From the NCBI GenBank assembly GCA_039621445.1, contig CP154954.1, positions 39,517,816 to 39,581,815 of the forward strand: a stretch of DNA of 64,000 bases, read 5' to 3'. Positions 1 to 64,000 of this stretch are shown here, in pieces. The DNA comes from Euglena gracilis. Lineage: Eukaryota. A program made the position numbers and the translations under genes. The number at the start of each line of letters is the position of its first letter. Position 1 is the stretch's first letter. The notes beneath the pieces are model-generated. The model searched no databases. It had not been told where the DNA came from and worked only from the letters and a program-made list of their open reading frames with translations.

Positions 1-903
1 GCAGGGGTGGTGTGCGGCGGGCAGGGCGGTGGGGGTCAGGCGCCCGCAGGGGTTGTCAGTGGGGCGGGGTTGCCTGGGTGTGGAGGCTTGCGTGCGTGCC
101 ACGCATTACTTTGCCCTTGCTGTTTTTTTTGAGTCACAAAACAGATAATTGATGTTGATGCGCGCAATTGCGCAAATAAAACGTACGACGGTGTGCGTGC
201 CATGGGATGAGAGGGGTGCCAATGGAAGAACCACATGATTGAAAGAGATGGGGATGAAAAGACAGGAGGGGAAAGAAAAAAGGCCGACTGGCAAACAGAC
301 CCCCGGCGGGCGGGGGTACACGCTGGCCGCCCGGGGCTGAACAGGAGGAGGGGGGCCGCCCCGCACTCCGCCGCGCGCTGGTTGTCAGTGGGGGGCGGTG
401 CTTGAGGGGAGGGGTAATTATTTTTTTTTGAACACGGGCGAGAGGGGCAGCACGACACGAGAGGGGGGCTGAAGGGTCACGAGAGGGGGTGTGTCACACC
501 AACCCAAAAAAAAAAAAAACAGAAGTCCACCTCCCTGCAGGGTAGAGGGCGTGGGGATGACGGTCAGCAGGGGGGCGGTGTACACGGACACCCATGGCGG
601 TGGGGCACTGTCTCCCAACTGGCAGGCAAATAACAAAAAAACAAACTGTGCGTTTTACTTGCGCAAGTGCGCGCATCAACACCACTGATGAATTTTTTTT
701 TCGAAATAAGAATTCTGAGAGGGGACAGACCATAGCCGAGAGGGGACTGAGAGGGGGAAACAAACTTGTAACTGTAACATTTGCGCAAATGCGCGCATCA
801 AATGTGTTTTGTTAAAAAAAAACATGAGAAGCGGTGAATGGCGTGGGGAGGAGAACTGAAGAAAAAAAAAGAAGAAGGTGCTGAGACAGGCCCACAGCCA
901 GTC

Positions 904-3900
904 TCACTTCTTGTGCTTGGTGAGCCGCTTGGCCAGGCTCTCCGAGGCGGCCGCCGGCTTGGCGCCGGGCTTGGGCAGCCCGCGGCGGACGGTGCTCCGG
1001 GGCGCCGCAGGCGGGGCGGTACGAGGCGGTGGCGGTGCCGGGGCCTCCTCCTCCTCGGACTCCTCCTCCTCGGACTCCGCCTCCTGCGTCGCCGCCGGTG
1101 CCGAGGCCGCCGCTGCCTGCGACGACGCTGCCTCCGCGGCCACCTTGGCCTTGGATGCCTCGACGATGTGCTTCATCGCCGGGTACTTCTTGGGGTCGAG
1201 GAGGTGGTACGACTTGGGGCCCTTCAGGCTTCAGGGCCTCCCCCGGGCCCGGGGGACGGATCAGTCCCGCCGCCTTCCACCGGGTGTCCTCCTTGGCTCC
1301 CTTGCCCTTGCCCTTGCCCTTGCCCTCCCCCTTCTTCTCCTCCCCCTGCTTCTCCTTCCACTTCTGGGGCACCGGCTTCCGGTACCCGGGGGTGATCTCC
1401 TCGATGGTGTCCTCCTCCTCTTCCTCTTCTCCCTGCTGCACTGGTGGGACCGCGGGAGCTTCGCTGGCGACTGCGGAGGAGGTGTCCGAGCTGTCACTGC
1501 TGCTGCTGCTGCTGCTGCTACTGTCCTCCTCCACCTCCTCCTCCTCCGGGTGGCGGCTGGGCTGGGCCACCGGCGGCGGCACGATGATGGGGCTGGCTCC
1601 GGGTTCGGGCGGGGTCAGCTCCGGGGTCTCCCGGCCGGGGGCGGTCATCTCCACGTCGCCCTCCTCCGGGCTGTCCACCGCCTCGGTCTCCTCCCGTCGG
1701 GGCTTGGGGGCTGGGGGCCTGCTGGGCCTCTTCTCCGGCTCCTTCTTCCGGCGCTTCTTCTTCCGGTCAGCCCCACCCTTCTGGCGCTCCTCCAGCTTCT
1801 GCAGGCGGCGCTGCTCCTGCCGGATCTTGGTCTGGCGGCGCCGCTCCTCGGCCTCCTTGGCCCTCGCCCCGCCTCCTCAGCGGCCAGGCGGAGCTTGTCC
1901 TGCAGGGCGGCGTTCTCCAGGGGGACCCAGAGGGCGTCCCCCCCTTCCAGGGCGGCCAGCAGGAGGGGCAGCATGGCGGAGGCGACGGGCCGGGGCAGGG
2001 TCACCGTGTTGGCCACGGTCTGGGTGACGTCCTCCAGGCTGCTGGCCGAGTCCTCCACCACCACCAGCACCTCCGGGGGCTTGGCTGCCCAGGCCGCCAC
2101 CCGGCCGGCCACCGCGGCGTCGGTGGTCTGGATCACCATGGCGTTGGCGGCCTCCATCCGCCGCGCCACCCTCCGCCACAGCCACTCCACGCACAGCCAG
2201 TGCAGCCCCTGCCCGCAGCTGGACTCCACGTCCCACTCCACCTTGGGCAGCACCTGCGAGGGCACGATGGGACCAGACAGGCATGGAAGGCTGAAAGAGT
2301 TTTCTTGTATAAGGTGCGCGCAATTGCGCGCATCAAACGATCACATTTTAAAAAAGATGCAGATGGGTGACCCTCCAGTATCCACTGTCTGAAATGCGGA
2401 ATGACAATCTGCAGAATGCGTGAGGTGGGGTGGGTACCTTGCTTCGCTCCACGTCACCCGGGCCGTACACGACCACCAGGGCCCGCTTCTCGAACTTGCG
2501 GGCCACCCCCTGGCCCCCCTGCCGCAGCCAGACGTCCACCGTCACCGACTCCCGCCCCGGCGCCAGCCGCCGCACCGCCGCCTCCACCGCAGCCACCGCC
2601 CCGGCACCGCCGTAGATGGCAACCGGCACGACGCCGGCCAGGCGCTTGACCTGCTCGGACAGGAGGGGGCAGGATTCTGTGGAGAGTGTGTTGGCGCATT
2701 GACAGACACCTTGAGTCATTGGATTTGCGCAAGTGCGTGCAACAAAACATTTGCGCAAGTGCGCGCATCAAATTTAAAAAAAAATTGCATACACAACTGG
2801 GGAGCTGTTTCTGTTGAGAGTGGGAGTATGAATTTCTTTTTTTTGTGCGCGCAATTGCGCAAGTGAAACAGAAACTACTAAAATTGAAAAGACTCACGTT
2901 TAAACAGAACCCTGAGCCCGTGTTGTGGGTGACCTCGATGGCGACGAGGCCACTGCGGCCCCCAGCGCCTCCGCCGGGACCGCTCCGCCGCTGGCCTGGT
3001 ACACCAGGCAGCGCACCCCCTTCTCCTCCCCGGCCGGCCGGGCCACCCCCACCTCCTGGAGGGCCCCGCCCTCCTTGGCCACCACCTCGGTCTCCACCGT
3101 CGGGAAGGCGAAGGAGGCCCGCAGCTCCTCGTACTGCGCCTCCACCCAGAAGGGGGCCGTCAGCACCGCCGCCAGGGGGGGCTTCGGCTCCGCCGGGCTC
3201 CAGGTCCACGACCCCAGCCTCGCCACCTGCAGCGCCGCCACCGGGACGGTCCGCTTGAAGCGGCTGCGCTCCGCCCCGTTGTGCACTGCGAGACAACGGT
3301 GAAGGGGGGGGGGAGAAGCACGTGACCACACTTGCAATGCACCCAGTGACCATCACCACCAACCGCCGTCCAATGCTATGGGCACCCTTCATATGCAACC
3401 CCGACCCACGCAGACCCCAGTGGCACACCCATCCGCGCGTGGATGTTGGGGTTGTCGACCCGCCACGCGAAGGCCACCCACATCTCGTGGGTGGCCTCGG
3501 TCACCGCCTGCTCCAGCTGGGCCAGGCCGATCCCCGGGCTCTGCAGCGCCGCCGCCACCTGCGCCCGCGCCTCGGGGGTCAGCAGCCGCCGGAGGGACCG
3601 CACGTGGGAGGACAGCAGCGTGCGGCCCCTCGCCGCCAGCGCCGACTCGACGCTCAGCAGCCCCGCCACCGCCTCCGGGTTCTCCTCCACCAGCCGCTGC
3701 AGCGGCCCCCACATCTGGATGACCTGCCCCTGAGGCAATGACACAGAGACTGGAACCCTACGCCAGTACATCATGACAATGCACTACGTCTTTGTGAGAC
3801 ATTTTTTATGCGCGCAATTGCGCAAATAAAATGGGAACCACGTCATCTGGGGGACCGACCGGTCCCAGCCGGCCTGCCGGTAGGCCGCAGCCAGCCGCAC

Positions 3901-5033
3901 CGCCGGCACCGTGCTGATGTCCTTCCCCTTCACCAGGAGGTTGGCGAACTGGGGGATGGACAGCTCCTTCACCGACGACTGGATGGCCTGCGCATCCCCG
4001 CCGGCCGCCCGCCGCAGGTGCACCGGGGTCAAGGGGTGGAGGATGGTGGCGAGGACGTATTTCGCCTGGCCACAGCCCTGCATTTGCACCACTATCTGTG
4101 AGACCTGGGAGGGGCTGCACAGGAGGGGCGACACGAGAGGGGTGGCATGAGAGGGGCGGCACGAGAGGGGCTGCACGAGAGGGGCTGCACGAGAGGGGTG
4201 ACATGGGAGGGGCAAAACAAAAAACACACAAAGAAATACAGAGCTGAATCCTTCGGGGGGTTCAACTTCTGGGACCTGAAGCCCTCCGCCCAGCGCTTCA
4301 GCGCCGAGGTGATGTGCTGCCCCGACATCAGCACGTAGTGGTTCTCTGTGAAAACAGTGGCAGGATGTGCGCGCAATTGCGCAAATCAAATGACATTGTG
4401 TGCTTGTGCGCGCAATTGCGCAAATCAAATGACATTGTGTGCTTGTGCGCGCAATTGCGCAAATCAAATGCATTGTGTGCTTGTGCGCGCAATTGCGCAA
4501 ATCAAATAGTACCAACCATGCAAAGCACAGTGGCCAAAGCAGAGCCCCACATACCAACAGAGACTCCACAGGCTAACTGATGTCAGAGAGACCGTCACAC
4601 CTCACACAGTCATATAACACACAATCACACTGAGAGACACACCGGCCTTCTTCCAGACCGTCACCCTCACCGGCTCCAGCGGGGGGTTGAGCTGCAGCTG
4701 CCGGAGCTTGCGCTCCACTTCGTTGTTGTCGAGGGGGCGGGTCTGGCCCTCCGTCATCCCGTAGTCGACGTGGAGGGTGTCGAGGGGGAGTTTGGTGCTG
4801 GTCGCCAGCACCCACTGCTCCACCTTTTCTTTGTACACCTCCGCGATGGGGAGCTTCCGGGCGGTGTTGCGGGGGCGTACCCGCCCCGGCTTGGCGGCGG
4901 GCTTGGGCTCCTGCACTGCAGCGGCCTCGGCCGGGGCGGGCTCCGCTCCGGACTCCGCCACCTCGGTCCCGGGCTCCGCCTGTCCGGGGACGGCGGGCTC
5001 CCCCTCCGGGGGGACAGCCACAGGGTCGGCCAT
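904..5033 (-). CDS. Left-arm copy of the multi-exon ParB/Srx-like + degenerate DNA-methyltransferase-like gene (frameshifted; intron-3 donor deleted; possible pseudogene)
   Basis: Mirror of the right-arm gene, ATG at 5033 and stop at 904. GC3-rich exons. Single-base indels near ~2950 and ~1865, a 7-nt duplication near ~1225, and a ~50-bp deletion near 3848. Confidence 0.7.
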
Positions 5034-5572
5034 GGTGTGCGACCTGAGGCAATTTTCAAAAAGGGGGGGTTTCTAACCAGTGACTGAACTACACATTCAA
5101 CAGCTGAATGAAGCGCATTTTAAACGCCTTCCACCCCACGGGAGGCAACCCGCCCCAAATGTGGCAAAAATTCATCCGACTTAGGCATTTTCAGGCAAAA
5201 AATAGAAAAACTGTGAAACAGTACAACGGAGCGCACAACATGCATTATTCTGGTCCGTAGCAAGGGGGGGTATGGATATGCTACGTTTTTGTAATCTTTC
5301 ACGGCCTGTCTGTGTCACAAAATGCCCAACACAAACCGGGGGTGACACGTCACGCATTCAGGTCGCGTAACTGCTAACGCACGGGCGGTTTGCCGTTGGA
5401 CGTCCGTAGGCCTGCTTTTTTGGAAATGTAGAAGGCGTACGGAGAGGAGTTTTCAATTTTTTTATTTTGGCGCACGTGCACCTCGTCACGGCGCATCGAT
5501 TGATCCGTGAAATAAAGCGTGGCGTCACTTGTATCAAAAGTTACTGAATCCTCGCCTCATCAGAAAATCCGC

Positions 5573-7983
5573 TCAGTCAGACCCCTCGAAGGGGTCCGCC
5601 GGGACGTACGCGTGGGACGCCCTCAGCTCCACAGTGTCCCGACTGCTGGTGGCCGCCCCGCGCTCCGCCTGCACTCGCCCGCCCGGCCGCTGAGGTGACG
5701 TGTCAGGGCCTGGTGATTCGAATCGCGACCGTCGAGTCGGTCGCTCACGCAGGGACCCCTCCGACGACGAGTCAGCAGCCACGGGCAACGGCAGACTCGC
5801 AGTGCCCCACTGCATTGATATTTTAAAATACACTTTTGATGCGCGCAATTGCGCAAATGTAACACAATGTATGGCTTCTGGGAGGGGGGTTTGACAGCCT
5901 ATTCTCAAAAACGGTCACACTCTGAAAACTACACAGCTACAAACGTTCAGTACCTTTCCCCCTGCTTTCAGAACACGGAGAATTACCCAAACAAACACGG
6001 AGCATGTAACACGCATGCGCACGCTGTGACTGATGGGTCATTACTTTCAAGGGGGTGTGAAGGAACTCTGTGCCAGACACAATACACAGAATGGGCCTAC
6101 CACACTTGTCTATTGGGATCAATGTGAAACAGTTCACACTTTTGATGCGCGCAATTGCGCAAATAAAAAGTGTAATCATCATTACAAGGTACATCACTAC
6201 TGACAGCATCACCACCCACTTGCAATTTTTTCTTAACGTTTGATGCGCGCAAATGCGCAAATGCTACATTACACTTTGGTATTCCTCCGGTGAATCATGT
6301 CAGCAGAACAACGGTGGCAGTAATTACAGCCCTCCCCCAGAAAGTAAATGACCAACCGCGAGTCTGGCTGCTGCCTCCCCAGCAGCCCTCTGCTGACGTG
6401 GACGGCGGCGACCCAGCACGCTGTCCCAGTGGACCTGGCACAGGTCCACCTCCGCCTGCGACCGCCGGCTGCTGCCAGCCTGCGCGTCGTAGCACAGCTG
6501 GTCCAGCTCCGCCGCCGCGTCGGCGGAGGGCACCTGGTCCTTCAGGAGCGTCCGCAGCGCGTACTGCAGCACGTCCTTCAGGGCCGTCTCGCCCTTCGGC
6601 CCCGCGTCGGGCGCCAGCAGGGACGGCGGACCGACCCAGCCGTCCGGCCACCGCGGGACCACGGACTGGTCCTCGGACTCCTCCCCCTCGTCCGCGTCCA
6701 GCTCCTCCGGCTGCCGCCGTCGCTCCGGGCGCAGCCCCCTCACCGAGGCGTACGTCACCATCTGGTGGACCAGCCGGTCGGGGGCGTCCACCGGCGGCCG
6801 CAGCTCACTGCCGTCCAGCAGGTGGTCCAGGTTGCGCAGGCAGTCCGCCAGCCACCGCCGGTCCACCCCGCCCGCTCGCAGCTCCCGGGCGCCGTGATGC
6901 CCCTGCCTCACCAGGAGGTACAGGTCCATCACGTCCTCCACCTCCACCGCCTCCGGGTGCTGCTGCATGGACCCGCCCAGCCTGCTGAGGGTGCCTCGTT
7001 CACCTCCTCCGAGAAGCAGCAGGCGGGCAGCTGCTCGTGCCACCCGTCCCACATCAGCAGCGCGCACGCCAGCGTCCGCACGTAGTCGGAGTGGCCGCGC
7101 GGCCGGTGTCCGGGTGTCGGCGCCTCCAGGTGCAGCAGCATCGTCAGGGCGTTGCACAGCACCTTCCGCGCCTGCCCGCCGGTCTGCGGCCGCCGCTCCT
7201 CCCAGTGGCACTCCCGCACCTGCCACCCCAGCGCGAAGCACGCCGGCGCCCACACCACCAGCAGGTCCTCCAGCGCCTGCGCCACCGCCAGGTCCCGCTC
7301 CAGATGCTCCAGGGCCTCCACCGCCTGGGCCTCCTTCCGGCGGCAGTGCTCCAGCGCCCGGATGCACTCCATCTCCCGGCTCCCCGACTGCCACGCCCGC
7401 TCCATCTTGGCGCTGGCCGTCGCGTGCCGCACCTGCCGGGCGGTCTGCCGCTCCGCCTCCTCCTGCCTGCGCCGGGCCTGCTGCGTCTGCTGCCGTCGCC
7501 GCTCCACCTCCGGCGCCACGGTGTCCCGCCGCCGCCGCAGGGTCCGGATCAGCCGTCGGAGGCGGGCGCGGCGGTCCGCCGGCACCAGCAGCATGGCGCC
7601 GACCCACATCTCCAGCGCCCGCACCTTCGGCTTGGTCGACCACTGCTCCCACGGCGCCATGGTGCCCCGCTGCAGGAAGAGGAACAGCGGCAGCAGGCGG
7701 CGGTACAGCACGTACAGCACCTGCTTGTACGCGTGCCACACGCCGTACAGCGGGGGCAGCTGCCGCAGCGCCTCGCCCGCGTCCCACCGCTGGCACTCCC
7801 GCCCGTACACCACCTTCAGCTGGCGGTACCAGAGGTTGATGTCCACCAGCAGAGGCAGCGGCGCCTTCACGCGGCCCAGGACGTCGCCCTTCAGGAACCG
7901 CAGGACCTTCAGCATCCCCACCTGCGAGGAGATCCGGTCGTCCGTCAGCATGAAGGGGCGCCACACCGGGACGCGGGCGTTCT
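5573..7983 (-). CDS. Left-arm copy of the 5'-truncated DDE-like transposase (Academ/DUF6589- or KDZ-like); exons ~7983-6357 and 5809-5573
   Basis: ORF 6929..7966 reads PLLVDINLWYR...LPPLYGVWHAYKQ with an intact GxWH motif, then FSEEVNE with a 1-nt frameshift at ~6993. The reading continues in the 6324..8087 frame. Confidence 0.6.
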
Positions 7984-8183
7984 CTCAGCCGCATCAGAGT
8001 CACCGCCTTTTGCGTGACACCAACTGCACAGTCACACCTCTGATACAAAACGGACCCTGAAATGTTTTGATGCGCGCATTTGCGCAAATGCGCGCATCAA
8101 AACATTTTAGGGTCTGTTTTGTATCAGAGGTGTGACTGTGCAGTTGGTGTCACGCAGAAGGCGGTGACTCTGATGCGGCTGAG

Positions 8184-10593
8184 AGAACGCCCGCGTCCCG
8201 GTGTGGCGCCCCTTCATGCTGACGGACGACCGGATCTCCTCGCAGGTGGGGATGCTGAAGGTCCTGCGGTTCCTGAAGGGCGACGTGCTGGGCCGTGTGA
8301 AGGCGCCGCTGACGCTGCTGGTGGACATCAACCTCTGGTACCGCCAGCTGAAGGTGGTGTACGGGCGGGAGTGCCAGCGGTGGGACGCGGGCGAGGCGCT
8401 GCGGCAGCTGCCCCCGCTGTACGTGTGTGGACGCGTACAAGCAGGTGCTGTACGTGCTGTACCGCCGCCTGCTGCCGCTGTTCCTCTTCCTGCAGCGGGG
8501 CACCATGGCGCCGGGGGAGCAGTGGTCGACCAAGCCGAAGGTGCGGGCGCTGGAGATGTGGGTCGGCGCCATGCTGCTGGTGCCGGCGGACCGCCGCGCC
8601 CGCCTCCGACGGCTGATCCGGACCCTGCGGCGGCGGGACACCGTGGTGCCGGAGGTGGAGCGGCGACGGCAGCAGACGCAGCAGGCCCGGCGCAGGCAGG
8701 AGGAGGCGGAGCGGCAGACCGCCCGGCAGGTGCGGCACGCGACGGCCAGCGCCAAGATGGAGCGGGCGTGGCAGTCGGGGAGCCGGGAGATGGAGTGCAT
8801 CCGGGCGCTGGAGCACTGCCGCCGGATGGAGGCCCAGGCGGTGGAGGCCCTGGAGCATCTGGAGCGGGACCTGGCGGTGGCGCAGGCGTTGGAGGACCTG
8901 CTGGTGGTGTGGGCGCCGGCGTGCTTCGCGCTGGGGTGGCAGGTGCGGGAGTGCCACTGGGAGGAGCGGCGGCCGCAGACCGGCGGGCAGGCGCGGAAGG
9001 TGCTGTGCAACGCCCTGACGATGCTGCTGCACCTGGAGGCGCCGACACCCGGACACCGGCCGCGCGGCCACTCCGACTACGTGCGGACGCTGGCGTGCGC
9101 GCTGCTGATGTGGGACCGGTGGCACGAGCAGCTGCCCGCCTGCTGCTTCTCGGAGGAGGTCAACGAGGCGACCCTCAGCCGGCTGGGTGGCTCGATGCAG
9201 CAGCACCCGGAGGCGGTGGAGGTGGAGGACGTGATGGACCTCTACCTGCTGGTGAGGCAGGGGCACCACGCCGCCCGGGAGCTGCGGGCGGGCGGGGTGG
9301 ACCGGCGGTGGCTGGCGGACTGCCTGCGCAACCTGGACCACCTGCTGGACGGCAGTGAGCTGCGGCCGCCGGTGGACGCCCCCGACCGGCTGGTCCACCA
9401 GATGGTGACGTACGCCTCGGTGAGGGGGCTGCGCCCGGAGCGACGGCGGCAGCCGGAGGAGCTGGACGCGGACGAGGGGGAGGAGTCCGAGGACCAGTCC
9501 GTGGTCCCGCGGTGGCCGGACGGCTGGGTGGGTCCGCCGTCCCTGCTGGCGCCCGACGCGGGGCCGAAGGGCGAGACGGCCCTGAAGGACGTGCTGCAGT
9601 ACGCGCTGCGGACGCTCCTGAAGGACCAGGTGCCCTCAGCCGACGCGGCGGCGGAGCTGGACCAGCTGTGCTACGACGCGCAGGCTGGCAGCAGCCGGCG
9701 GTTGCAGGCGGAGGTGGACCTGTGCCAGGTCCACTGGGACAGCGTGCTGGGTCGCCGCCGTCCACGTCAGCAGAGGGCTGCTGGGGAGGCAGCAGCCAGA
9801 CTCGCGGTTGGTCATTTACTTTCTGGGGGGAGGGCTGTAATTACTGCCACCGTTGTTCCGCTGATATGATTCACCGAGGAATACCAAAGTGTAATGTAGC
9901 ATTTGCGCATTTGCGCGCATCAAACGTTAGGAAAAAAATATGCAAGTGGGTGGTAATGCTGTCAGTAGTGATGTACCTTGTAATGATGATTACACTTTTT
10001 TATTTGCGCAATTGCGCGCATCAAAAACGTGAACTGTTTCACATTGATCCCAATAGACAGGTGTGGTTGGCCCCTTCTGTGTATTGTGTCTGGCACAGAG
10101 TTCCTTCACACCCCCTTGAAAGTAATGACCCATCAGTCACAGCGTTTGCATACCTGTTACGTGCTCCGTGTTTGTTTAGGTAATTCTCTGTGTTCCGAAA
10201 GCCGGGGGAAAGGTACTGAACGTTTGTAGCTGTGTAGTTTTCAGAGTGTGACCGTTTTTGAGAATAGGCTGTCAAACCCCCCTCCCAGAAGCCATACATT
10301 GTGTTACATTTGCGCAATTGCGCGCATCAAAAGTGTACTTTAAAATATCACTGCAGTGGGGCACTGCGAGTCTGCCGTTGCCCGTGGCTGCTGACTCGTC
10401 GTCGGAGGGGTCCCTGCGTGAGCGACCGACTCGACGGTCGCGATTCGAATCACCAGGCCCTGACACGTCACCTCAGCGGCCGGGCGGGCGAGTGCAGGCG
10501 GAGTGCGGGGCGGCCACCAGCAGTCGGGACACTGTGGAGCCGAGGGCGTCCCACGCGTACGTCCCGGCGGACCCCTTCGAGGGGTCTGACTGA
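8184..10593 (+). CDS. Right-arm copy of the 5'-truncated DDE-like transposase; exons ~8184-9806 and 10357-10593
   Basis: ORFs 8201.. and 8427..9869 are joined by a frameshift at ~8424 that corrupts GVWH. FSEEVNEATLSRL is intact. A phase-0 GT at 9807 and AG at 10355-10356 give an in-frame terminal exon ending in TGA at 10593. The exact 5' acceptor (~8184) is uncertain. Confidence 0.6.
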
Positions 10594-11137
10594 GCGATTT
10601 TCTGATGAGGCGAGGATTCAGTAACTTTTGATACAAGTGACGCCACGCTTTATTTTACGGATCAATCGATGCGCCGTGACGAGGTGCATGTGCGCCAAAA
10701 GAAAAAAATTGAAAACTCCCCACCGTACGCTTTCTACATTTCCAAAAAAGCAGGCCTACGCACGTCCAACGGCAAACCGCCCGTGCGTTAGCAGTTTCGC
10801 GACCTGAATGCGTGACGTGTCACCCCCGGTTTGTGTTGGCCATTTTGTGACACAGACAGGCCGTGAAAGATTACAAAACCGTAGCATATCCATACCCCCC
10901 CTTGCTACGGACCAGAATAATGCATGTTGTGTGTTCCGTTGTACTGTTTCACAATTTTTCCATTTTTTGCCTGAAAATGCCTAAGTCGGATGAATTTTTG
11001 TCACATTTGGGGCGGGTTGCCTGCCGTAGGGTGGAAGGCGTTTAAAATGCGCTTCATTCAGCTGTTGAATGTGTAGTTCAGTCACTGGTTAGAAACCCCC
11101 CCTTTTTGAAACTGCGCCTTGCCTCAGGTCGCACACC

Positions 11138-14100
11138 ATGGCCGACCCTGTGGCTGTCCCCCCGGAGGGGGAGCCCGCCGTCCCCGGGCAGGCGGAGCCC
11201 GGGACCGAGGTGGCGGAGTCCGGAGCGGAGCCCGCCCCGGCCGAGGCCGCTGCAGCGCAGGAGCCCAAGCCCGCCGCCAAGCCGGGGCGGGTACGCCCCC
11301 GCAACACCGCCCGGAAGCTCCCCATCGCGGAGGTGTACAAAGAAAAGGTGGAGCAGTGGGTGCTGGCGACCAGCACCAAACTCCCCCTCGACACCCTCCA
11401 CGTCGACTACGGGATGACGGAGGGCCAGACCCGCCCCCTCGACAACAACGAAGTGGAGCGCAAGCTCCGGCAGCTGCAGCTCAACCCCCCGCTGGAGCCG
11501 GTGAGGGTGACGGTCTGGAAGAAGGCCGGTGTGTCTCTCAGTGTGATTGTGTGTTATATGACTGTGTGATGTATGACGGTCTCTCTGACATCAGTTAGTC
11601 TGTGGAGTCTCTGTTGGTATGTGGGGCTCTGCATTGGCTACAGTACTTTGCATTGTTGGTACTATTTGATTTGCGCAATTGCGCGCACAAGCACACAACG
11701 TCATTTGATTTGCGCAATTGCGCGCACAGGCACACAATGTTATTTGCTTTGCGCAATTGCGCGCACAAGCACACAGTGTCATTTGATTTGCGCAATTGCG
11801 CGCACATCCTGCCACTGTTTTCACAGAGAACCACTACGTGCTGATGTCGGGGCAGCACATCACCTCGGCGCTGAAGCGCTGGGCGGAGGGCTTCAGGTCC
11901 CAGAAGTTGAACCCCCCGAAGGATTCAGCTCTGTATTTCTTTGTGTGTTTTTTGTTTTGCCCCTCCCATGTCACCCCTCCCATGTAACCCCTCTCGTGCA
12001 GCCCCTCTCGTGCCGCCCCTCTCATGCCACCCCTCTCGTGTCGCCCCTCCTGTGCAGCCCCTCCCAGGTCTCCCACACAGTCGTGCAAATGCAGGGCTGT
12101 GGCCAGGCGAAGTACGTCCTCGCCACCATCCTCCACCCCTTGACCCCGGTGCACCTGCGGCGGGCGGCCGGCGGGGATGCGCAGGCCATCCAGTCGTCGG
12201 TGAAGGAGCTGTCCATCCCCCAGTTCGCCAACCTCCTGGTGAAGGGGAAGGACATCAGCACGGTGCCGGCGGTGCGGCTGGCGGCGGCCTACCGGCAGGC
12301 CGGCTGGGACCGGTCGGTCCCGCGGGTGTGAGCCCAGTGCAGTACCTCTGCCACTGCTCCCATGCATTCAGTTTGATGACGTTGTTCCCATTTTATTTGC
12401 GCAATTGCGCGCATAAAAATGTTTCACAAAGACATAGTGCATTGTCATGATATACTTCTGTGTGTCATTGCCTCAGGGGCAGGTCATCCAGATGTGGGGG
12501 CCGCTGCAGCGGCTGGTGGAGGAGAACCCGGAGGCGGTGGCGGGGCTGCTGAGCGTCGAGTCGGCGCTGGCGGCGAGGGGCCGCACGCTGCTGTCCTCCC
12601 ACGTGCGGTCCCTCCGGCGGCTGCTGACCCCCGAGGCGCGGGCGCAGGTGGCGGCGGCGCTGCAGAGCCCGGGGATCGGCCTGGCCCAGCTGGAGCAGGC
12701 GGTGACCGAGGCCACCCACGAGATGTGGGTGGCCTTCGCGTGGCGGGGCGACAACCCCAACATCCACGCGCGGATGGGTGTGCCACTGGGGTCTGCGTGG
12801 GTCGGGGTTGCATATAAAGGGTGCTTACAGCAATGAATGGCGATTGGTGGTGATGGTCACTGGGTGCATTGCAAGTGTGATCACGTGCTTCCCCCCCCCC
12901 TTCACTGTTGTCTCGCAGTGCACAACGGGGCGGAGCGCAGCCGCTTCAAGCGGACCGTCCCGGTGGCGGCGCTGCAGGTGGCGAGGCTGGGGTCGTGGAC
13001 CTGGAGCCCGGCGGAGCCGAAGCCCCCCCTGGCGGCGGTGCTGACGGCCCCCTTCTGGGTGGAGGCGCGGCACGAGGGGCTGCGGGGCTCGGTCGCCTGC
13101 CCCCCGGCGGAGGCCGACGTGGTGGCCAAGGAGGGCGGGGCCCTCCAGGAGGTGGGGGTGGCCCGGCCGGCCGGGGAGGAGAAGGGGGTGCGCTGCCTGG
13201 TGTACCAGGCCAGCGGCGGCGCGGTGCCGGCGGAGGCGCTGGGGGCCGCAGTCAGGCTTCTTTTTAAGACCCCCGGGGGGGGGAGGGGGGGGGTCCCCCC
13301 CCACCCACCCAGGGTGGTGCGGGGCCCCCCCACCGGGGGGGGGGGGGGGGGGTCCGGGGACCCCCCCAAAATCGGGCCCGTTAAAGGCAATTTTCAAAAA
13401 TTTTCGGCGCTTCGCGCCGAAAAGGTATACCCAGCGCCTCCGGCGCGGGACCCCCCCCCTGGGGGGGAGGGTCCGGCCCGGACCCACCCACCCACCCCCC
13501 CTCCCCCCAGGGGGGGGGGGTCAGGGGAATTAAAAAGAAGCCTGGCCGCAGTGGGCCTCGTCGTCATCGAGGTCACCCACAACACGGGCTCAGGGTTCTG
13601 TTTAAACGTGAGCCTTTTTTTCAGTTTTAGCAGTTTCTGTTTTACTTGCGCAATTGCGCGCACAAAAAAAATTCATACTCCCACTCTCAACAGAAACAGC
13701 TCCCCAGTAGTGTATGCAATTTTTTTTAAATGTGATGCGCGCACTTGCGCAAATGTTTTGTTGCACGCACTTGCGCAAATCCAATGGTGTCTGTCAGTGC
13801 GCCAACACACTCTCAAACAGAATCCTGCCCCCTCCTGTCTGAGCAGGTCAAGCACCTGGCCGGTGTCGTGCCGGTCGCCATCTACGGCGGTGCCGGGGCG
13901 GTGGCCGCGGTGGAGGCGGCTGTGCAGCGGCTGGCGCCGGGGCGGGAGTCGGTGACGGTGGACGTCTGGCTGCGGCAGGGGGGCCAGGGGGTGGCCCGCA
14001 AGTTCGAGAAGCGGGCCCTGGTGGTCGTGTACGGCCCCGGTGACGTGGAGCGAAGCAAGGTACCCCACCCCACCTCACGCATTCTGCAGATTGCCATTCC

Positions 14101-15588
14101 GCATTTTAGACAGTGGATACTGGAGGGTCACCCATCCTCTGCGTCTTTTTTTAAAATGTGATCGTTTGATGCGCGCAATTGCGCGCACCTAATACACGAA
14201 AACTCTTTCAGCCTTCCATGCCTGTCTGGTCCCATCGTCCCCTCGCAGGTGCTGCCCAAGGTGGAGTGGGACGTGGAGTCCAGCTGCGGGCAGGGGCTGC
14301 ACTGGCTGTGCGTGGAGTGGCTGTGGTGGCGGGTGGTACGGCGGATGGAGGCGGCCAACGCCATGGTGATCCAGACCGCCGACGCCGCGGTGGCCGGCCG
14401 GGTGGCAGCCTGGGCAGCCAAGCCCCCTGAGGTCCTGGTGGTGGTGGAGGACTCGGCCAGCAGCCTGGAGGACGTCACCCAGACCGTGGCCAACACGGTG
14501 ACCCTGCACCGGCCCGTCGCCTCCGCCATGCTGCCCCTCCTGCTGGCCGCCCTGGAAGGGGGGGACGCCCTCTGGGTCCCCCTGGAGAACGCCGCCCTGC
14601 AGGACAAGCTCCGCCTGGCCGCCGAGGAGGCGGGGCGACGGGCCAAGGAGGCCGAGGAGCGGCGCCGCCAGACCAAGATCCGGCAGGAGCAGCGCCGCCT
14701 GCAGAAGCTGGAGGAGAGCCAGAAGGGTGGGGCTGACAGGAGGAAGAAGCGCCGGAAGAAGGAGCCTGAGAAGAGGCCCAGCAGGCCCCCAGCCCCCAAG
14801 GCCAGACGGGAGGAGACCGAGGCGGTGGACAGCCCGGAGGAGGGCGACGTGGAGATGACCGCCCCCGGCCGGGAGACCCCGGAGCTGACCCCGCCTGAAC
14901 CCGGAGCCAGCCCCATCATCGTGCCGCCGCCGGTGGCCCAGCCCAGCCGCCACCCGGAGGAGGAGGAGGTGGAGGAGGACAGCAGCAGCAGCAGCAGCAG
15001 CAGTGACAGCTCGGACACCTCCTCCGCAGTCGCCAGCGAAGCTCCCGCAGCCCCACCAGTGCAGCAGGGAGAAGAGGAAGAGGAGGAGGACACCATCGAG
15101 GAGATCACCCCCGGGTACCGGAAGCCAGAGCCCCAGAAGGGGAAGGAGAGACAGGGGGAGGAGAAGGGGGAGGGCAAGGGCAAGGCAGCAAGGGAAGGGA
15201 GCCAAGGAGGACACCCGGTGGAAGGCGGCGGGGCTGATCCGTCCCCCGGGACCGGGGGAGGCCCTGAAGGGCCCCAAGTCGTACCACCTCCTCGATCCCA
15301 AGAAGTACCCGGCGATGAAGCACATCATCGAGGCGTCCAAGGCCAAGGTGGCCGCGGAGGCAGCGTCGTCGCAGGCAGCGGCGGCCTCGGCACCGGCGGC
15401 GCCACAGGAGGCGGAGTCCGAAGAGGAGGAGTCCGAGGAGGAGGAGGCCCCGGCACCGCCACCACCTCATACCGCCCCGCCTGCGGCGCCCCGGAGCACC
15501 GTCCGCCGCGGGCTGCCCAAGCCCGGCACCAAGCCGGCGGCCGCCTCGGAGAGCCTGGCCAAGCGGGCTCACCAAGCACAAGAAGTGA
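11138..15588 (+). CDS. 7-exon gene: N-terminal ParB/Sulfiredoxin-like domain, degenerate beta-class N6/N4 DNA-methyltransferase-like region, and a charged low-complexity tail
   Basis: Phase-compatible exons 11138-11528, 11827-11922, 12105-12325, 12477-12777, 12919-13571 (MITE inside), 13847-14059 and 14249-15588. Introns are GT-AG except intron 2. Spliced N-terminus: GQTRPLDNNEVERKLRQLQLNPPLEPVRVTVWKKAENHYVLMSGQHITSALKRW. Two apparent 1-nt frameshifts in the last exon (~15187, ~15566). Confidence 0.75.
11668..11808. repeat. Four tandem ~40-bp units, each carrying the TTGCGCAATTGCGCGCAC motif, in intron 1 (mirror at ~4365-4505)
   Basis: ATTTGATTTGCGCAATTGCGCGCACAAGCACACA is repeated four times. 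Confidence 0.9.
11923..12104 (+). other. Euglenid-type non-conventional intron (mirror copy at 4068-4249, minus strand)
   Basis: Begins ATT-CAG (CAG at +4..+6) and ends CTG-TGGCC (CTG at -8..-6). The ends pair: CAGCTCTGTATTT with AAATGCAGGGCTG. Removal gives in-frame NPPK-E-AKYVLATILH. Confidence 0.75.
13253..13544. mobile_element. hAT-type MITE inserted in exon 5 of the right-arm gene only
   Basis: Perfect 15-bp TIR CAGGCTTCTTTTTAA / TTAAAAAGAAGCCTG. 8-bp TSD GCCGCAGT at 13245-13252 and 13545-13552. Empty site in the left arm at ~2952-2959. Confidence 0.93.
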
Positions 15589-17375
15589 GACTGGCTGTGG
15601 GCCTGTCTCAGCACCTTCTTTTTTTTTCTTCAGTTCTACTCCGCACTCCATTCTCTGCTTCTCATGTTTTTTTTACAAAACACTTTTGATGCGCGCATTT
15701 GCGCAAATGTTCCTGTTACAAATGTTTCCCCCTCTCAGTCCCCTCTCAGCTATGGTCTGTCCCCTCTCGGAATTCTTGTTCCAAATAAAAAAAATCATCA
15801 GTAGTGTTGATGCGCGCAATTGCGCAAATAAAACGCACACTTTTTTTTGTTTTGTTATTTGCCTGCCAGCTAGGAGACAGTGCCCCACCGCCGTGGTGTC
15901 CGTGTACACCGCCCGCTGCTGACCGTCATCCCCACGCCCTCTACCCTGCAGGGAGGTGGACTTGTTTTTTTTTGGGGGGTTGGTGTGACACACCCCCTCT
16001 CGTGACCCTGCAGCCCCCCTCTCGTGTCGTGCTGCCCCTCTCACCCGTGTTCAAAAAAAAAATTACCTCTCCCCCCAAACACCGCCCCCCACTGACAACC
16101 AGCGCGCGGCGGAGTGCGGGACGGCCCCCTCTTCCTGTTCAGCCCCGGGCGGCCAGCGTGTACCCCGCCCGCCGGGGGTCTGTTTGCCAGTCTGCCTTTT
16201 CTCTTTCTTCCCTCCTCCTCCCTTCCCCCCCCCCCCTCCCCCTTTTACCTCACCTTCTGCCCCCCGCTCCCTCCCCCCCTCCCGTCCATTCCCTCCTCCT
16301 TCCCTTTCCCTCCTCCCCCCTCCCCTTTGCCCTCCCCTCCGCACCTCCAGCCCCATTCCTTCCCTCCTCCGCCCCCCCGAGGTCCCCCCCACCACCCCCC
16401 CATGCCCAGAGCCCTCCCCTGACAGGGCCACCTCCTTCCCCCCTGTACCCCCCTCGACCCCCCCTCCCCGACCGCCCCATCCCTTCCAGCCCTGCCCAAG
16501 CTCCCCTCTGCCCCAGCCCAATGGTCCCACCAGGACCGCTCCCGGGAACCCCGAGGCCACCAGCAGACAAAGCCCGAAACCCCCCCCATCCATCCCAATT
16601 CCCCCCCCCTGCCAGACACCCCGCCAGACAACCCCCCCCCACGACCCCCGGAGGGTTTTGGCCCCCCCCCAAGAACCCGACCCCCCCGCAGGAGAAGAGG
16701 CCATCCTCCCCGCCCCGGAACCCCTCACCCCTCCGGACGCGGGGAGGCCAAAGACTTCACCATCCACCACAGGGCCCTGCCCGAGCCCCAAAGCCCAAAG
16801 AAAAGGACACACAGCCAAGAACCCGCAGCCAGACCTCCCACCGGGGCCCATGAAGGCCCCAATCCGCCCCCCGAGGCCCCAAAGCTTTTCCCCAGCTCCT
16901 CCCCTCGACGTCCCGCATATCCATGGTGCCACCCCCTCCGAAGAGGAGGGTGCCATAGCGCACCCCCCACCCGCCGCGCCGCGACTCAGCTTTCCCTCCC
17001 CCGGCGCAGCTCCAAGGAGCCGCCTCTTCCCGCCCCCTCCTCCAACCCCGGACGTGCAACAAGCCCGACGCCAAGCGGGGAAGGTAGGGGAAGCGGCAAG
17101 AAAAGTAAGAGAGCGGTGGGCCTGTCTCAGCCCCCCTTTGTTTTCCGCTCTAGTCTGCCACCCATTTTGAACACTTTTCCGCGCATTGCGCGTTTTCAGT
17201 TTTTCCCCTCAGTCCCCTGTGGCCTTCAGATTCCAAATTAAATTACATCGGGTGGATGCGGCCGCCACACCGTTTTTTTTCAGTGCTGTCAGAAATATCA
17301 CTGTCCGCTGCCCGGTGTCCCCCCGGCCCCACCGCCTGGAGGGTACTGGACCCCCCCCCCCGAACACCCTTTTTG

Positions 17376-20300
17376 TCCCTTTGTTGCCCAACTGTTCGAG
17401 GGCCCCAAAAATAACAAAATCCCTTGTGTTACCCACCGTTTTGGGGGGCAAATCCCTTAACTGTTCGAGGGGGGCCCCAAAATAACAAAATCCTTGTGTT
17501 CCCCACCCGTTTGGGGGGCAAATCCCTTTTGTTGCCCAACTGTTCGAGGGCCCCAAAATAACAAAATCCCTTGTGTTACCCACCCGTTTTGGGGGGCAAA
17601 TCCCTTTTGTTGCCCAACTGTTCGAGGGCCCCAAAATAACAAAATCCCTTTTGTTACCCACCCGTTTTGGGGGGCAAATCCCTTTTGTTGCCCAACTGTT
17701 CGAGGGCCCCAAAATAACAAAATCCCTTGTGTTACCCACCCGTTTTGGGGGGCAAATCCCTTTTGTTGCCCAACTGTTCGAGGGCCCCAAAATAACAAAA
17801 TCCCTTGTGTTACCCACCCGTTTTGGGGGGCAAATCCTTTGTGTTGCCCAACTGTTCGAGGGCCCCAAAATAACAAAATCCCTTGTGTTACCCACCCGTT
17901 CTGGGGGGCAAATCCCTTTTGTTGCCCAACTGTTCGAGGGCCCCAAAATAACAAAATCCCTTGTGTTACCCACCCGTTTTGGGGGGCAAATCCCTTTTGT
18001 TGCCCAACTGTTCGAGGGCCCCAAAATAACAAAATCCCTTGTGTTACCCACCCGTTTTGGGGGGCAAATCCCTTTTGTTGCCCAACTGTTCGAGGGCCCC
18101 AAAATAACAAAATCCCTTGTGTTACCCACCCGTTTTGGGGGGCAAATCCCTTTTGTTGCCCAACTGTTCGAGGGCCCCAAAATAACAAAATCCTTGTGTT
18201 ACCCACCCGTTTTGGGGGGCAAATCCCTTTTGTTGCCCAACTGTTCGAGGGCCCCAAAATAACAAAATCCCTTGTGTTACCCACCCGTTTTGGGGGGCAA
18301 ATCCCTTTTGTTGCCCAACTGTTCGAGGGCCCCAAAATAACAAAATCCCTTGTGTTACCCACCCGTTTTGGGGGGCAAATCCCTTTTGTTGCCCAACTGT
18401 TCGAGGGCCCCAAAATAACAAAATCCTTTGTGTTACCCACCTGTTTTGGGGGGCAAATCCCTTTTGTTGCCCAACTGTTCGAGGGCCCCAAAATAACAAA
18501 ATCCCTTGTGTTACCCACCCGTTTTGGGGGGCAAATCCCTTTTGTTGCCCAACTGTTCGAGGGACCCAAAATAACAAAATCCTTTGTGTTACCCACCCGT
18601 TTTGGGGGGCAAATCCCTTTTGTTGCCCAACTGTTCGAGGGCCCCAAAATAACAAAATCCCTTGTGTTACCCACCCGTTTTGGGGGGCAAATCCCTTTTG
18701 TTGCCCAACTGTTCGAGGGCCCCAAAATAACAAAATCCTTGTGTTACCCACCCGTTTTGGGGGGCAAATCCCTTTTGTTGCCCAACTGTTCGAGGGCCCC
18801 AAAATAACAAAATCCTTTGTGTTACCCACCCGTTTTGGGGGGCAAATCCCTTTTGTTGCCCAACTGTTCGAGGGCCCCTAAATAACAAAATCCCTTGTGT
18901 TACCCACCCGTTTTGGGGGGCAAATCCCTTTTGTTGCCCAACTGTTCAAGGGCCCCAAAATAACAAAATCCTTTGTGTTACCCACCCGTTTTGGGGGGCA
19001 AATCCCTTTTGTTGCCCAACTGTTCGAGGGCCCCAAAATAACAAAATCCCTTGTGTTACCCACCCGTTTTGGGGGGCAAATCCCTTTTGTTGCCCAACTG
19101 TTCGAGGGCCCCAAAATAACAAAATCCCTTGTGTTACCCACCCGTTTTGGGGGGCAAATCCCTTTTGTTGCCCAACTGTTCGAGGGCCCCAAAATAACAA
19201 AATCCTTGTGTTACCCACCCGTTTTGGGGGGCAAATCCCTTTTGTTGCCCAACTGTTCGAGGGCCCCAAAATAACAAAATCCCTTGTGTTACCCACCCGT
19301 TTTGGGGGGCAAATCCCTTTTGTTGCCCAACTGTTCGAGGGCCCCAAAATAACAAAATCCTTTGTGTTACCCACCCGTTTTGGGGGGCAAATCCCTTTTG
19401 TTGCCCAACTGTTTGAGGGCCCCAAAATAACAAAATCCCTTGTGTTACCCACCCGTTTTGGGGGGCAAATCCCTTGTGTGTTGCCCAACTGTTCGAGGGC
19501 CCCTAAATAACAAAATCCCTTGTGTTACCCAGCCGTTTTGGGGGGCAAATCCCTTGTGTTACCCACCCGTGTTGGGGGGCAAATCCCTTTTGTTGCCCAA
19601 CTGTTCGAGGGCCCCAAAATAACAAAATCCCTTGTGTTACCCACCCGTTTTGGGGGGCAAATCCCTTTTGTTGCCCAACTGTTCGAGGGCCCCAAATAAC
19701 AAAATCCCTTGTGTTACCCACCCGTTTTGGGGGGCAAATCCCTTTTGTTGCCCAACTGTTCGAGGGCCCCAAAATAACAAAATCCTTGTGTTACCCACCC
19801 GTTTTGGGGGGCAAATCCCTTTTGTTGCCCAACTGTTCGAGGGCCCCAAAATAACAAAATCCTTTGTGTTACCCACCCGTTTTGGGGGGCAAATCCCTTT
19901 TGTTGCCCAACTGTTCGAGGGCCCCAAAATAACAAAATCGCTTGTGTTACCCACCCGTTTTGGGGGGCAAATCCCTTTTGTTGCCCAACTGTTCGAGGGC
20001 CCCAAAATAACAAAATCCTTTGTGTTACCCACCCGTTTTGGGGGGCAAATCCCTTTTGTTGCCCAACTGTTCGAGGGCCCCAAAATAACAAAATCCTTTG
20101 TGTTACCCACCCGTTTTGGGGGGCAAATCCCTTTTGTTGCCCAACTGTTCGAGGGCCCCAAAATAACAAAATCCCTTGTGTTACCCACCCGTTTTGGGGG
20201 GCAAATCCCTTTTGTTGCCCAACTGTTCGAGGGCCCCAAAATAACAAAATCCTTGTGTTACCCACCCGTTTTGGGGGGCAAATCCCTTTTGTTGCCCAAC

Positions 20301-23300
20301 TGTTCGAGGGCCCCAAAATAACAAAATCCTTTGTGTTACCCACCCGTTTTGGGGGGCAAATCCCTTTTGTTGCCCAACTGTTCGAGGGCCCCAAAATAAC
20401 AAAATCCTTTGTGTTACCCACCCGTTTTGGGGGGCAAATCCCTTTTGTTGCCCAACTGTTCGAGGGCCCCAAAATAACAAAATCCCTTGTGTTACCCACC
20501 CGTTTTGGGGGGCAAAGCCCTTGTGTTGCCCAACTGTTCGAGGGCCCCTAAATAACAAAATCCTTTGTGTTACCCACCCGTTTTGGGGGGCAAATCCCTT
20601 GTGTTACCCACCCGTTTTGGGGGGCAAATCCCTTTTGTTGCCCAACTGTTCGAGGGCCCCTAAATAACAAAATCCCTTGTGTTACCCACCCGTTTTGGGC
20701 GGCAAATCCCTTTTGTTGCCCAACTGTTCGACGGCCCCAAAATAACAAAATCCCTTGTGTTACCCACCCGTTTTGGAGGGCAAATCCCTTTTGTTGCCCA
20801 GCTGTTCGAGGGCCCCAAAATAACAAAATCCCTTGTGTTACCCACCCATTTTGGGGGGCAAATCCCTTGTGTTACCCACCCGTTTTGGGGGGCAAATCCC
20901 TTTTGTTGCCCAACTGTTCGAGGGCCCCAAAATAACAAAATCCCTTGTGTTACCCACCCATTTTGGGGGGCAAATCCCTTGTGTTACCCACCCGTTTTGG
21001 TGGGCAAATCCCTTTTGTTGCCCAGCTGTTCGAGGGCCCCAAAATAACAAAATCCCTTGTGTTACCCACCCGTTTTGGGGGCAAATCCCTTGTGTTACCC
21101 ACCCGTTTTGGGGGGCAAATCCCTTTTGTTGCCCAACTGTTCGAGGGCCCCAAAATGACAAAATCCCTTGTGTTACCCACCCGTTTTGGGGGGGCAAATC
21201 CCTTTTGTTGCCCAGCTGTTCGAGGGCCCCAAAATAACAAAATCCCTTGTGTTACCCACCCGTTTTGGGGGGCAAATCCCTTTTGTTGCCCAACTGTTCG
21301 AGGGCCCCAAAATAACAAAATCCCTTGTGTTACACACCCGTTTTGGGGGGCAAATCCCTTGTGTTACCCACCCGTTTTGGGGGGCAAATCCCTTTTGTTG
21401 CCCAACTGTTCGAGGGCCCCTAAATAACAAAATCCCTTGTGTTACCCACCTGTTTTGGGGGGCAAATCCCTTTTGTTGCCCAACTGTTCGAGGGCCCCAA
21501 AATAACAAAATCCTTTGTGTTACCCACCCGTTTTGGGGGGCAAATCCCTTTTGTTGCCCAACTGTTCGAGGGCCCCAAAATAACAAAATCCTTTGTGTTA
21601 CCCACCCGTTTTGGGGGGCAAATCCCTTTTGTTGCCCAACTGTTCGAGGGCCCCAAAATAACAAAATCCTTTGTGTTACCCACCCGTTTTGGGGGGCAAA
21701 TCCCTTTTGTTGCCCAACTGTTCGAGGGCCCCTAAATAACAAAATCCCTTGTGTTACCCACCCGTTTTGGGGGGCAAATCCCTTTTGTTGCCCAACTGTT
21801 CGAGGGCCCCAAAATAACAAAATCCCTTGTGTTACCCACCCGTTTTGGGGGGCAAATCCCTTTTGTTGCCCAACTGTTCGAGGGCCCCAAAATAACAAAA
21901 TCCTTTGTGTTACCCACCCGTTTTGGGAGGCAAATCCCTTTTGTTGCCCAACTGTTCGAGGGCCCCAAAATAACAAAATCCTTTGTGTTACCCACCCGTT
22001 TTGGGGGGCAAATCCCTTTTGTTGCCCAACTGTTCGAGGGCCCCAAAATAACAAAATCCTTTGTGTTACCCACCCGTTTTGGGGGGCAAATCCCTTTTGT
22101 TGCCCAACTGTTCGAGGGCCCCAAAGTAACAAAATCCCTTGTGTTACCCACCCGTTTTGGGGGGCAAATCCCTTGTGTTGCCCAACTGTTTGAGGGTCCC
22201 TAAATAACAAAATCCCTTGTGTTACCCACCCGTTTTGGGGGGCAAAGCCCTTGTGTTGCCCAACTGTTCGAGGGCCCCTAAATAACAAAATCCCTTGTGT
22301 TACCCAGCCGTTTTGGGGGGCAAATCCCTTGTGTTACCCACCCGTTTTGGGGGGCAAATCCCTTTTGTTGCCCAACTGTTCGAGGGCCCCTAAATAACAA
22401 AATCCCTTGTGTTACCCACCCGTTTTGGGCGGCAAATCCCTTTTGTTGCCCAACTGTTCGACGGCCCCAAAATAACAAAATCCCTTGTGTTACCCACCCG
22501 TTTTGGAGGGCAAATCCCTTTTGTTGCCCAGCTGTTCGAGGGCCCCAAAATAACAAAATCCCTTGTGTTACCCACCCGTTTTGGGGGGGCAAATCCCTTT
22601 TGTTGCCCAACTGTTCGAGGGCACCTAAATAACAAAATCCCTTGTTTTACCCACCCTTTTTGGGGGGCAAATCCCTTTTGTTGCCCAACTGTTCGAGGGC
22701 CCCAAAATAACAAAATCCCTTGTGTTACCCACCCATTTTGGGGGGCAAATCCCTTGTGTTACCCACCCGTTTTGGTGGGCAAATCCCTTTTGTTGCCCAG
22801 CTGTTCGAGGGCCCCAAAATAACAAAATCCCTTGTGTTACCCACCCGTTTTGGAGGCAAATCCCTTGTGTTACCCACCCGTTTTGGGGGGCAAATCCCTT
22901 TTGTTGCCCAACTGTTCGAGGGCCCCAAAATAACAAAATCCCTTGTGTTACCCACCCTTTTTGGGGGGCAAATCCCTTGTGTTACCCACCCGTTTTGGGG
23001 GGCAAATCCCTTGTGTTACCCACCCGTTTTGGGGGGCAAATCCCTTGTGTTACCCACCCGTTTTGGGGGGCAAATCCCTTTTGTTGCCCAACTGTTCGAG
23101 GGCCCCAAAATAACAAAATCCCTTGTGTTACCCACCCGTTTTGGGGGGCAAATCCCTTTTGTTGCCCAACTGTTCGAGGGCCCCAAAATAACAAAATCCC
23201 TTGTGTTACACACCCGTTTTGGGGGGCAAATCCCTTGTGTAACCCACCCGTTTTGGGGGGCAAATCCCTTTTGTTGCCCAACTGTTTGAGGGCCCCAAAA

Positions 23301-26300
23301 TAACAAAATCCATCGTGTTACCCACCCGTTTTGGGGGCACCCGTTTTGGGGGCAAATCCCTTTTGTTTCCCCGCCGTTTTTGGGGGGCAAATCCCTTTTG
23401 TTGCCCAACTGTTCGAGGGCCCCAAAATAACAAAATCCCTTGTGTTACCCACCCGTTTTGGGGGGCAAATCCCTTTTGTTGCCCAACTGTTCGAGGGCCC
23501 CAAAATAACAAAATCCCTTGTGTTACCCACCCGTTTTGGGGGGCAAATCCTTTTGTTGCCCAACTGTTCGAGGGCCCCTAAATAACAAAATCCCTTGTGT
23601 TACCCACCCGTTTTGGGGGGCAAATCCCTTTTGTTGCCCAACTGTTCGAGGGCCCCAAAATAACAAAATCCCTTGTGTTACCCACCCGTTTTGGGGGGCA
23701 AATCCCTTGTGTAACCCAACTAATTTCGGGGGCAAATCCCTTTTGTTGCCCAACTGTTCGAAGGCCCCTAAATAACAAAATCCCTTGTGTTACCCACCCT
23801 TTTTGGAGGGCAAATCCCTTCTGTAACCCAACTAATTTCGGGGGCAAATCCCTTTTGTTGCCCAACTGTTCGAGGGCCCCAAAATAACAAAATCCCTTGT
23901 GTTACCCACCCGTTTTGGGGGGCAAATCCCTTGTGTAACCCAACTAATTTCGGGGGCAAATCCCTTTTGTTGCCCAACTGTTCGAGGGCCCCAAAATAAC
24001 AAAATCCTTTGTGTTACCCACCCGTTTTGGGGGGCAAATCCCTTTTGTTGCCCAACTGTTCGAGGGCCCCAAAATAACAAAATCCTTTGTGTTACCCACC
24101 CGTTTTGGGGGGCAAATCCGTTTTGTTGCCCAACTGTTCGAGGGCCCCAAAATAACAAAATCCCTTGTGTTACCCACCCGTTTTGGGGGGCAAATCCCTT
24201 TTGTTGCCCAACTGTTCGAGGGCCCCAAAATAACAAAATCCCTTGTGTTACCCACCCTTTTTGGGGGGGAAATCCCTTGTGTTACCCACCCGTTTTGGGG
24301 GGCAAATCCCTTGTGTTGCCCAACTGTTCGAAGGCCCCAAAATAACAAAATCCCTTGTGTTACCCACCCGTTTTGGGGGGCAAATCCCTTGTGTAACCCA
24401 ACTAATTTCGGGGGCAAATCCCTTTTGTTGCCCAACTGTTCGAAGGCCCCTAAATAACAAAATCCCTTGTGTTACCCACCCTTTTTGGAGGGCAAATCCC
24501 TTCTGTAACCCAACTAATTTCGGGGGCAAATCCCTTTTGTTGCCCAACTGTTCGAGGGCCCCAAAATAACAAAATCCCTTGTGTTACCCACACGTTTTGG
24601 GGGGCAATCCCTTGTGTAACCCAACTAATTTCGGGGGCAAATCCCTTTTGTTGCCCAACTGTTCGAGGGCCCCAAAATAACAAAATCCCTTGTGTTACCC
24701 ACCCGTTTTGGGGGGCAAATCCCTTTTGTTGCCCAACTGTTCGAGGGCCCCAAAATAACAAAATCCCTTGTGTTACCCACCCGTTTTGGGGGGCAAATCC
24801 CTTTTGTTGCCCAACTGTTCGAGGGCCCAAAAATAACAAAATCCCTTGTGTTACCCACCCGTTTTGGGGGGCAAATCCCTTTTGTTGCCCAACTGTTCGA
24901 GGGCCCAAAAATAACAAAATCCCTTGTGTTACCCACCCTTTTGGGGGGGAAAATCCCTTGTGTTACCCACCCGTTTTGGGGGGCAAATCCCTTTTGTTGC
25001 CCAACTGTTCGAGGGCCCCAAAATAACAAAATCCCTTGTGTTACCCACCCGTTTTGGGGGGCAAATCCCTTGTGTAACCCAACTAATTTCGGGGGCAAAT
25101 CCCTTTTGTTGCCCAACTGTTCGAAGGCCCCTAAATAACAAAATCCCTTGTGTTACCCACCCTTTTTGGAGGGCAAATCCCTTCTGTAACCCAACTAATT
25201 TCGGGGGCAAATCCCTTTTGTTGTCCAACTGTTCGAGGGCCCCAAAATAACAAAATCCCTTGTGTTACCCACCCGTTTTGGGGGGCAATCCCTTGTGTAA
25301 CCCAACTAATTTCGGGGGCAAATCCCTTTTGTTGCCCAACTGTTCGAGGTCTCCGAAATAACAAAATCCTTTCTGTTACCCACCCGTTTTGGGGGGCAAA
25401 TCCCTTTTGTTGCCCAACTGTTCGAGGGCCCCAAAATAACAAAATCCTTTGTGTTACCCACCCGTTTAGGGGGGCAAATCCCTTTTGTTGCCCAACTGTT
25501 CAAGCGCCCCAAAATAACAAAATCCCTTGTGTTACCCACCCGTTTTGGGGGGCAAATCCCTTTTGTTGCCCAACTGTTCGAGGGCCCCAAAATAACAAAA
25601 TCCTTTGTGTTACCCACATCTCTTGGGGGGCAAATCCCTTTTGTTGCCCAACTGTTCGAGGGCCCCAAAATAACAAAATCCTTTGTGTTACCCACCCGTT
25701 TTGGGGGGCAAATCCCTTTTGTTGCCCAACTGTTCGAGGGCCCCAAAATAACAAAATCCTTTGTGTTACCCACCCGTTTTGGGGGGCAAATCCCTTTTGT
25801 TGCCCAACTGTTCGAGGGCCCCAAAATAACAAAATCCTTTCTGTTACCCACCCGTTTTGGGGGGCAAATCCCTTTTGTTGCCCAACTGTTCGAGGGCCCC
25901 AAAATAACAAAATCCCTTGTGTTACCCACCCGTTTTGGGGGGCAAATCCTTTGTGTTGCCCAACTGTTCGAGGGCACAAAAATAACAAAATCCCTTGTGT
26001 TACACGCCCGTTCTGGGGGGCAAAGCCCTTGTGTTGCCCAACTGTTTGAGGGCCCCTAAATAACAAAATCCCTTGTGTTACCCACCCGTTTTGGGGGGCA
26101 AAGCCCTTGTGTTGCCCAACTGTTCGAGGGCACAAAAATAACAAAATCCCTTGTGTTACCCGCCCGTTCTGGGGGGCAAAGCCCTTGTGTTGCCCAACTG
26201 TTTGAGGGCCCCTAAATAACAAAATCCCTTGTGTTACCCACCCGTTTTGGGGGGCAAATCCCTTTTGTTGCCCAACTGTTCGAGGGCCCCTAAATAACAA

Positions 26301-29300
26301 AATCCCTTGTGTTACCCACCCGTTTTGGGGGGCAAATCCCTTTTGTTGCCCAACTGTTCGAGGGCCCCAAAATAACAAAATCCCTTGTGTTACCCACCCG
26401 TTTTGGGGGGCAAATCCCTTTTGTTGCCCAACTGTTCGAGGGCCCCTAAATAACAAAATCCCTTGTGTTACCCACCCGTTTTGGGGGGCAAATCCCTTTT
26501 GTTGCCCAACTGTTCGAGGGCCCCTAAATAACAAAATCCCTTGTGTTACCCACCCGTTTTGGGGGGCAAATCCCTTTTGTTGCCCAACTGTTCGAGGGCC
26601 CCTAAATAACAAAATCCCTTGTGTTACCCACCCGTTTTGGGGGGCAAATCCCTTTTGTTGCCCAACTGTTCGAGGGCCCCAAAATAACAAAATCCTTTGT
26701 GTTACCCACCCGTTTTGGGGGGCAAATCCCTTTTGTTGCCCAACTGTTCGAGGGCCCCTAAATAACAAAATCCCTTGTGTTACCCACCCGTTTTGGGGGG
26801 CAAATCCCTTTTGTTGCCCAACTGTTCGAGGGCCCCAAAATAACAAAATCCCTTGTGTTACCCACCCGTTTTGGGGGGCAAATCCCTTTTGTTGCCCAAC
26901 TGTTCGAGGGCCCCAAAATAACAAAATCCTTTGTGTTACCCACCCGTTTTGGGGGGCAAATCCCTTTTGTTGCCCAACTGTTCGAGGGCCCCTAAATAAC
27001 AAAATCCCTTGTGTTACCCACCCGTTTTGGGGGGCAAATCCCTTTTGTTGCCCAACTGTTCAAGCGCCCCAAAATAACAAAATCCTTTGTGTTACCCACC
27101 CGTTTTGGGGGGCAAATCCCTTTTGTTGCCCAACTGTTCGAGGGCCCCAAAATAACAAAATCCTTTGTGTTACCCACCTGTTTTGGGGGGCAAATCCCTT
27201 TTGTTGCCCAACTGTTCGAGGGCCCCAAAATAACAAAATCCTTTGTGTTACCCACCTGTTTTGGGGGGGGCAAATCCCTTTTGTTGCCCAACTGTTCGAG
27301 GGCCCCAAAATAACAAAATCCTTTGTGTTACCCACCTGTTTTGGGGGGCAAATCCCTTTTGTTGCCCAACTGTTCGAGGGCCCCAAAATAACAAAATCCT
27401 TTGTGTTACCCACCCGTTTTGGGGGGCAAATCCCTTTTGTTGCCCAACTGTTCGAGGGCCCCAAAATAACAAAATCCTTTGTGTTACCCACCCGTTTTGG
27501 GGGGCAAATCCCTTTTGTTGCCCAACTGTTCGAGGGCTCAAAAATAACAAAATCCCTTGTGTTCCAACCTTTACCCCGCCTTTCTGGGGGCAATCCCTTG
27601 TTTTTGGTTCACTGTTAGGGGGGGGGGGGGGGGTGAGAGTCCCTAAATAACAAAATCCCTTGTGTTACCCACCCGTTTTGGGGGGCAAATCCCTTGTGTA
27701 ACCCATCCAATTTCTGGTGCAAATCCCTTTTGTTGCCCAACTGTTCGAGGGCCCCTAAATAACAAAATCCCTTGTGTTACCCACCCGTTTTGGGGGGCAA
27801 ATCCCTTGTGTTACCCACCCGTTTTGGGGGGCAAATCCCTTGTGTTACCCACCCGTTTTGGGGGGCAAATCCCTTTTGTTGCCCAACTGTTCGAGGGCCC
27901 CAAAATAACAAAATCCTTTGTGTTACCCACCCGTTTTGGGGGGCAAATCCCTTTTGTTGCCCAACTGTTCGAGGGCCCCAAAATAACAAAATCCTTTGTG
28001 TTACCCACCTTTTTTGGGGGGCAAATCCCTTTTGTTGCCCAACTGTTCGAGGGCCCCAAAATAACAAAATCCCTTGTGTTACCCACCCGTTTTGGGGGGC
28101 AAATCCCTTTTGTTGCCCAACTGTTCGAGGGCCCCAAAATAACAAAATCCTTTGTGTTACCCACCCGTTTTGGGGGGCAAATCCCTTTTGTTGCCCAACT
28201 GTTCGAGGGCCTCAAAATAACAAAATCCTTTGTGTTACCCACCTTTTTTGGGGGGCAAATCCCTTTTGTTGCCCAACTGTTCGAGGGCCCCAAAATAACA
28301 AGATCCCTTGTGTTACCCACCCGTTTTGGGGGGCAAATACCTTTTGTTGCCCAACTGTTCGAGGGCCCCTAAATAACAAAATCCCTTGTGTTACCCACCC
28401 GTTTTGGGGGGCAAATCCCTTGTGTTACCCACCCGTTTTGGGGGGCAAATCCCTTGTGTTACCCACCCGTTTTGGGGGGCAAATCCCTTTTGTTGCCCAA
28501 CTGTTCGAGGGCCCCAAAATAACAAAATCCCTTGTGTTACCCTCCCGTTTAGGGGGGCAAATGCCCAACTGTTCGAGGGCCCCAAAATAACAAAATCCTT
28601 TGTGTTACCCACCCGTTTTGGGGGGCAAATCCCTTTTGTTGCCCAACTGTTCGAGGGCCCCAAAATAACAAAATCCTTTGTGTTACCCACCTTTTTTGGG
28701 GGGCAAATCCCTTTTGTTGCCCAACTGTTCGAGGGCCCCAAAATAACAAAATCCTTTGTGTTACCCACCTGTTTTGGGGGGCAAATCCCTTTTGTTGCCC
28801 AACTGTTCGAGGGCCCCAAAATAACAAAATCCTTTGTGTTACCCACCCGTTTTGGGGGGCAAATCCCTTTTGTTGCCCAACTGTTCGAGGGCCCCAAAAT
28901 AACAAGATCCCTTGTGTTACCCACCCGTTTTGGGGGGCAAATCCCTTTTGTTGCCCAACTGTTCGAGGGCCCCAAAATAACAAAATCCCTTGTGTTACCC
29001 ACCCGTTTTGGGGGGCAAATCCCTTTTGTTGCCCAACTGTTCGAGGGCCCCAAAATAACAAAATCCCTTGTGTTACCCACCCGTTTTGGGGGGCAAATCC
29101 CTTTTGTTGCCCAACTGTTCGAGGGCCCCAAAATAACAAAATCCTTTGTGTTACCCACCCGTTTTGGGGGGCAAATCCCTTTTGTTACCCAACTGTTCGA
29201 GGGCACAAAAATAACAAAATCCCTTGTGTTACCCGCCCGTTCTGGGGGCAAATCCCTTGTTTTGGTTAACTGTTTGAGAGTCCCTAAATAACAAAATCCC

Positions 29301-32300
29301 TTGTGTTACCCACCCGTTTTGGGGGGCAAATCCCTTGTGTAACCCATCCAATTTCTGGTGCAAATCCCTTTTGTTGCCCAACTGTTCGAGGGCCCCTAAA
29401 TAACAAAATCCCTTGTGTTACCCACCCGTTTTGGGGGGCAAATCCCTTGTGTTACCCACTCATTCTGGGGGGCAAATCCCTTTTGTTGCCCAACTGTTCG
29501 AGGGCCCCAAAATAACAAGATCCCTTGTGTTACCCACCCGTTTTGGGGGGCAAATACCTTTTGTTGCCCAACTGTTCGAGGGCCCCTAAATAACAAAATC
29601 CCTTGTGTTACCCACCCGTTTTGGGGGGCAAATCCCTTGTGTTACCCACCCGTTTTGGGGGGCAAATCCTTTGTGTTACCCACCCGTTTTGGGGGGCAAA
29701 TCCCTTGTGTTACCCACCCGTTCTGGGGGGCAAATCCCTTTTGTTGCCCAACTGTTCGAGGGCCCCTAAATAACAAAATCCGTTGTGTTATACACCCGTT
29801 TTGGGGGGCAAATACCTTTTGTTGCCCAACTGTTCGAGGGCCCCTAAATAACAAAATCCCTTGTGTTACCCACCCGTTTTGGGGGGCAAATCCCTTGTGT
29901 TACCCACCCGTTTTGGGGGGCAAATCCCTTGTGTTACCCACCCGTTTTGGGGGGCAAATCCCTTGTGTTACCCACCCGTTCTGGGGGGCAAATCCCTTTT
30001 GTTGCCCAACTGTTCGAGGGCCCCTAAATAACAAAATCCCTTGTGTTACCCACCCGTTTTGGGGGGCAAATCCCTTGTGTTACCCAACTAATTTGGGGGG
30101 CAAATCCCTTTTGTTGCCCAACTGTTCGAGGGCCCCAAAATAACAAAATCCCTTGTGTTACCCACCCGTTTTGGGGGGCAAATCCCTTTTGTTGCCCAAC
30201 TGTTCGAGGGCCCCTAAATAACAAAATCCCTTGTGTTACACACCCGTTTTGGGGGGCAAATCCCTTGTGTTACCCAACTAATTTTGGGGGGCAAATCCCT
30301 TTTGTTGCCCAGCTGTTCGAGGGCCCCTAAATAACAAAATCCCTTGTGTTACCCACCCGTTTTGGGGGGCAAATCCCTTTTGTTGCCCAACTGTTCGAGG
30401 GCCCCTAAATAACAAAATCCCTTGTGTTACCCACCCGTTTTGGGGGGCAAATCCCTTTTGTTGCCCAACTGTTCGAGGGCCCCTAAATAACAAAATCCCT
30501 TGTGTTACCCACCCGTTTTGGGGGGCAAATCCCTTGTGTTACCCACCCGTTTTGGGGGGCAAATCCTTTGTGTTACCCACCCGTTTTGGGGGGCAAATCC
30601 CTTGTGTTACCCACCCGTTCTGGGGGGCAAATCCCTTTTGTTGCCCAACTGTTCGAGGGCCCCTAAATAACAAAATCCGTTGTGTTATACACCCGTTTTG
30701 GGGGGCAAATACCTTTTGTTGCCCAACTGTTCGAGGGCCCCTAAATAACAAAATCCCTTGTGTTACCCACCCGTTTTGGGGGGCAAATCCCTTGTGTTAC
30801 CCACCCGTTTTGGGGGGCAAATCCTTTGTGTTACCCACCCGTTTTGGGGGGCAAATCCCTTGTGTTACCCACCCGTTCTGGGGGGCAAATCCCTTTTGTT
30901 GCCCAACTGTTCGAGGGCCCCTAAATAACAAAATCCGTTGTGTTATACACCCGTTTTGGGGGGCAAATACCTTTTGTTGCCCAACTGTTCGAGGGCCCCT
31001 AAATAACAAAATCCCTTGTGTTACCCACCCGTTTTGGGGGGCAAATCCCTTGTGTTACCCACCCGTTTTGGGGGGCAAATCCCTTGTGTTACCCACCCGT
31101 TTTGGGGGGCAAATCCCTTGTGTTACCCATCCGTTCTGGGGGGCAAATACCTTTTGTTGCCCAACTGTTCGAGGGCCCCTAAATAACAAAATCCGTTGTG
31201 TTACCCACCCGTTTTGGGGGGCAAATCCCTTGTGTTACCCAACTAATTTTGGGGGGCAAATCCCTTTTGTTGCCCAACTGTTCGAGGGCCCCAAAATAAC
31301 AAAATCCCTTGTGTTACCCACCCGTTTTGGGGGGCAAATCCCTTTTGTTGCCCAACTGTTCGAGGGCCCCTAAATAACAAAATCCCTTGTGTTACCCACC
31401 CGTTTTGGGGGGCAAATCCCTTGTGTTACCCAACTAATTTTGGGGGGCAAATCCCTTTTGTTGCCCAGCTGTTCGAGGGCCCCTAAATAACAAAATCCCT
31501 TGTGTTACCCACCCGTTTAGGGGGGCAAATCCCTTATGTTGCCCAACTGTCGAGGGCCCCTAAATAACAAAATCCTTTGTGTTACCCACCCGTTTTGGGG
31601 GGCAAATCCCTTTTGTTGCCCAGCTGTTCGAGGGCCCCTAAATAACAAAATCCCTTGTGTTACCCACCCGTTTAGGGGGGCAAATCCCTTTTGTTGCCCA
31701 ACTGTTCGAGGGCCCCAAAATAACAAAATCCCTTGTGTTACCCACCCAAATCCCTTGTGTAACCCAATTAAATTCGGGGGCAAATCCCTTTTGTTGCCCA
31801 ACTGTTCGAGGGCCCCAAAATAACAAAGTCCCTTGTGTTACCCACCCGTTTTGGGGGGCAAATCCCTTGTGTAACCCAACTGATTTCGGGGGCAAATCCC
31901 TTTTGTTGCCCAACTGTTCGAGGGCCCCAAAATAACAAAATCCCTTGTGTTACCCACCCGTTTTGGGGGGCAAATCCCTTGTGTTCCCCACCCGTTCTTG
32001 GGGGCAAATCCCTTGTGTTGCCAAACTGTTCGAGGGCCCCAAAATAACAAAATCCTTTGTGTTACCCACCCGTTTTGGGGGGCAAATCCCTTGTGTTACC
32101 CACCCGTTTTGGGGGGCAAATCCCTTGTGTTACCCACCCGTTTTGGGGGGCAAATCCCTTGTGTTACCCACCCGTTTTGGGGGGCAAATCCCTTGTGTTA
32201 CCCACCCGTTTTGGGGGGCAAATCCCTTGTGTTACCCACCCGTTTTGGGGGGCAAATCCCTTGTGTTACCCACCCGTTTTGGGGGGCAAGTCCCTTGTGT

Positions 32301-35300
32301 TACCCACCCTTTTTGGGGGGCAAATCCCTTGTGTTACCCACCCGTTTTGGGGGGCAAATCCCTTTTGTTGCCCAACTGTTCGAGGGCCCCTAAATAGCAA
32401 AATCCCTTGTGTTACCCGCCCGTTCTGGGGGCAAATCCCTTGTTTTGGTTAACTGTTTGAGAGTCCCTAAATAACAAAATCCCTTGTGTTACCCACCCGT
32501 TTTGGGGGGCAAATCCCTTGTGTAACCCATCCAATTTCTGGTGCAAATCCCTTTTGTTGCCCAACTGTTCGAGGGCCCCTAAATGACAAAATCCCTTGTG
32601 TTACCCACCCGTTTTGGGGGGCAAATCCCTTTTGTTGCCCAACTGTTCGAGGGCCCCAAAATAACAAAATCCCTTGTGTTGCCCACCCGTTTTGGGGGGC
32701 AAATCCCTTGTGTAACCCATCTAATTTCTGTGGCAAATCCCTTTTGTTGCCCAACTGTTCGAGGGCCCCTAAATAGCAAAATCCCTTGTGTTACCCACCC
32801 GTTTTGGGGGGCAAATCCCTTGTGTTACCCACCCGTTCTTGGGGGCAAATCCCTTGTGTTGCCAAACTGTTCGAGGGCCCCAAAATAACAAAATCCTTTG
32901 TGTTGCCCACTCGTTTTGGGGGCCAATCCCTTTTGTTGCTGTCCGAAGGCCCCAAAATAACAAAATCCCTTGTGTTACCCACCCGTCTTGGGGTCCAGTC
33001 CCTTTTGTTGCTCAACTGTCCGAGGGCCCCTAAATAACAAAATCCCTTGTGTTACCCACCCGTTTTGGGGGGCAAATCCCTTTTGTTGCCCAACTGTTCG
33101 AGGGCCCCTAAATAACAAAATCCCTTGTGTTACCCACCCGTTTTGGGGGGCAAATCCCTTGTGTTACCCACCCGTTTTGGGGGGCAAATACCTTTTGTTG
33201 CCCAACTGTTCGAGGGCCCCTAAATAACAAAATCCCTTGTGTTACCCACCCGTTTTGGGGGGCAAATCCCTTGTGTTACCCACCCGTTTTGGGGGGCAAA
33301 TCCCTTGTGTTACCCACCCGTTTTGGGGGGCAAATCCCTTGTGTTACCCACCCGTTTTGGGGGGCAAATCCCTTTTGTTGCCCAACTGTTCGAGGGCCCC
33401 AAAATAACAAAATCCTTTGTGTTACCCACCCGTTTTGGGGGGCAAATCCCTTTTGTTGCCCAACTGTTCGAGGGCCCCAAAATAACAAAATCCTTTGTGT
33501 TACCCACCCGTTTTGGGGGGCAAATCCCTTTTGTTGCCCAACTGTTCGAGGGCCCCAAAATAACAAAATCCCTTGTGTTACCCACCCGTTTTGGGGGGCA
33601 AATCCCTTTTGGTTGCCAAACTGTTTGGGGGCCACAAAATAACAAAATCCCTTGTGTTACCCACCCGTTTTGGGGGGCAAATCCCTTGTGTAACCCATCC
33701 AATTTCTAGTGCAAATCCCTTTTGTTGCCCAACTGTTCGAGGGCCCCTAAATAACAAAATCCCTTGTGTTACCCACCCGTTTTGGGGGGCAAATCCCTTG
33801 TGTTACCCACCCGTTTTGGGGGGCAAATCCCTTTTGTTGCCCAACTGTTCGAGGGCCCCAAAATAACAAAATCCCTTGTGTTGCCCACCCGTTTTGGGGA
33901 GCAAATCCCTTGTGTAACCCCCATCTAATTTCTGTGGCAAATCCCTTTTGTTGCCCAACTGTTCGAGGGCCCCTAAATAACAAACCCTGTTCGAGGGCCC
34001 CAAAATAACAAAATCCCTTGTGTTACCCACCCGTTTTGGGGGGCAAATCCCTTGTGTAACCCAAATTTTGAGGTCCCTAAATCCCTTTTGTTGCCCAACT
34101 GTTCGAGGGCCCTAAATAACAAAATCCCTTGTGTTACCCACCTGTTTTGGGGGGCAAATCCCTTTGTTGCCCACCTGTTCGAGGCCCCTAAATAACAAAA
34201 TCCCTTGTGTTACCCACCCGTTTTGGGGGGCAAATCCCTTGTGTAACCCACCCGTTTTGGGGGGCAAATCCCTTTTGTTGCCCAACTGTTCGAGGGCCCC
34301 AAAATAACAAAATCCCTTGTGTTGCCCACCCGTTTTGGGGGGCAAATCCCTTGTGTAACCCATCTAATTTCTGTGGCAAATCCCTTTTGTTGCCCAACTG
34401 TTCGAGGGCCCCAAAATAACAAAATCCCTTGTGTTACCCACCCGTTTTGGGGGGCAAATCCCTTGTGTTACCCACCCGTTCTTGGGGGCAAATCCCTTGT
34501 GTTGCCAAACTGTTCGAGGGCCCCAAAATAACAAAATCCTTTGTGTTACCCACCCGTTTTGGGGGGCAAATCCCTTGTGTTACCCACCCGTTTTGGGGGG
34601 CAAATCCCTTTTGCTGCCCACTGTTCGAGGGCCCCAAATAACAAAAGACGAACGTGTCCGCGGGCCGCGGGGCGGCCCGTCTTTTGGCCGCGGCGGGGAC
34701 CGGTGGTGGGGGCGGCAGGAGTACCTGGGTGGGGTTGCCGCGGGTAGCGGGGGGGGGTGAGGGGGGGGGGGGGAGCGCCGCGGAGGGGGAGGCGCTGTGT
34801 TACCCCCCGTTTGGGAGCGGCGGAGGGGGGGGGCGCCGGGCAAGGGGAGGGCGGGGGGGCGTGGCGGATGGTAAGGGGACCGTGGGGAGGGGTGTGCGGG
34901 GGGGGGGAGGGGAGGGGGGGGGGGGGGAGTGGGAGGGGCGGACGAGGGGCCCCAAAAATAACAAAATCCTTTGTGTTACCCACGTTTTGGGGGGCAAATC
35001 CCGGGGTGTGGGGGGGGGGGTTACCCGGGGGACCCGGTGGGGGGCAAATATTTGTGTTACCCGGGGGAAGGGGGGGGGGGTTTTGGGGGGCAAAGGGCCT
35101 TGTGGGGGGTGACCCCCACCGTTTTGGGGGGCAAATGGGGGGGGGGCCGTGTAGGGTGGGGGGCAAGTCCCTTGTGTTACCCACCCGTTTTGGGGGGCAA
35201 ATCCCTTGTGTTACCCACCTGTTTTGGGGGGCAAATCCCTTTTGTTGCCCAACTGTTCGAGGGCCCCAAAATAACAAAATCCTTTGTGTTACCCACCTGT

Positions 35301-38300
35301 TTTGGGGGGCAAATCCCTTTTGTTGCCCAACTGTTCGAGGGCCCCAAAATAACAAAATCCTTTGTGTTACCCACCCGTTTTGGGGGGCAAATCCCTTTTG
35401 TTGCCCAACTGTTCGAGGGCCCCAAAATAACAAAATCCTTTGTGTTACCCACCCGTTTTGGGGGGCAAATCCCTTTTGTTGCCCAACTGTTCGAGGGCCC
35501 CTAAATAACAAAATCCCTTGTGTTACCCGCCCGTTCTGGGGGCAAATCCCTTGTTTTGGTTAACTGTTTGAGAGTCCCTAAATAACAAAATCCCTTGTGT
35601 TACCCACCCGTTTTGGGGGGCAAATCCCTTGTGTTGCCCAACTGTTCGACGGTAACCCATCCAATTTCTGGTGCAAATCCCTTTTGTTGCCCAACTGTTC
35701 GAGGGCCCCTAAATGACAAAATCCCTTGTGTTACCCACCCGTTTTGGGGGGCAAATCCCTTTTGTTGCCCAACTGTTCGAGGGCCCCAAAATAACAAAAT
35801 CCCTTGTGTTGCCCACCCGTTTTGGGGGGCAAATCCCTTGTGTAACCCATGTAATTTCTGTGGCAAATCCCTTTTGTTGCCCAACTGTTCGAGGGCCCCT
35901 AAATAACAAAATCCCTTGTGTTACCCACCCGTTTTGGGGGGCAAATCCCTTGTGTTACCCACCCGTTCTTGGGGGCAAATCCTTTGTGTTGCCAAACTGT
36001 TCGAGGGCCCCAAAATAACAAAATCCTTTGTGTTACCCACCCGTTTAGGGGGGCAAATCCCTTTTGTTGCCCAACTGTTCGAGGGCCCCAAAATAACAAG
36101 ATCCCTTGTGTTACCCACCCGTTCTGGGGGGCAAATACCTTTTGTTGCCCAACTGTTCGAGGGCCGCTAAATAACAAAATCCCTTGTGTTACCCACCCGT
36201 TTTGGGGGGCAAATCCCTTGTGTTACCCACCCGTTTTGGGGGCAAATCCCTTGTGTTACCCACCCGTTTTGGGGGGCAAATCCCTTGTGTTACCCACCCG
36301 TTCTGGGGGGCAAATCCCTTTTGTTACCCAACTGTTCGAGGGCCCCTAAATAACAAAATCCTTTGTGTTATACACCCGTTTTGGGGGGCTAATACCTTTT
36401 GTTGCCCAACTGTTCGAGGGCCCCTAAATAACAAAATCCCTTGTGTTACCCACCCGTTTTGGGGGCAAATCCCTTGTGTTACCCACCCGTTTTGGGGGGC
36501 AAATCCCTTGTGTTACCCACCCGTTTTGGGGGGCAAATCCCTTGTGTTACCCATCCGTTCTGGGGGGTAAATCCCTTTTGTTGCCCAACTGTTCGAGGGC
36601 CCCTAAATAACAAAATCCGTTGTGTTATACACCCGTTTTGGGGGGCAAATACCTTTTGTTGCCCAACTGTTCAAGGGCCCCTAAATAACAAAATCCCTTG
36701 TGTTACCCACCCGTTTTGGGGGGCAAATCCCTTGTGTTACCCAACTAATATTGGGGGGCAAATCCCTTTTGTTGCCCAACTGTTCGAGGGCCCCAAAATA
36801 ACAAAATCCCTTGTGTTACCCACCCGTTTTGGGGGGCAAATCCCTTTTGTTGCCCAACTGTTCGAGGGCCCCTAAATAACAAAATCCCTTGTGTTACACA
36901 CCCGTTTTGGGGGGCAAATCCCTTGTGTTACCCAACTAATTTTGGGGGGCAAATCCCTTTTGTTGCCCAACTGTTCGAGGGCCCCAAAATAACAAAATCC
37001 CTTGTGTTGCCCACCCGTTTTGGGGGGCAAATCCCTTGTGTAACCCATCTAATTTCTGTGGCAAATCCCTTTTGTTGCCCAACTGTTCGAGGGCCCCTAA
37101 ATAACAAAATCCCTTGTGTTACCCACCCGTTTTGGGGGGCAAATCCCTTGTGTTACCCACCCGTTCTTGGGGGCAAATCCCTTGTGTTGCCAAACTGTTC
37201 GAGGGCCCCAAAATAACAAAATCCTTTGTGTTACCCACCCGTTTAGGGGGGCAAATCCCTTTTGTTGCCCAACTGTTCGAAGGCCCCAAAATAACAAAAT
37301 CCCTTGTGTTACCCACCCGTTCTGGGGGGCAAATCCCTTTTGTTGCCCAACTGTTCGAGGGCCCCAAAATAACAAGATCCCTTGTGTTACCCACCCGTTT
37401 TGGGGGGCAAATACCTTTTGTTGCCCAACTGTTCGAGGGCCCCTAAATAACAAAATCCCTTGTGTTACCCACCCGTTTTGGGGGGCAAATCCCTTCTGTT
37501 ACCCACCCGTTTTGGGGGGCAAATCCCTTTTGTTGCCCAACTGTTCGAGGGCCCCTAAATAACAAAATCCTTTGTGTTATACACCCGTTTTGGGGGGCAA
37601 ATACCTTTTGTTGCCCAACTGTTCGAGGGCCCCAAAATAACAAAATCCTTTGTGTTACCCACCCGTTTTGGGGGGCAAATCCCTTGTGTTACCCACCCGT
37701 TTTGGGGGGCAAATCCCTTGTGTTACCCACCCGTTCTGGGGGGCAAATCCCTTTTGTTGCCCAACTGTTCGAGGGCCCCTAAATAACAAAATCCTTTGTG
37801 TTATACACCCGTTTTGGGGGGCAAATACCTTTTGTTGCCCAACTGTTCGAGTGCCCCTAAATAACAAAATCCCTTGTGTTACCCACCCGTTTTGGGGGCA
37901 AATCCCTTGTGTTACCCACCCGTTTTGGGGGGCAAATCCCTTGTGTTACCCACCCGTTTTGGGGGGCAAATCCCTTGTGTTACCCATCCGTTCTGGGGGG
38001 TAAATCCCTTTTGTTGCCCAACTGTTCGAGGGCCCCTAAATAACAAAATCCGTTGTGTTATACACCCGTTTTGGGGGGCAAATACCTTTTGTTGCCCAAC
38101 TGTTCAAGGGCCCCTAAATAACAAAATCCCTTGTGTTACCCACCCGTTTTGGGGGGCAAATCCCTTGTGTTACCCAACTAATATTGGGGGGCAAATCCCT
38201 TTTGTTGCCCAACTGTTCGAGGGCCCCAAAATAACAAAATCCCTTGTGTTACCCACCCGTTTTGGGGGGCAAATCCCTTTTGTTGCCCAACTGTTCGAGG

Positions 38301-40747
38301 GCCCCAAAATAACAAAATCCCTTGTGTTACACACCCGTTTTGGGGGGCAAATCCCTTGTGTTACCCAACTAATTTTGGGGGGCAAATCCCTTTTGTTGCC
38401 CAGCTGTTCGAGGGCCCCTAAATAACAAAATCCCTTGTGTTACCCACCCGTTTAGGGGGGCAAATCCCTTTTGTTGCCCAACTGTTTGAGGGCCCCTAAA
38501 TAACAAAATCCCTTGTGTTACCCACCCATTTGGGAGGGCAAATCCCTTTTGTTGCCCCACTGTTCGAGGGCCCCTAAATAACAAAATCCTTTATGTTATC
38601 CACCCGTTTTGGGGGGCAAATCCCTTTTGTTGCCCAACTGTTCGAGGGCCCCTAAATAACAAAATCCCTTGTGTTACCCACCCGTTTTGGGGGGCAAATC
38701 CCTTTTGTTGCCCAACTGTTCGAGGGCCCCAAAATAACAAAGTCCCTTGTGTTACCCACCCGTTTTGGGGGGCAAATCCCTTGTGTAACCCAACTAATTT
38801 CGGGGGCAAATCCTTTTTGTTGCCCAACTGTTCGAGGGCCCCAAAATAACAAAATCCCTTGTGTTACCCACCCGATTTGGGGGGCAAATCCCTTGTGTAA
38901 CCCAACTAATTTCGGGGGCAAATCCCTTTTGTTGCCCAACTGTTCGAGGGCCCCAAAATAACAAAATCCTTTGTGTTACCCACCCGTTTTGGGGGGCAAA
39001 TCCCTTGTGTTACCCACCCGTTTTGGGGGGCAAATCCCTTGTGTTACCCACCCGTTCTGGGGGGCAAATCCCTTTTGTTGCCCAACTGTTCGAGGGCCCC
39101 TAAATAACAAAATCCTTTGTGTTATACACCCGTTTTGGGGGGCAAATACCTTTTGTTGCCCAACTGTTCGAGTGCCCCTAAATAACAAAATCCCTTGTGT
39201 TACCCACCCGTTTTGGGGGCAAATCCCTTGTGTTACCCACCCGTTTTGGGGGGCAAATCCCTTGTGTTACCCACCCGTTTTGGGGGGCAAATCCCTTGTG
39301 TTACCCATCCGTTCTGGGGGGTAAATCCCTTTTGTTGCCCAACTGTTCGAGGGCCCCTAAATAACAAAATCCGTTGTGTTATACACCCGTTTTGGGGGGC
39401 AAATACCTTTTGTTGCCCAACTGTTCAAGGGCCCCTAAATAACAAAATCCCTTGTGTTACCCACCCGTTTTGGGGGGCAAATCCCTTGTGTTACCCAACT
39501 AATATTGGGGGGCAAATCCCTTTTGTTGCCCAACTGTTCGAGGGCCCCAAAATAACAAAATCCCTTGTGTTACCCACCCGTTTTGGGGGGCAAATCCCTT
39601 TTGTTGCCCAACTGTTCGAGGGCCCCTAAATAACAAAATCCCTTGTGTTACACACCCGTTTTGGGGGGCAAATCCCTTGTGTTACCCAACTAATTTTGGG
39701 GGGCAAATCCCTTTTGTTGCCCAGCTGTTCGAGGGCCCCTAAATAACAAAATCCCTTGTGTTACCCACCCGTTTAGGGGGGCAAATCCCTTTTGTTGCCC
39801 AACTGTTTGAGGGCCCCTAAATAACAAAATCCCTTGTGTTACCCACCCATTTGGGAGGGCAAATCCCTTTTGTTGCCCCACTGTTCGAGGGCCCCTAAAT
39901 AACAAAATCCTTTATGTTATCCACCCGTTTTGGGGGGCAAATCCCTTTTGTTGCCCAACTGTTCGAGGGCCCCTAAATAACAAAATCCCGTGTGTTACCC
40001 ACCCGTTTTGGGGGGCAAATCCCTTTTGTTGCCCAACTGTTCGAGGGCCCCAAAATAACAAAATCCCTTGTGTTACCCACCCAAATCCCTTGTGTAACCC
40101 AACTAATTTCGGGGGCAAATCCCTTTTGTTGCCCAACTGTTCGAGGGCCCCAAAATAACAAAGTCCCTTGTGTTACCCACCCGTTTTGGGGGGCAAATCC
40201 CTTGTGTAACCCAACTAATTTCGGGGGCAAATCCTTTTTGTTGCCCAACTGTTCGAGGGCCCCAAAATAACAAAATCCCTTGTGTTACCCACCCGTTTTG
40301 GGGGGCAAATCCCTTGTGTAACCCAACTAATTTCGGGGGCAAATCCCTTTTGTTGCCCAACTGTTCGAGGGCCCCAAAATAACAAAATCCCTTGTGTTAC
40401 CCACCCGTTTTGGGGGGCAAATCCCTTGTGTTACCCACCCGTTCTGGGGGGCAAATCCCTTTTGTTGCCCAACTGTTCGAGGGCCCCAAAATAACAAAAT
40501 CCCTTGTGTTACCCACCCGCTTTGGGGGGCAAATCCCTTGTGTTACCCACCCCTTTTGGGGGGAAAATCCCTTTTGTTGCCCAACTGTTCGAGGGCCCCT
40601 AAATTGTGTTACCCACCCGTTTTGGGGGGCAAATCCCTTTTGTTGCCCAACTGTTCGAGGGGCCCCAAATAACAAAATCCCTTGTGTTACCCACCCGCTT
40701 TGGGGGGCAAATCCCTTTTGTTGCCCAACTGTTTGAGGGCCCCTAAA
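17376..40747. repeat. 78-bp tandem satellite array (34-bp A subunit + 44-bp B subunit)
   Basis: Consensus AAAATAACAAAATCCCTTGTGTTACCCACCCGTTTTGGGGGGCAAATCCCTTTTGTTGCCCAACTGTTCGAGGGCCCC, repeated head-to-tail. The 26-aa periodicity in the ORF track reflects this unit. Confidence 0.99.
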
Positions 40748-42476
40748 CAGGGTGGGTCGTCGTCTTTTATTACTCGTTTAAAACATCGTTTGAATCCTGT
40801 TTAAAACCGTCGTCATAAACCAAAAGGCAGGTTTTCGACGTATTGAAGTTTCGTGAAGCGCCAGTACCAGGAGTGAAGGACGTTGCCTGGCTGCAGGTGC
40901 CGGCCCCAAGAAAAGTCTTGCATGTGGCAGAAGGCAGGGTTGTGCGGGAAATTTCCGGATGCAAATTTCTTGGCGAAATTCTCCTGAAGTTTTCCCAGGC
41001 TGCGGAAAACTTTTTTTACCCTTTTCCGGGTCGGCAAAAAAAGGTTCGGTGCACAAAGAACTGCTGGCCCAAAAGTGGCCACCACATCTGGCCCAACACT
41101 GGCCAACACAGGTGGCCCAAAACTGGCCACCGTATCTGGCCAAAGGTGGCCAACACACGTGGCCCAAAAAATGCCACCACAAACCCCTGCAAAACTAACC
41201 CGTTTGCCAGATTCAAAAACTGCACCCCCAATTTTTTTGGCTCTCTTGGGAAAGAAGCGTTGTTGTACACCAAAAAAAAAGTTTTCTTGCAGGAAAATGT
41301 ATCCGGCAGGTTTTGGGGAAACAGTGGCTTTTGCTTGCAGATAAATGGGCCCGGCAGTTTTGAGCAAAATGAGATCACCAGCCACAGGGAATTGCCTTTT
41401 GTTGCAGCAGCTGTGACCAACACATTGGATCAGTTTGCACCAAAATGGGATCAGAAATGGGGGAACAAAAACAACAATGTCCTTGCAGGAAGAAACTTTG
41501 TCACAGCACAAAAAAGCAGAGGCTAAAAATGACTTTGGAGATGCTGTTGGAAGAGGTGGAGGGGACATGTTGCAGGTGGGGGACTGGGTCCTGTTGGTGC
41601 AGCCAGTGGTCCCACATATTCCAACCAAATCCAGAGATGGGGGAAGGATGTCTGATGCCAGATGAGTGCCAACAGTAAAGATGGAGGAGAGTTTTTGGAT
41701 GCATTCTGGGGGGTTGTTGGAGAAAGATGTCAATACCACATGGGTTCTTTACAGGCAAAATAGGGGGATGATGGTGAGTGGGTGGGTGTGAATGAAATGG
41801 CTGGACTTTTGCAGGGACTGGGTGTGACTGATGGGGTGGGTATGCAGTGTCTGGGGGGGGGGCATTGCAGGCCCTGGCTAACAGTTTGGGGGGGACATTT
41901 CAGGATGACAGTTGGGGGGGCTTTTTATTATTGCCTTTGCCGGCCACTGGCTGGGTTGAGGGGGCCTTTGCAGGCCCAGGGGTTGGGGGGACCTTATCAG
42001 GCCCAGGGCCCCACCAGCCCTTGGGGGGGGGGGGCTTTTCAGGCCCAGGGCTGTCCACAGCATGTTGAAGTCTTGCAGCAGCAGCACCAAAAGGCTGAGA
42101 AGCCCAACTTATACTTGTACTTGACCTGAACTTGTTCTCTTACCTTGTACTTGCTTGCTTGCTTGAACTTGCAGCTTGTTCTTCAACTTGAACTTGTACT
42201 TCAGACTTGTTTCCTTGAACTTCTAAACTTATAAACTTGAGCCCGAGCATGAAACCACATCAGGGGCCATCACTTGTCCGTCATGCATTGTGCGAAAAAA
42301 AAACAGACACTCAGAAAGGCACACAAGAAGAGCAAAATGTTGATCGCGAGGGCAAGCAGATCCTATTTTGGGTTTCCGACAGTTTTCGACAGCATTCCGA
42401 CATTTTTGACATTTTATTCCTTGTCGAAATGGTCTTTTTGTCCTTTTCCTTGTAAAAGACACTTAACTCCACACTG
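40748..42476. mobile_element. Non-autonomous hAT-like element inserted in the satellite (copy 1)
   Basis: Termini CAGGGTGG...CCACACTG with an imperfect TIR that includes GTCTTTTA. 8-bp TSD CCCCTAAA at 40740-40747 and 42477-42484. No credible ORF. Confidence 0.85.
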
Positions 42477-43940
42477 CCCCTAAATAAAAAAATCCCTTGT
42501 GTTACCCACCCGTTTTGGGGGGCAAATCCCTTGTGTTACCCAGCCGTTTTGGGGGGCAAATCCCTTGTGTAACCCAACTAATTTCGGGGGCAAATCCCTT
42601 TTGTTGCCCAACTGTTCGAGGGCCCCAAAACAACAAAATCCCTTGTGTTACCCACCCGTTTTGGGGGGCAATCCCTTGTGTAACCCAACTAATTTCGGGG
42701 GCAAATCCCTTTTGTTGCCCAACTGTTCGAGGGCCCCAAAATTACAAAATCCCTTGTGTTACCCACCCGTTTTGGGGGGCAAATCCCTTTTGTTGCCCAA
42801 CTGTTCGAGGGCCCCAAAATAACAAAATCCCTGGTGTTACCCACCCGTTTTGGGGGGCAAATCCCTTTTGTTGCCCAACTGTTCGAGGGCCCCTAAATAA
42901 CAAAATCCCTTGTGTTACCCACCCGTTTTGGGGGGCAAATCCCTTTTGTTGCCCAACTGTTCGAGGGCCCCAAAATAACAAAATCCCTTGTGTTACCCAC
43001 CCGTTTTGGGGGGCAAATCCCTTGTGTTGCCCAACTGTTCGAGGGCCCCAAAATAACAAAATCCCTTGTGTAACCCAACTAATTTCGGGGGCAAATCCCT
43101 TTTGTTGCCCAACTGTTCGAGGGCCCCAAAATAACAAAATCCCTTGTGTTACCCACCCGTTTTGGGGGGCAAATCCCTTGTGGAAACCAACCGAATTTGG
43201 GGGGCAAATCCCTTTTGTTGCCCAACTGTTCGAGGGCCCCAAAATAACAAAATCCCTTGTGTTACCCACCCGTTTTGGGGGGCAAATCCCTTGTGTAACC
43301 CAACTGATTTGGGGGGGGCAAATCCCTTTTGTTGCCCAACTGTCCGAGGGCCCCAAAATTACAAAATCCCCCCTTTTGGGGGGGCAAATCCCTTGTGTAA
43401 ATCCCGTATTTTCGGGGCAAATCCTTTTGTTTCCCAACTTTTCGAGGGCCCAAAATTATCAAATTCCTTTGTTTTACCCCCCCGTTTTGGGGGGCAAATC
43501 CCTTGTGTAACCCAACTAATTTCGGGGGCAAATCCCTTTTGTTGCCCAACTGTTCGAGGGCCCCAAAATAACAAAATCCCTTGTGTTACCCACCCGTTCT
43601 GAGGGGCAAATCCCTTGTGTTACCCACCCGTTCTGGGGGGCAAATCCCTTTTGTTGCCGAACTGATCGATGGCCTTAAAATAACAAAATCCCTTGTGTTA
43701 CCCACCCGTTTTGGAAGGCAAATCCCTTGTGTTACCCACCCGTTTTGGAAGGCAAATCCCTTGTGTTACCCAACTGTTCAAGGGCCCCTAAATCCCTTGT
43801 GTTACCCACCCGTTTTGGGGGGCAAATCCCTTTTGTTGCCCAACTGTTCGAGGGGCCCCAAATAACAAAATCCCTTGTGTTACCCACCCGCTTTGGGGGG
43901 CAAATCCCTTTTGTTGCCCAACTGTTTGAGGGCCCCTAAA
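42477..43940. repeat. 78-bp satellite block
   Basis: Same A/B units as the main array. Confidence 0.97.
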
Positions 43941-45646
43941 CAGGGTGGGTCGTCGTCTTTTATTACTCGTTTAAAACATCGTTTGAATCCTGTTTAAAAC
44001 CGTCGTCATAAACCAAAAGGCAGGTTTTCGACGTATTGAAGTTTCGTGAAGCGCCAGTACCAGGAGTGAAGGACGTTGCCTGGCTGCAGGTGCCGGCCCC
44101 AAGAAAAGTCTTGCATGTGGCAGAAGGCAGGGTTGTGCGGGAAATTTCCGGATGCAAATTTCTTGGCGAAATTCTCCTGAAGTTTTCCCAGGCTGCGGAA
44201 AACTTTTTTTACCCTTTTCCGGGTCGGCAAAAAAAGGTTCGGTGCACAAAGAACTGCTGGCCCAAAAGTGGCCACCACATCTGGCCCAACACTGGCCAAC
44301 ACAGGTGGCCCAAAACTGGCCACCGTATCTGGCCAAAGGGGGCCAACCACGTGGCCCAAAAAATGCCACCACAAACCCCTGCAAAACTAACCCGTTTGCC
44401 AGATTCAAAAACTGCACCCCCAATTTTTTGGCTCTCTTGGGAAAGAAGCGTTGTTGTACACCAAAAAAAAGTTTTCTTGCAGGAAAATGTATCCGGCAGG
44501 TTTTGGGGAAACAGTGGCTTTTGCTTGCAGATAAATGGGCCCGGCAGTTTTGAGCAAAATGAGATCACCAGCCACAGGGAATTGCCTTTTGTTGCAGCAG
44601 CTGTGACCAACACATTGGATCAGTTTGCACCAAAATGGGATCAGAAATGGGGGAACAAAAACAACAATGTCCTTGCAGGAAGAAACTTTGTCACAGCACA
44701 AAAAAGCAGAGGCTAAAAATGACTTTGGAGATGCTGTTGGAAGAGGTGGAGGGGACATGTTGCAGGTGGGGACTGGGTCCTGTTGGTGCAGCCAGTGGTC
44801 CCACATATTCCAACCAAATCCAGAGATGGGGGAAGGATGTCTGATGCCAGATGAGTGCCAACTAAAGATGGAGGAGAGTTTTTGGATGCATTCTGGGGGT
44901 TGTTGGAGAAAGATGTCAATACCACATGGGTTCTTTACAGGCAAAATAGGGGATGATGGTGTGGGTGGGTGGGAATGAAAGGGCGGGACTTTTGCGGGGG
45001 CTGGGTGTGAGTGAGGGGGTGGGTGTGCAGTGTCTGGGGGGGGGGCATTGCAGGCCCTGGCTAACAGTTTGGGGGGGGGAATTTCAGGATGACGGGCTTT
45101 TTATTTTGCTTTTGCCGGCCACTGGCTGGGTTGAGGGGGCGTTTGCAGGCCCAGGTTGGGGGACCTTATCAGGCCCAGGGCCCCACCAGCCCTTGGGGGG
45201 GGGGCTTTCAGTCCCAGGGCTGTCCACAGCATGTTGAAGTCTTGCAGCAGCAGCACCAAAAGGCTGAGAAGCCCAACTTATACTTGTACTTGACCTGAAC
45301 TTGTTCTCTTACCTTGTACTTGCTTGCTTGCTTGAACTTGCAGCTTGTTCTTCAACTTGAACTTGTACTTCAGACTTGTTTCCTTGAACTTCTAAACTTA
45401 TAAACTTGAGCCCGAGCTTGAAACCCCATCAGGGGCCATCACTTGTCCGTCATGCATTGTGCGAAAAAAAAACAGACACTCAGAAAGGCACACATTCAGA
45501 GCAAAATGTTGATCGCGAGGGGCAAGCAGATCCTATTTTGGGTTTCCGACAGTTTTCGACAGCATTCCGACATTTTTGACATTTTATTCCTTGTCGAAAT
45601 GGTCTTTTTGTCCTTTTCCTTGTAAAAGACACTTAACTCCACACTG
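43941..45646. mobile_element. Non-autonomous hAT-like element (copy 2; tandem duplicate, period ~3193 bp)
   Basis: Near-identical to 40748-42476, with the same CCCCTAAA TSD and the same flanking satellite variants. Confidence 0.85.
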
Positions 45647-47480
45647 CCCCTAAATAAAAAAATCCCTTGTGTTACCCACCCGTTTTGGGGGGCAAATCCC
45701 TTGTGTTACCCAGCCGTTTTGGGGGGCAAATCCCTTGTGTAACCCAACTAATTTCGGGGGCAAATCCCTTTTGTTGCCCAACTGTTCGAGGGCCCCAAAA
45801 CAACAAAATCCCTTGTGTTACCCACCCGTTTTGGGGGGCAATCCCTTGTGTAACCCAACTAATTTCGGGGGCAAATCCCTTTTGTTGCCCAACTGTTCGA
45901 GGGCCCCAAAATTACAAAATCCCTTGTGTTACCCACCCGTTTTGGGGGGCAAATCCCTTTTGTTGCCCAACTGTTCGAGGGCCCCAAAATAACAAAATCC
46001 CTGGTGTTACCCACCCGTTTTGGGGGGCAAATCCCTTTTGTTGCCCAACTGTTCGAGGGCCCCTAAATAACAAAATCCCTTGTGTTACCCACCCGTTTTG
46101 GGGGGCAAATCCCTTTTGTTGCCCAACTGTTCGAGGGCCCCAAAATAACAAAATCCCTGGTGTTACCCACCCGTTTTGGGGGGCAAATCCCTTGTGTTGC
46201 CCAACTGTTCGAGGGCCCCAAAATAACAAAATCCCTTGTGTAACCCACCCGTTTTGGGGGGCAAATCCCTTTTGTTGCCCAACTGTTCGAGGGCCCCAAA
46301 ATAACAAAATCCCTTGTGTTACCCACCCGTTTTGGGGGGCAAATCCCTTGTGTAACCCAACTAATTTCGGGGGCAAATCCCTTTTGTTGCCCAACTGTTC
46401 GAGGGCCCCAAAACAACAAAATCCCTTGTGTTACCCACCCTTTTTAGGGGGCAATCCCTTGTGTAACCCAACTAATTTCGGGGGCAAATCCCTTTTGTTG
46501 CCCAACTGTTCGAGGGCCCCAAAATAACAAAAATCCCTTGTGTTACCCACCCGTTTTGGGGGGCAAATCCCTTGTGTAACCCAACTAATTTCGGGGGCAA
46601 ATCCCTTTTGTTGCCCAACCGTCGGAGGGCCCCAAAACCCCTCCTGTTTCCCACCCTTTTGCCACTGGGAACATACGGGGGTGATCCCTTTGCTCAACCA
46701 GTTGTGGGGGCAAATCCCTTTGTTGCCCACTGCCCTGTTGAAAATCACTCGAGGGCCCCTCACAAAATCCCTTGTGGACCCTTTTGGGGGCAAATCCTGT
46801 GCCCAACTCAATCCCTGTTGCCCCACCGGGGGGGGGGGATCCAGGTTCCCCCCAACATCGCAGGGCGGGGATGATCCCCCTGTTGACCCCCCCTGCAATG
46901 GCCTCACCCCCCCGTTTGGTCTCCATTGCCCCCCCCCCCGAGCATAACCCCAAACAAATCACTTTTTGATGAGACTTCCGCAAGTCCCATTTGCCCGTTT
47001 TTGTTTTTTTTTTTTTGGCAAATTTTGACATTTTTTTTGTTTTTGGGTCCCGAGGGCAAAGGGTTTGGGGGCCCCCCCCCCCCAAATCCCCCCGGTTCCC
47101 CCCAGGGGGGGGACTTGTTTGACTAAACTGACAAAACCCGGGGGACCCAGGGGGGGGGGGGTCCCTGGGGGTCCCCAACTGGAAAAAAAATTTCCTCCGG
47201 CGCTGTGCGCCGAGGTGGAAATGAGGTTTTTAAAGGTTTTTGGCTGATTTTGTTTCAAAAATTCCCAAATATGGCCAAAAACAGGCATTTTGGGGGGCAA
47301 ATCCCTTTTGTTGCCCAACTGTTCGAGGGCCCCAAAATAGCAAAATCCCTTGTGTTACCCACCCGTTTAGGGGGGCAAATCCCTTTTGTTGCCCAACTGT
47401 TCGAGGGCCCCAAAATAACAAAATCCCTTGTGTTACCCACCCTTTTTGGGGGGCAAATCCCTTGTGTTACCCACCCGTTT
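45647..47480. repeat. 78-bp satellite block (46620-47290 degraded or noisy)
   Basis: Same A/B units as the main array. Confidence 0.9.
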
Positions 47481-48288
47481 TGTCCTAAAACCCGGCGTTA
47501 GGAACGCCGGTTCTGTCCAAAACCCGGCGTCCGGTTTTCATTCCTAAAAATGTCACCAAAAGCGCCAAAAGTGGCCCTAAGGTGCTGGTATGACTGTTTC
47601 AACCATCTAGGACAATGAATTTTGCCATTTGGGGACCAGTGGGGTGGCTATCCAAATTTGGTGAAAATTGGCCCAGATTTGGAAATAGAGCACCGTGCAG
47701 CGTGGAAAGATCTGATGAGCACCGCTGGTCGTCTGTTGAAGAGAGCTTTCGATCGAGGGGTAACTTGGTACCCTAACGTTGCACGCAGCCCGAGATACGC
47801 TCGCGATCGTCGGATCGGCCAGAATCTGAGTCGAAATTTGTGGGAATTTTTAGTGTTTTTTGGTTTAAGATGCTTAATAAACCTTACAGAAACGTTTTTC
47901 CTCTTCGAATCAACTACCTGAGGGGTCCCGGGGGGCATCAGAGTTGTGAAATTAGGATTTCCCAGTGACAGAAAATAAGATCTCCAGGAGGCGTGGCTGA
48001 ATTTGGTGGTGATCGCCAGTCGTCTGATGAAAAGAGCTTTCGATTGAGGGGTGACTTTGTAAATGGACGATTGACACAGCCAGAAATACCCTCGCGATCG
48101 CCGGAATTTGGTGAAATGCAAAGTGGCGTGACATTGCAGATCAGTGGTCGGAAATTGGTTCTGGGAGTGTCCTTTGACCGAAGGGTGGGGACGCCGGTTC
48201 TGTCGTCTCTAAAACGCCGGTTTAAACAAGGGGTGGCGGACGCCGGTTCTGTCCAAAACCCGGCCTTCCGAACGCCGGGTTTTGGACA
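47481..48288. mobile_element. ~0.8-kb element bounded by ~50-bp inverted repeats (TGTCC..AAACCCGGCGTT)
   Basis: The ends are reverse complements. A diverged inverted homolog lies at ~60950-61980. No TSD resolved. Confidence 0.6.
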
Positions 48289-48501
48289 AAATCCCTTGTG
48301 TTACCCACCCGTTTTGGGGGGCAAATCCCTTGTGTAACCCAACTAACTTCGGGGGCAAATCCCTTTTGTTGCCCAACTGTTCGAGGGCCCCAAAATAACA
48401 AAAATCCCTTGTGTTACCCACCCGTTTTGGGGGGCAAATCCCTTTTGTTGCCCAACTGTTTGAGGGCCCCAAAATAACAAAAATCCCTTGTGTTACCCAC
48501 C
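48289..48501. repeat. Terminal 78-bp satellite block
   Basis: Last A/B units before the transposon nest. Confidence 0.95.
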
Positions 48502-48715
48502 CAGGGCACCCAGGGAAAGAACAAATTCCTTTCTATGTTGGCAACATACTTGGGGGCTAAGTTGTTTTTGTGGTTCACTTTGGCGACCTTTGGCGACCGT
48601 GGGCCAACCCTGAGGTCGGCCCGCTACCCCGCGCCCCCAGGCCAGATCCTGGAACGGGGGGTGGGGAGGTCGTGGGGTGGCTGACCCTAAGTCGACCCTA
48701 GGGTCGGCCCACGAT

Positions 48716-49674
48716 GGCTCCGAGCGGAAAATTGGCCATGGAACTTTTGGTGGTCGCTAGCGACCGGTCGCTAGCGACCATGGTCGCAAGCGACCGAATT
48801 CTGGTGACCGGTCGCCAGCGACCGTTGGTGGTCGGAGCGACCAATAATTCAACCACCCCCCCCCTCTCAGAAGATTTTTAAGCCCCCCCCCCCTGTGAAA
48901 AAAAAATTCCCCCAGAGAAAGCCATGAAATTTTATATCAAAAACTTCTTTTTCTGCTTTTAGGATCTTGCACGATATCAGACAATGTTTACGTTACTTTG
49001 TCAAGAGGGCGGTACGGGGGTACCGGGGGGGGGTGGGCGGCAGCCGGGGCGGGGGGGGGGGGGGCATTACCCTCACCCCCCCTCAGAGTGGCCAAAATTT
49101 TTTGTCAAATTTGCTTTACCCCCCTCAAAGCGGCCACTTTCGTTTGGTGCCAAAGCCCAGAAAAAAATTGTTATTGGAGGGCGGGGGGGGTGCGGGGGGG
49201 GCGGCAGCCCCCCCCCCCCCCCCCGCTAGACGACCAAGGGCGCCGAAGGCGCCTTAGGACTGTTTTGTTTACGGTGCGCGTGGCATTACATGCGCGCATG
49301 GCCCTGGGTCGGTTACCCCCCCCCAGAGGGGATTTTGTTGTTGGAGGGTGGAGGGGGGGTGCGGGGGGTGCTGGGGGGGGCGGCAGCCCCCCCCCCCCCT
49401 GCTAGACGACCAAAGGCGCCTTAGGACTGTTTGTTCACTGCGCGTGGCATTACATGCGCGCCTGGCCCTGGTAGCATCGTTTTGCAGTAATAAAATCCTG
49501 TTGGGGGGGGGCTTAAAAATTTTCTGAAGGGGGGGGGGTGGTCGAAATTTTGGTGGTAGCAACCGGTCGCTAGCGACCGGTCGCTCCGACCACCAATGGT
49601 CGGTCGACCGTGACCAACGGTCGCGGTCGCTAGCGACCACCAAAAGTTCCACGGCCAATTTTCCGCAATGAGCC
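48716..49674. mobile_element. Mutator-like non-autonomous element
   Basis: Long imperfect TIRs (~180 bp) starting GGCTC..GCGGAAAATTGGCC. 9-bp TSD GCCCACGA(T/C) at 48707-48715 and 49675-49683. Confidence 0.8.
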
Positions 49675-50540
49675 GCCCACGACCCTAAGTCGACCCTAAG
49701 CCGGCGACCAGGGTCGGCCCACTAGGGGGGGGTCTCCCGGACGGCTCCTTGGGCGACCTTTGGCGACCTTTGGCGACCGTGGGCCGACCCTAGGGTCGGC
49801 CCACAACCCCCCCCCCCAGGAGATCTACTCCCCACAGGGTTAGGGTTATCACAAAGTTGTGATTGGGTGATTCCTGCCTGTGCATAGAACTTCAAGCGTG
49901 TTGATTTGTGCTCGCCTGCATCGACGTGGGTGTTGCGGTGTTCTGAACCTCACAATTGAAAATTTTCTAAGTCCCCTCAAGCAGAAATGTGTATATTCCC
50001 GATATCAATTTTTCCGCAAATTTTCCGCAATTTCCGCACTTTTTCCGCAATTTTTCACAATTTTTCCGAAGGCCTCCGATATGAATTATCCCCCCCCTGC
50101 CCCGCGTCCCAGACACCCCCCAAGTTTCGCAAATCTGGCACAAAAAGAAGATATTGCCGAAAAAAATTGCAAATGGACCCCCGAATGGGGGTTTCTGAAG
50201 GCATTCGGGTGGCTTTTGGGTCATTCTCCTTCATATTTGAATGGAGGGATCCGGGGGGGGGGGCAGAAGCCCCCCCCCCCCCCCCCCCGGAGGAGGCCGT
50301 AGGCCGATAAGTTCGCATATCATTGGGGTTTGCGTATTGGGGTGTGGGCGAATGGGGGTTTGTGAAGGCATTTGGGTGGGTTTCGAGTCATTTTCCTTCA
50401 TATTTGAATGAAAAGATTTTTGGATTGAACATGACATCAAAAAATCCATGATGACCATGAATTTGCCCTAAAAATTCCAAAAATGCCCAAAATTATTGCA
50501 AAAAAACTATTGCTCAAAGAAGCGCATTGGGTGTTTGTTA

Positions 50541-50727
50541 CCACCCCCCCTCCTTATTTGAGCACACCCACGGGCTTAAGGACCCCCCAAATGCTCAAAT
50601 AAAGGGGGGGGTCAAAAGGGGGGGTTGAAAATTTGGCTTTAAGAAAAGACAAAAAAAATTCAGTGCCTAGAAAAAAATTCCCCAGACCCAAATGCTCAAT
50701 TAAGGGGGGGTCAAATAAGGGGGGTGG
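50541..50727. mobile_element. TA-flanked MITE (Tc1/mariner/pogo-like)
   Basis: TA|CCACCCCCC..TTATTTGA ... TCAAATAAGGGGGGTGG|TA. Confidence 0.75.
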
Positions 50728-50904
50728 TATGCTCAATGTTAGAAAGGAGAGACATAGCGACGTGATGTAGTGTGATGATTTTTTGGCAAAGAAAAACACT
50801 GTTATGTGGGCAGCTTCCATCAAAAACCCAAAAAATTGAAAATAATTTGCAAAATTCTGCCATTTGAGCCATTTTTGGCTGGTTTTCAGTGCCAGACGGT
50901 GGAC

Positions 50905-52572
50905 TGGGGGGGGTAGTGGGTAGTTGGCCGACTAGTCGCGACTACCCAATTGGTCGGCCGACAAGTCGGCCGACCAATTGGTCGGTAGCTAGTCGGCGAG
51001 AAGGGGGGGGGGGGCGTAGTGGGTAGTCGGCCGACTAGTCGGCTGACTATCCACTCTAATGTGCCCTCACCCCCCCCTATTTGCCCCCCCCCCCCAATTG
51101 GCTAATTGGGGGTCCCGTTGGACGGTCCATTAGCCATTTAGGGGGGGGTCAGGCTTATTGGCCATTGGCCGGGGTAACCCCTCCCTAATTGTCCCCCCCC
51201 CTAATTGGCTAATTGGGGGTCCGAAGGAGCCCGACCATTAGCCAAATAGGGGGGGGGGGGTGAGGGTACTAACAGGTCAAAAACCACCGACTTTTAAGCC
51301 CCCCCTGGGAAAATTTTTTTGTCCAAATCATATCAACGCCAGCCAAAACTAACCCAAATGGCTCCAGAACCCCCCCAATCGGGGGTGAATATCCAAAAAA
51401 AATTGGGGGAAAATATCCATTTTGGGGCACTTTTGGCAAAAGAACACCTCTCCCCATTGGATTTTCAATGTAAATCAAAGTTTGCACAAAAAGGATTTAC
51501 CCCCCCCCCCCCTGTTGCCCCACCGACCTCCCCCCGGGAGGCCCGACCGGACAATATGGGGGGGGACAATATGGGGGCACCAAAGGAATTTCATTGGCCG
51601 AGCCAAAAAAACCCCCCGTCGGCCGGGGCCGAGGGACAATATGGGGGGGGACAATATGGGGGGGGGGGGTGTTTTGTGGTATCCCTCCAAGTATATTGCT
51701 AACATAGAAGGGATTTTGTTATTTGAGGGGAGGGTGCGGCGGAGGCCCCCCCCCGCCTATGCCAAAGTGAGCCACAAAAACGACTTTGCCCCCGAGCATG
51801 TTGCCAACATAGAAGGGATTTTGTTATTTGAGGGGGGTGCGGGGGGGGGGGGGGGGGGGGGGGGGGGGGATCCACAAAAGCGACTTTGCCCCCGAGTATG
51901 TTGCCAACGCAGAAGGGATTTTGTTATTTGAGGCTCGGATGGGGGTGGAGGGGGGGAGTTTTCTGCCTCGTGATGCAGAATGCTAGCATTTCTAATGGAT
52001 TTCCATGTACCACCTCCCCCCTAATTGACCCCCCCCCCCTAATTGACCAAACGTCCCGGGGAAATTTTTTTCGACCCCCTAATTGACTGCCCGGGGGATT
52101 CTGTGCTGAAGCACCCCCTACTTGGCGGTCCCCCCCCCCCCCCAATTGACCCCCCCCAATTGAACCCCCCCCCCTAATTGACCAAAAGGGGGGTCCCGTG
52201 GAGAGGTCCCATTAGGTCGTCTTTTAGGTCAATTAGGGGGGGGAGGTGGTAATCCTTGTTTCATGAGTGGTTTTTTACCCCTCCAGACCCCCATCAAGGG
52301 CCCACCGACCCCCCACCGACCAAAGATTTCCATCCGGGGGTGTTCATTTGGGCGTAAGACACTTATTTGGACCCATCCGGACCATTTTTCCGGGTGATTT
52401 GGGCCCGCCACAGACCATTTTTATGACCACCGATTAACCACCGACTGGTTTGCATAGGTTTTCCTTCATGGGGGGAGGGGGCTCAAAAGTTGGCGGTTTG
52501 GACCCGTTAGTACATCAGAGTGGGTAGTCGGCCGACTAATCGGCCGACTACCCGCACCCCCCCCCCCAGTCT
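50905..52572. mobile_element. Inverted-repeat element with GGTAGTCGGCCGACTA motifs that hosts nested MITEs
   Basis: 51015-51310 (minus an inserted MITE at ~51061-51269) is the reverse complement of ~52470-52560. Boundaries are approximate. Confidence 0.6.
52010..52249. mobile_element. TA-flanked MITE
   Basis: TA|CCACCTCCCCCCTAATTGACC ... GGTCAATTAGGGGGGGGAGGTGG|TA. Confidence 0.85.
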
Positions 52573-53155
52573 GCTGCCCTGGTTTTCTGCCATTTCAGGC
52601 GCATTTGTGATGGTCAAGGTTTTCCACAACCATGAATGAATGCTCAAACTCCAAAGCCAGAAATTGGTATGCGGAAAATGTCCAAGAACTGCTGTCTTTG
52701 ATATTTCTCAATACCACATGTTGGCATTGGAGTTTTATTGTCAATTAACACCGAATTGTATTTGGAAAAAAAAAAGCTCAAAACGGCTCAAAACAAACCA
52801 ATGGAACTCATTTGTCAACGGTTGGAATGAAGTGGGCCAAATTCTGAGGTCAATCGGCTTTTGCAGCAATGACATTTCCGCTTCAAACCATTCATTTCTG
52901 CATTCTGAACCATTTCGGTCGGTTCTGGGCAAGGTTGACGGGGTTTTTTTTGAAACAGAAAAAATGTGTTTATTTTAAAAAAATATGTTTTTTAAAAAAA
53001 ACAAAAAACGTCATTGAGGGTTTGGGAGAAAATTTTGGAATGTTTTTTTAGGACAAGTTCATTTTTTATTTCTGCAGCATTCATTTTTTGTTTTTTTGGG
53101 GGGGGGTTGAATCATGATTTTTTTGCACCAGAAAACACAGAGTTGGAAATATTTC

Positions 53156-53272
53156 TATAGAAAAATCGTGGTGTAACCCATATACGGGCCGTATAACGGG
53201 TCATGGGCGCCGCAGGCGCCCATGACCCGTTATACGGCCTGTATACGGGTTACACCCACGATTTTTTCTATA
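53156..53272. repeat. ~115-bp near-perfect hairpin (foldback MITE-like)
   Basis: TATAGAAAAATCGTGG..TGGGCGCC-GCA-GGCGCCCA..CCACGATTTTTTCTATA. Confidence 0.9.
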
Positions 53273-54571
53273 ATCGTGGACTAAGAGGCCCGACGCCTGC
53301 CCTGTATATCGTTGATTGGCTTCACGCTTCAAATTAGCAGCATTTTTTTTAACAAAAAAATCAAAATTTTCAGTCCACGAGGCGCCTCCCTGTATTTCGT
53401 GGACTCAGTCCACGAAATACAGGGCAGGCGCCGGGGGGGGGGGTGGGCAATGCCTGCCCTGTATTTCGTGGACTGAAACAATGTTCTTTTTCCAGTTGCT
53501 TTTCTGCACCAATGGCGAAACGCGCGGCTATCATCATACTCCCTCGTCCCCCGAAAACATCTGAATTTTTGGCCATGTTGGAGAAAATCATCGACAACAA
53601 AAAAAACACCAGTCGTCGATCCAGTTCACGGGACTTTGCTCCAACAAGCAACAGCAAATAAGCCAGCTGCATTTGTGCCTTGGCACATCTGATGGATTTC
53701 CATCAACTGTGTCAGGACCTATAGGCAGTGTATGATGATCTGGATGACTTTTTTGTTGCCAGTGCCGGCTGGATGATTGATCCCAGTTTGTTGGTTGACG
53801 GCACAGCCCAAATCAGGCAACTGTGGGATCAACGGTGTGCACAGGCCGGTCAAAGATGCAGCGCCATCGCAGTGAAAGCATCCTCCTTCCGCGGCTACCT
53901 GACTGCCGTGGGACGAGCATACTCCTCAATCAAGCCAGAAACCCAAGCGGTGCCTTCCTCCAACTCCCAGTTTTCAAAGTTCCCGCGGTTCTTTCCGTCT
54001 GCTTACACCCGTGAACTCACCAAAAAAGCGGCAAACCAGGCTGTGCACCCCCCCATGAAATTTTACAGGACGACGAGTTGCCACGGGTGTTGTGAGAAGT
54101 GGATTGGACAAAGCCCTTTGAGGCCCAGCGGGCCAATATTTTTATTCTGGGTTTCTGCACAGGCTACCGCCCAGAGGTTCTGCGGAGACTGGAGGTTGAT
54201 TCCTTTGTGGAATCTGGAAACAGCACAAGCAGTTTCACTAGCCACTTCGTTGGGTCCCCTTTTCAGTGGCTAAAGCATTCTTTTTGCGTTCTGCTCATTG
54301 TGAAGTACAAAGGCAAGGATTTGCATTGAGTATCTCTTTGACAGTAGTAATATGTCAAAAAATCCAGTCCACAAAAACCATGCACTGATATTCGTGGACT
54401 CAGTCCACGAAATACAGTGCAGGCGTTGACCCCCCCCCCCCCGGCACCTGCCCTGTATTTCGTCAGTCCACGAAATATAGGGCAGGCGCCAGGGGGGGGG
54501 TCAACGCCTGCACTGTATTTCGTGTTCCAATCCACGATATACAGGGCAGGCGTCGGGCCTCAGTCCACGAT
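53273..54571. mobile_element. TIR element flanked by TATA, carrying a tyrosine-recombinase remnant (Crypton-like)
   Basis: TIR ATCGTGGACT..GAGGCCCGACGCCTGCCCTGTATATCG. TATA at 53269-53272 and 54572-54575. Internal repeats of CCTGTATTTCGTGGACTCAGTCCACGAAATACAG. Confidence 0.75.
53728..54260 (+). pseudogene. Decayed Crypton/DUF3504-like tyrosine recombinase fragment
   Basis: KASSFRGYLTAVGRAY...FSKF...RELTKK, then a frameshift in the C-run at ~54050, then EILQDDELPRVL*EVDWTKPFEAQRANIFILGFCTGYRPEVLRRLEVDSF (box-I-like TGYR at 54159-54170; stop at 54093). Confidence 0.55.
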
Positions 54572-54702
54572 TATAACACAAAAAATTTTTAGAGGGGTAT
54601 TCCTCCCGTGACCCCCCCCCAACCCGACTTAAGACCCATTTCGGCCAATTTTTTTCTGAAAAAATTTGCCGGTGATGCCTAATTTGACAAAATATTCAGG
54701 TA

Positions 54703-57689
54703 CTTAGGCGGCCTAATTCGAACTTAAGCTTTTTTCGTTTGATGCGCGCATTTGCGCAAATTTACGATTTTTTTGATTGTGCCCTGTTTCGGCTGTGAAG
54801 GTCAGGGGGGTTTGAAAACACGGCAACAAGAGAGTGCAAAAAATGATCGAAATTCTGATTTTGGCTGTGAGAGCCCCAGGACTTTGGCGAAAAACAGTGA
54901 TTTTTGGGGGTGTCGGAAAGGACTTTGTGGGCTCAAACCTACGGGACCCTGCCGGCCCACCCTGAAAAAAACGCAAAAAAACACCATAGGAACGGGACCT
55001 TTACTGCCCCTGTTGCTTCTTTCGGCTGTGTCCCCGGGTGTGCCCGAGCTGCCGGCGGTGTGCGTCCTGGGTGTTTGCCGGACTGCGTTGCTTGCGGCGC
55101 CCCAGTGTGGTGTTTTTGAGCTGTTTGTTAAAGTGCAGGGAGGAAGGTCCGGGGGGTGTGGGTGTGGTGTGACCGAGCCGGCGGGAAGGACGCTGGGGAA
55201 GAAAGATGAGTGTGGGGTGTTTGGGAAGGGATGCGCAGAGGGGGAAGGAACGGGGTCCGCAGGGAATGAAGGGAATAAAGGGGACGGGTGTCTCCCACGC
55301 GGCTTATACCCAGGACCCACACAACCAGTGGTGTGGCAAAGAACCCTGCAGAAGAAGCCCAACACTGGAAGGACAAAATTACGTTTGATGCGCGCAATTG
55401 CGCGCACCAACATGTTTATGTTGATGCGCGCAATTGCACACATCAACATAAACATGTCCTTCAAGGATTGGGCTTTGGTACCCACGAACTGACGCTGCTG
55501 ATAAACGGTGTGACAAAGAGGCCGTGACGGCACGGACTGACGGGCCATCCAGTTGGTGGGTTTGCCACACTGTTTGTCAACGCGCAAGCTTATGGGCGCA
55601 AATGCGCGCATCAAACACAAAACATTTTTATGCGCGCATTTGCGCAAATGCGCGCATAAACATGTTTTGTGTTTGATGCGCGCATTTGCGCAAATGAACG
55701 CAAAGAAGAACGGTGTGACAGAAACACAGCCGTCAAACGCCGACAGCGGAAGTGGTTTATTTGCGCACTTGCGCGCATCACGTTGTCTGTGGGCGCAAAT
55801 GAGCAAATAAAACAGATGTAAATTGTTCAGTTTACATCTGTTTTATTTGTGCATTTGCGTCCATAAAACAACGTGATGCGCGCAAATGCGCAAATAAACC
55901 ACCAATGGAGGAGTAATAAGTGACTTCCTTTGGTGCTCCTACAGCCACCCTTAGTGGCTTCTGAGTGGGTTCAACCCAAATGACTACACCGTCCCCTCCG
56001 GGATATGGTGTTACGGTGCCGTTTTTGGACCATCGACAGGCCCGGCAAAAGATGGAGACATAGCATCTTTTGATGGTGGGTGCACAGCCACCCAGTAACA
56101 GTGCACATCCACTGGCACCAATTTTTGGTTCCCAAGGGCCCTGCGGCTGGCCTGCGGCTTCGGCTCCGCCGCTGCAGCCCCATCAGCTGCTGATGCTTCA
56201 GCACCCAGCAGGCCGGCATCGACCTCCCCGGTGCAATGACACCCACCACAGCGGCCACGTTATACCCCGCCACTGGGGTGTAAGATTGGGGGGACGACGT
56301 GGTGCCAGTGCATGGCAACCAACAGCTGGAGAGAGGTGGCCCTCAAACACCCGTTACTTTGGGTACAAGGAAGTGGTGGATTGGTCGTATCAAAGCGGTG
56401 GGACCCACTTCCCCCCAAATTGTGCACAAAAACCGGTGTTTTTTACATTTTTCAAGGGAAAAATGGCAAAGAAAACCATAAAACGGACTACGGCCCGACA
56501 CGTCCCGGGTGTTTCAGGTGCCAAATTTTGACTTCTTGCAACGCAGTCTTGTTGCACAAAAGGTGTTCAACAGTCACAGGTCGTTTGCACGTCATCATTT
56601 CATTACATTTAATTGCCAAACGCATGACGCCAAAACAACAGGCCGTTCGGGCCGGGGAACAGCAGTGCACATGTACACACGCAAGGCAGGCAAATCTTGG
56701 CCAGTCAGATGCCGTGTTCCAGTGAACACTCCACACTGCCTCTCACCACCAATTTCATCACCACGTAATCTTGGTGCAAATCAATGGTTGGCGTGAGGAA
56801 TTGTGTTCGCCAGCCGTCACGGAGCAGGAGATGGTATCCCACAACTGATGTGTTTTGATGCGCGCATTTGCGCAAATAAACAAACTTTGTTTATGTGCTC
56901 TAAGGGCCCTACAAACACATCATTTTGAAGCGGTTTATTAACGTGTTGATGCGCGCATTTGCGCAAATGCGCGCATCAACAAAAGTGTCTTTATTTGCGC
57001 AATTGCGCGCACCAACACGTCCATCACGTTTTTAAACCTTCTAGTTCATGGTCCTTATTGGTGTCTTTTAACATGGAAGGAAAACGTACGTGTTTGGTGG
57101 GCGGAAATGCGCGCATCAAACGCATTTGGTGGTGTGCGCTTTTGCGCAAATGCGCACATAAACAAATTTGTTGGTGCGCGCACTGGCGCCCATAAACACG
57201 TCATTTTATCATCATCGGTGGACGTTTTATTTGCGCAAATGCGCGCATCAAACACAATTGTTTTATTTGCGCAATTGCGCCCATAAACACACATCAATTG
57301 CGTGATGACTGGCTCACGTAGTCTGTGTGCCTGTGGTGTTGTTATCTAGTGAGACTCAGTGTGTTCTCACCGGTGGCGGCAGTATCCAAGCCAGTTCAGG
57401 CAGCACGTCAGCACCGTTTCCAAGTGTCGTCACAAGGGGTGTGTGCCTCTCTCCCGTTTGATGTACAACAGCACAAGTCTCACCCTCCGTCCTATTAACG
57501 TCACCTGGTAAGCAGCATGCACACCAGACCACTGGGAGTTAATCCCCTCCAATAGATGGGTGTAACGGTTCTTAAATCGTGTTCTGGCTGTCAGGGTACA
57601 GGGTCCAAGGGGTTACAAAAAAATTGTAAATTTGCGCAATTGCGCGCATCAAAAGGAAAAAAGTTTAAGTGCGAATTCGGCCGCCTAAG
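54703..57689. mobile_element. 2987-bp non-autonomous DNA transposon with ~75-bp TIRs and a 5-bp TSD, rich in the GATGCGCGCAATTGCGCAAAT motif
   Basis: Left end CTTAGGCGGCCTAATTCGAACTTAAGC..GATGCGCGCATTTGCGCAAATTTACG. Right end, reverse complement: CTTAGGCGGCCGAATTCGCACTTAAAC..GATGCGCGCAATTGCGCAAATTTACA. TSD AGGTA at 54698-54702 and 57690-57694. It interrupts a host repeat with GAT(G/T)CCTAATTT motifs on both sides. Confidence 0.9.
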
Positions 57690-58042
57690 AGGTAGATTCC
57701 TAATTTTGAGACATAAATTTTGGTGATGCCTAATTTGGTGTCAAATACTACTAATTTTAGGTTGGGGGATTCCTAATTTGGAGCCAAAAAGGATTTTCCC
57801 CCAAGAAACCGTTTTTGGGCCGATTTCGAGATTTTAAAAGTCTTAAATCTTCGCCCAAAACACAATTTCAAACAAGAACAGTGTTTTGGGCCAAGGTTTT
57901 AGGGGGGCCCAGAGGCGGGGACCGCGGCGCCGAAGGCGCCGCGGTCCCTGCCCCTGGGCTCCCCCTAACTCTTGGCCCAAACACAGTTCTTGACACAAAA
58001 TTTGTTTTCGGTGATTCCTAATTTGGCCATCAAAAATGTGGT

Positions 58043-58542
58043 CAAGGCTGCATGGAGGTAGAGGGATAGAGGTCGAGGTAGAGGTAGAGGTAGAGGTAGA
58101 GGTCAAGGGCTGCATAGAGGTAGAGGGATAGAGGTAGAGGTAGAGGTAGAGGTAGAGGTAGAGGTTTTCCAACCTCCTCTATCCCTCTATGTCACCTCTG
58201 TGTCAAAAACCAAAGGAAAATGACTCAATAAAGGAATTTTTGTGCAAGCAAAGGAGAAATGCATGAAAGGTTTTCAGAATTGCTCAATGTGGTCACATAA
58301 CTGCGCCAACAACTTTCAAAATCACCAACCCACATATTGTTTCTCATCCCCTCGCCATTTTGCATGTGTTTTCATGCGAAATTGCCATTTTCCGAGCAGG
58401 TGGGGTGTTTTATGACCCTTTTTGAGGTCATTTTGGCACATTTTACAGACATAGAGGTGACATAGAGGTAGAGGTAGAGGTAGAGGTGGTTGACATAGAG
58501 GTAGAGGCCTTTGACCTCCACCTCCACCTCTATGCAGCCCTG
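58043..58542. mobile_element. MITE with CA(A/G)GGCTGCAT termini and internal (GAGGTA)n, hAT-like
   Basis: TIR CAAGGCTGCATGGAGG / CCTCTATGCAGCCCTG. ATGTGGT is duplicated on both flanks (7 bp visible). Confidence 0.7.
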
Positions 58543-59975
58543 ATGTGGTGTTCCCCCGTGACCCCCCCGTGACCCCCCCGTGACCCGAACCACACCCGAA
58601 AAATTTTCCGCAAAAAAAAATGGCAAGTTCGCAAGGAAAAAGGTCAATTTTTGCTTTTTCAAAAAAACATGCGTTTTTGCGTTTTTTTTTAATAAAAACA
58701 TGTTTTTTTGTTGTTTTTTTAAAAAAAAAGAAACAAAAAAACACGTCAACCCTGGTTCTGGGGGGCTCCAACAAAATCATCATTCAAGGCGCAGTATTTT
58801 GGACGGAGTTTGCGTCTTAAGATATAGACGTCATGCCCGAAGTCGTTTTAGGCGCAGACTCCGTTCCGAGTCCCTGCGCCTTAGACGCGGACTTAAGGGC
58901 GACTGTGCAAAACACATTTCTGAGATAAAATGCAAACATTTTTGAGATAAAGTGCAAAAGGTTGACCGGAAATGCAAAAATATACGGTGTGGAGTGCAAA
59001 ATATTCAGGTGTTAGGTGTAATGTATCAAATTTTGGAACATGGCCGGGATAATTCGTGCTTGGCAGGGAGTTTCGGGGAACTCAAAATATCGCTAGATAG
59101 GGCATTTTAAGGGCTTCAATTTAGGTCTCTGGACATTTCCTTTGATTTTTTTTTGCTTCGTTTTCGAGATATTTTGGAAACATCGATTCTTTGACCCCGA
59201 AAACAGCCCAAAATGGCCCCAGAAATGTGCTCAAAATTGGCCGAAAAATGGCCGCAACTCGAGTTGGACGACCCCGCTTCCCCCTTAACCCCTAAGTTCA
59301 AAAACTGCCAAAAAAATGGTCAAAAACATCAAGAACAAAAAATGTAATTTATGATTTTTTTCCATTTCTGTGGGAATGTTTTTTTTAACATTTGTTTCAT
59401 GATGGTTCACAAGGACAAAACTGCATGTATGAAAAAAATAATCCCTTCCGTAAAGCCCTTGCCTCACACCTTTGTTGACTTTTTTTGTGGGAGGGGACAG
59501 GCTTTTTTAGGGGGGGATTTTCGGACACTTGGAAGCATAAGGTATAGAACCGCCAAAATCGGGCCGATTTCAGGGGGGGGGTCGCACACCCCAGACCCTT
59601 CCGTTTGCGCCATTGCGGCGTTTGAAAGGCAGTGCGAGCTTTTGCATGGAACCACCAGTTCCGCCTAAGGCGAGAACGATTTTTTGTTTCGCACTGTGAC
59701 TCTGTTTTCAAAGGCGCTTGGCAGCGGGCCAATTGGCAACGGGATTTTTCGGGGAGTGGCCGACTGGGTCTCCAAATGTTTGCAATGCAAGGTTCGTTGT
59801 TCCCACGTTTTCAGCTGCCTGTGCAGCTCGCACATTATGTGCATCTGTTGGCCGCCTTGTGTCCCGGTTGCGGGGTCCCCCCTTTTGTTTCCACGTCCAT
59901 CGTGATCAACAGCACCACCGCCTCAGCTGTGTTTTGTTAACTCCTCACATCTTGCCTTTTTAGGACCTTTTTTGT

Positions 59976-60103
59976 CTGTCTTGGAAATCGTTTTACACCA
60001 ACGATCGCCTGTCTTGGAAATTGTTTTACACCAACGGTCGCCTGTCTTGGAAATCGTTTTACACTAACGGTCGCCTGTCTTGGAAATCGTTTTACACTAA
60101 CGG
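59976..60103. repeat. 33-bp minisatellite, ~4 copies
   Basis: TGTCTTGGAAATCGTTTTACAC(C/T)AACGGTCGCC starts at 59977, 60010, 60043 and 60076. Confidence 0.95.
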
Positions 60104-60768
60104 ATTCAGCCTGAAATCCGCTAGTGTCTGTAGAAATTCAAGACAGGCGTCGGGCCCAGGAAATAGGTTTTAATAAGCTACCCTATTAATAATTTAATAA
60201 ACTACTACCATTATGGGTAGAAAACCGGCAATCGCATGTTCCGACCCTGTTTAAAAATTCAAATTCCACTGTGCACCTGCCATGTTGCCCATCGATCGAA
60301 AGCTGTTCACAAGGGCTGAGGCCTTAACTTGGCCATAACTTTAAGCTGTGCAGCTTGGAACTCTATTTGAAAAATTCCCCAGAGTTGGCTGGCTAAAGAG
60401 TTGGGAAATCATTGTAGAAAGACCTCAATTCCTGACCAAAGACCCCAAAAAAAAACTGCTCAGATGTGCTTACCACATGTCTACAAACCATTTTGGACAC
60501 TTTTTGGCATTTTTTTTTTAATTTTGGGTCCCCCAGACGTCAGGTTCACGCCCGAACCGGCGTCTTGGATGCCGGTTCGGTGCAGAAATTTCTCAACTGA
60601 ACCGGCGTCCCAGATGCCAATTCGGGCGTGAACCCGGAGCCCCTAGACACTGTTTCAATACATGGGCATGAAAAACCATTTTCTGGGCATTTTTTTTTGG
60701 CAATCTTGGAGGTTTTGTTGGCCTGGGTCAAATTTCGGCCTTTTTAGACCAATCCAAAGTTTCAAATA

Positions 60769-60867
60769 CCATGCCCTCCCGATAGTGTCCCCCCCCCCGA
60801 TAGTCTCCCACACCCGCCCTGCTGTTGGGCCGGGTATGGGACACTATCGGGGGGAGGGGGGGCATGG
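60769..60867. mobile_element. Small MITE (CCATGCCC termini)
   Basis: TA|CCATGCCCTCCCGATAGTGTCCC ... GGGACACTATCGGG..GGGCATGG|TG. Confidence 0.65.
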
Positions 60868-61192
60868 TGCCTCCAATATGTTAGAAAAGGGGTGGCGGAG
60901 ACCAGTTCTGCCATGAACCCGGCGTCCGGGGACGCCGGGTTCACGGTAGAACCGGCGTTCGCCACCCCTTTTCTTAAATCGGCGCTTTAGGGATGCCGGG
61001 TTCACGACAGAACCGGCTTCCCCAACCTTCGGTCAAAGGACACTCGCAGGACCAATCACCGGCCATTAATCTGAAATGTCACGCTATTTTGCATTTCGCC
61101 CAATTCCGACGATCGCGAGCGTATCTCTGGCTGTGTCAAGCGTCCAGGTACAAAATCACCCTCATTTGAAAGCTCATTTCATCAGACAACTA

Positions 61193-61456
61193 CCAACCCC
61201 CCCCCCTCTATTTGGCCGCCCTCTGGGCGGCCCGGACCCCCCTTCTGGCCAATTGGGGGGGGGGGACAATTAGGGGGGGGTTACCCCTAACCCCCCCCCC
61301 CCCTAATTGGCCCACCTGGACCCCGTCCTTTAGTCATGAACCCCCGAAAAACACCCGAACAAAGGCATTTTCCCTTGAAATGAGCAACCCCCCCCCCCCT
61401 AATTGGCCACCTGGGCTCTGGCCAATTAGGGGGGGGGACAAATAGAGGGGGGTTGG
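61193..61456. mobile_element. TA-flanked MITE inserted into the inverted homolog of 47481-48288
   Basis: TA|CCAACCCCC..CTCTATTTG ... CAAATAGAGGGGGGTTGG|TA. The empty site is visible in the homolog at ~48010-48030. Confidence 0.9.
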
Positions 61457-62149
61457 TAGTGATCACCACCAAGTTCAGCCACGCTGCACAGTGCTCTTGT
61501 TTCATGTCATTGGGAAGTCCTGCTTTCACAAATTCTTTTATCCCCCTAAACCCCTCAGGCCGTTGATTCGAAGAGAAAACTCATTTCTGTGTGGTTCATC
61601 AACCAAACAGCACCAAAAATCACCACAAATTTCGCCTCATATTCTGGCCGATCCGACGATTGCGAGCGTATCTCGTGCTGCATGCAACGTTAGGATACCA
61701 AGTTACCCCTCGTTCGAAAGCTCTTTTCAACAGACGATCAGTGGTGGTCATCAGATTTTTCCACGCTGCATGGTGCTCTATTTCCAAAGCAGCACCAATT
61801 TTTGCCAGAATTGGGTATCCACCCAAGTGGTCCCCAAATGTCAAATTTCATTGTGCCACATGGTTAGAACAGTCATATCAGGACCTCATGGCCATTTTGG
61901 GGCAGTTTTGGTGACATTTTTAGGAATGACCAAGCCGTCGTTAGAGACGCCAGGTTTTGGACAGAACCGGCGTCCCTAGCCCCTTTTTTGGGGACAGAAC
62001 CGGCGTCCGTGGGGGGGGGGGGAGGCGGCGGTTCTGTCGTGAACCGAGCATCCCAAACGCCGGTTTAATAGTGAAATCACTTGAGGCCTAAAAATAAAGC
62101 CCTAGGGATTATATATGTGCATCGATATAGGTATAGATATATAGATACA

Positions 62150-62323
62150 CCATGCCTCCCATATTGTACCCCCCTGGGAGCCATTTTCTGGGGGGTATAT
62201 ATATATATATATTTTTTGGGGGGCCAAGGTCATGGTCCATGGTCACTCCGATCGAAACCATACACAGTCAATCCAATGGGGGGGTACATTATGGGGGGGG
62301 TACAATATGGGGGGGGGGCATGG
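62150..62323. mobile_element. MITE (CCATGCC termini)
   Basis: CCATGCCTCCCATATTGTACCCC ... GGGGTACAATATGGG..GGCATGG|TA. Confidence 0.7.
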
Positions 62324-62406
62324 TAAATAGAAATGTAGATATAGATATAGATATGGATATGGATGTAGACATAGACATAGACATAGATGTATATATAGTA
62401 GTACTA

Positions 62407-62570
62407 CCGTGCCCCCCCCCCCCCGAGTTAGTCACCCCCTTGGGAGGGGAATTTGGCCAAGGGTGACTAACAGGGGGGGGGTGCTAACTCGGGGGGGGGG
62501 TCAATTTATGCCCAAATTTTGCCCCCTGCCCCAATTCTTGAGGGGGGGTGACTAACTGGGGGGGGCATGG
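62407..62570. mobile_element. TA-flanked MITE
   Basis: TA|CCGTGCCCC..GAGTTAGTCACCCC ... GGGGTGACTAACTGGG..GCATGG|TA. Confidence 0.75.
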
Positions 62571-62579
62571 TAATAGGTG

Positions 62580-63058
62580 TAAATACAGATGTAGATTAGA
62601 TATTGATGTAGATTTCGATATAGATATAGATATTGATATAGATATAGATTTAGATATAGATATAGATATAGACATAGATATATAGAGATACAGATATAGA
62701 TATAGATATAGATATAGATATGGATATAGATATAGACATAGACATAGACATAGACGTAGATATAGAGATATAGAGATATAGATATAGACATAGACATAGA
62801 CATAGATATAGATATAGGCATAGATATAGATATAGATATGGATATAGACATAGACAAAGACATAGATATAGACATAGGTATAGATATAGATATAGATATA
62901 GATATAGATATAGATATAGATATAGATATAGATATAGATATAGATATAGATGTAGACATAGATATAGATGTAGATATAGATATAGATATAGATAGAAAGA
63001 TAGATAGATGGATGGATGGATAGATAGACAGATAGATAGATGGATGGATGGATGGATG

Positions 63059-63127
<69 letters not shown>

Positions 63128-63128
63128 G
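62580..63128. repeat. (GATATA)n grading into (GATA)n/(GATG)n microsatellite
   Basis: Read directly from the sequence. Confidence 0.98.
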
Positions 63129-63146
63129 TAAAAATAATATATGCAG

Positions 63147-63898
63147 ATGGCAGGTGAGAACTATAAACCCCCCCGGCAGGCCCTAAAGTTCACCCCACAA
63201 TGACCACCTGGGTACCCTGGGGTTAGTGAAGGGGGTGGGATTGGGGTGAGGACCGGCCGGCCGGATTTCGCCTGCGCGCACTGCGACGGGCGCATCCCCT
63301 GCCGGCGTGGGCGGCACTCACTGCTGACCCCAACTAACGTGACCCTCCCCCCCTATTTGGCCGCCCTCCGGGCGGCCCGGACCCCCCTTCTGGCCAATTA
63401 GGGGGGGGACAAATAGGGAGGGGTTACCCCTAACCCCCCCCCTAATTGGCCACCTGGGCCCCGTCCTTCATAGTCGCGAACCCCCGAAAAACACCCGAAC
63501 AAAGGCATTTTCCCTTGAAATGAGTACCCCCCCCCCTAATTGGCCACCTGGGCTCTGGCCAATTAGGGGGGGGGACAAATAGGGGGGGGGTCACGTTACC
63601 CCTGCACAACAAGTCCCAACACCCGCCCGTTCGGGGTCACCGGAGGAATCCCTTGTGGGGGCTGACCACTCGTCGGCCTTTATCTTTTTCCCCCCCTGCC
63701 TGTCTGCCGCCCTTGGGAATGGCGCGGCATGGGTTCTGAGGGGAGGCGTGTCGCGGTTGCATGCGCAGCCGCGACGCGCATCCCTTACCGAACCCAGGCC
63801 CTGGTCCTCAGCCTAACCCTACGTCCTTCACTAACCACAGGGTACCCAGGTGGCCATCGTGGGGTGAACCCCCTGGGGGTCTTATAGTCACCTGCCAT
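63147..63898. mobile_element. Element with ~110-bp imperfect TIRs (ATGGCAGGTGA...) set in AT microsatellite
   Basis: 63147-63255 is the reverse complement of ~63803-63898. Confidence 0.75.
63337..63596. mobile_element. TA-flanked MITE, same internal family as 61193-61456
   Basis: TA|ACGTGACC..CCTATTTG ... CAAATAGG..GGTCACGT|TA. The interior is nearly identical to 61193-61456. Confidence 0.9.
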
Positions 63899-64000
63899 AT
63901 ATGTACATATATAAAACATAAAGCATATATGTGTATATATATGTATATATGTACATATAATATGTGTGCATATATATATTATATATGCATATGGCAAGAT

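Follow-up and report, generated by a model that had tools for sequence, protein, structure and literature searches.

A near-palindromic motif in the non-coding DNA and terminal repeats of a Euglena gracilis repeat family as a predicted docking site for an element-encoded protein

Organization of the locus

The window analysed here is a stretch of 64,000 bp of the Euglena gracilis contig CP154954.1, in which no host genes were found. Its first part, from position 1 to ~16180, is a diverged inverted duplication of a 5′-truncated, intron-bearing coding copy, and not a single two-arm element of 16 kb as the first-pass annotation had proposed. The large palindrome formed by this duplication spans 290..16180 in the arm-to-arm alignment, with 7,585 matches, 237 substitutions (3%) and 57 indels between the arms.

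Two genes are carried by each arm. Gene 1 lies at 6324..7984 on the minus strand of the left arm and at 8183..9830 on the plus strand of the right arm. Both copies lack the first ~255 codons; the left one retains the C-terminal two thirds or so, from residue ~256 of ~800, with one frameshift near 6992, and the right one has two 1-bp deletions near 8423-8431. Among 357 relatives of gene 1, the family conserves D..D..WH..E residues, and the alignment contains invariant D165 (WxDNF), RxPLDxxR, D303 (PLLVDxN) and W338-H339, together with a conserved EExxEAxLSRL block. The spacing of these residues presumably resembles that of DDE transposases with a C/DxxH motif. The family is dark to Pfam (0 of 150 relatives matched), and a profile search found no relative in the PDB. 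We infer that gene 1 encodes the transposase; it may instead be an accessory gene.

Gene 2 occupies 904..5033 on the minus strand of the left arm, with its ATG at 5031-5033, its stop codon at 904-906, and seven exons separated by six GT-AG introns. This copy is a pseudogene with frameshifts, in which the donor of intron 3 has been removed by a 50-bp deletion. The right-arm copy (11138..15588, plus strand) keeps the intron-3 donor GTGTGAG and has a 301-bp exon insertion and frameshifts. Introns were inferred from GT-AG boundaries, continuity of the reading frame and composition; no spliced RNA supporting them was seen, and the sequencing runs presumed to be RNA, which may in fact be DNA, cover introns as well as exons. 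Searches of gene-2 exons against Pfam, NCBIfam, PADLOC and PDB sequences, and against phages by tblastn, gave nothing, and homologue searches with single-exon queries returned no relatives. Exon 3 gave a sub-threshold MarR-type match, with E = 0.058 and a score of 13 bits where the cut-off is 230. The tests for a ParB domain in gene 2 are weak, because intron 1 splits the candidate domain and single exons only were submitted. A recognised DNA-binding domain was found in neither protein, gene 2 being examined as single exons, and the frames listed for the window include no ParA-like partner.

The motif and its distribution

A search of the window with GATGCGCGCANTTGCGCAAAT that allowed up to 3 mismatches gave 52 matches. 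Of these, 19 are exact, and 100 dinucleotide-preserving shuffles give an expectation of 0.00; each match lies within 157-15829 or 54741-57650. Merging hits that overlap on palindromic variants leaves 49 loci: the left arm has 16, the right arm 15 and the segment 54741-57650 the other 18. Allowing 4 mismatches adds 4 matches, each within 54703-57689, and at neither threshold was a copy found in 16-54.7 kb or 57.7-64 kb. Between the two motif-bearing regions, blastn returned only matches of 35-75 bp, around motifs. Across the window, the motif is confined to a single repeat family, which is highly abundant in the DNA contigs of one organism, where 59,188 pieces of contigs from one run matched at ≥90%. 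The first-pass annotation had described about 15 copies per arm in both orientations, and otherwise only copies in 54703-57689 and a degraded trace near 17180. The scan bears this out, and every coordinate named there was recovered, from 157 to 8069 and among the mirrors in 8078-15829.

The 21-bp word is indeed near-palindromic and conserved, but the conserved unit is longer, ~29 bp from position −4 to +24. Conservation is sharp inside these limits and information beyond them is ~0, so the sites form islands amid unrelated sequence. The unit is an imperfect palindrome, T(T/G)TT-(G/T)(A/G)TGCGCGCA-(A/T/C)-TTGCGCAAAT-NAA, in which two GCGC-centred 8-bp palindromes, TTGCGCAA and TGCGCGCA, are present in every copy and spaced one helical turn apart. 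In the window, 47 of the 52 occurrences of GCGCGCA and all those of TTGCGCAAAT fall inside motifs. Most loci are single, non-palindromic copies, intact amid unrelated flanks.

In the left arm, the 3′ non-coding DNA holds an exact copy at 157..177 (plus; far 3′, without a counterpart in the right arm), one with 1 mismatch at 657..677 (minus) and an exact one at 779..799 (minus). Within gene 2, a 22-bp head-to-head palindromic variant, (G/A)TGCGCGCAATTGCGCGCA(T/C)C, lies in intron 6 (2313..2334). Intron 5 contains a minus-strand pair 26 bp apart at 2723..2769 (2723 with 2 mismatches, 2749 exact) and a copy of opposite polarity with 3 mismatches at 2844..2864 (plus). Intron 3 has a plus-strand copy with 1 mismatch at 3807..3827, and intron 1 a plus-strand tandem array of four copies with a 39-bp repeat at 4366..4502. 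Exact plus-strand copies at 5838..5858 and 6144..6164 lie in the spacer between the genes, and a plus-strand copy with 1 mismatch lies at 6242..6262, immediately 3′ of gene 1. Within the gene-1 intron, a perfect 30-bp double motif (8069..8098) of two overlapping copies, heads outward, with its centre TTGC|GCAA at 8083/8084, forms the centre of the 16-kb palindrome. The right arm mirrors this arrangement: three minus-strand spacer copies (9901, 10002 and 10308; 9901..10328), the 39-bp array of four copies in intron 1 (11669..11806, minus), a copy in intron 3 (12395..12415, minus), three in intron 5 (13644 minus, 13734 plus and 13760 plus; 13644..13780), the head-to-head variant in intron 6 (14168..14189), and exact 3′ non-coding copies at 15688 and 15809 (15688..15829, plus).

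All 16 left-arm loci are non-coding, where non-coding DNA makes up 3,357 of 8,083 bases; the probability of this by chance is 0.415^16 = 8e-7, or 1e-5 with the four-copy array counted once. The sites occupy four of the six gene-2 introns, the gene-1 intron, the intergenic spacer and the 3′ flank. The earlier view of the motif as one of introns and flanks, never of exons, holds in its exclusion from exons, but introns I2 and I4 of gene 2 contain no copy. Its surroundings are unrelated, as had been said, but AT-rich only in a relative sense, with 51% G+C in motif-free non-coding DNA against 72% in exons. The sites extend throughout the non-coding DNA of the coding copy, in agreement with the claim that they are spread along the element and are not only subterminal. 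Between the arms, motif positions differ at 3 of 308 and other non-coding positions at 119 of 2,700 (Fisher p = 0.002); this contrast is weakened by ascertainment, since the sites were picked as intact in one arm and the expectation is about halved.

A gene-less element and a decayed relative

The element in the second region, 54703-57689, is gene-less: nothing related to gene 1 lies in it, and terminal inverted repeats of 73 bp bound it on either side. In an alignment of 73 columns, the left repeat (54703..54774, plus) matches the right repeat (57617..57689, minus) at 66, with 6 mismatches and a single gap, and identity drops to 4/13 just outside them. AGGTA flanks both sides, at 54698..54702 (plus) and 57690-57694, and is a candidate 5-bp target-site duplication. 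A single inward-pointing copy of the motif lies within each terminal repeat, at a distance of 38-39 bp from its tip (54741-54761 and 57630-57650). The motif is tied to the cis-acting ends of the element, because it is part of these repeats. Their motif copies had been missed by the first-pass annotation.

Altogether, 18-22 motif copies are packed into the 3 kb of this element, which has two internal clusters 400-1,200 bp from its ends. The left cluster (55387..55895), with nested palindromes of 70-146 nt, comprises a head-to-head variant at 55387, copies at 55423 (plus), 55592 (minus), 55675 (plus), 55759 (minus) and 55875 (plus), and a double motif at 55629-55658. The right cluster (56857..57285) comprises copies at 56857 (plus), 56993 (minus), 57097 (minus, 4 mismatches), 57173 (plus, 4 mismatches), 57229 (minus) and 57265 (minus), a double motif at 56948-56977 and a decayed one at 57131-57160. 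The four double motifs (8069, 55629, 56948 and 57131) are all of one geometry, and three of them centre longer palindromes, namely the 16-kb palindrome, the one at 55596-55691 and, only weakly, that at 57098-57192. Single-strand DNA folds of these palindromes reach z = −3.8 to −16. The link of the genes to the element at 54.7 kb is by the shared motif alone, since the coding copies are truncated pseudogenes whose own termini lie outside the window.

The degraded trace is real as well. The segment 17095..17300 (plus) matches the arms at their 3′ non-coding end, is far more diverged, and is a fragment of a dead relative with two decayed motif remnants at homologous positions. Since these two 3′ sites keep their position, the motif sites are old features rather than recent chance insertions.

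What the motif is likely to do

Judging from the sequence, the motif is most economically read as a protein-binding site. With modest confidence, we regard the motif as a family-specific, multi-copy recognition site of one eukaryotic DNA-transposon family, a predicted docking site for an element-encoded protein. A dimeric DNA-binding protein would be expected, because the unit is built of two GCGC-centred palindromes one helical turn apart. The favoured binder would be the orphan gene-2 accessory protein, with the DDE-like gene-1 protein as the alternative candidate. Binding would mark the DNA of the family in cis and could thereby serve end recognition or synapsis in transposition.

An explanation that dispenses with a dedicated binder is that the motif is a selfish or recombinogenic palindrome, multiplied by fold-back, primed inverted duplication or gene conversion like the REP-like units of bacteria. 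A unit of 21-29 bp cannot be produced repeatedly by point mutation, so the copies must have been made by copying; the common geometry of the double motifs, the place of three of them at palindrome centres and their fold scores fit such a process. We nevertheless consider it unlikely, as it leaves unexplained why the motif stands at a set place and points inward in both terminal repeats, why sites keep their positions in the diverged relative at 17.1 kb, and why single copies stay intact amid unrelated flanks.

The element might also gather sites for a host factor of the bZIP type, which would serve its own expression as enhancers or promoters. The TTGCGCAA core is what we take to be a perfect bZIP (C/EBP-type) palindrome, each unit offers it together with TGCGCGCA, and both genes contain sites and have others upstream and downstream. 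That conservation over ~29 bp takes in the GATGCGCGCA head and the T/A-rich edges and so goes far beyond the need of a bZIP protein, that half-sites do not stand on their own (counts above), and that each terminal repeat includes one copy make this quite improbable.

About as doubtful is the strict parS/ParB model, in which gene 2 would be a CTP-dependent clamp of the ParB/Srx fold that loads at the motif and spreads, for partition, condensation or control of silencing. Read by eye, with no tool support, exons 1-2 resemble a ParB N-terminus (LPLDTL..Q.RPLD..ERKLRQL...PLEPVRVTVW....HYVLMSGQH); exon 3 has a helix-turn-helix-like stretch, the site of the sub-threshold MarR match, and the motif is near-palindromic like parS, with four tandem copies inside the gene. 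However, the gene-2 box reads SGQHI and lacks the arginine of GxxR, the CTP-binding motif of ParB. No exon, tested singly, matched a ParB family, structure or homologue, a ParA-like partner is missing from the listed frames, and the need of a chromosomal transposon for partition is not evident. Printed precedents are found in reports on Plavaka PAG3 (10.1101/2025.02.11.637652) and on Sola1 of Ectocarpus (PMC12477816), but the ParB link of PAG3 is itself weak, with an HHpred E of 0.29 (10.1101/2025.02.11.637652).

That hairpins of inverted motif pairs in gene-less transcripts yield small RNAs against the intronic copies of coding elements is very improbable, for all the 21-nt unit length and the near-perfect inverted pairs of the gene-less element, given the lack of transcript signal (the runs guessed to be RNA may be DNA, as noted), the lack of Rfam matches, and the place of the motif in terminal repeats, which indicates a role at the DNA level.

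Comparison with known systems

Foldback-type transposons have long terminal arrays of one repeat. The present family is like them in DNA layout, with many short repeats at its ends and inside it that form long inverted repeats able to fold back, and differs in its discrete 73-bp terminal repeats and internal nested palindromes. As in bacterial ParB-parS, including the annotated parS of P1, palindromic sites are clustered at or in the gene of the presumed binder; unlike there, no ParB domain (single exons) or ParA was found, and the sites extend over at least 8 kb of intron-bearing, chromosomal eukaryotic DNA.

Subterminal repeats are known from the 12-bp TnpA motifs of En/Spm and from Ac/Ds. 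Such repeats of cut-and-paste transposons are treated in parts of PMC3260210 and PMC1636448. Here too, the copies are short, occur in both orientations near the ends, are kept by gene-less derivatives and are presumably bound by an element protein, and one motif stands at a set distance within each terminal repeat. Whereas known subterminal repeats keep within a few hundred bp of the ends, the present motif runs throughout the coding copy and forms internal clusters 400-1,200 bp in.

Among algal giant transposons, the relevant sections of two reports describe PAG3 of a Plavaka element in the red alga Bostrychia, which has a ParB-like N-terminus and adjoins inverted repeats arrayed in tandem (10.1101/2025.02.11.637652), and Sola1-1_Ec32 of Ectocarpus, with a ParB-methyltransferase accessory gene inside a Sola1 element (PMC12477816); both proteins are proposed there to bind the repeat arrays of their own element. 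Gene 2 likewise has no Pfam domain, inverted-repeat arrays at the gene and a ParB-like N-terminus proposed, here by eye. As far as those sections go, it differs from the 2OG-oxygenase PAG3 and the methyltransferase of Ectocarpus, since its single exons show neither domain nor a ParB signal. Those elements belong to EnSpm/Plavaka or Sola1, whereas the putative transposase here matches no Pfam family, those of EnSpm/Plavaka and Sola1 included, and the target-site duplication looks to be 5 bp.

Another parallel is offered by the VANC anti-silencing proteins of the Arabidopsis VANDAL (Mutator-like) transposons, whose binding was determined by ChIP-seq and EMSA. In the portions of that work bearing on the motif, the word bound by VANC21 is YAGTATTAY, which occurs for the most part within introns and in the intergenic and terminal non-coding stretches of VANDAL21 (Hosaka et al. 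2017, PMC5735166). The VANC motif, as described there, is 9 bp long, in one orientation and in dense arrays; the present one measures 21-29 bp, is near-palindromic, varies in orientation, has one tandem array only, and also lies in terminal inverted repeats. Gene 2, for its part, has no detected similarity to anything in single-exon searches. Both systems share a short, family-specific motif that lies mainly in non-coding parts of the element, is absent from coding regions and is partly tandem. The VANDAL motif is recognised by an accessory protein that the transposon itself encodes (PMC5735166), and such a binder is putative here. The spread of sites over the whole element suggests that it could control the chromatin or transcription of the element, as VANC does for VANDAL.

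Distribution and shape of the motif

A pattern scan of the window with GATGCGCGCANTTGCGCAAAT gave 52 matches at ≤3 mismatches, 19 of them exact, where 0 are expected from 100 dinucleotide-preserving shuffles. After overlapping matches on palindromic variants were merged, 49 motif loci were obtained. These comprise 16 in the left arm (157–8069) and 15 mirrors in the right arm (8078–15809) of a large inverted duplication, and 18 (54741–57650) in a gene-less element of 2,987 bp at 54703–57689, hereafter the 54.7-kb element. Allowing ≤4 mismatches adds four loci, every one within 54703–57689, so that the total there becomes 22; the 78-bp satellite (17.3–48 kb) and the remainder of the window have zero matches at this threshold. 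The first-pass annotation had noticed the 21-bp near-palindromic word from sequence alone. All the coordinates it gave for the motif are correct, and its restriction to the arms and to 54703–57689 holds throughout the window at ≤4 mismatches.

The information profile of the 34 non-mirror loci shows a conserved span of ~29 bp, from −4 to +24, reading T(T/G)TT-(G/T)(A/G)TGCGCGCA-(A/T/C)-TTGCGCAAAT-NAA(A/C). The 21 core columns of this profile are inflated by the site-selection procedure, the flank columns being free of that, and information is about zero on either side of the span. By blastn, the arm region and the 54.7-kb element share only matches of 35–75 bp, each around motifs. Within the unit, TGCGCGCA and TTGCGCAA are each an 8-bp palindrome, and TGCGC recurs at a distance of 10 bp. 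Two compound forms are fully palindromic: a 22-bp head-to-head form at 2313, 14168 and 55387, and a 30-bp double motif of two overlapping copies with heads outward at 8069, 55629 and 56948, the latter also found decayed at 57131.

The exact motif has zero matches in the viral contig collection and two among 241 million metagenome records (L001 576–596, L002 9222–9242). Both of these sit in a bacterial membrane-protein frame encoding ..GAMRAIAQM.., which we take to be nuoH-like. They were rejected as relatives of the element, being chance matches in a bacterial coding frame and uninformative on the element. The motif strings have no match in the searchable literature. An open-frame survey of the window found no host genes, and it contains no Rfam families or tRNAs.

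The coding copy is an inverted duplication

The window from 1 to ~16180 is a single large palindrome centred at 8083/8084. Its arms differ by 237 substitutions (133 transitions) in 7,822 aligned bases and by 57 indels, one of them a 301-bp insertion found only in the right arm, and are therefore diverged sequence and not a read artefact; possibly, two paralogues were joined in assembly at the double motif, itself a palindrome. Two co-oriented genes lie in each arm, gene 1 (a DDE-like candidate; 6324–7984 on the minus strand, 8183–9830 on the plus strand) and gene 2 (earlier called ParB-like; 904–5033 minus, 11138–15588 plus), with a G+C content of 72% in exons versus 51% in non-coding DNA. The palindrome axis is a perfect 30-bp double motif within the gene-1 intron. 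The gene-1 exon follows an AG and begins at 7984 with residue ~256 (relatives have ~800 residues), and the DNA upstream of it is intron reaching the palindrome centre. Since this intron lies at the axis, both arms lack gene 1's initial ~255 codons; the N-terminal part is absent from the whole window. Gene 2 of the left arm runs on the minus strand from an ATG at 5031–5033 to a stop at 904–906, in seven exons separated by six GT-AG introns that were placed by their ends and their consistent phases. Its intron-3 donor is lost from the left arm by a 50-bp deletion and retained as GTGTGAG in the right arm, and frameshifts are present in both copies. The 16-kb element with arms described at first reading is thus an inverted duplication of a 5′-truncated dead copy.

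The exons are less diverged between the arms (2.0%) than the non-coding DNA (4.4%), though both copies are pseudogenes; possible causes of this gap are a mutation bias, the quality of the alignment and gene conversion by other copies. The codon differences number 27 synonymous versus 37 non-synonymous, with one segment partly out of frame, and exon divergence between the arms looks close to neutral.

The 301-bp insertion (13253–13553) lies in a gene-2 exon and has inverted ends CAGGCTTCTTTTTAA.., an 8-bp duplication GCCGCAGT and many G- and C-runs. Summed contig depth across it is ~10x that of its surroundings, and family copies without it (joint 13243>13544) are present in 4/4 runs. It resembles a miniature transposon that is very abundant and has an 8-bp duplication. 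The duplicated part spans 290–16180, arm homology stopping near the latter position. A C-rich low-complexity stretch at 16200–17100 (62% G+C, GC skew −0.36) stands in the right arm where the left arm (1–290) continues as element DNA. Adjoining the palindrome, 17300–48500 holds ~30 kb of the 78-bp satellite, whose GC skew is strongly negative and which also occurs as 112-, 156- and 190-bp variants; other repeats break it at ~34–35, 40–42 and 44–45 kb.

Placement and polarity of the motif

All 16 motif loci of the left arm are non-coding, while non-coding DNA makes up 41.5% of the arm (p = 8e-7, or p = 1e-5 when the four-copy 39-bp array is counted once). They are located in introns 1, 3, 5 and 6 of gene 2, in the gene-1 intron, in the spacer (n=3) and in the 3′ flank (n=3). 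The proposed confinement to introns and flanks is borne out in this sense, but introns 2 and 4 of gene 2 are empty. Through spacer, introns and 3′ flank the copies spread over at least 8 kb and are not subterminal only. The sole tandem array is that of gene-2 intron 1, where four copies are repeated at 39 bp. In gene-sense orientation the upstream sites are uniform, the direction switches within intron 5, and the outermost 3′ site is turned inward.

Between the arms, motif positions differ at 3/308, other non-coding positions at 119/2,700 and exons at 92/4,707. The contrast between the motif and other non-coding DNA (Fisher p = 0.002) is weak evidence, because only sites intact in the left arm were chosen, which discards roughly half of the changes to be expected.

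Gene-2 intron 2 (4105–4232) is filled with short GAGAGGGG(C/T)-type repeats (..cacgagaggggctgcacgagagggg..), and the same type occurs at 380–480 in the 3′ flank. Within the element's non-coding DNA it forms a further repeat, looser than the motif.

A gene-less relative

The terminal inverted repeats of the 54.7-kb element, 54703–54774 versus 57689–57617, align over 73 columns, of which 66 match, 6 mismatch and 1 is a gap; immediately outside them 4/13 positions are identical. AGGTA flanks the element on both sides, a candidate 5-bp duplication known from this single copy, and the joined flanks, representing an empty site, match nothing else in the window. Each terminal repeat contains one motif copy, at 54741 (+) and 57630 (−), pointing inward at 38–39 bp from the tip. 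The interior has no gene-1 similarity and no long GC3-rich frame. Its internal motif clusters (55387–55895 and 56857–57285) form nested near-perfect palindromes of 70–146 nt. By anatomy, 54703–57689 is a non-autonomous cut-and-paste transposon.

In the window, the 27-bp tip sequence has two occurrences only, 54703 and 57663. It is absent from the arms, which places the termini of the coding copy beyond the window. At 17095–17300, a decayed relative of the 3′ end retains remnants of both 3′ sites at homologous positions; within the family these sites are thus old and stable in position.

Short repeats of CCTAATTT type abound in the flanks of the 54.7-kb element (54553–54702, 57690–57840); GGTGATGCCTAATTTG stands on either side of it (54671–54686, 57722–57737), and its terminal repeat contains CCTAATT.

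The family is highly repeated. Contigs aligned on the right arm at ≥90% amount to 59,188 pieces in the DNA run X1 and to 523–919 in three smaller runs. The 54.7-kb element was detected wholly or partly in 20/24 public runs listed, and 19 of these 20 share one organism label; a leaf-litter metatranscriptome has a small share of matching words. Many motif-to-motif contig joints (for example 9922>15814, 14189>15805, 12417>9997) were considered as deletion derivatives and rejected as alignment artefacts, because their shorter side, of 21–32 letters, is the motif itself. No intron-exact joint was found among the 15 of 228 joints listed from three runs guessed to be RNA, which cover introns too and may be DNA.

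The two encoded proteins

The 466-residue open stretch of gene 1 has at least 357 representatives at E ≤1e-3 and 17 at ≤1e-30. Ten relatives examined are unnamed or annotated as 'hypothetical protein' on ENA/JGI contigs of 1–6.6 kb; uninterrupted frames of 570–840 residues on 2–4-kb contigs suggest transcript assemblies. The family proteins have ~700–840 residues. In an alignment of 28 long members, D165 (WxDNF), R248-P250-D252-R255, D303 (PLLVDxN), W338-H339 and E380 are invariant, E583, E584 and E587 (EExxEAxLSRL) are kept in at least 90%, and a variable coiled stretch separates D303 from the E block. The copies in the window are without the part bearing the first D. This residue pattern resembles that of DDE transposases with a C/DxxH motif and an insertion domain. 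Pfam matched 0/150 gene-1 relatives (P0003–P0152), the weak family matches are scattered singletons, and a profile search of PDB sequences returned coiled-coil noise only. The conserved acidic residues point to a transposase lineage not described so far; an accessory role for gene 1 is equally possible.

The gene-2 exons, searched singly with the candidate domain split by intron 1, have no match in Pfam (E up to 10), NCBIfam, PADLOC, PDB sequences or by phage tblastn; exon 3 gives a sub-threshold MarR-type match (E = 0.058). Word-index searches with two exons and with one region of P0002 found no relatives, and in the searches made gene 2 is an orphan.

Proposed recognition of the motif

What does the motif do? 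On balance we lean towards recognition by a DNA-binding protein that the element itself encodes, a reasonable but unproven reading. Such a protein would recognise the unit as a long, dimer-shaped site. Recognition by a protein explains this dimer-shaped length, the fixed copies in the terminal repeats and the many copies in a gene-less derivative, as well as the presence of copies in nearly every larger non-coding stretch and in no exon or other part of the window. The end-proximal copies would be bound by the transposase or an accessory protein for end recognition and synapsis; the subterminal repeats of En/Spm TnpA and Ac/Ds follow this end-recognition model. For the element-wide intronic copies, the VANC model may fit better. 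VANC21 is described as binding YAGTATTAY, a motif located chiefly in VANDAL21 introns and in intergenic and terminal non-coding parts of that element, and as stripping DNA methylation from the entire element (PMC5735166). A 2026 preprint includes the argument that transposases are sequence-specific regulators of their cognate copies, and gene 1 thus stays a candidate binder.

A palindrome that propagates itself independently of any protein is an unlikely alternative to recognition by an element protein. The double motifs share one geometry in 4/4 cases and are the centres of longer palindromes in 3/4, ranging from one of ~95 nt to the one with 8-kb arms. A single copy folding back at TTGCGCAA would yield exactly the 30-bp double motif, and short inverted repeats are known to seed large palindromes after hairpin-capped breaks.

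The first-pass proposal of parS-like sites, taken strictly as ParB loading and spreading along the element, is doubtful indeed. The likeness is in form only: a near-palindromic unit with four tandem copies in gene-2 intron 1 and others in introns 3, 5 and 6. By eye, the pattern of gene-2 exons 1–2 ends in ..HYVLMSGQH.., its box SGQHI lacking the GxxR arginine, and among ParB-fold domains we take the DGQHR type to be its closest likeness. Such a box would be poorly probed with a type-Ia ParB profile. Precedents exist in algae: Plavaka PAG3 of Bostrychia is reported to have a ParB-like N-terminus beside tandem inverted-repeat arrays, with binding to its own element suggested (10.1101/2025.02.11.637652), and an Ectocarpus Sola1 element is reported to carry a ParB-methyltransferase gene (PMC12477816). 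Against this stands the lack of any ParB domain match from the gene-2 exons searched singly. No ParA-type ATPase partner was found either in this 5′-truncated copy or elsewhere in the window, the open frames of the arms and the rest of the window being those of genes 1 and 2 only, neither of which has a P-loop family match.

That the motif is a host bZIP-type site is likewise improbable; in its favour, TTGCGCAA is the C/EBP palindrome.

We give little credence to a cleavage reading, in which the motif, besides being a docking site, is cut or hairpinned at TTGC|GCAA by a protein of the element (perhaps through a nuclease-fold N-terminus of the gene-2 product) and the hairpin-capped breaks replicate into inverted duplications. 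It would explain the common geometry of the double motifs, the 70–146-nt palindromes surrounding them in the gene-less element and the exact centring on one of them of the palindrome with 8 kb per arm.

Folded as single-strand DNA, the nested palindromes give −27 to −70 kcal/mol (z −3.8 to −16.5). That the motif is a source of hairpin small RNAs is scarcely credible.

Implications and comparison with known systems

If an element protein binds the unit, the pair would be a highly specific 21–29-bp protein-DNA pair, with both family proteins outside curated families. Binding would also extend transposon self-marking through intron and spacer motifs to another lineage with a different site architecture; in the sources cited here, such self-marking has so far been shown for Arabidopsis VANDAL (PMC5735166) and proposed for the ParB-like genes of algal giant transposons. 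Should host introns prove to carry the motif commonly, the finding would be an ordinary one. With double motifs at palindrome centres, the family could give rise to inverted duplications and destabilise the genome. Were cleavage to prove true, this would be a transposon-borne, sequence-specific palindrome-forming engine in a eukaryotic genome.

Marking of a transposon's non-coding DNA by motif arrays of its own has precedents in VANDAL/VANC, in subterminal repeats and in the algal ParB-like proposal. Like VANDAL/VANC, the present family has a specific motif in its own introns, intergenic and terminal non-coding DNA and, within the window, none outside family regions. In contrast, VANC targets are dense, in one orientation and tandem-evolving, whereas here there is one array, mixed orientation and a switch in intron 5. 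With TIR transposons the family shares terminal inverted repeats, a candidate flanking duplication and inverted motif copies near both ends of the gene-less copy; different from subterminal-repeat transposons, its copies are not confined to subterminal regions. Distinct here are the unit length, the near-palindromy, the occurrence in the terminal repeats as well as across introns, the position at palindrome centres and the two proteins without a curated family.

Follow-up and report, generated by a model that had tools for sequence, protein, structure and literature searches.

A transposon insertion in a conserved exon of Euglena gracilis that fits the code of a nonconventional intron

Introduction

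Nonconventional introns account for 16,151 of 28,337 introns in Euglena gracilis and for 71.8% of those in E. agilis, according to the available parts of PMC11170887 and PMC12501133, respectively. Their origin "remains unclear" as late as 2025 and MITE-like elements "may be" their source, in the wording of the accessible portions of PMC12501133 and PMC12621601. A stretch of 64,000 nt from E. gracilis (contig CP154954.1; the whole of it is referred to here as the window) raises this question at a single locus, where an initial annotation had seen a transposon lying within an exon and had read it as an intron at its birth. The question is whether this insertion would be removed from RNA as a nonconventional intron or is a transposon insertion and nothing else.

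Euglenid nonconventional introns carry CAG at positions +4 to +6, CTG at positions -8 to -6 and Y/R junctions, the slash marking the splice site, as described in the available sections of PMC4770533 and PMC11282704; the rules stated in the initial annotation (CAG, CTG and Y/R) agree with both sources. The accessible part of PMC12501133 adds spacers of 3 nt and 5 nt and an acceptor exon opening with a purine, and gives the cis-code of Euglena as N3-CDG...CH'G-N5-6/R, while the consensus of E. gracilis intron ends is CCAGG and CCTG in the corresponding part of PMC11170887.

The inserted element

The following features could be read directly from the sequence:

13253-13544, plus strand: non-autonomous, MITE-like inverted-repeat element, 292 nt, 72% G+C
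13253-13267, plus strand: 5' terminal inverted repeat CAGGCTTCTTTTTAA, exact 15-mer match
13530-13544, plus strand: 3' terminal inverted repeat TTAAAAAGAAGCCTG, minus-strand match of the same 15-mer
13245-13252, plus strand: target-site duplication copy 1, GCCGCAGT, identical to 13545-13552
13545-13552, plus strand: target-site duplication copy 2, GCCGCAGT, identical to 13245-13252

The segment 13253-13544 is a real insertion. Its ends form a perfect 15-nt inverted repeat that starts with CAGG and finishes with CCTG, and the only two exact matches to this 15-mer in the window are those at the element ends (0.26 matches are expected by chance when up to two mismatches are allowed). The flanking duplication is exactly 8 bp long; a repeat search gives 9 nt because the last G of the element prolongs the repeat. 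A scan for perfect inverted repeats of at least 12 nt lying between 8-bp direct repeats gave 17 matches in the window and 0 in 30 block shuffles. Fifteen of the 17 are self-complementary 8-mers from the large palindrome described below or from a palindromic motif, one is a member of a hairpin-repeat family and the other is the element itself; the segment 53405-54470, considered as a second case of 8-bp duplication with inverted repeat, was rejected, since it consists of hairpin-repeat copies.

The element, present once in the window, has the traits of a MITE, i.e. inverted ends, a target duplication with an empty site, small size and absence of a transposase gene. Its interior contains G-run and C-run hairpins with a centre richer in A+T, its read-through residues are G/P-rich and of low complexity, and its two ends pair in the RNA fold (z = -5.4 versus 100 shuffles). 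Thus the CAG...CTG-ended element with an 8-bp duplication proposed by the initial annotation is confirmed.

The name hAT, also given to it there, is supported in part. The element appears hAT-like on two traits only, the 8-bp duplication and the CAG ends, and it resembles hAT MITEs in being small and non-coding with short inverted ends. Conversely, the hAT terminal consensus is YARNG, of which the element end CAGGC fits four of five positions and has C at the fifth, and the hAT target preference is nTnnnnAn, from which GCCGCAGT deviates. Duplications of about 8 bp are also found in the P, Merlin, Zisupton and Novosib superfamilies. In the window, neither an autonomous partner nor a hAT transposase was detected, and its long ORFs gave no Pfam family.

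The host gene and the empty sites

The element lies in one arm of a palindrome that forms the first 16.2 kb of the window; the right arm (8084-16216) and the left arm (8083-264) are 97.16% identical across 7752 aligned nt.

264-16216, no strand assigned: palindrome with its centre at 8083/8084, the arms being two copies of a high-copy repeat unit
11138-15950, plus strand: right-arm host gene with several exons, a model whose 3' part is unreliable
11138-11528, 11827-11927, 12068-12325, 12477-12777, 12919-13607, 13847-14059 and 14249 onward, plus strand: exons of the gene model
12919-13607, plus strand: host exon 5, which carries the element, with acceptor ...tctcgcag/ and donor /gtgagc
2952-2959, minus strand: empty site of the left-arm twin, a single GCCGCAGT followed by GG where the right arm has GGG

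At the matching site of the left arm the element is absent and one copy of GCCGCAGT is found. After the second repeat comes GT-GGG-CCTC in the right arm, with the GGG at 13553-13555, but GT-GG-CCTC in the left, and because of this extra G the alignment gap between the arms measures 301 nt, not 300. Upstream of the element, variants specific to the right arm include the ..RHEGLRGSVACPPAEAD.. stretch, and the arms differ at about 13068-13120.

The protein of the host exon is conserved in 29 database proteins at E <= 1e-3, while the 30th match is to the insert and not to the exon. Eight of these 30 matches were retrieved; seven could be aligned across the site, the eighth being P0035, which resembles the residues encoded by the element. 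The 100 inserted residues are missing in all seven aligned homologues, precisely between ..AAV and GLVV... One of them, P0006, is an independent copy of the family, 78% identical, whose site is undisturbed in the frame of the right arm; the other six, more distant and with identity down to 35%, are likewise continuous. Both the presence of the element in the right-arm exon and its absence from the left twin, as claimed by the initial annotation, were therefore found, and its empty-site control now extends from the left arm to P0006 and six further proteins.

P0035 is 43% identical over 79 aligned residues, of which the last 16 or so lie beyond the element, in the exon, and its flank past the element end is weakly similar and gapped. 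A protein search with the 100 element-encoded residues returned no match. In a scan for the element end followed by CCCC, five metagenome loci (L001-L005) were retrieved and discarded as chance matches, with 36-44% G+C and a match of 21 nt alone.

Relatives of ORF1 were limited to four metagenome proteins; none was found in genome contigs or viral contigs, and the protein atlas gave no usable match. The host exons gave nothing above noise against Pfam and PDB, a cluster look-up of the eight homologues gave no informative name, and the search returned no longer, possibly spliced, protein containing the host exon. A motif across host exons 1-2 (..ENHYVLMSGQH..) may look ParB-like, an impression that Pfam and PDB do not support.

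The reading frame of the modelled gene is open for 1108 codons after subtraction of 300 nt, which brings back the ancestral frame, and for 1208 codons with the insert kept. The exon frame runs through 13253-13544 without a stop, and the insert keeps that frame, as first annotated, so that its retention would not trigger decay.

Each of the six other introns in the gene is of the GT-AG type. Three of their six donors are GTGTG, all six acceptors are CAG, their final 20 bases contain 50 C versus 39 T, and acceptor-like ..cctgcag and ..gcctcag motifs are found 10-11 nt upstream of both ATGs. A GTGTG donor consensus and a C-rich tract are peculiarities of E. gracilis in the available part of PMC11170887; the GTGTG donors, the C-rich tracts and the acceptors just before the ATGs thus appear to be Euglena-style splice signals. 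Rfam gave 0 matches over the whole window, so no spliced-leader, 5S or snRNA.

Fit to the nonconventional intron code

The candidate intron consists of the element and of 8 flanking nucleotides:

13250-13549, plus strand: predicted nonconventional intron, 300 nt, cgc/AGTCAGG...CCTGGCCGC/agt

Read against the cis-code, this segment gives AGT-CAG...CTG-GCCGC/A, in which all positions fit, with CAGG at +4 to +7 and CCTG at -9 to -6; the CAG and CTG ends and the 8-bp duplication together provide the full published code. Its junctions, C/A at both 13249/13250 and 13549/13550, are pyrimidine/purine twice. At its third base the downstream exon has T instead of C, but C is found there in just 30 of the 55 cases published. 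The pairing of the ends amounts to -11.6 kcal/mol, while the six GT-AG introns range from 0 to -2.3, when measured on a 10+U7+10 construct, the measure used in the accessible text of PMC11170887.

Two properties of this fit concern how much it says. The deletion of 300 nt leaves an identical product from ten start positions (13244-13253), and the "exact" borders therefore are unreadable from the product. Moreover, the sum 3+5 = 8 follows by arithmetic whenever an element ends in CAG and CTG and has duplicated 8 bp of its target; the extra information lies only in the Y/R junction, with a chance of about 1 in 4, and in the CAGG and CCTG ends. Thus the intron 13250-13549 of the initial annotation fits every rule and its removal restores the frame, while its claimed exactness is one of ten equivalent excisions and its geometry is in part given by arithmetic.

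The reading that we favour, and hold to be somewhat probable, is that the locus is a transposon in an exon which would be excised, as the nonconventional intron 13250-13549, if transcribed in a cell with the machinery. A non-autonomous DNA transposon of 292 nt has entered a conserved coding exon in one copy of a multi-copy gene and produced the 8-bp duplication. The element ends together with the duplication supply the whole code: the 3-nt spacer, CAG, paired ends, CTG, the 5-nt spacer, the purine and the Y/R junctions. In a transcript of the right copy, the nonconventional machinery would excise the element plus one copy of the duplication, i.e. 300 nt, and the mRNA that preceded the insertion would be regained. 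Both transcription of the right copy and the 300-nt excision are what we infer; 13250-13549 is an attractive and testable intron candidate. The long G/C hairpins within the element might hinder its excision.

Alternative explanations

A serious possibility, although we consider it less probable than not, is that the element represents nothing but a transposon insertion, its host being a repeat copy that is decaying and probably silent, with no excision at the RNA level, or no transcription, and with the fit to the code as a by-product. The host arm is indeed high-copy (27,683 contigs of the DNA run X1 on 8.1 kb) and adjoins about 30 kb of a 78-nt satellite. Frameshifts are present in both arm copies of the gene: in the right arm within a (GGCAAG)n stretch near 15186-15195, and in the left arm as additional indels, together with the loss of one donor site. 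Hence there is no requirement that the right copy be expressed, and, with a high-copy host and a satellite neighbour, the insertion may lie in a dead copy and be neutral. The GT-AG nature of the gene's remaining introns and the arithmetic part of the code fit agree with this explanation.

The sequencing runs X1, X15, X17 and X20 were compared as contigs. X15 and X17, marked "RNA?", cover introns and spacer and so behave as DNA. The true RNA run, X20, gives thin cover in 19 of 30 bins, reaching into sequence ahead of the ATG and 15 nt beyond a donor, and therefore reveals no processing; with this thin cover, none of its contigs bridges 13245-13552. The skip of 300 nt is absent among the 15 joints listed, to which 123 more joints are to be added. 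As to copy number, summed contig depth in the element bin exceeds that of adjacent bins about ten-fold in X1 and by a larger factor in X15, X17 and X20, values confounded by the G/C runs, which attract contigs. In X17, a pair of contigs with different flanks departs from the locus exactly ahead of 13253. Like the P0035 match, these observations would agree with an element present in several copies.

Against a plain insertion, the ends match the longer E. gracilis consensus, CAGG and CCTG, beyond CAG and CTG, and the open frame in which the insert lies still extends over more than 1100 codons. Furthermore, sequences with these features alone get spliced: in the available part of PMC12501133, all five of the fully synthetic introns designed from the cis-rules alone were spliced in E. 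gracilis, and on this basis any transcript through the element should be processed in Euglena.

It is very improbable that the element is a spliceosomal introner, with the donor GT taken from the first copy of the duplication (13251) and the acceptor AG from the second (13550-13551). Both GCA/GTCAGG and CCGCAG/T are present, and introners of Micromonas and Aureococcus co-opt duplications likewise in the available text of PMC11282704. However, a GT-AG intron from 13251 to 13551 would measure 301 nt, and its removal shifts the frame and leads to a stop after 478 codons; moreover, the polypyrimidine tract is missing before the AG, the closing bases being AAAAAGAAGCCTGGCCGCAG, and the donor GTCAGG is unlike the GTGTG and GTGAG donors of the gene itself.

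The least probable explanation, that the segment was lost from the left arm and from the homologues by deletion or excision, or is an assembly artefact, could draw on the 1-nt loss beside the site in the left arm, readable as an excision footprint, and on junctions that no independent run was seen to bridge. However, perfect inverted ends enclosed by an exact 8-bp duplication are a signature of insertion, and an assembler would not make a target duplication. Moreover, the segment is missing in seven of seven homologues, with the P0006 site undisturbed, and the left arm holds one clean GCCGCAGT, where excision of a hAT element usually leaves remnants of the two duplication copies.

Comparison with known introns and introners

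The predicted intron 13250-13549 shares with the nonconventional introns of E. gracilis and E. agilis the N3-CAG and CTG-N5 ends, the acceptor purine, the Y/R junctions, the terminal pairing, a length inside the range reported and borders made "slidable" by direct repeats. Unlike those in the literature searched, it can be recognised as a transposon, its 15-nt inverted ends being perfect and its 8-bp duplication intact, and its excision is predicted. The closest case is intron 4 of gapC in E. agilis ACOI 323, described as a nonconventional intron recently gained in one strain, with direct repeats of eight nucleotides at its junctions (Milanowski et al. 2016, PMC4770533, in the part available); a new nonconventional intron with such repeats has thus been known since 2016. 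The two loci share eight-nucleotide repeats and an empty-site control, provided for gapC by other strains. Conversely, the gapC gain is documented in RNA and its host is a single-copy housekeeping gene, while the present element is known from DNA; the accessible sections of that paper interpret the gapC repeats as double-strand-break repair and not as a transposon duplication. Introners of Micromonas, Aureococcus and dinoflagellates, as presented in the available portion of PMC11282704, are also short DNA transposons in exons whose removal uses the element and the duplication; they are removed as spliceosomal GY-AG introns with one site from the duplication, unlike the present element, where GT-AG removal breaks the frame.

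Possible origin of nonconventional introns

At this locus an identifiable element has ends equal to the intron consensus and an 8-bp duplication equal to the sum of the experimentally fixed spacers. On a wider reading, which we regard as possible though short of an even chance, the 3-nt and 5-nt spacers were inherited from a CAG...CTG-ended transposon with 8-bp duplications, and the machinery measures from the paired ends and removes the element with one copy. This reading is consistent with the data, here one locus and one published case. In the full-text literature searched, with few subscription papers and supplements outside it, neither a link of Euglena nonconventional introns to hAT nor a statement that the 3+5 spacers equal a duplication of 8 bp was found.

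If the link between insertion and intron fails, the locus is just another MITE, lying in a repeat copy that is dead. If it is true, this would be the first case in which a transposon, with intact ends, duplication and empty sites, and an intron-to-be are visibly one object; insertions would be erased at the RNA level, and elements would be free to colonise exons by the hundred thousand. Should it hold, the link would explain how insertions into exons can be harmless and would offer a route by which about 70% of introns became nonconventional.

A MITE-like insertion in a conserved exon

The fifth exon of the right-arm gene is interrupted by a short element, and the main features are the following:

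13253-13544: element, 292 nt, 72% G+C
13245-13252 and 13545-13552: target-site duplication GCCGCAGT, flanking the element
11138-11528, 11827-11927, 12068-12325, 12477-12777, 12919-13607, 13847-14059, 14249 onward: exons of the host gene (model), right arm
264-16216: palindrome without spacer, centre 8083/8084, 16 kb

The initial annotation had described the element as a MITE with an 8-bp duplication; indeed, it terminates in CAGGCTTCTTTTTAA and TTAAAAAGAAGCCTG, which are perfect inverted repeats of each other over 15 nt, and GCCGCAGT is present on both sides. In the 64-kb window this 15-mer has exactly two exact occurrences, both at the element termini, while 0.26 are expected by chance at up to 2 mismatches. 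When perfect inverted repeats of at least 12 nt with a flanking 8-bp direct repeat were sought, the element was the sole match that neither the large palindrome nor a palindromic motif or hairpin repeat accounts for; the control, 30 block shuffles, gave 0. The interior consists of G-run/C-run hairpins surrounding an A+T-richer centre, and in the RNA form the ends pair, with a minimum free energy of -232 kcal/mol (z = -5.4 versus 100 shuffles). A hairpin repeat of ~70 nt (GTCCACGAAATACAGGGCAGGC ... G/C run ... complement of GTCCACGAAATACAGGGCAGGC) has copies at 53370-53480 and 54385-54500; an inverted repeat with an 8-bp duplication there was rejected, since the hairpin copies mimic it.

The absence of the element from the left-arm twin, proposed as an empty-site control, holds: the left arm has one GCCGCAGT (2959-2952, minus strand) and lacks the element. 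Directly past the duplication, GG is found in the left arm versus GGG in the right arm, so the inter-arm alignment gap is 301 nt. The exon translated through the element (P0005) was searched against 1.84 billion representative proteins and gave 30 matches at E <= 1e-3, 8 of which were retrieved for alignment. Seven are exon homologues (35-67% identity over the alignment), all ungapped across the insertion site, ..AAV to GLVV.. or equivalent; one of the seven (P0006, 78% identity over the matched stretches) keeps the right-arm frame, thus the absent G of the left arm is a private loss and not ancestral. The eighth match (P0035) aligns with element-encoded residues (43% identity over 79 residues), its last ~16 aligned residues lying beyond the element end, weak and gapped against the host exon; it is probably another copy or a relative of the element, located elsewhere. 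A MITE, which we infer to be hAT-like, has genuinely inserted into conserved coding sequence, and the insertion looks young.

Fit to the nonconventional intron code

In nonconventional introns, positions +4..+6 are CAG, positions -8..-6 are CTG, and each junction falls between a pyrimidine and a purine (PMC4770533; PMC11282704); these published rules agree with those, paired ends included, on which the intron had been predicted. The extended E. gracilis consensus is CCAGG at +3..+7 and CCTG at -9..-6 (PMC11170887). Knock-in genetics gave the code N3-CDG...CH'G-N5-6|R, in which +/-1 nt in the 5' spacer is not tolerated, and fully synthetic introns made from the code plus 12 paired bases were spliced in 5/5 cases (PMC12501133). 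The predicted 300-nt intron, 13250-13549, reads cgc|AGT-CAGG ... CCTG-GCCGC|agt, with C|A at both junctions, and agrees with every published rule; its terminal pairing is -11.6 kcal/mol (10+U7+10 measure), against values of 0 to -2.3 among the six GT-AG introns nearby. The 300-nt deletion product is identical from ten start positions and so does not fix the exact borders.

With CAG/CTG ends, an 8-bp duplication and borders set 3 nt upstream and 5 nt downstream of the element, removal of the element plus 8 nt is pure arithmetic. Independent evidence is instead that the published spacers add up to the duplication length, that the element ends correspond to the longer intron consensus, and that duplication positions 5|6 are Y|R (chance ~1 in 4).

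The right-arm gene model was built from the sequence with a scripted check. The host frame is open for 1108 codons after removal of the 300 nt, which regains the homologue frame and bears out the claim that their loss restores the exon; it is open for 1208 codons with the element retained, the insert being in frame and stop-free, as had also been noted. A conventional intron of 301 nt, GT(13251)..AG(13551), is unlikely: the frame would be lost, with a stop after 478 codons. From these counts, the homologues' frame is kept only by the 300-nt removal or by retention. At the level of sequence, the element has precisely the architecture of a Euglena nonconventional intron, and excising it as predicted would bring back the frame.

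Host gene and its surroundings

All six host gene introns are of the GT-AG type, whereas nonconventional introns account for 57% of introns in E. gracilis (PMC11170887) and 72% in E. agilis (PMC12501133). Donors are GTGTG in three of the six and GTGAG in one, acceptors are CAG in all, and the final 20 intron bases contain 50 C versus 39 T; E. gracilis is described as peculiar in its GTGTG donor consensus, its C-rich tract and its CAG acceptor common to introns and outrons (PMC11170887). On this splice-site style a euglenid host is likely, although the GT-AG type of all six introns speaks against it. Both ORF starts (ATG at 8505 and 11138, within 8470-8510 and 11100-11140) read caccATGG, and 10-11 nt upstream lie acceptor-like ..cctgcag / ..gcctcag sites with a pyrimidine tract, the pattern that would be expected for spliced-leader trans-splicing. 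The stretch is rightly called an exon insofar as its coding sequence is conserved and its splice sites are good.

The palindrome arms (97.16% identity over 7752 aligned bases) are two head-to-head copies of a repeat unit with a 454-codon ORF (8505-9866) and the multi-exon gene; their divergence disfavours a simple fold-back assembly artefact. Pfam and PDB searches with the host gene gave no match, and a database search found no spliced proteins of its family; the arm proteins belong to no Pfam family and have few unnamed metagenome relatives. Exons 1-2 have what we take to be a ParB-like look. The whole arm (8100-16200) represents a family of high copy number in the source organism, and the repeat unit may be a large mobile element not yet characterised. 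The host gene is not single-copy, as 27,683 contigs of the DNA run X1 map to the 8.1-kb arm and the summed depth is high in 30/30 bins. In the left arm, 50 nt are missing, a GTGTGA donor site among them (12325-12374 versus 3847-3851), and there are several indels of 1-2 nt and a duplication of 7 nt, CCTGAAG (left 1235); in the right arm, the frame shifts within a (GGCAAG)n stretch, ~15186-15195. Given the multi-copy family, the damage in both arm copies and the satellite next to the arm, the right-arm copy carrying the element may be dead.

Other repeats of the window are:

17472-48500: satellite, ~30 kb, unit 78 nt, sub-periods 34, 112, 156 and 190
11664-11806, 4366-4507, 12397-12415, 13640-13790, 14170-14190, 54743-57250: palindromic motif pair TTGCGCAA(T/A)TGCGCGCA

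The satellite has a constant strand skew and is interrupted by duplicated blocks at ~40.8-41.9 kb and 44.0-45.1 kb. The motif pair is present in nearly all host gene introns; in intron 1 it is arrayed as a tandem repeat of 39 nt, and it recurs at 54.7-57.2 kb. In P0013, a homologue of different source with 35% identity, it appears as read-through residues in that protein's own intron. No RNA families were found in the window.

Sequencing runs

The available runs came from one organism, apart from a single leaf-litter metatranscriptome, and four of them (X1, X15, X17 and X20) were compared with the arm, all as contigs. X15 and X17, guessed to be RNA, cover introns and thus behave as DNA. The leaf-litter metatranscriptome, X20, has contigs that match parts of the arm (8159-8619, 9426-9823, 12493-12792, 14849-15078) at 97-100% identity, suggesting that the organism, a close relative or at least the repeat family is present in this kind of sample; these contigs show no processing, and none bridges the insertion site. 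The bin of the element has higher depth in 4/4 runs, a measure confounded by its G/C runs.

Origin of nonconventional introns

A MITE origin of nonconventional introns was proposed in 2014 (PMC3935182), in line with the initial annotation. Junction repeats resembling target duplications were noted in a 2024 review (PMC11282704), and border repeats occur in 84.4% of E. agilis introns (PMC12501133); in E. agilis gapC, a strain-specific new intron with eight-nucleotide direct repeats was interpreted as break repair (PMC4770533). In the main texts covered by a full-text search, no transposon family is named for these introns, none is described with intact inverted ends plus a duplication, and the 3+5 spacers are nowhere equated with an 8-bp duplication.

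The reading as intron birth is partly supported: that the right-arm copy is expressed and the predicted intron spliced is what we infer. As a general idea, we propose that the spacer geometry of nonconventional introns may be the footprint of target-site duplications, a simple notion, apparently unstated before and cheap to test.
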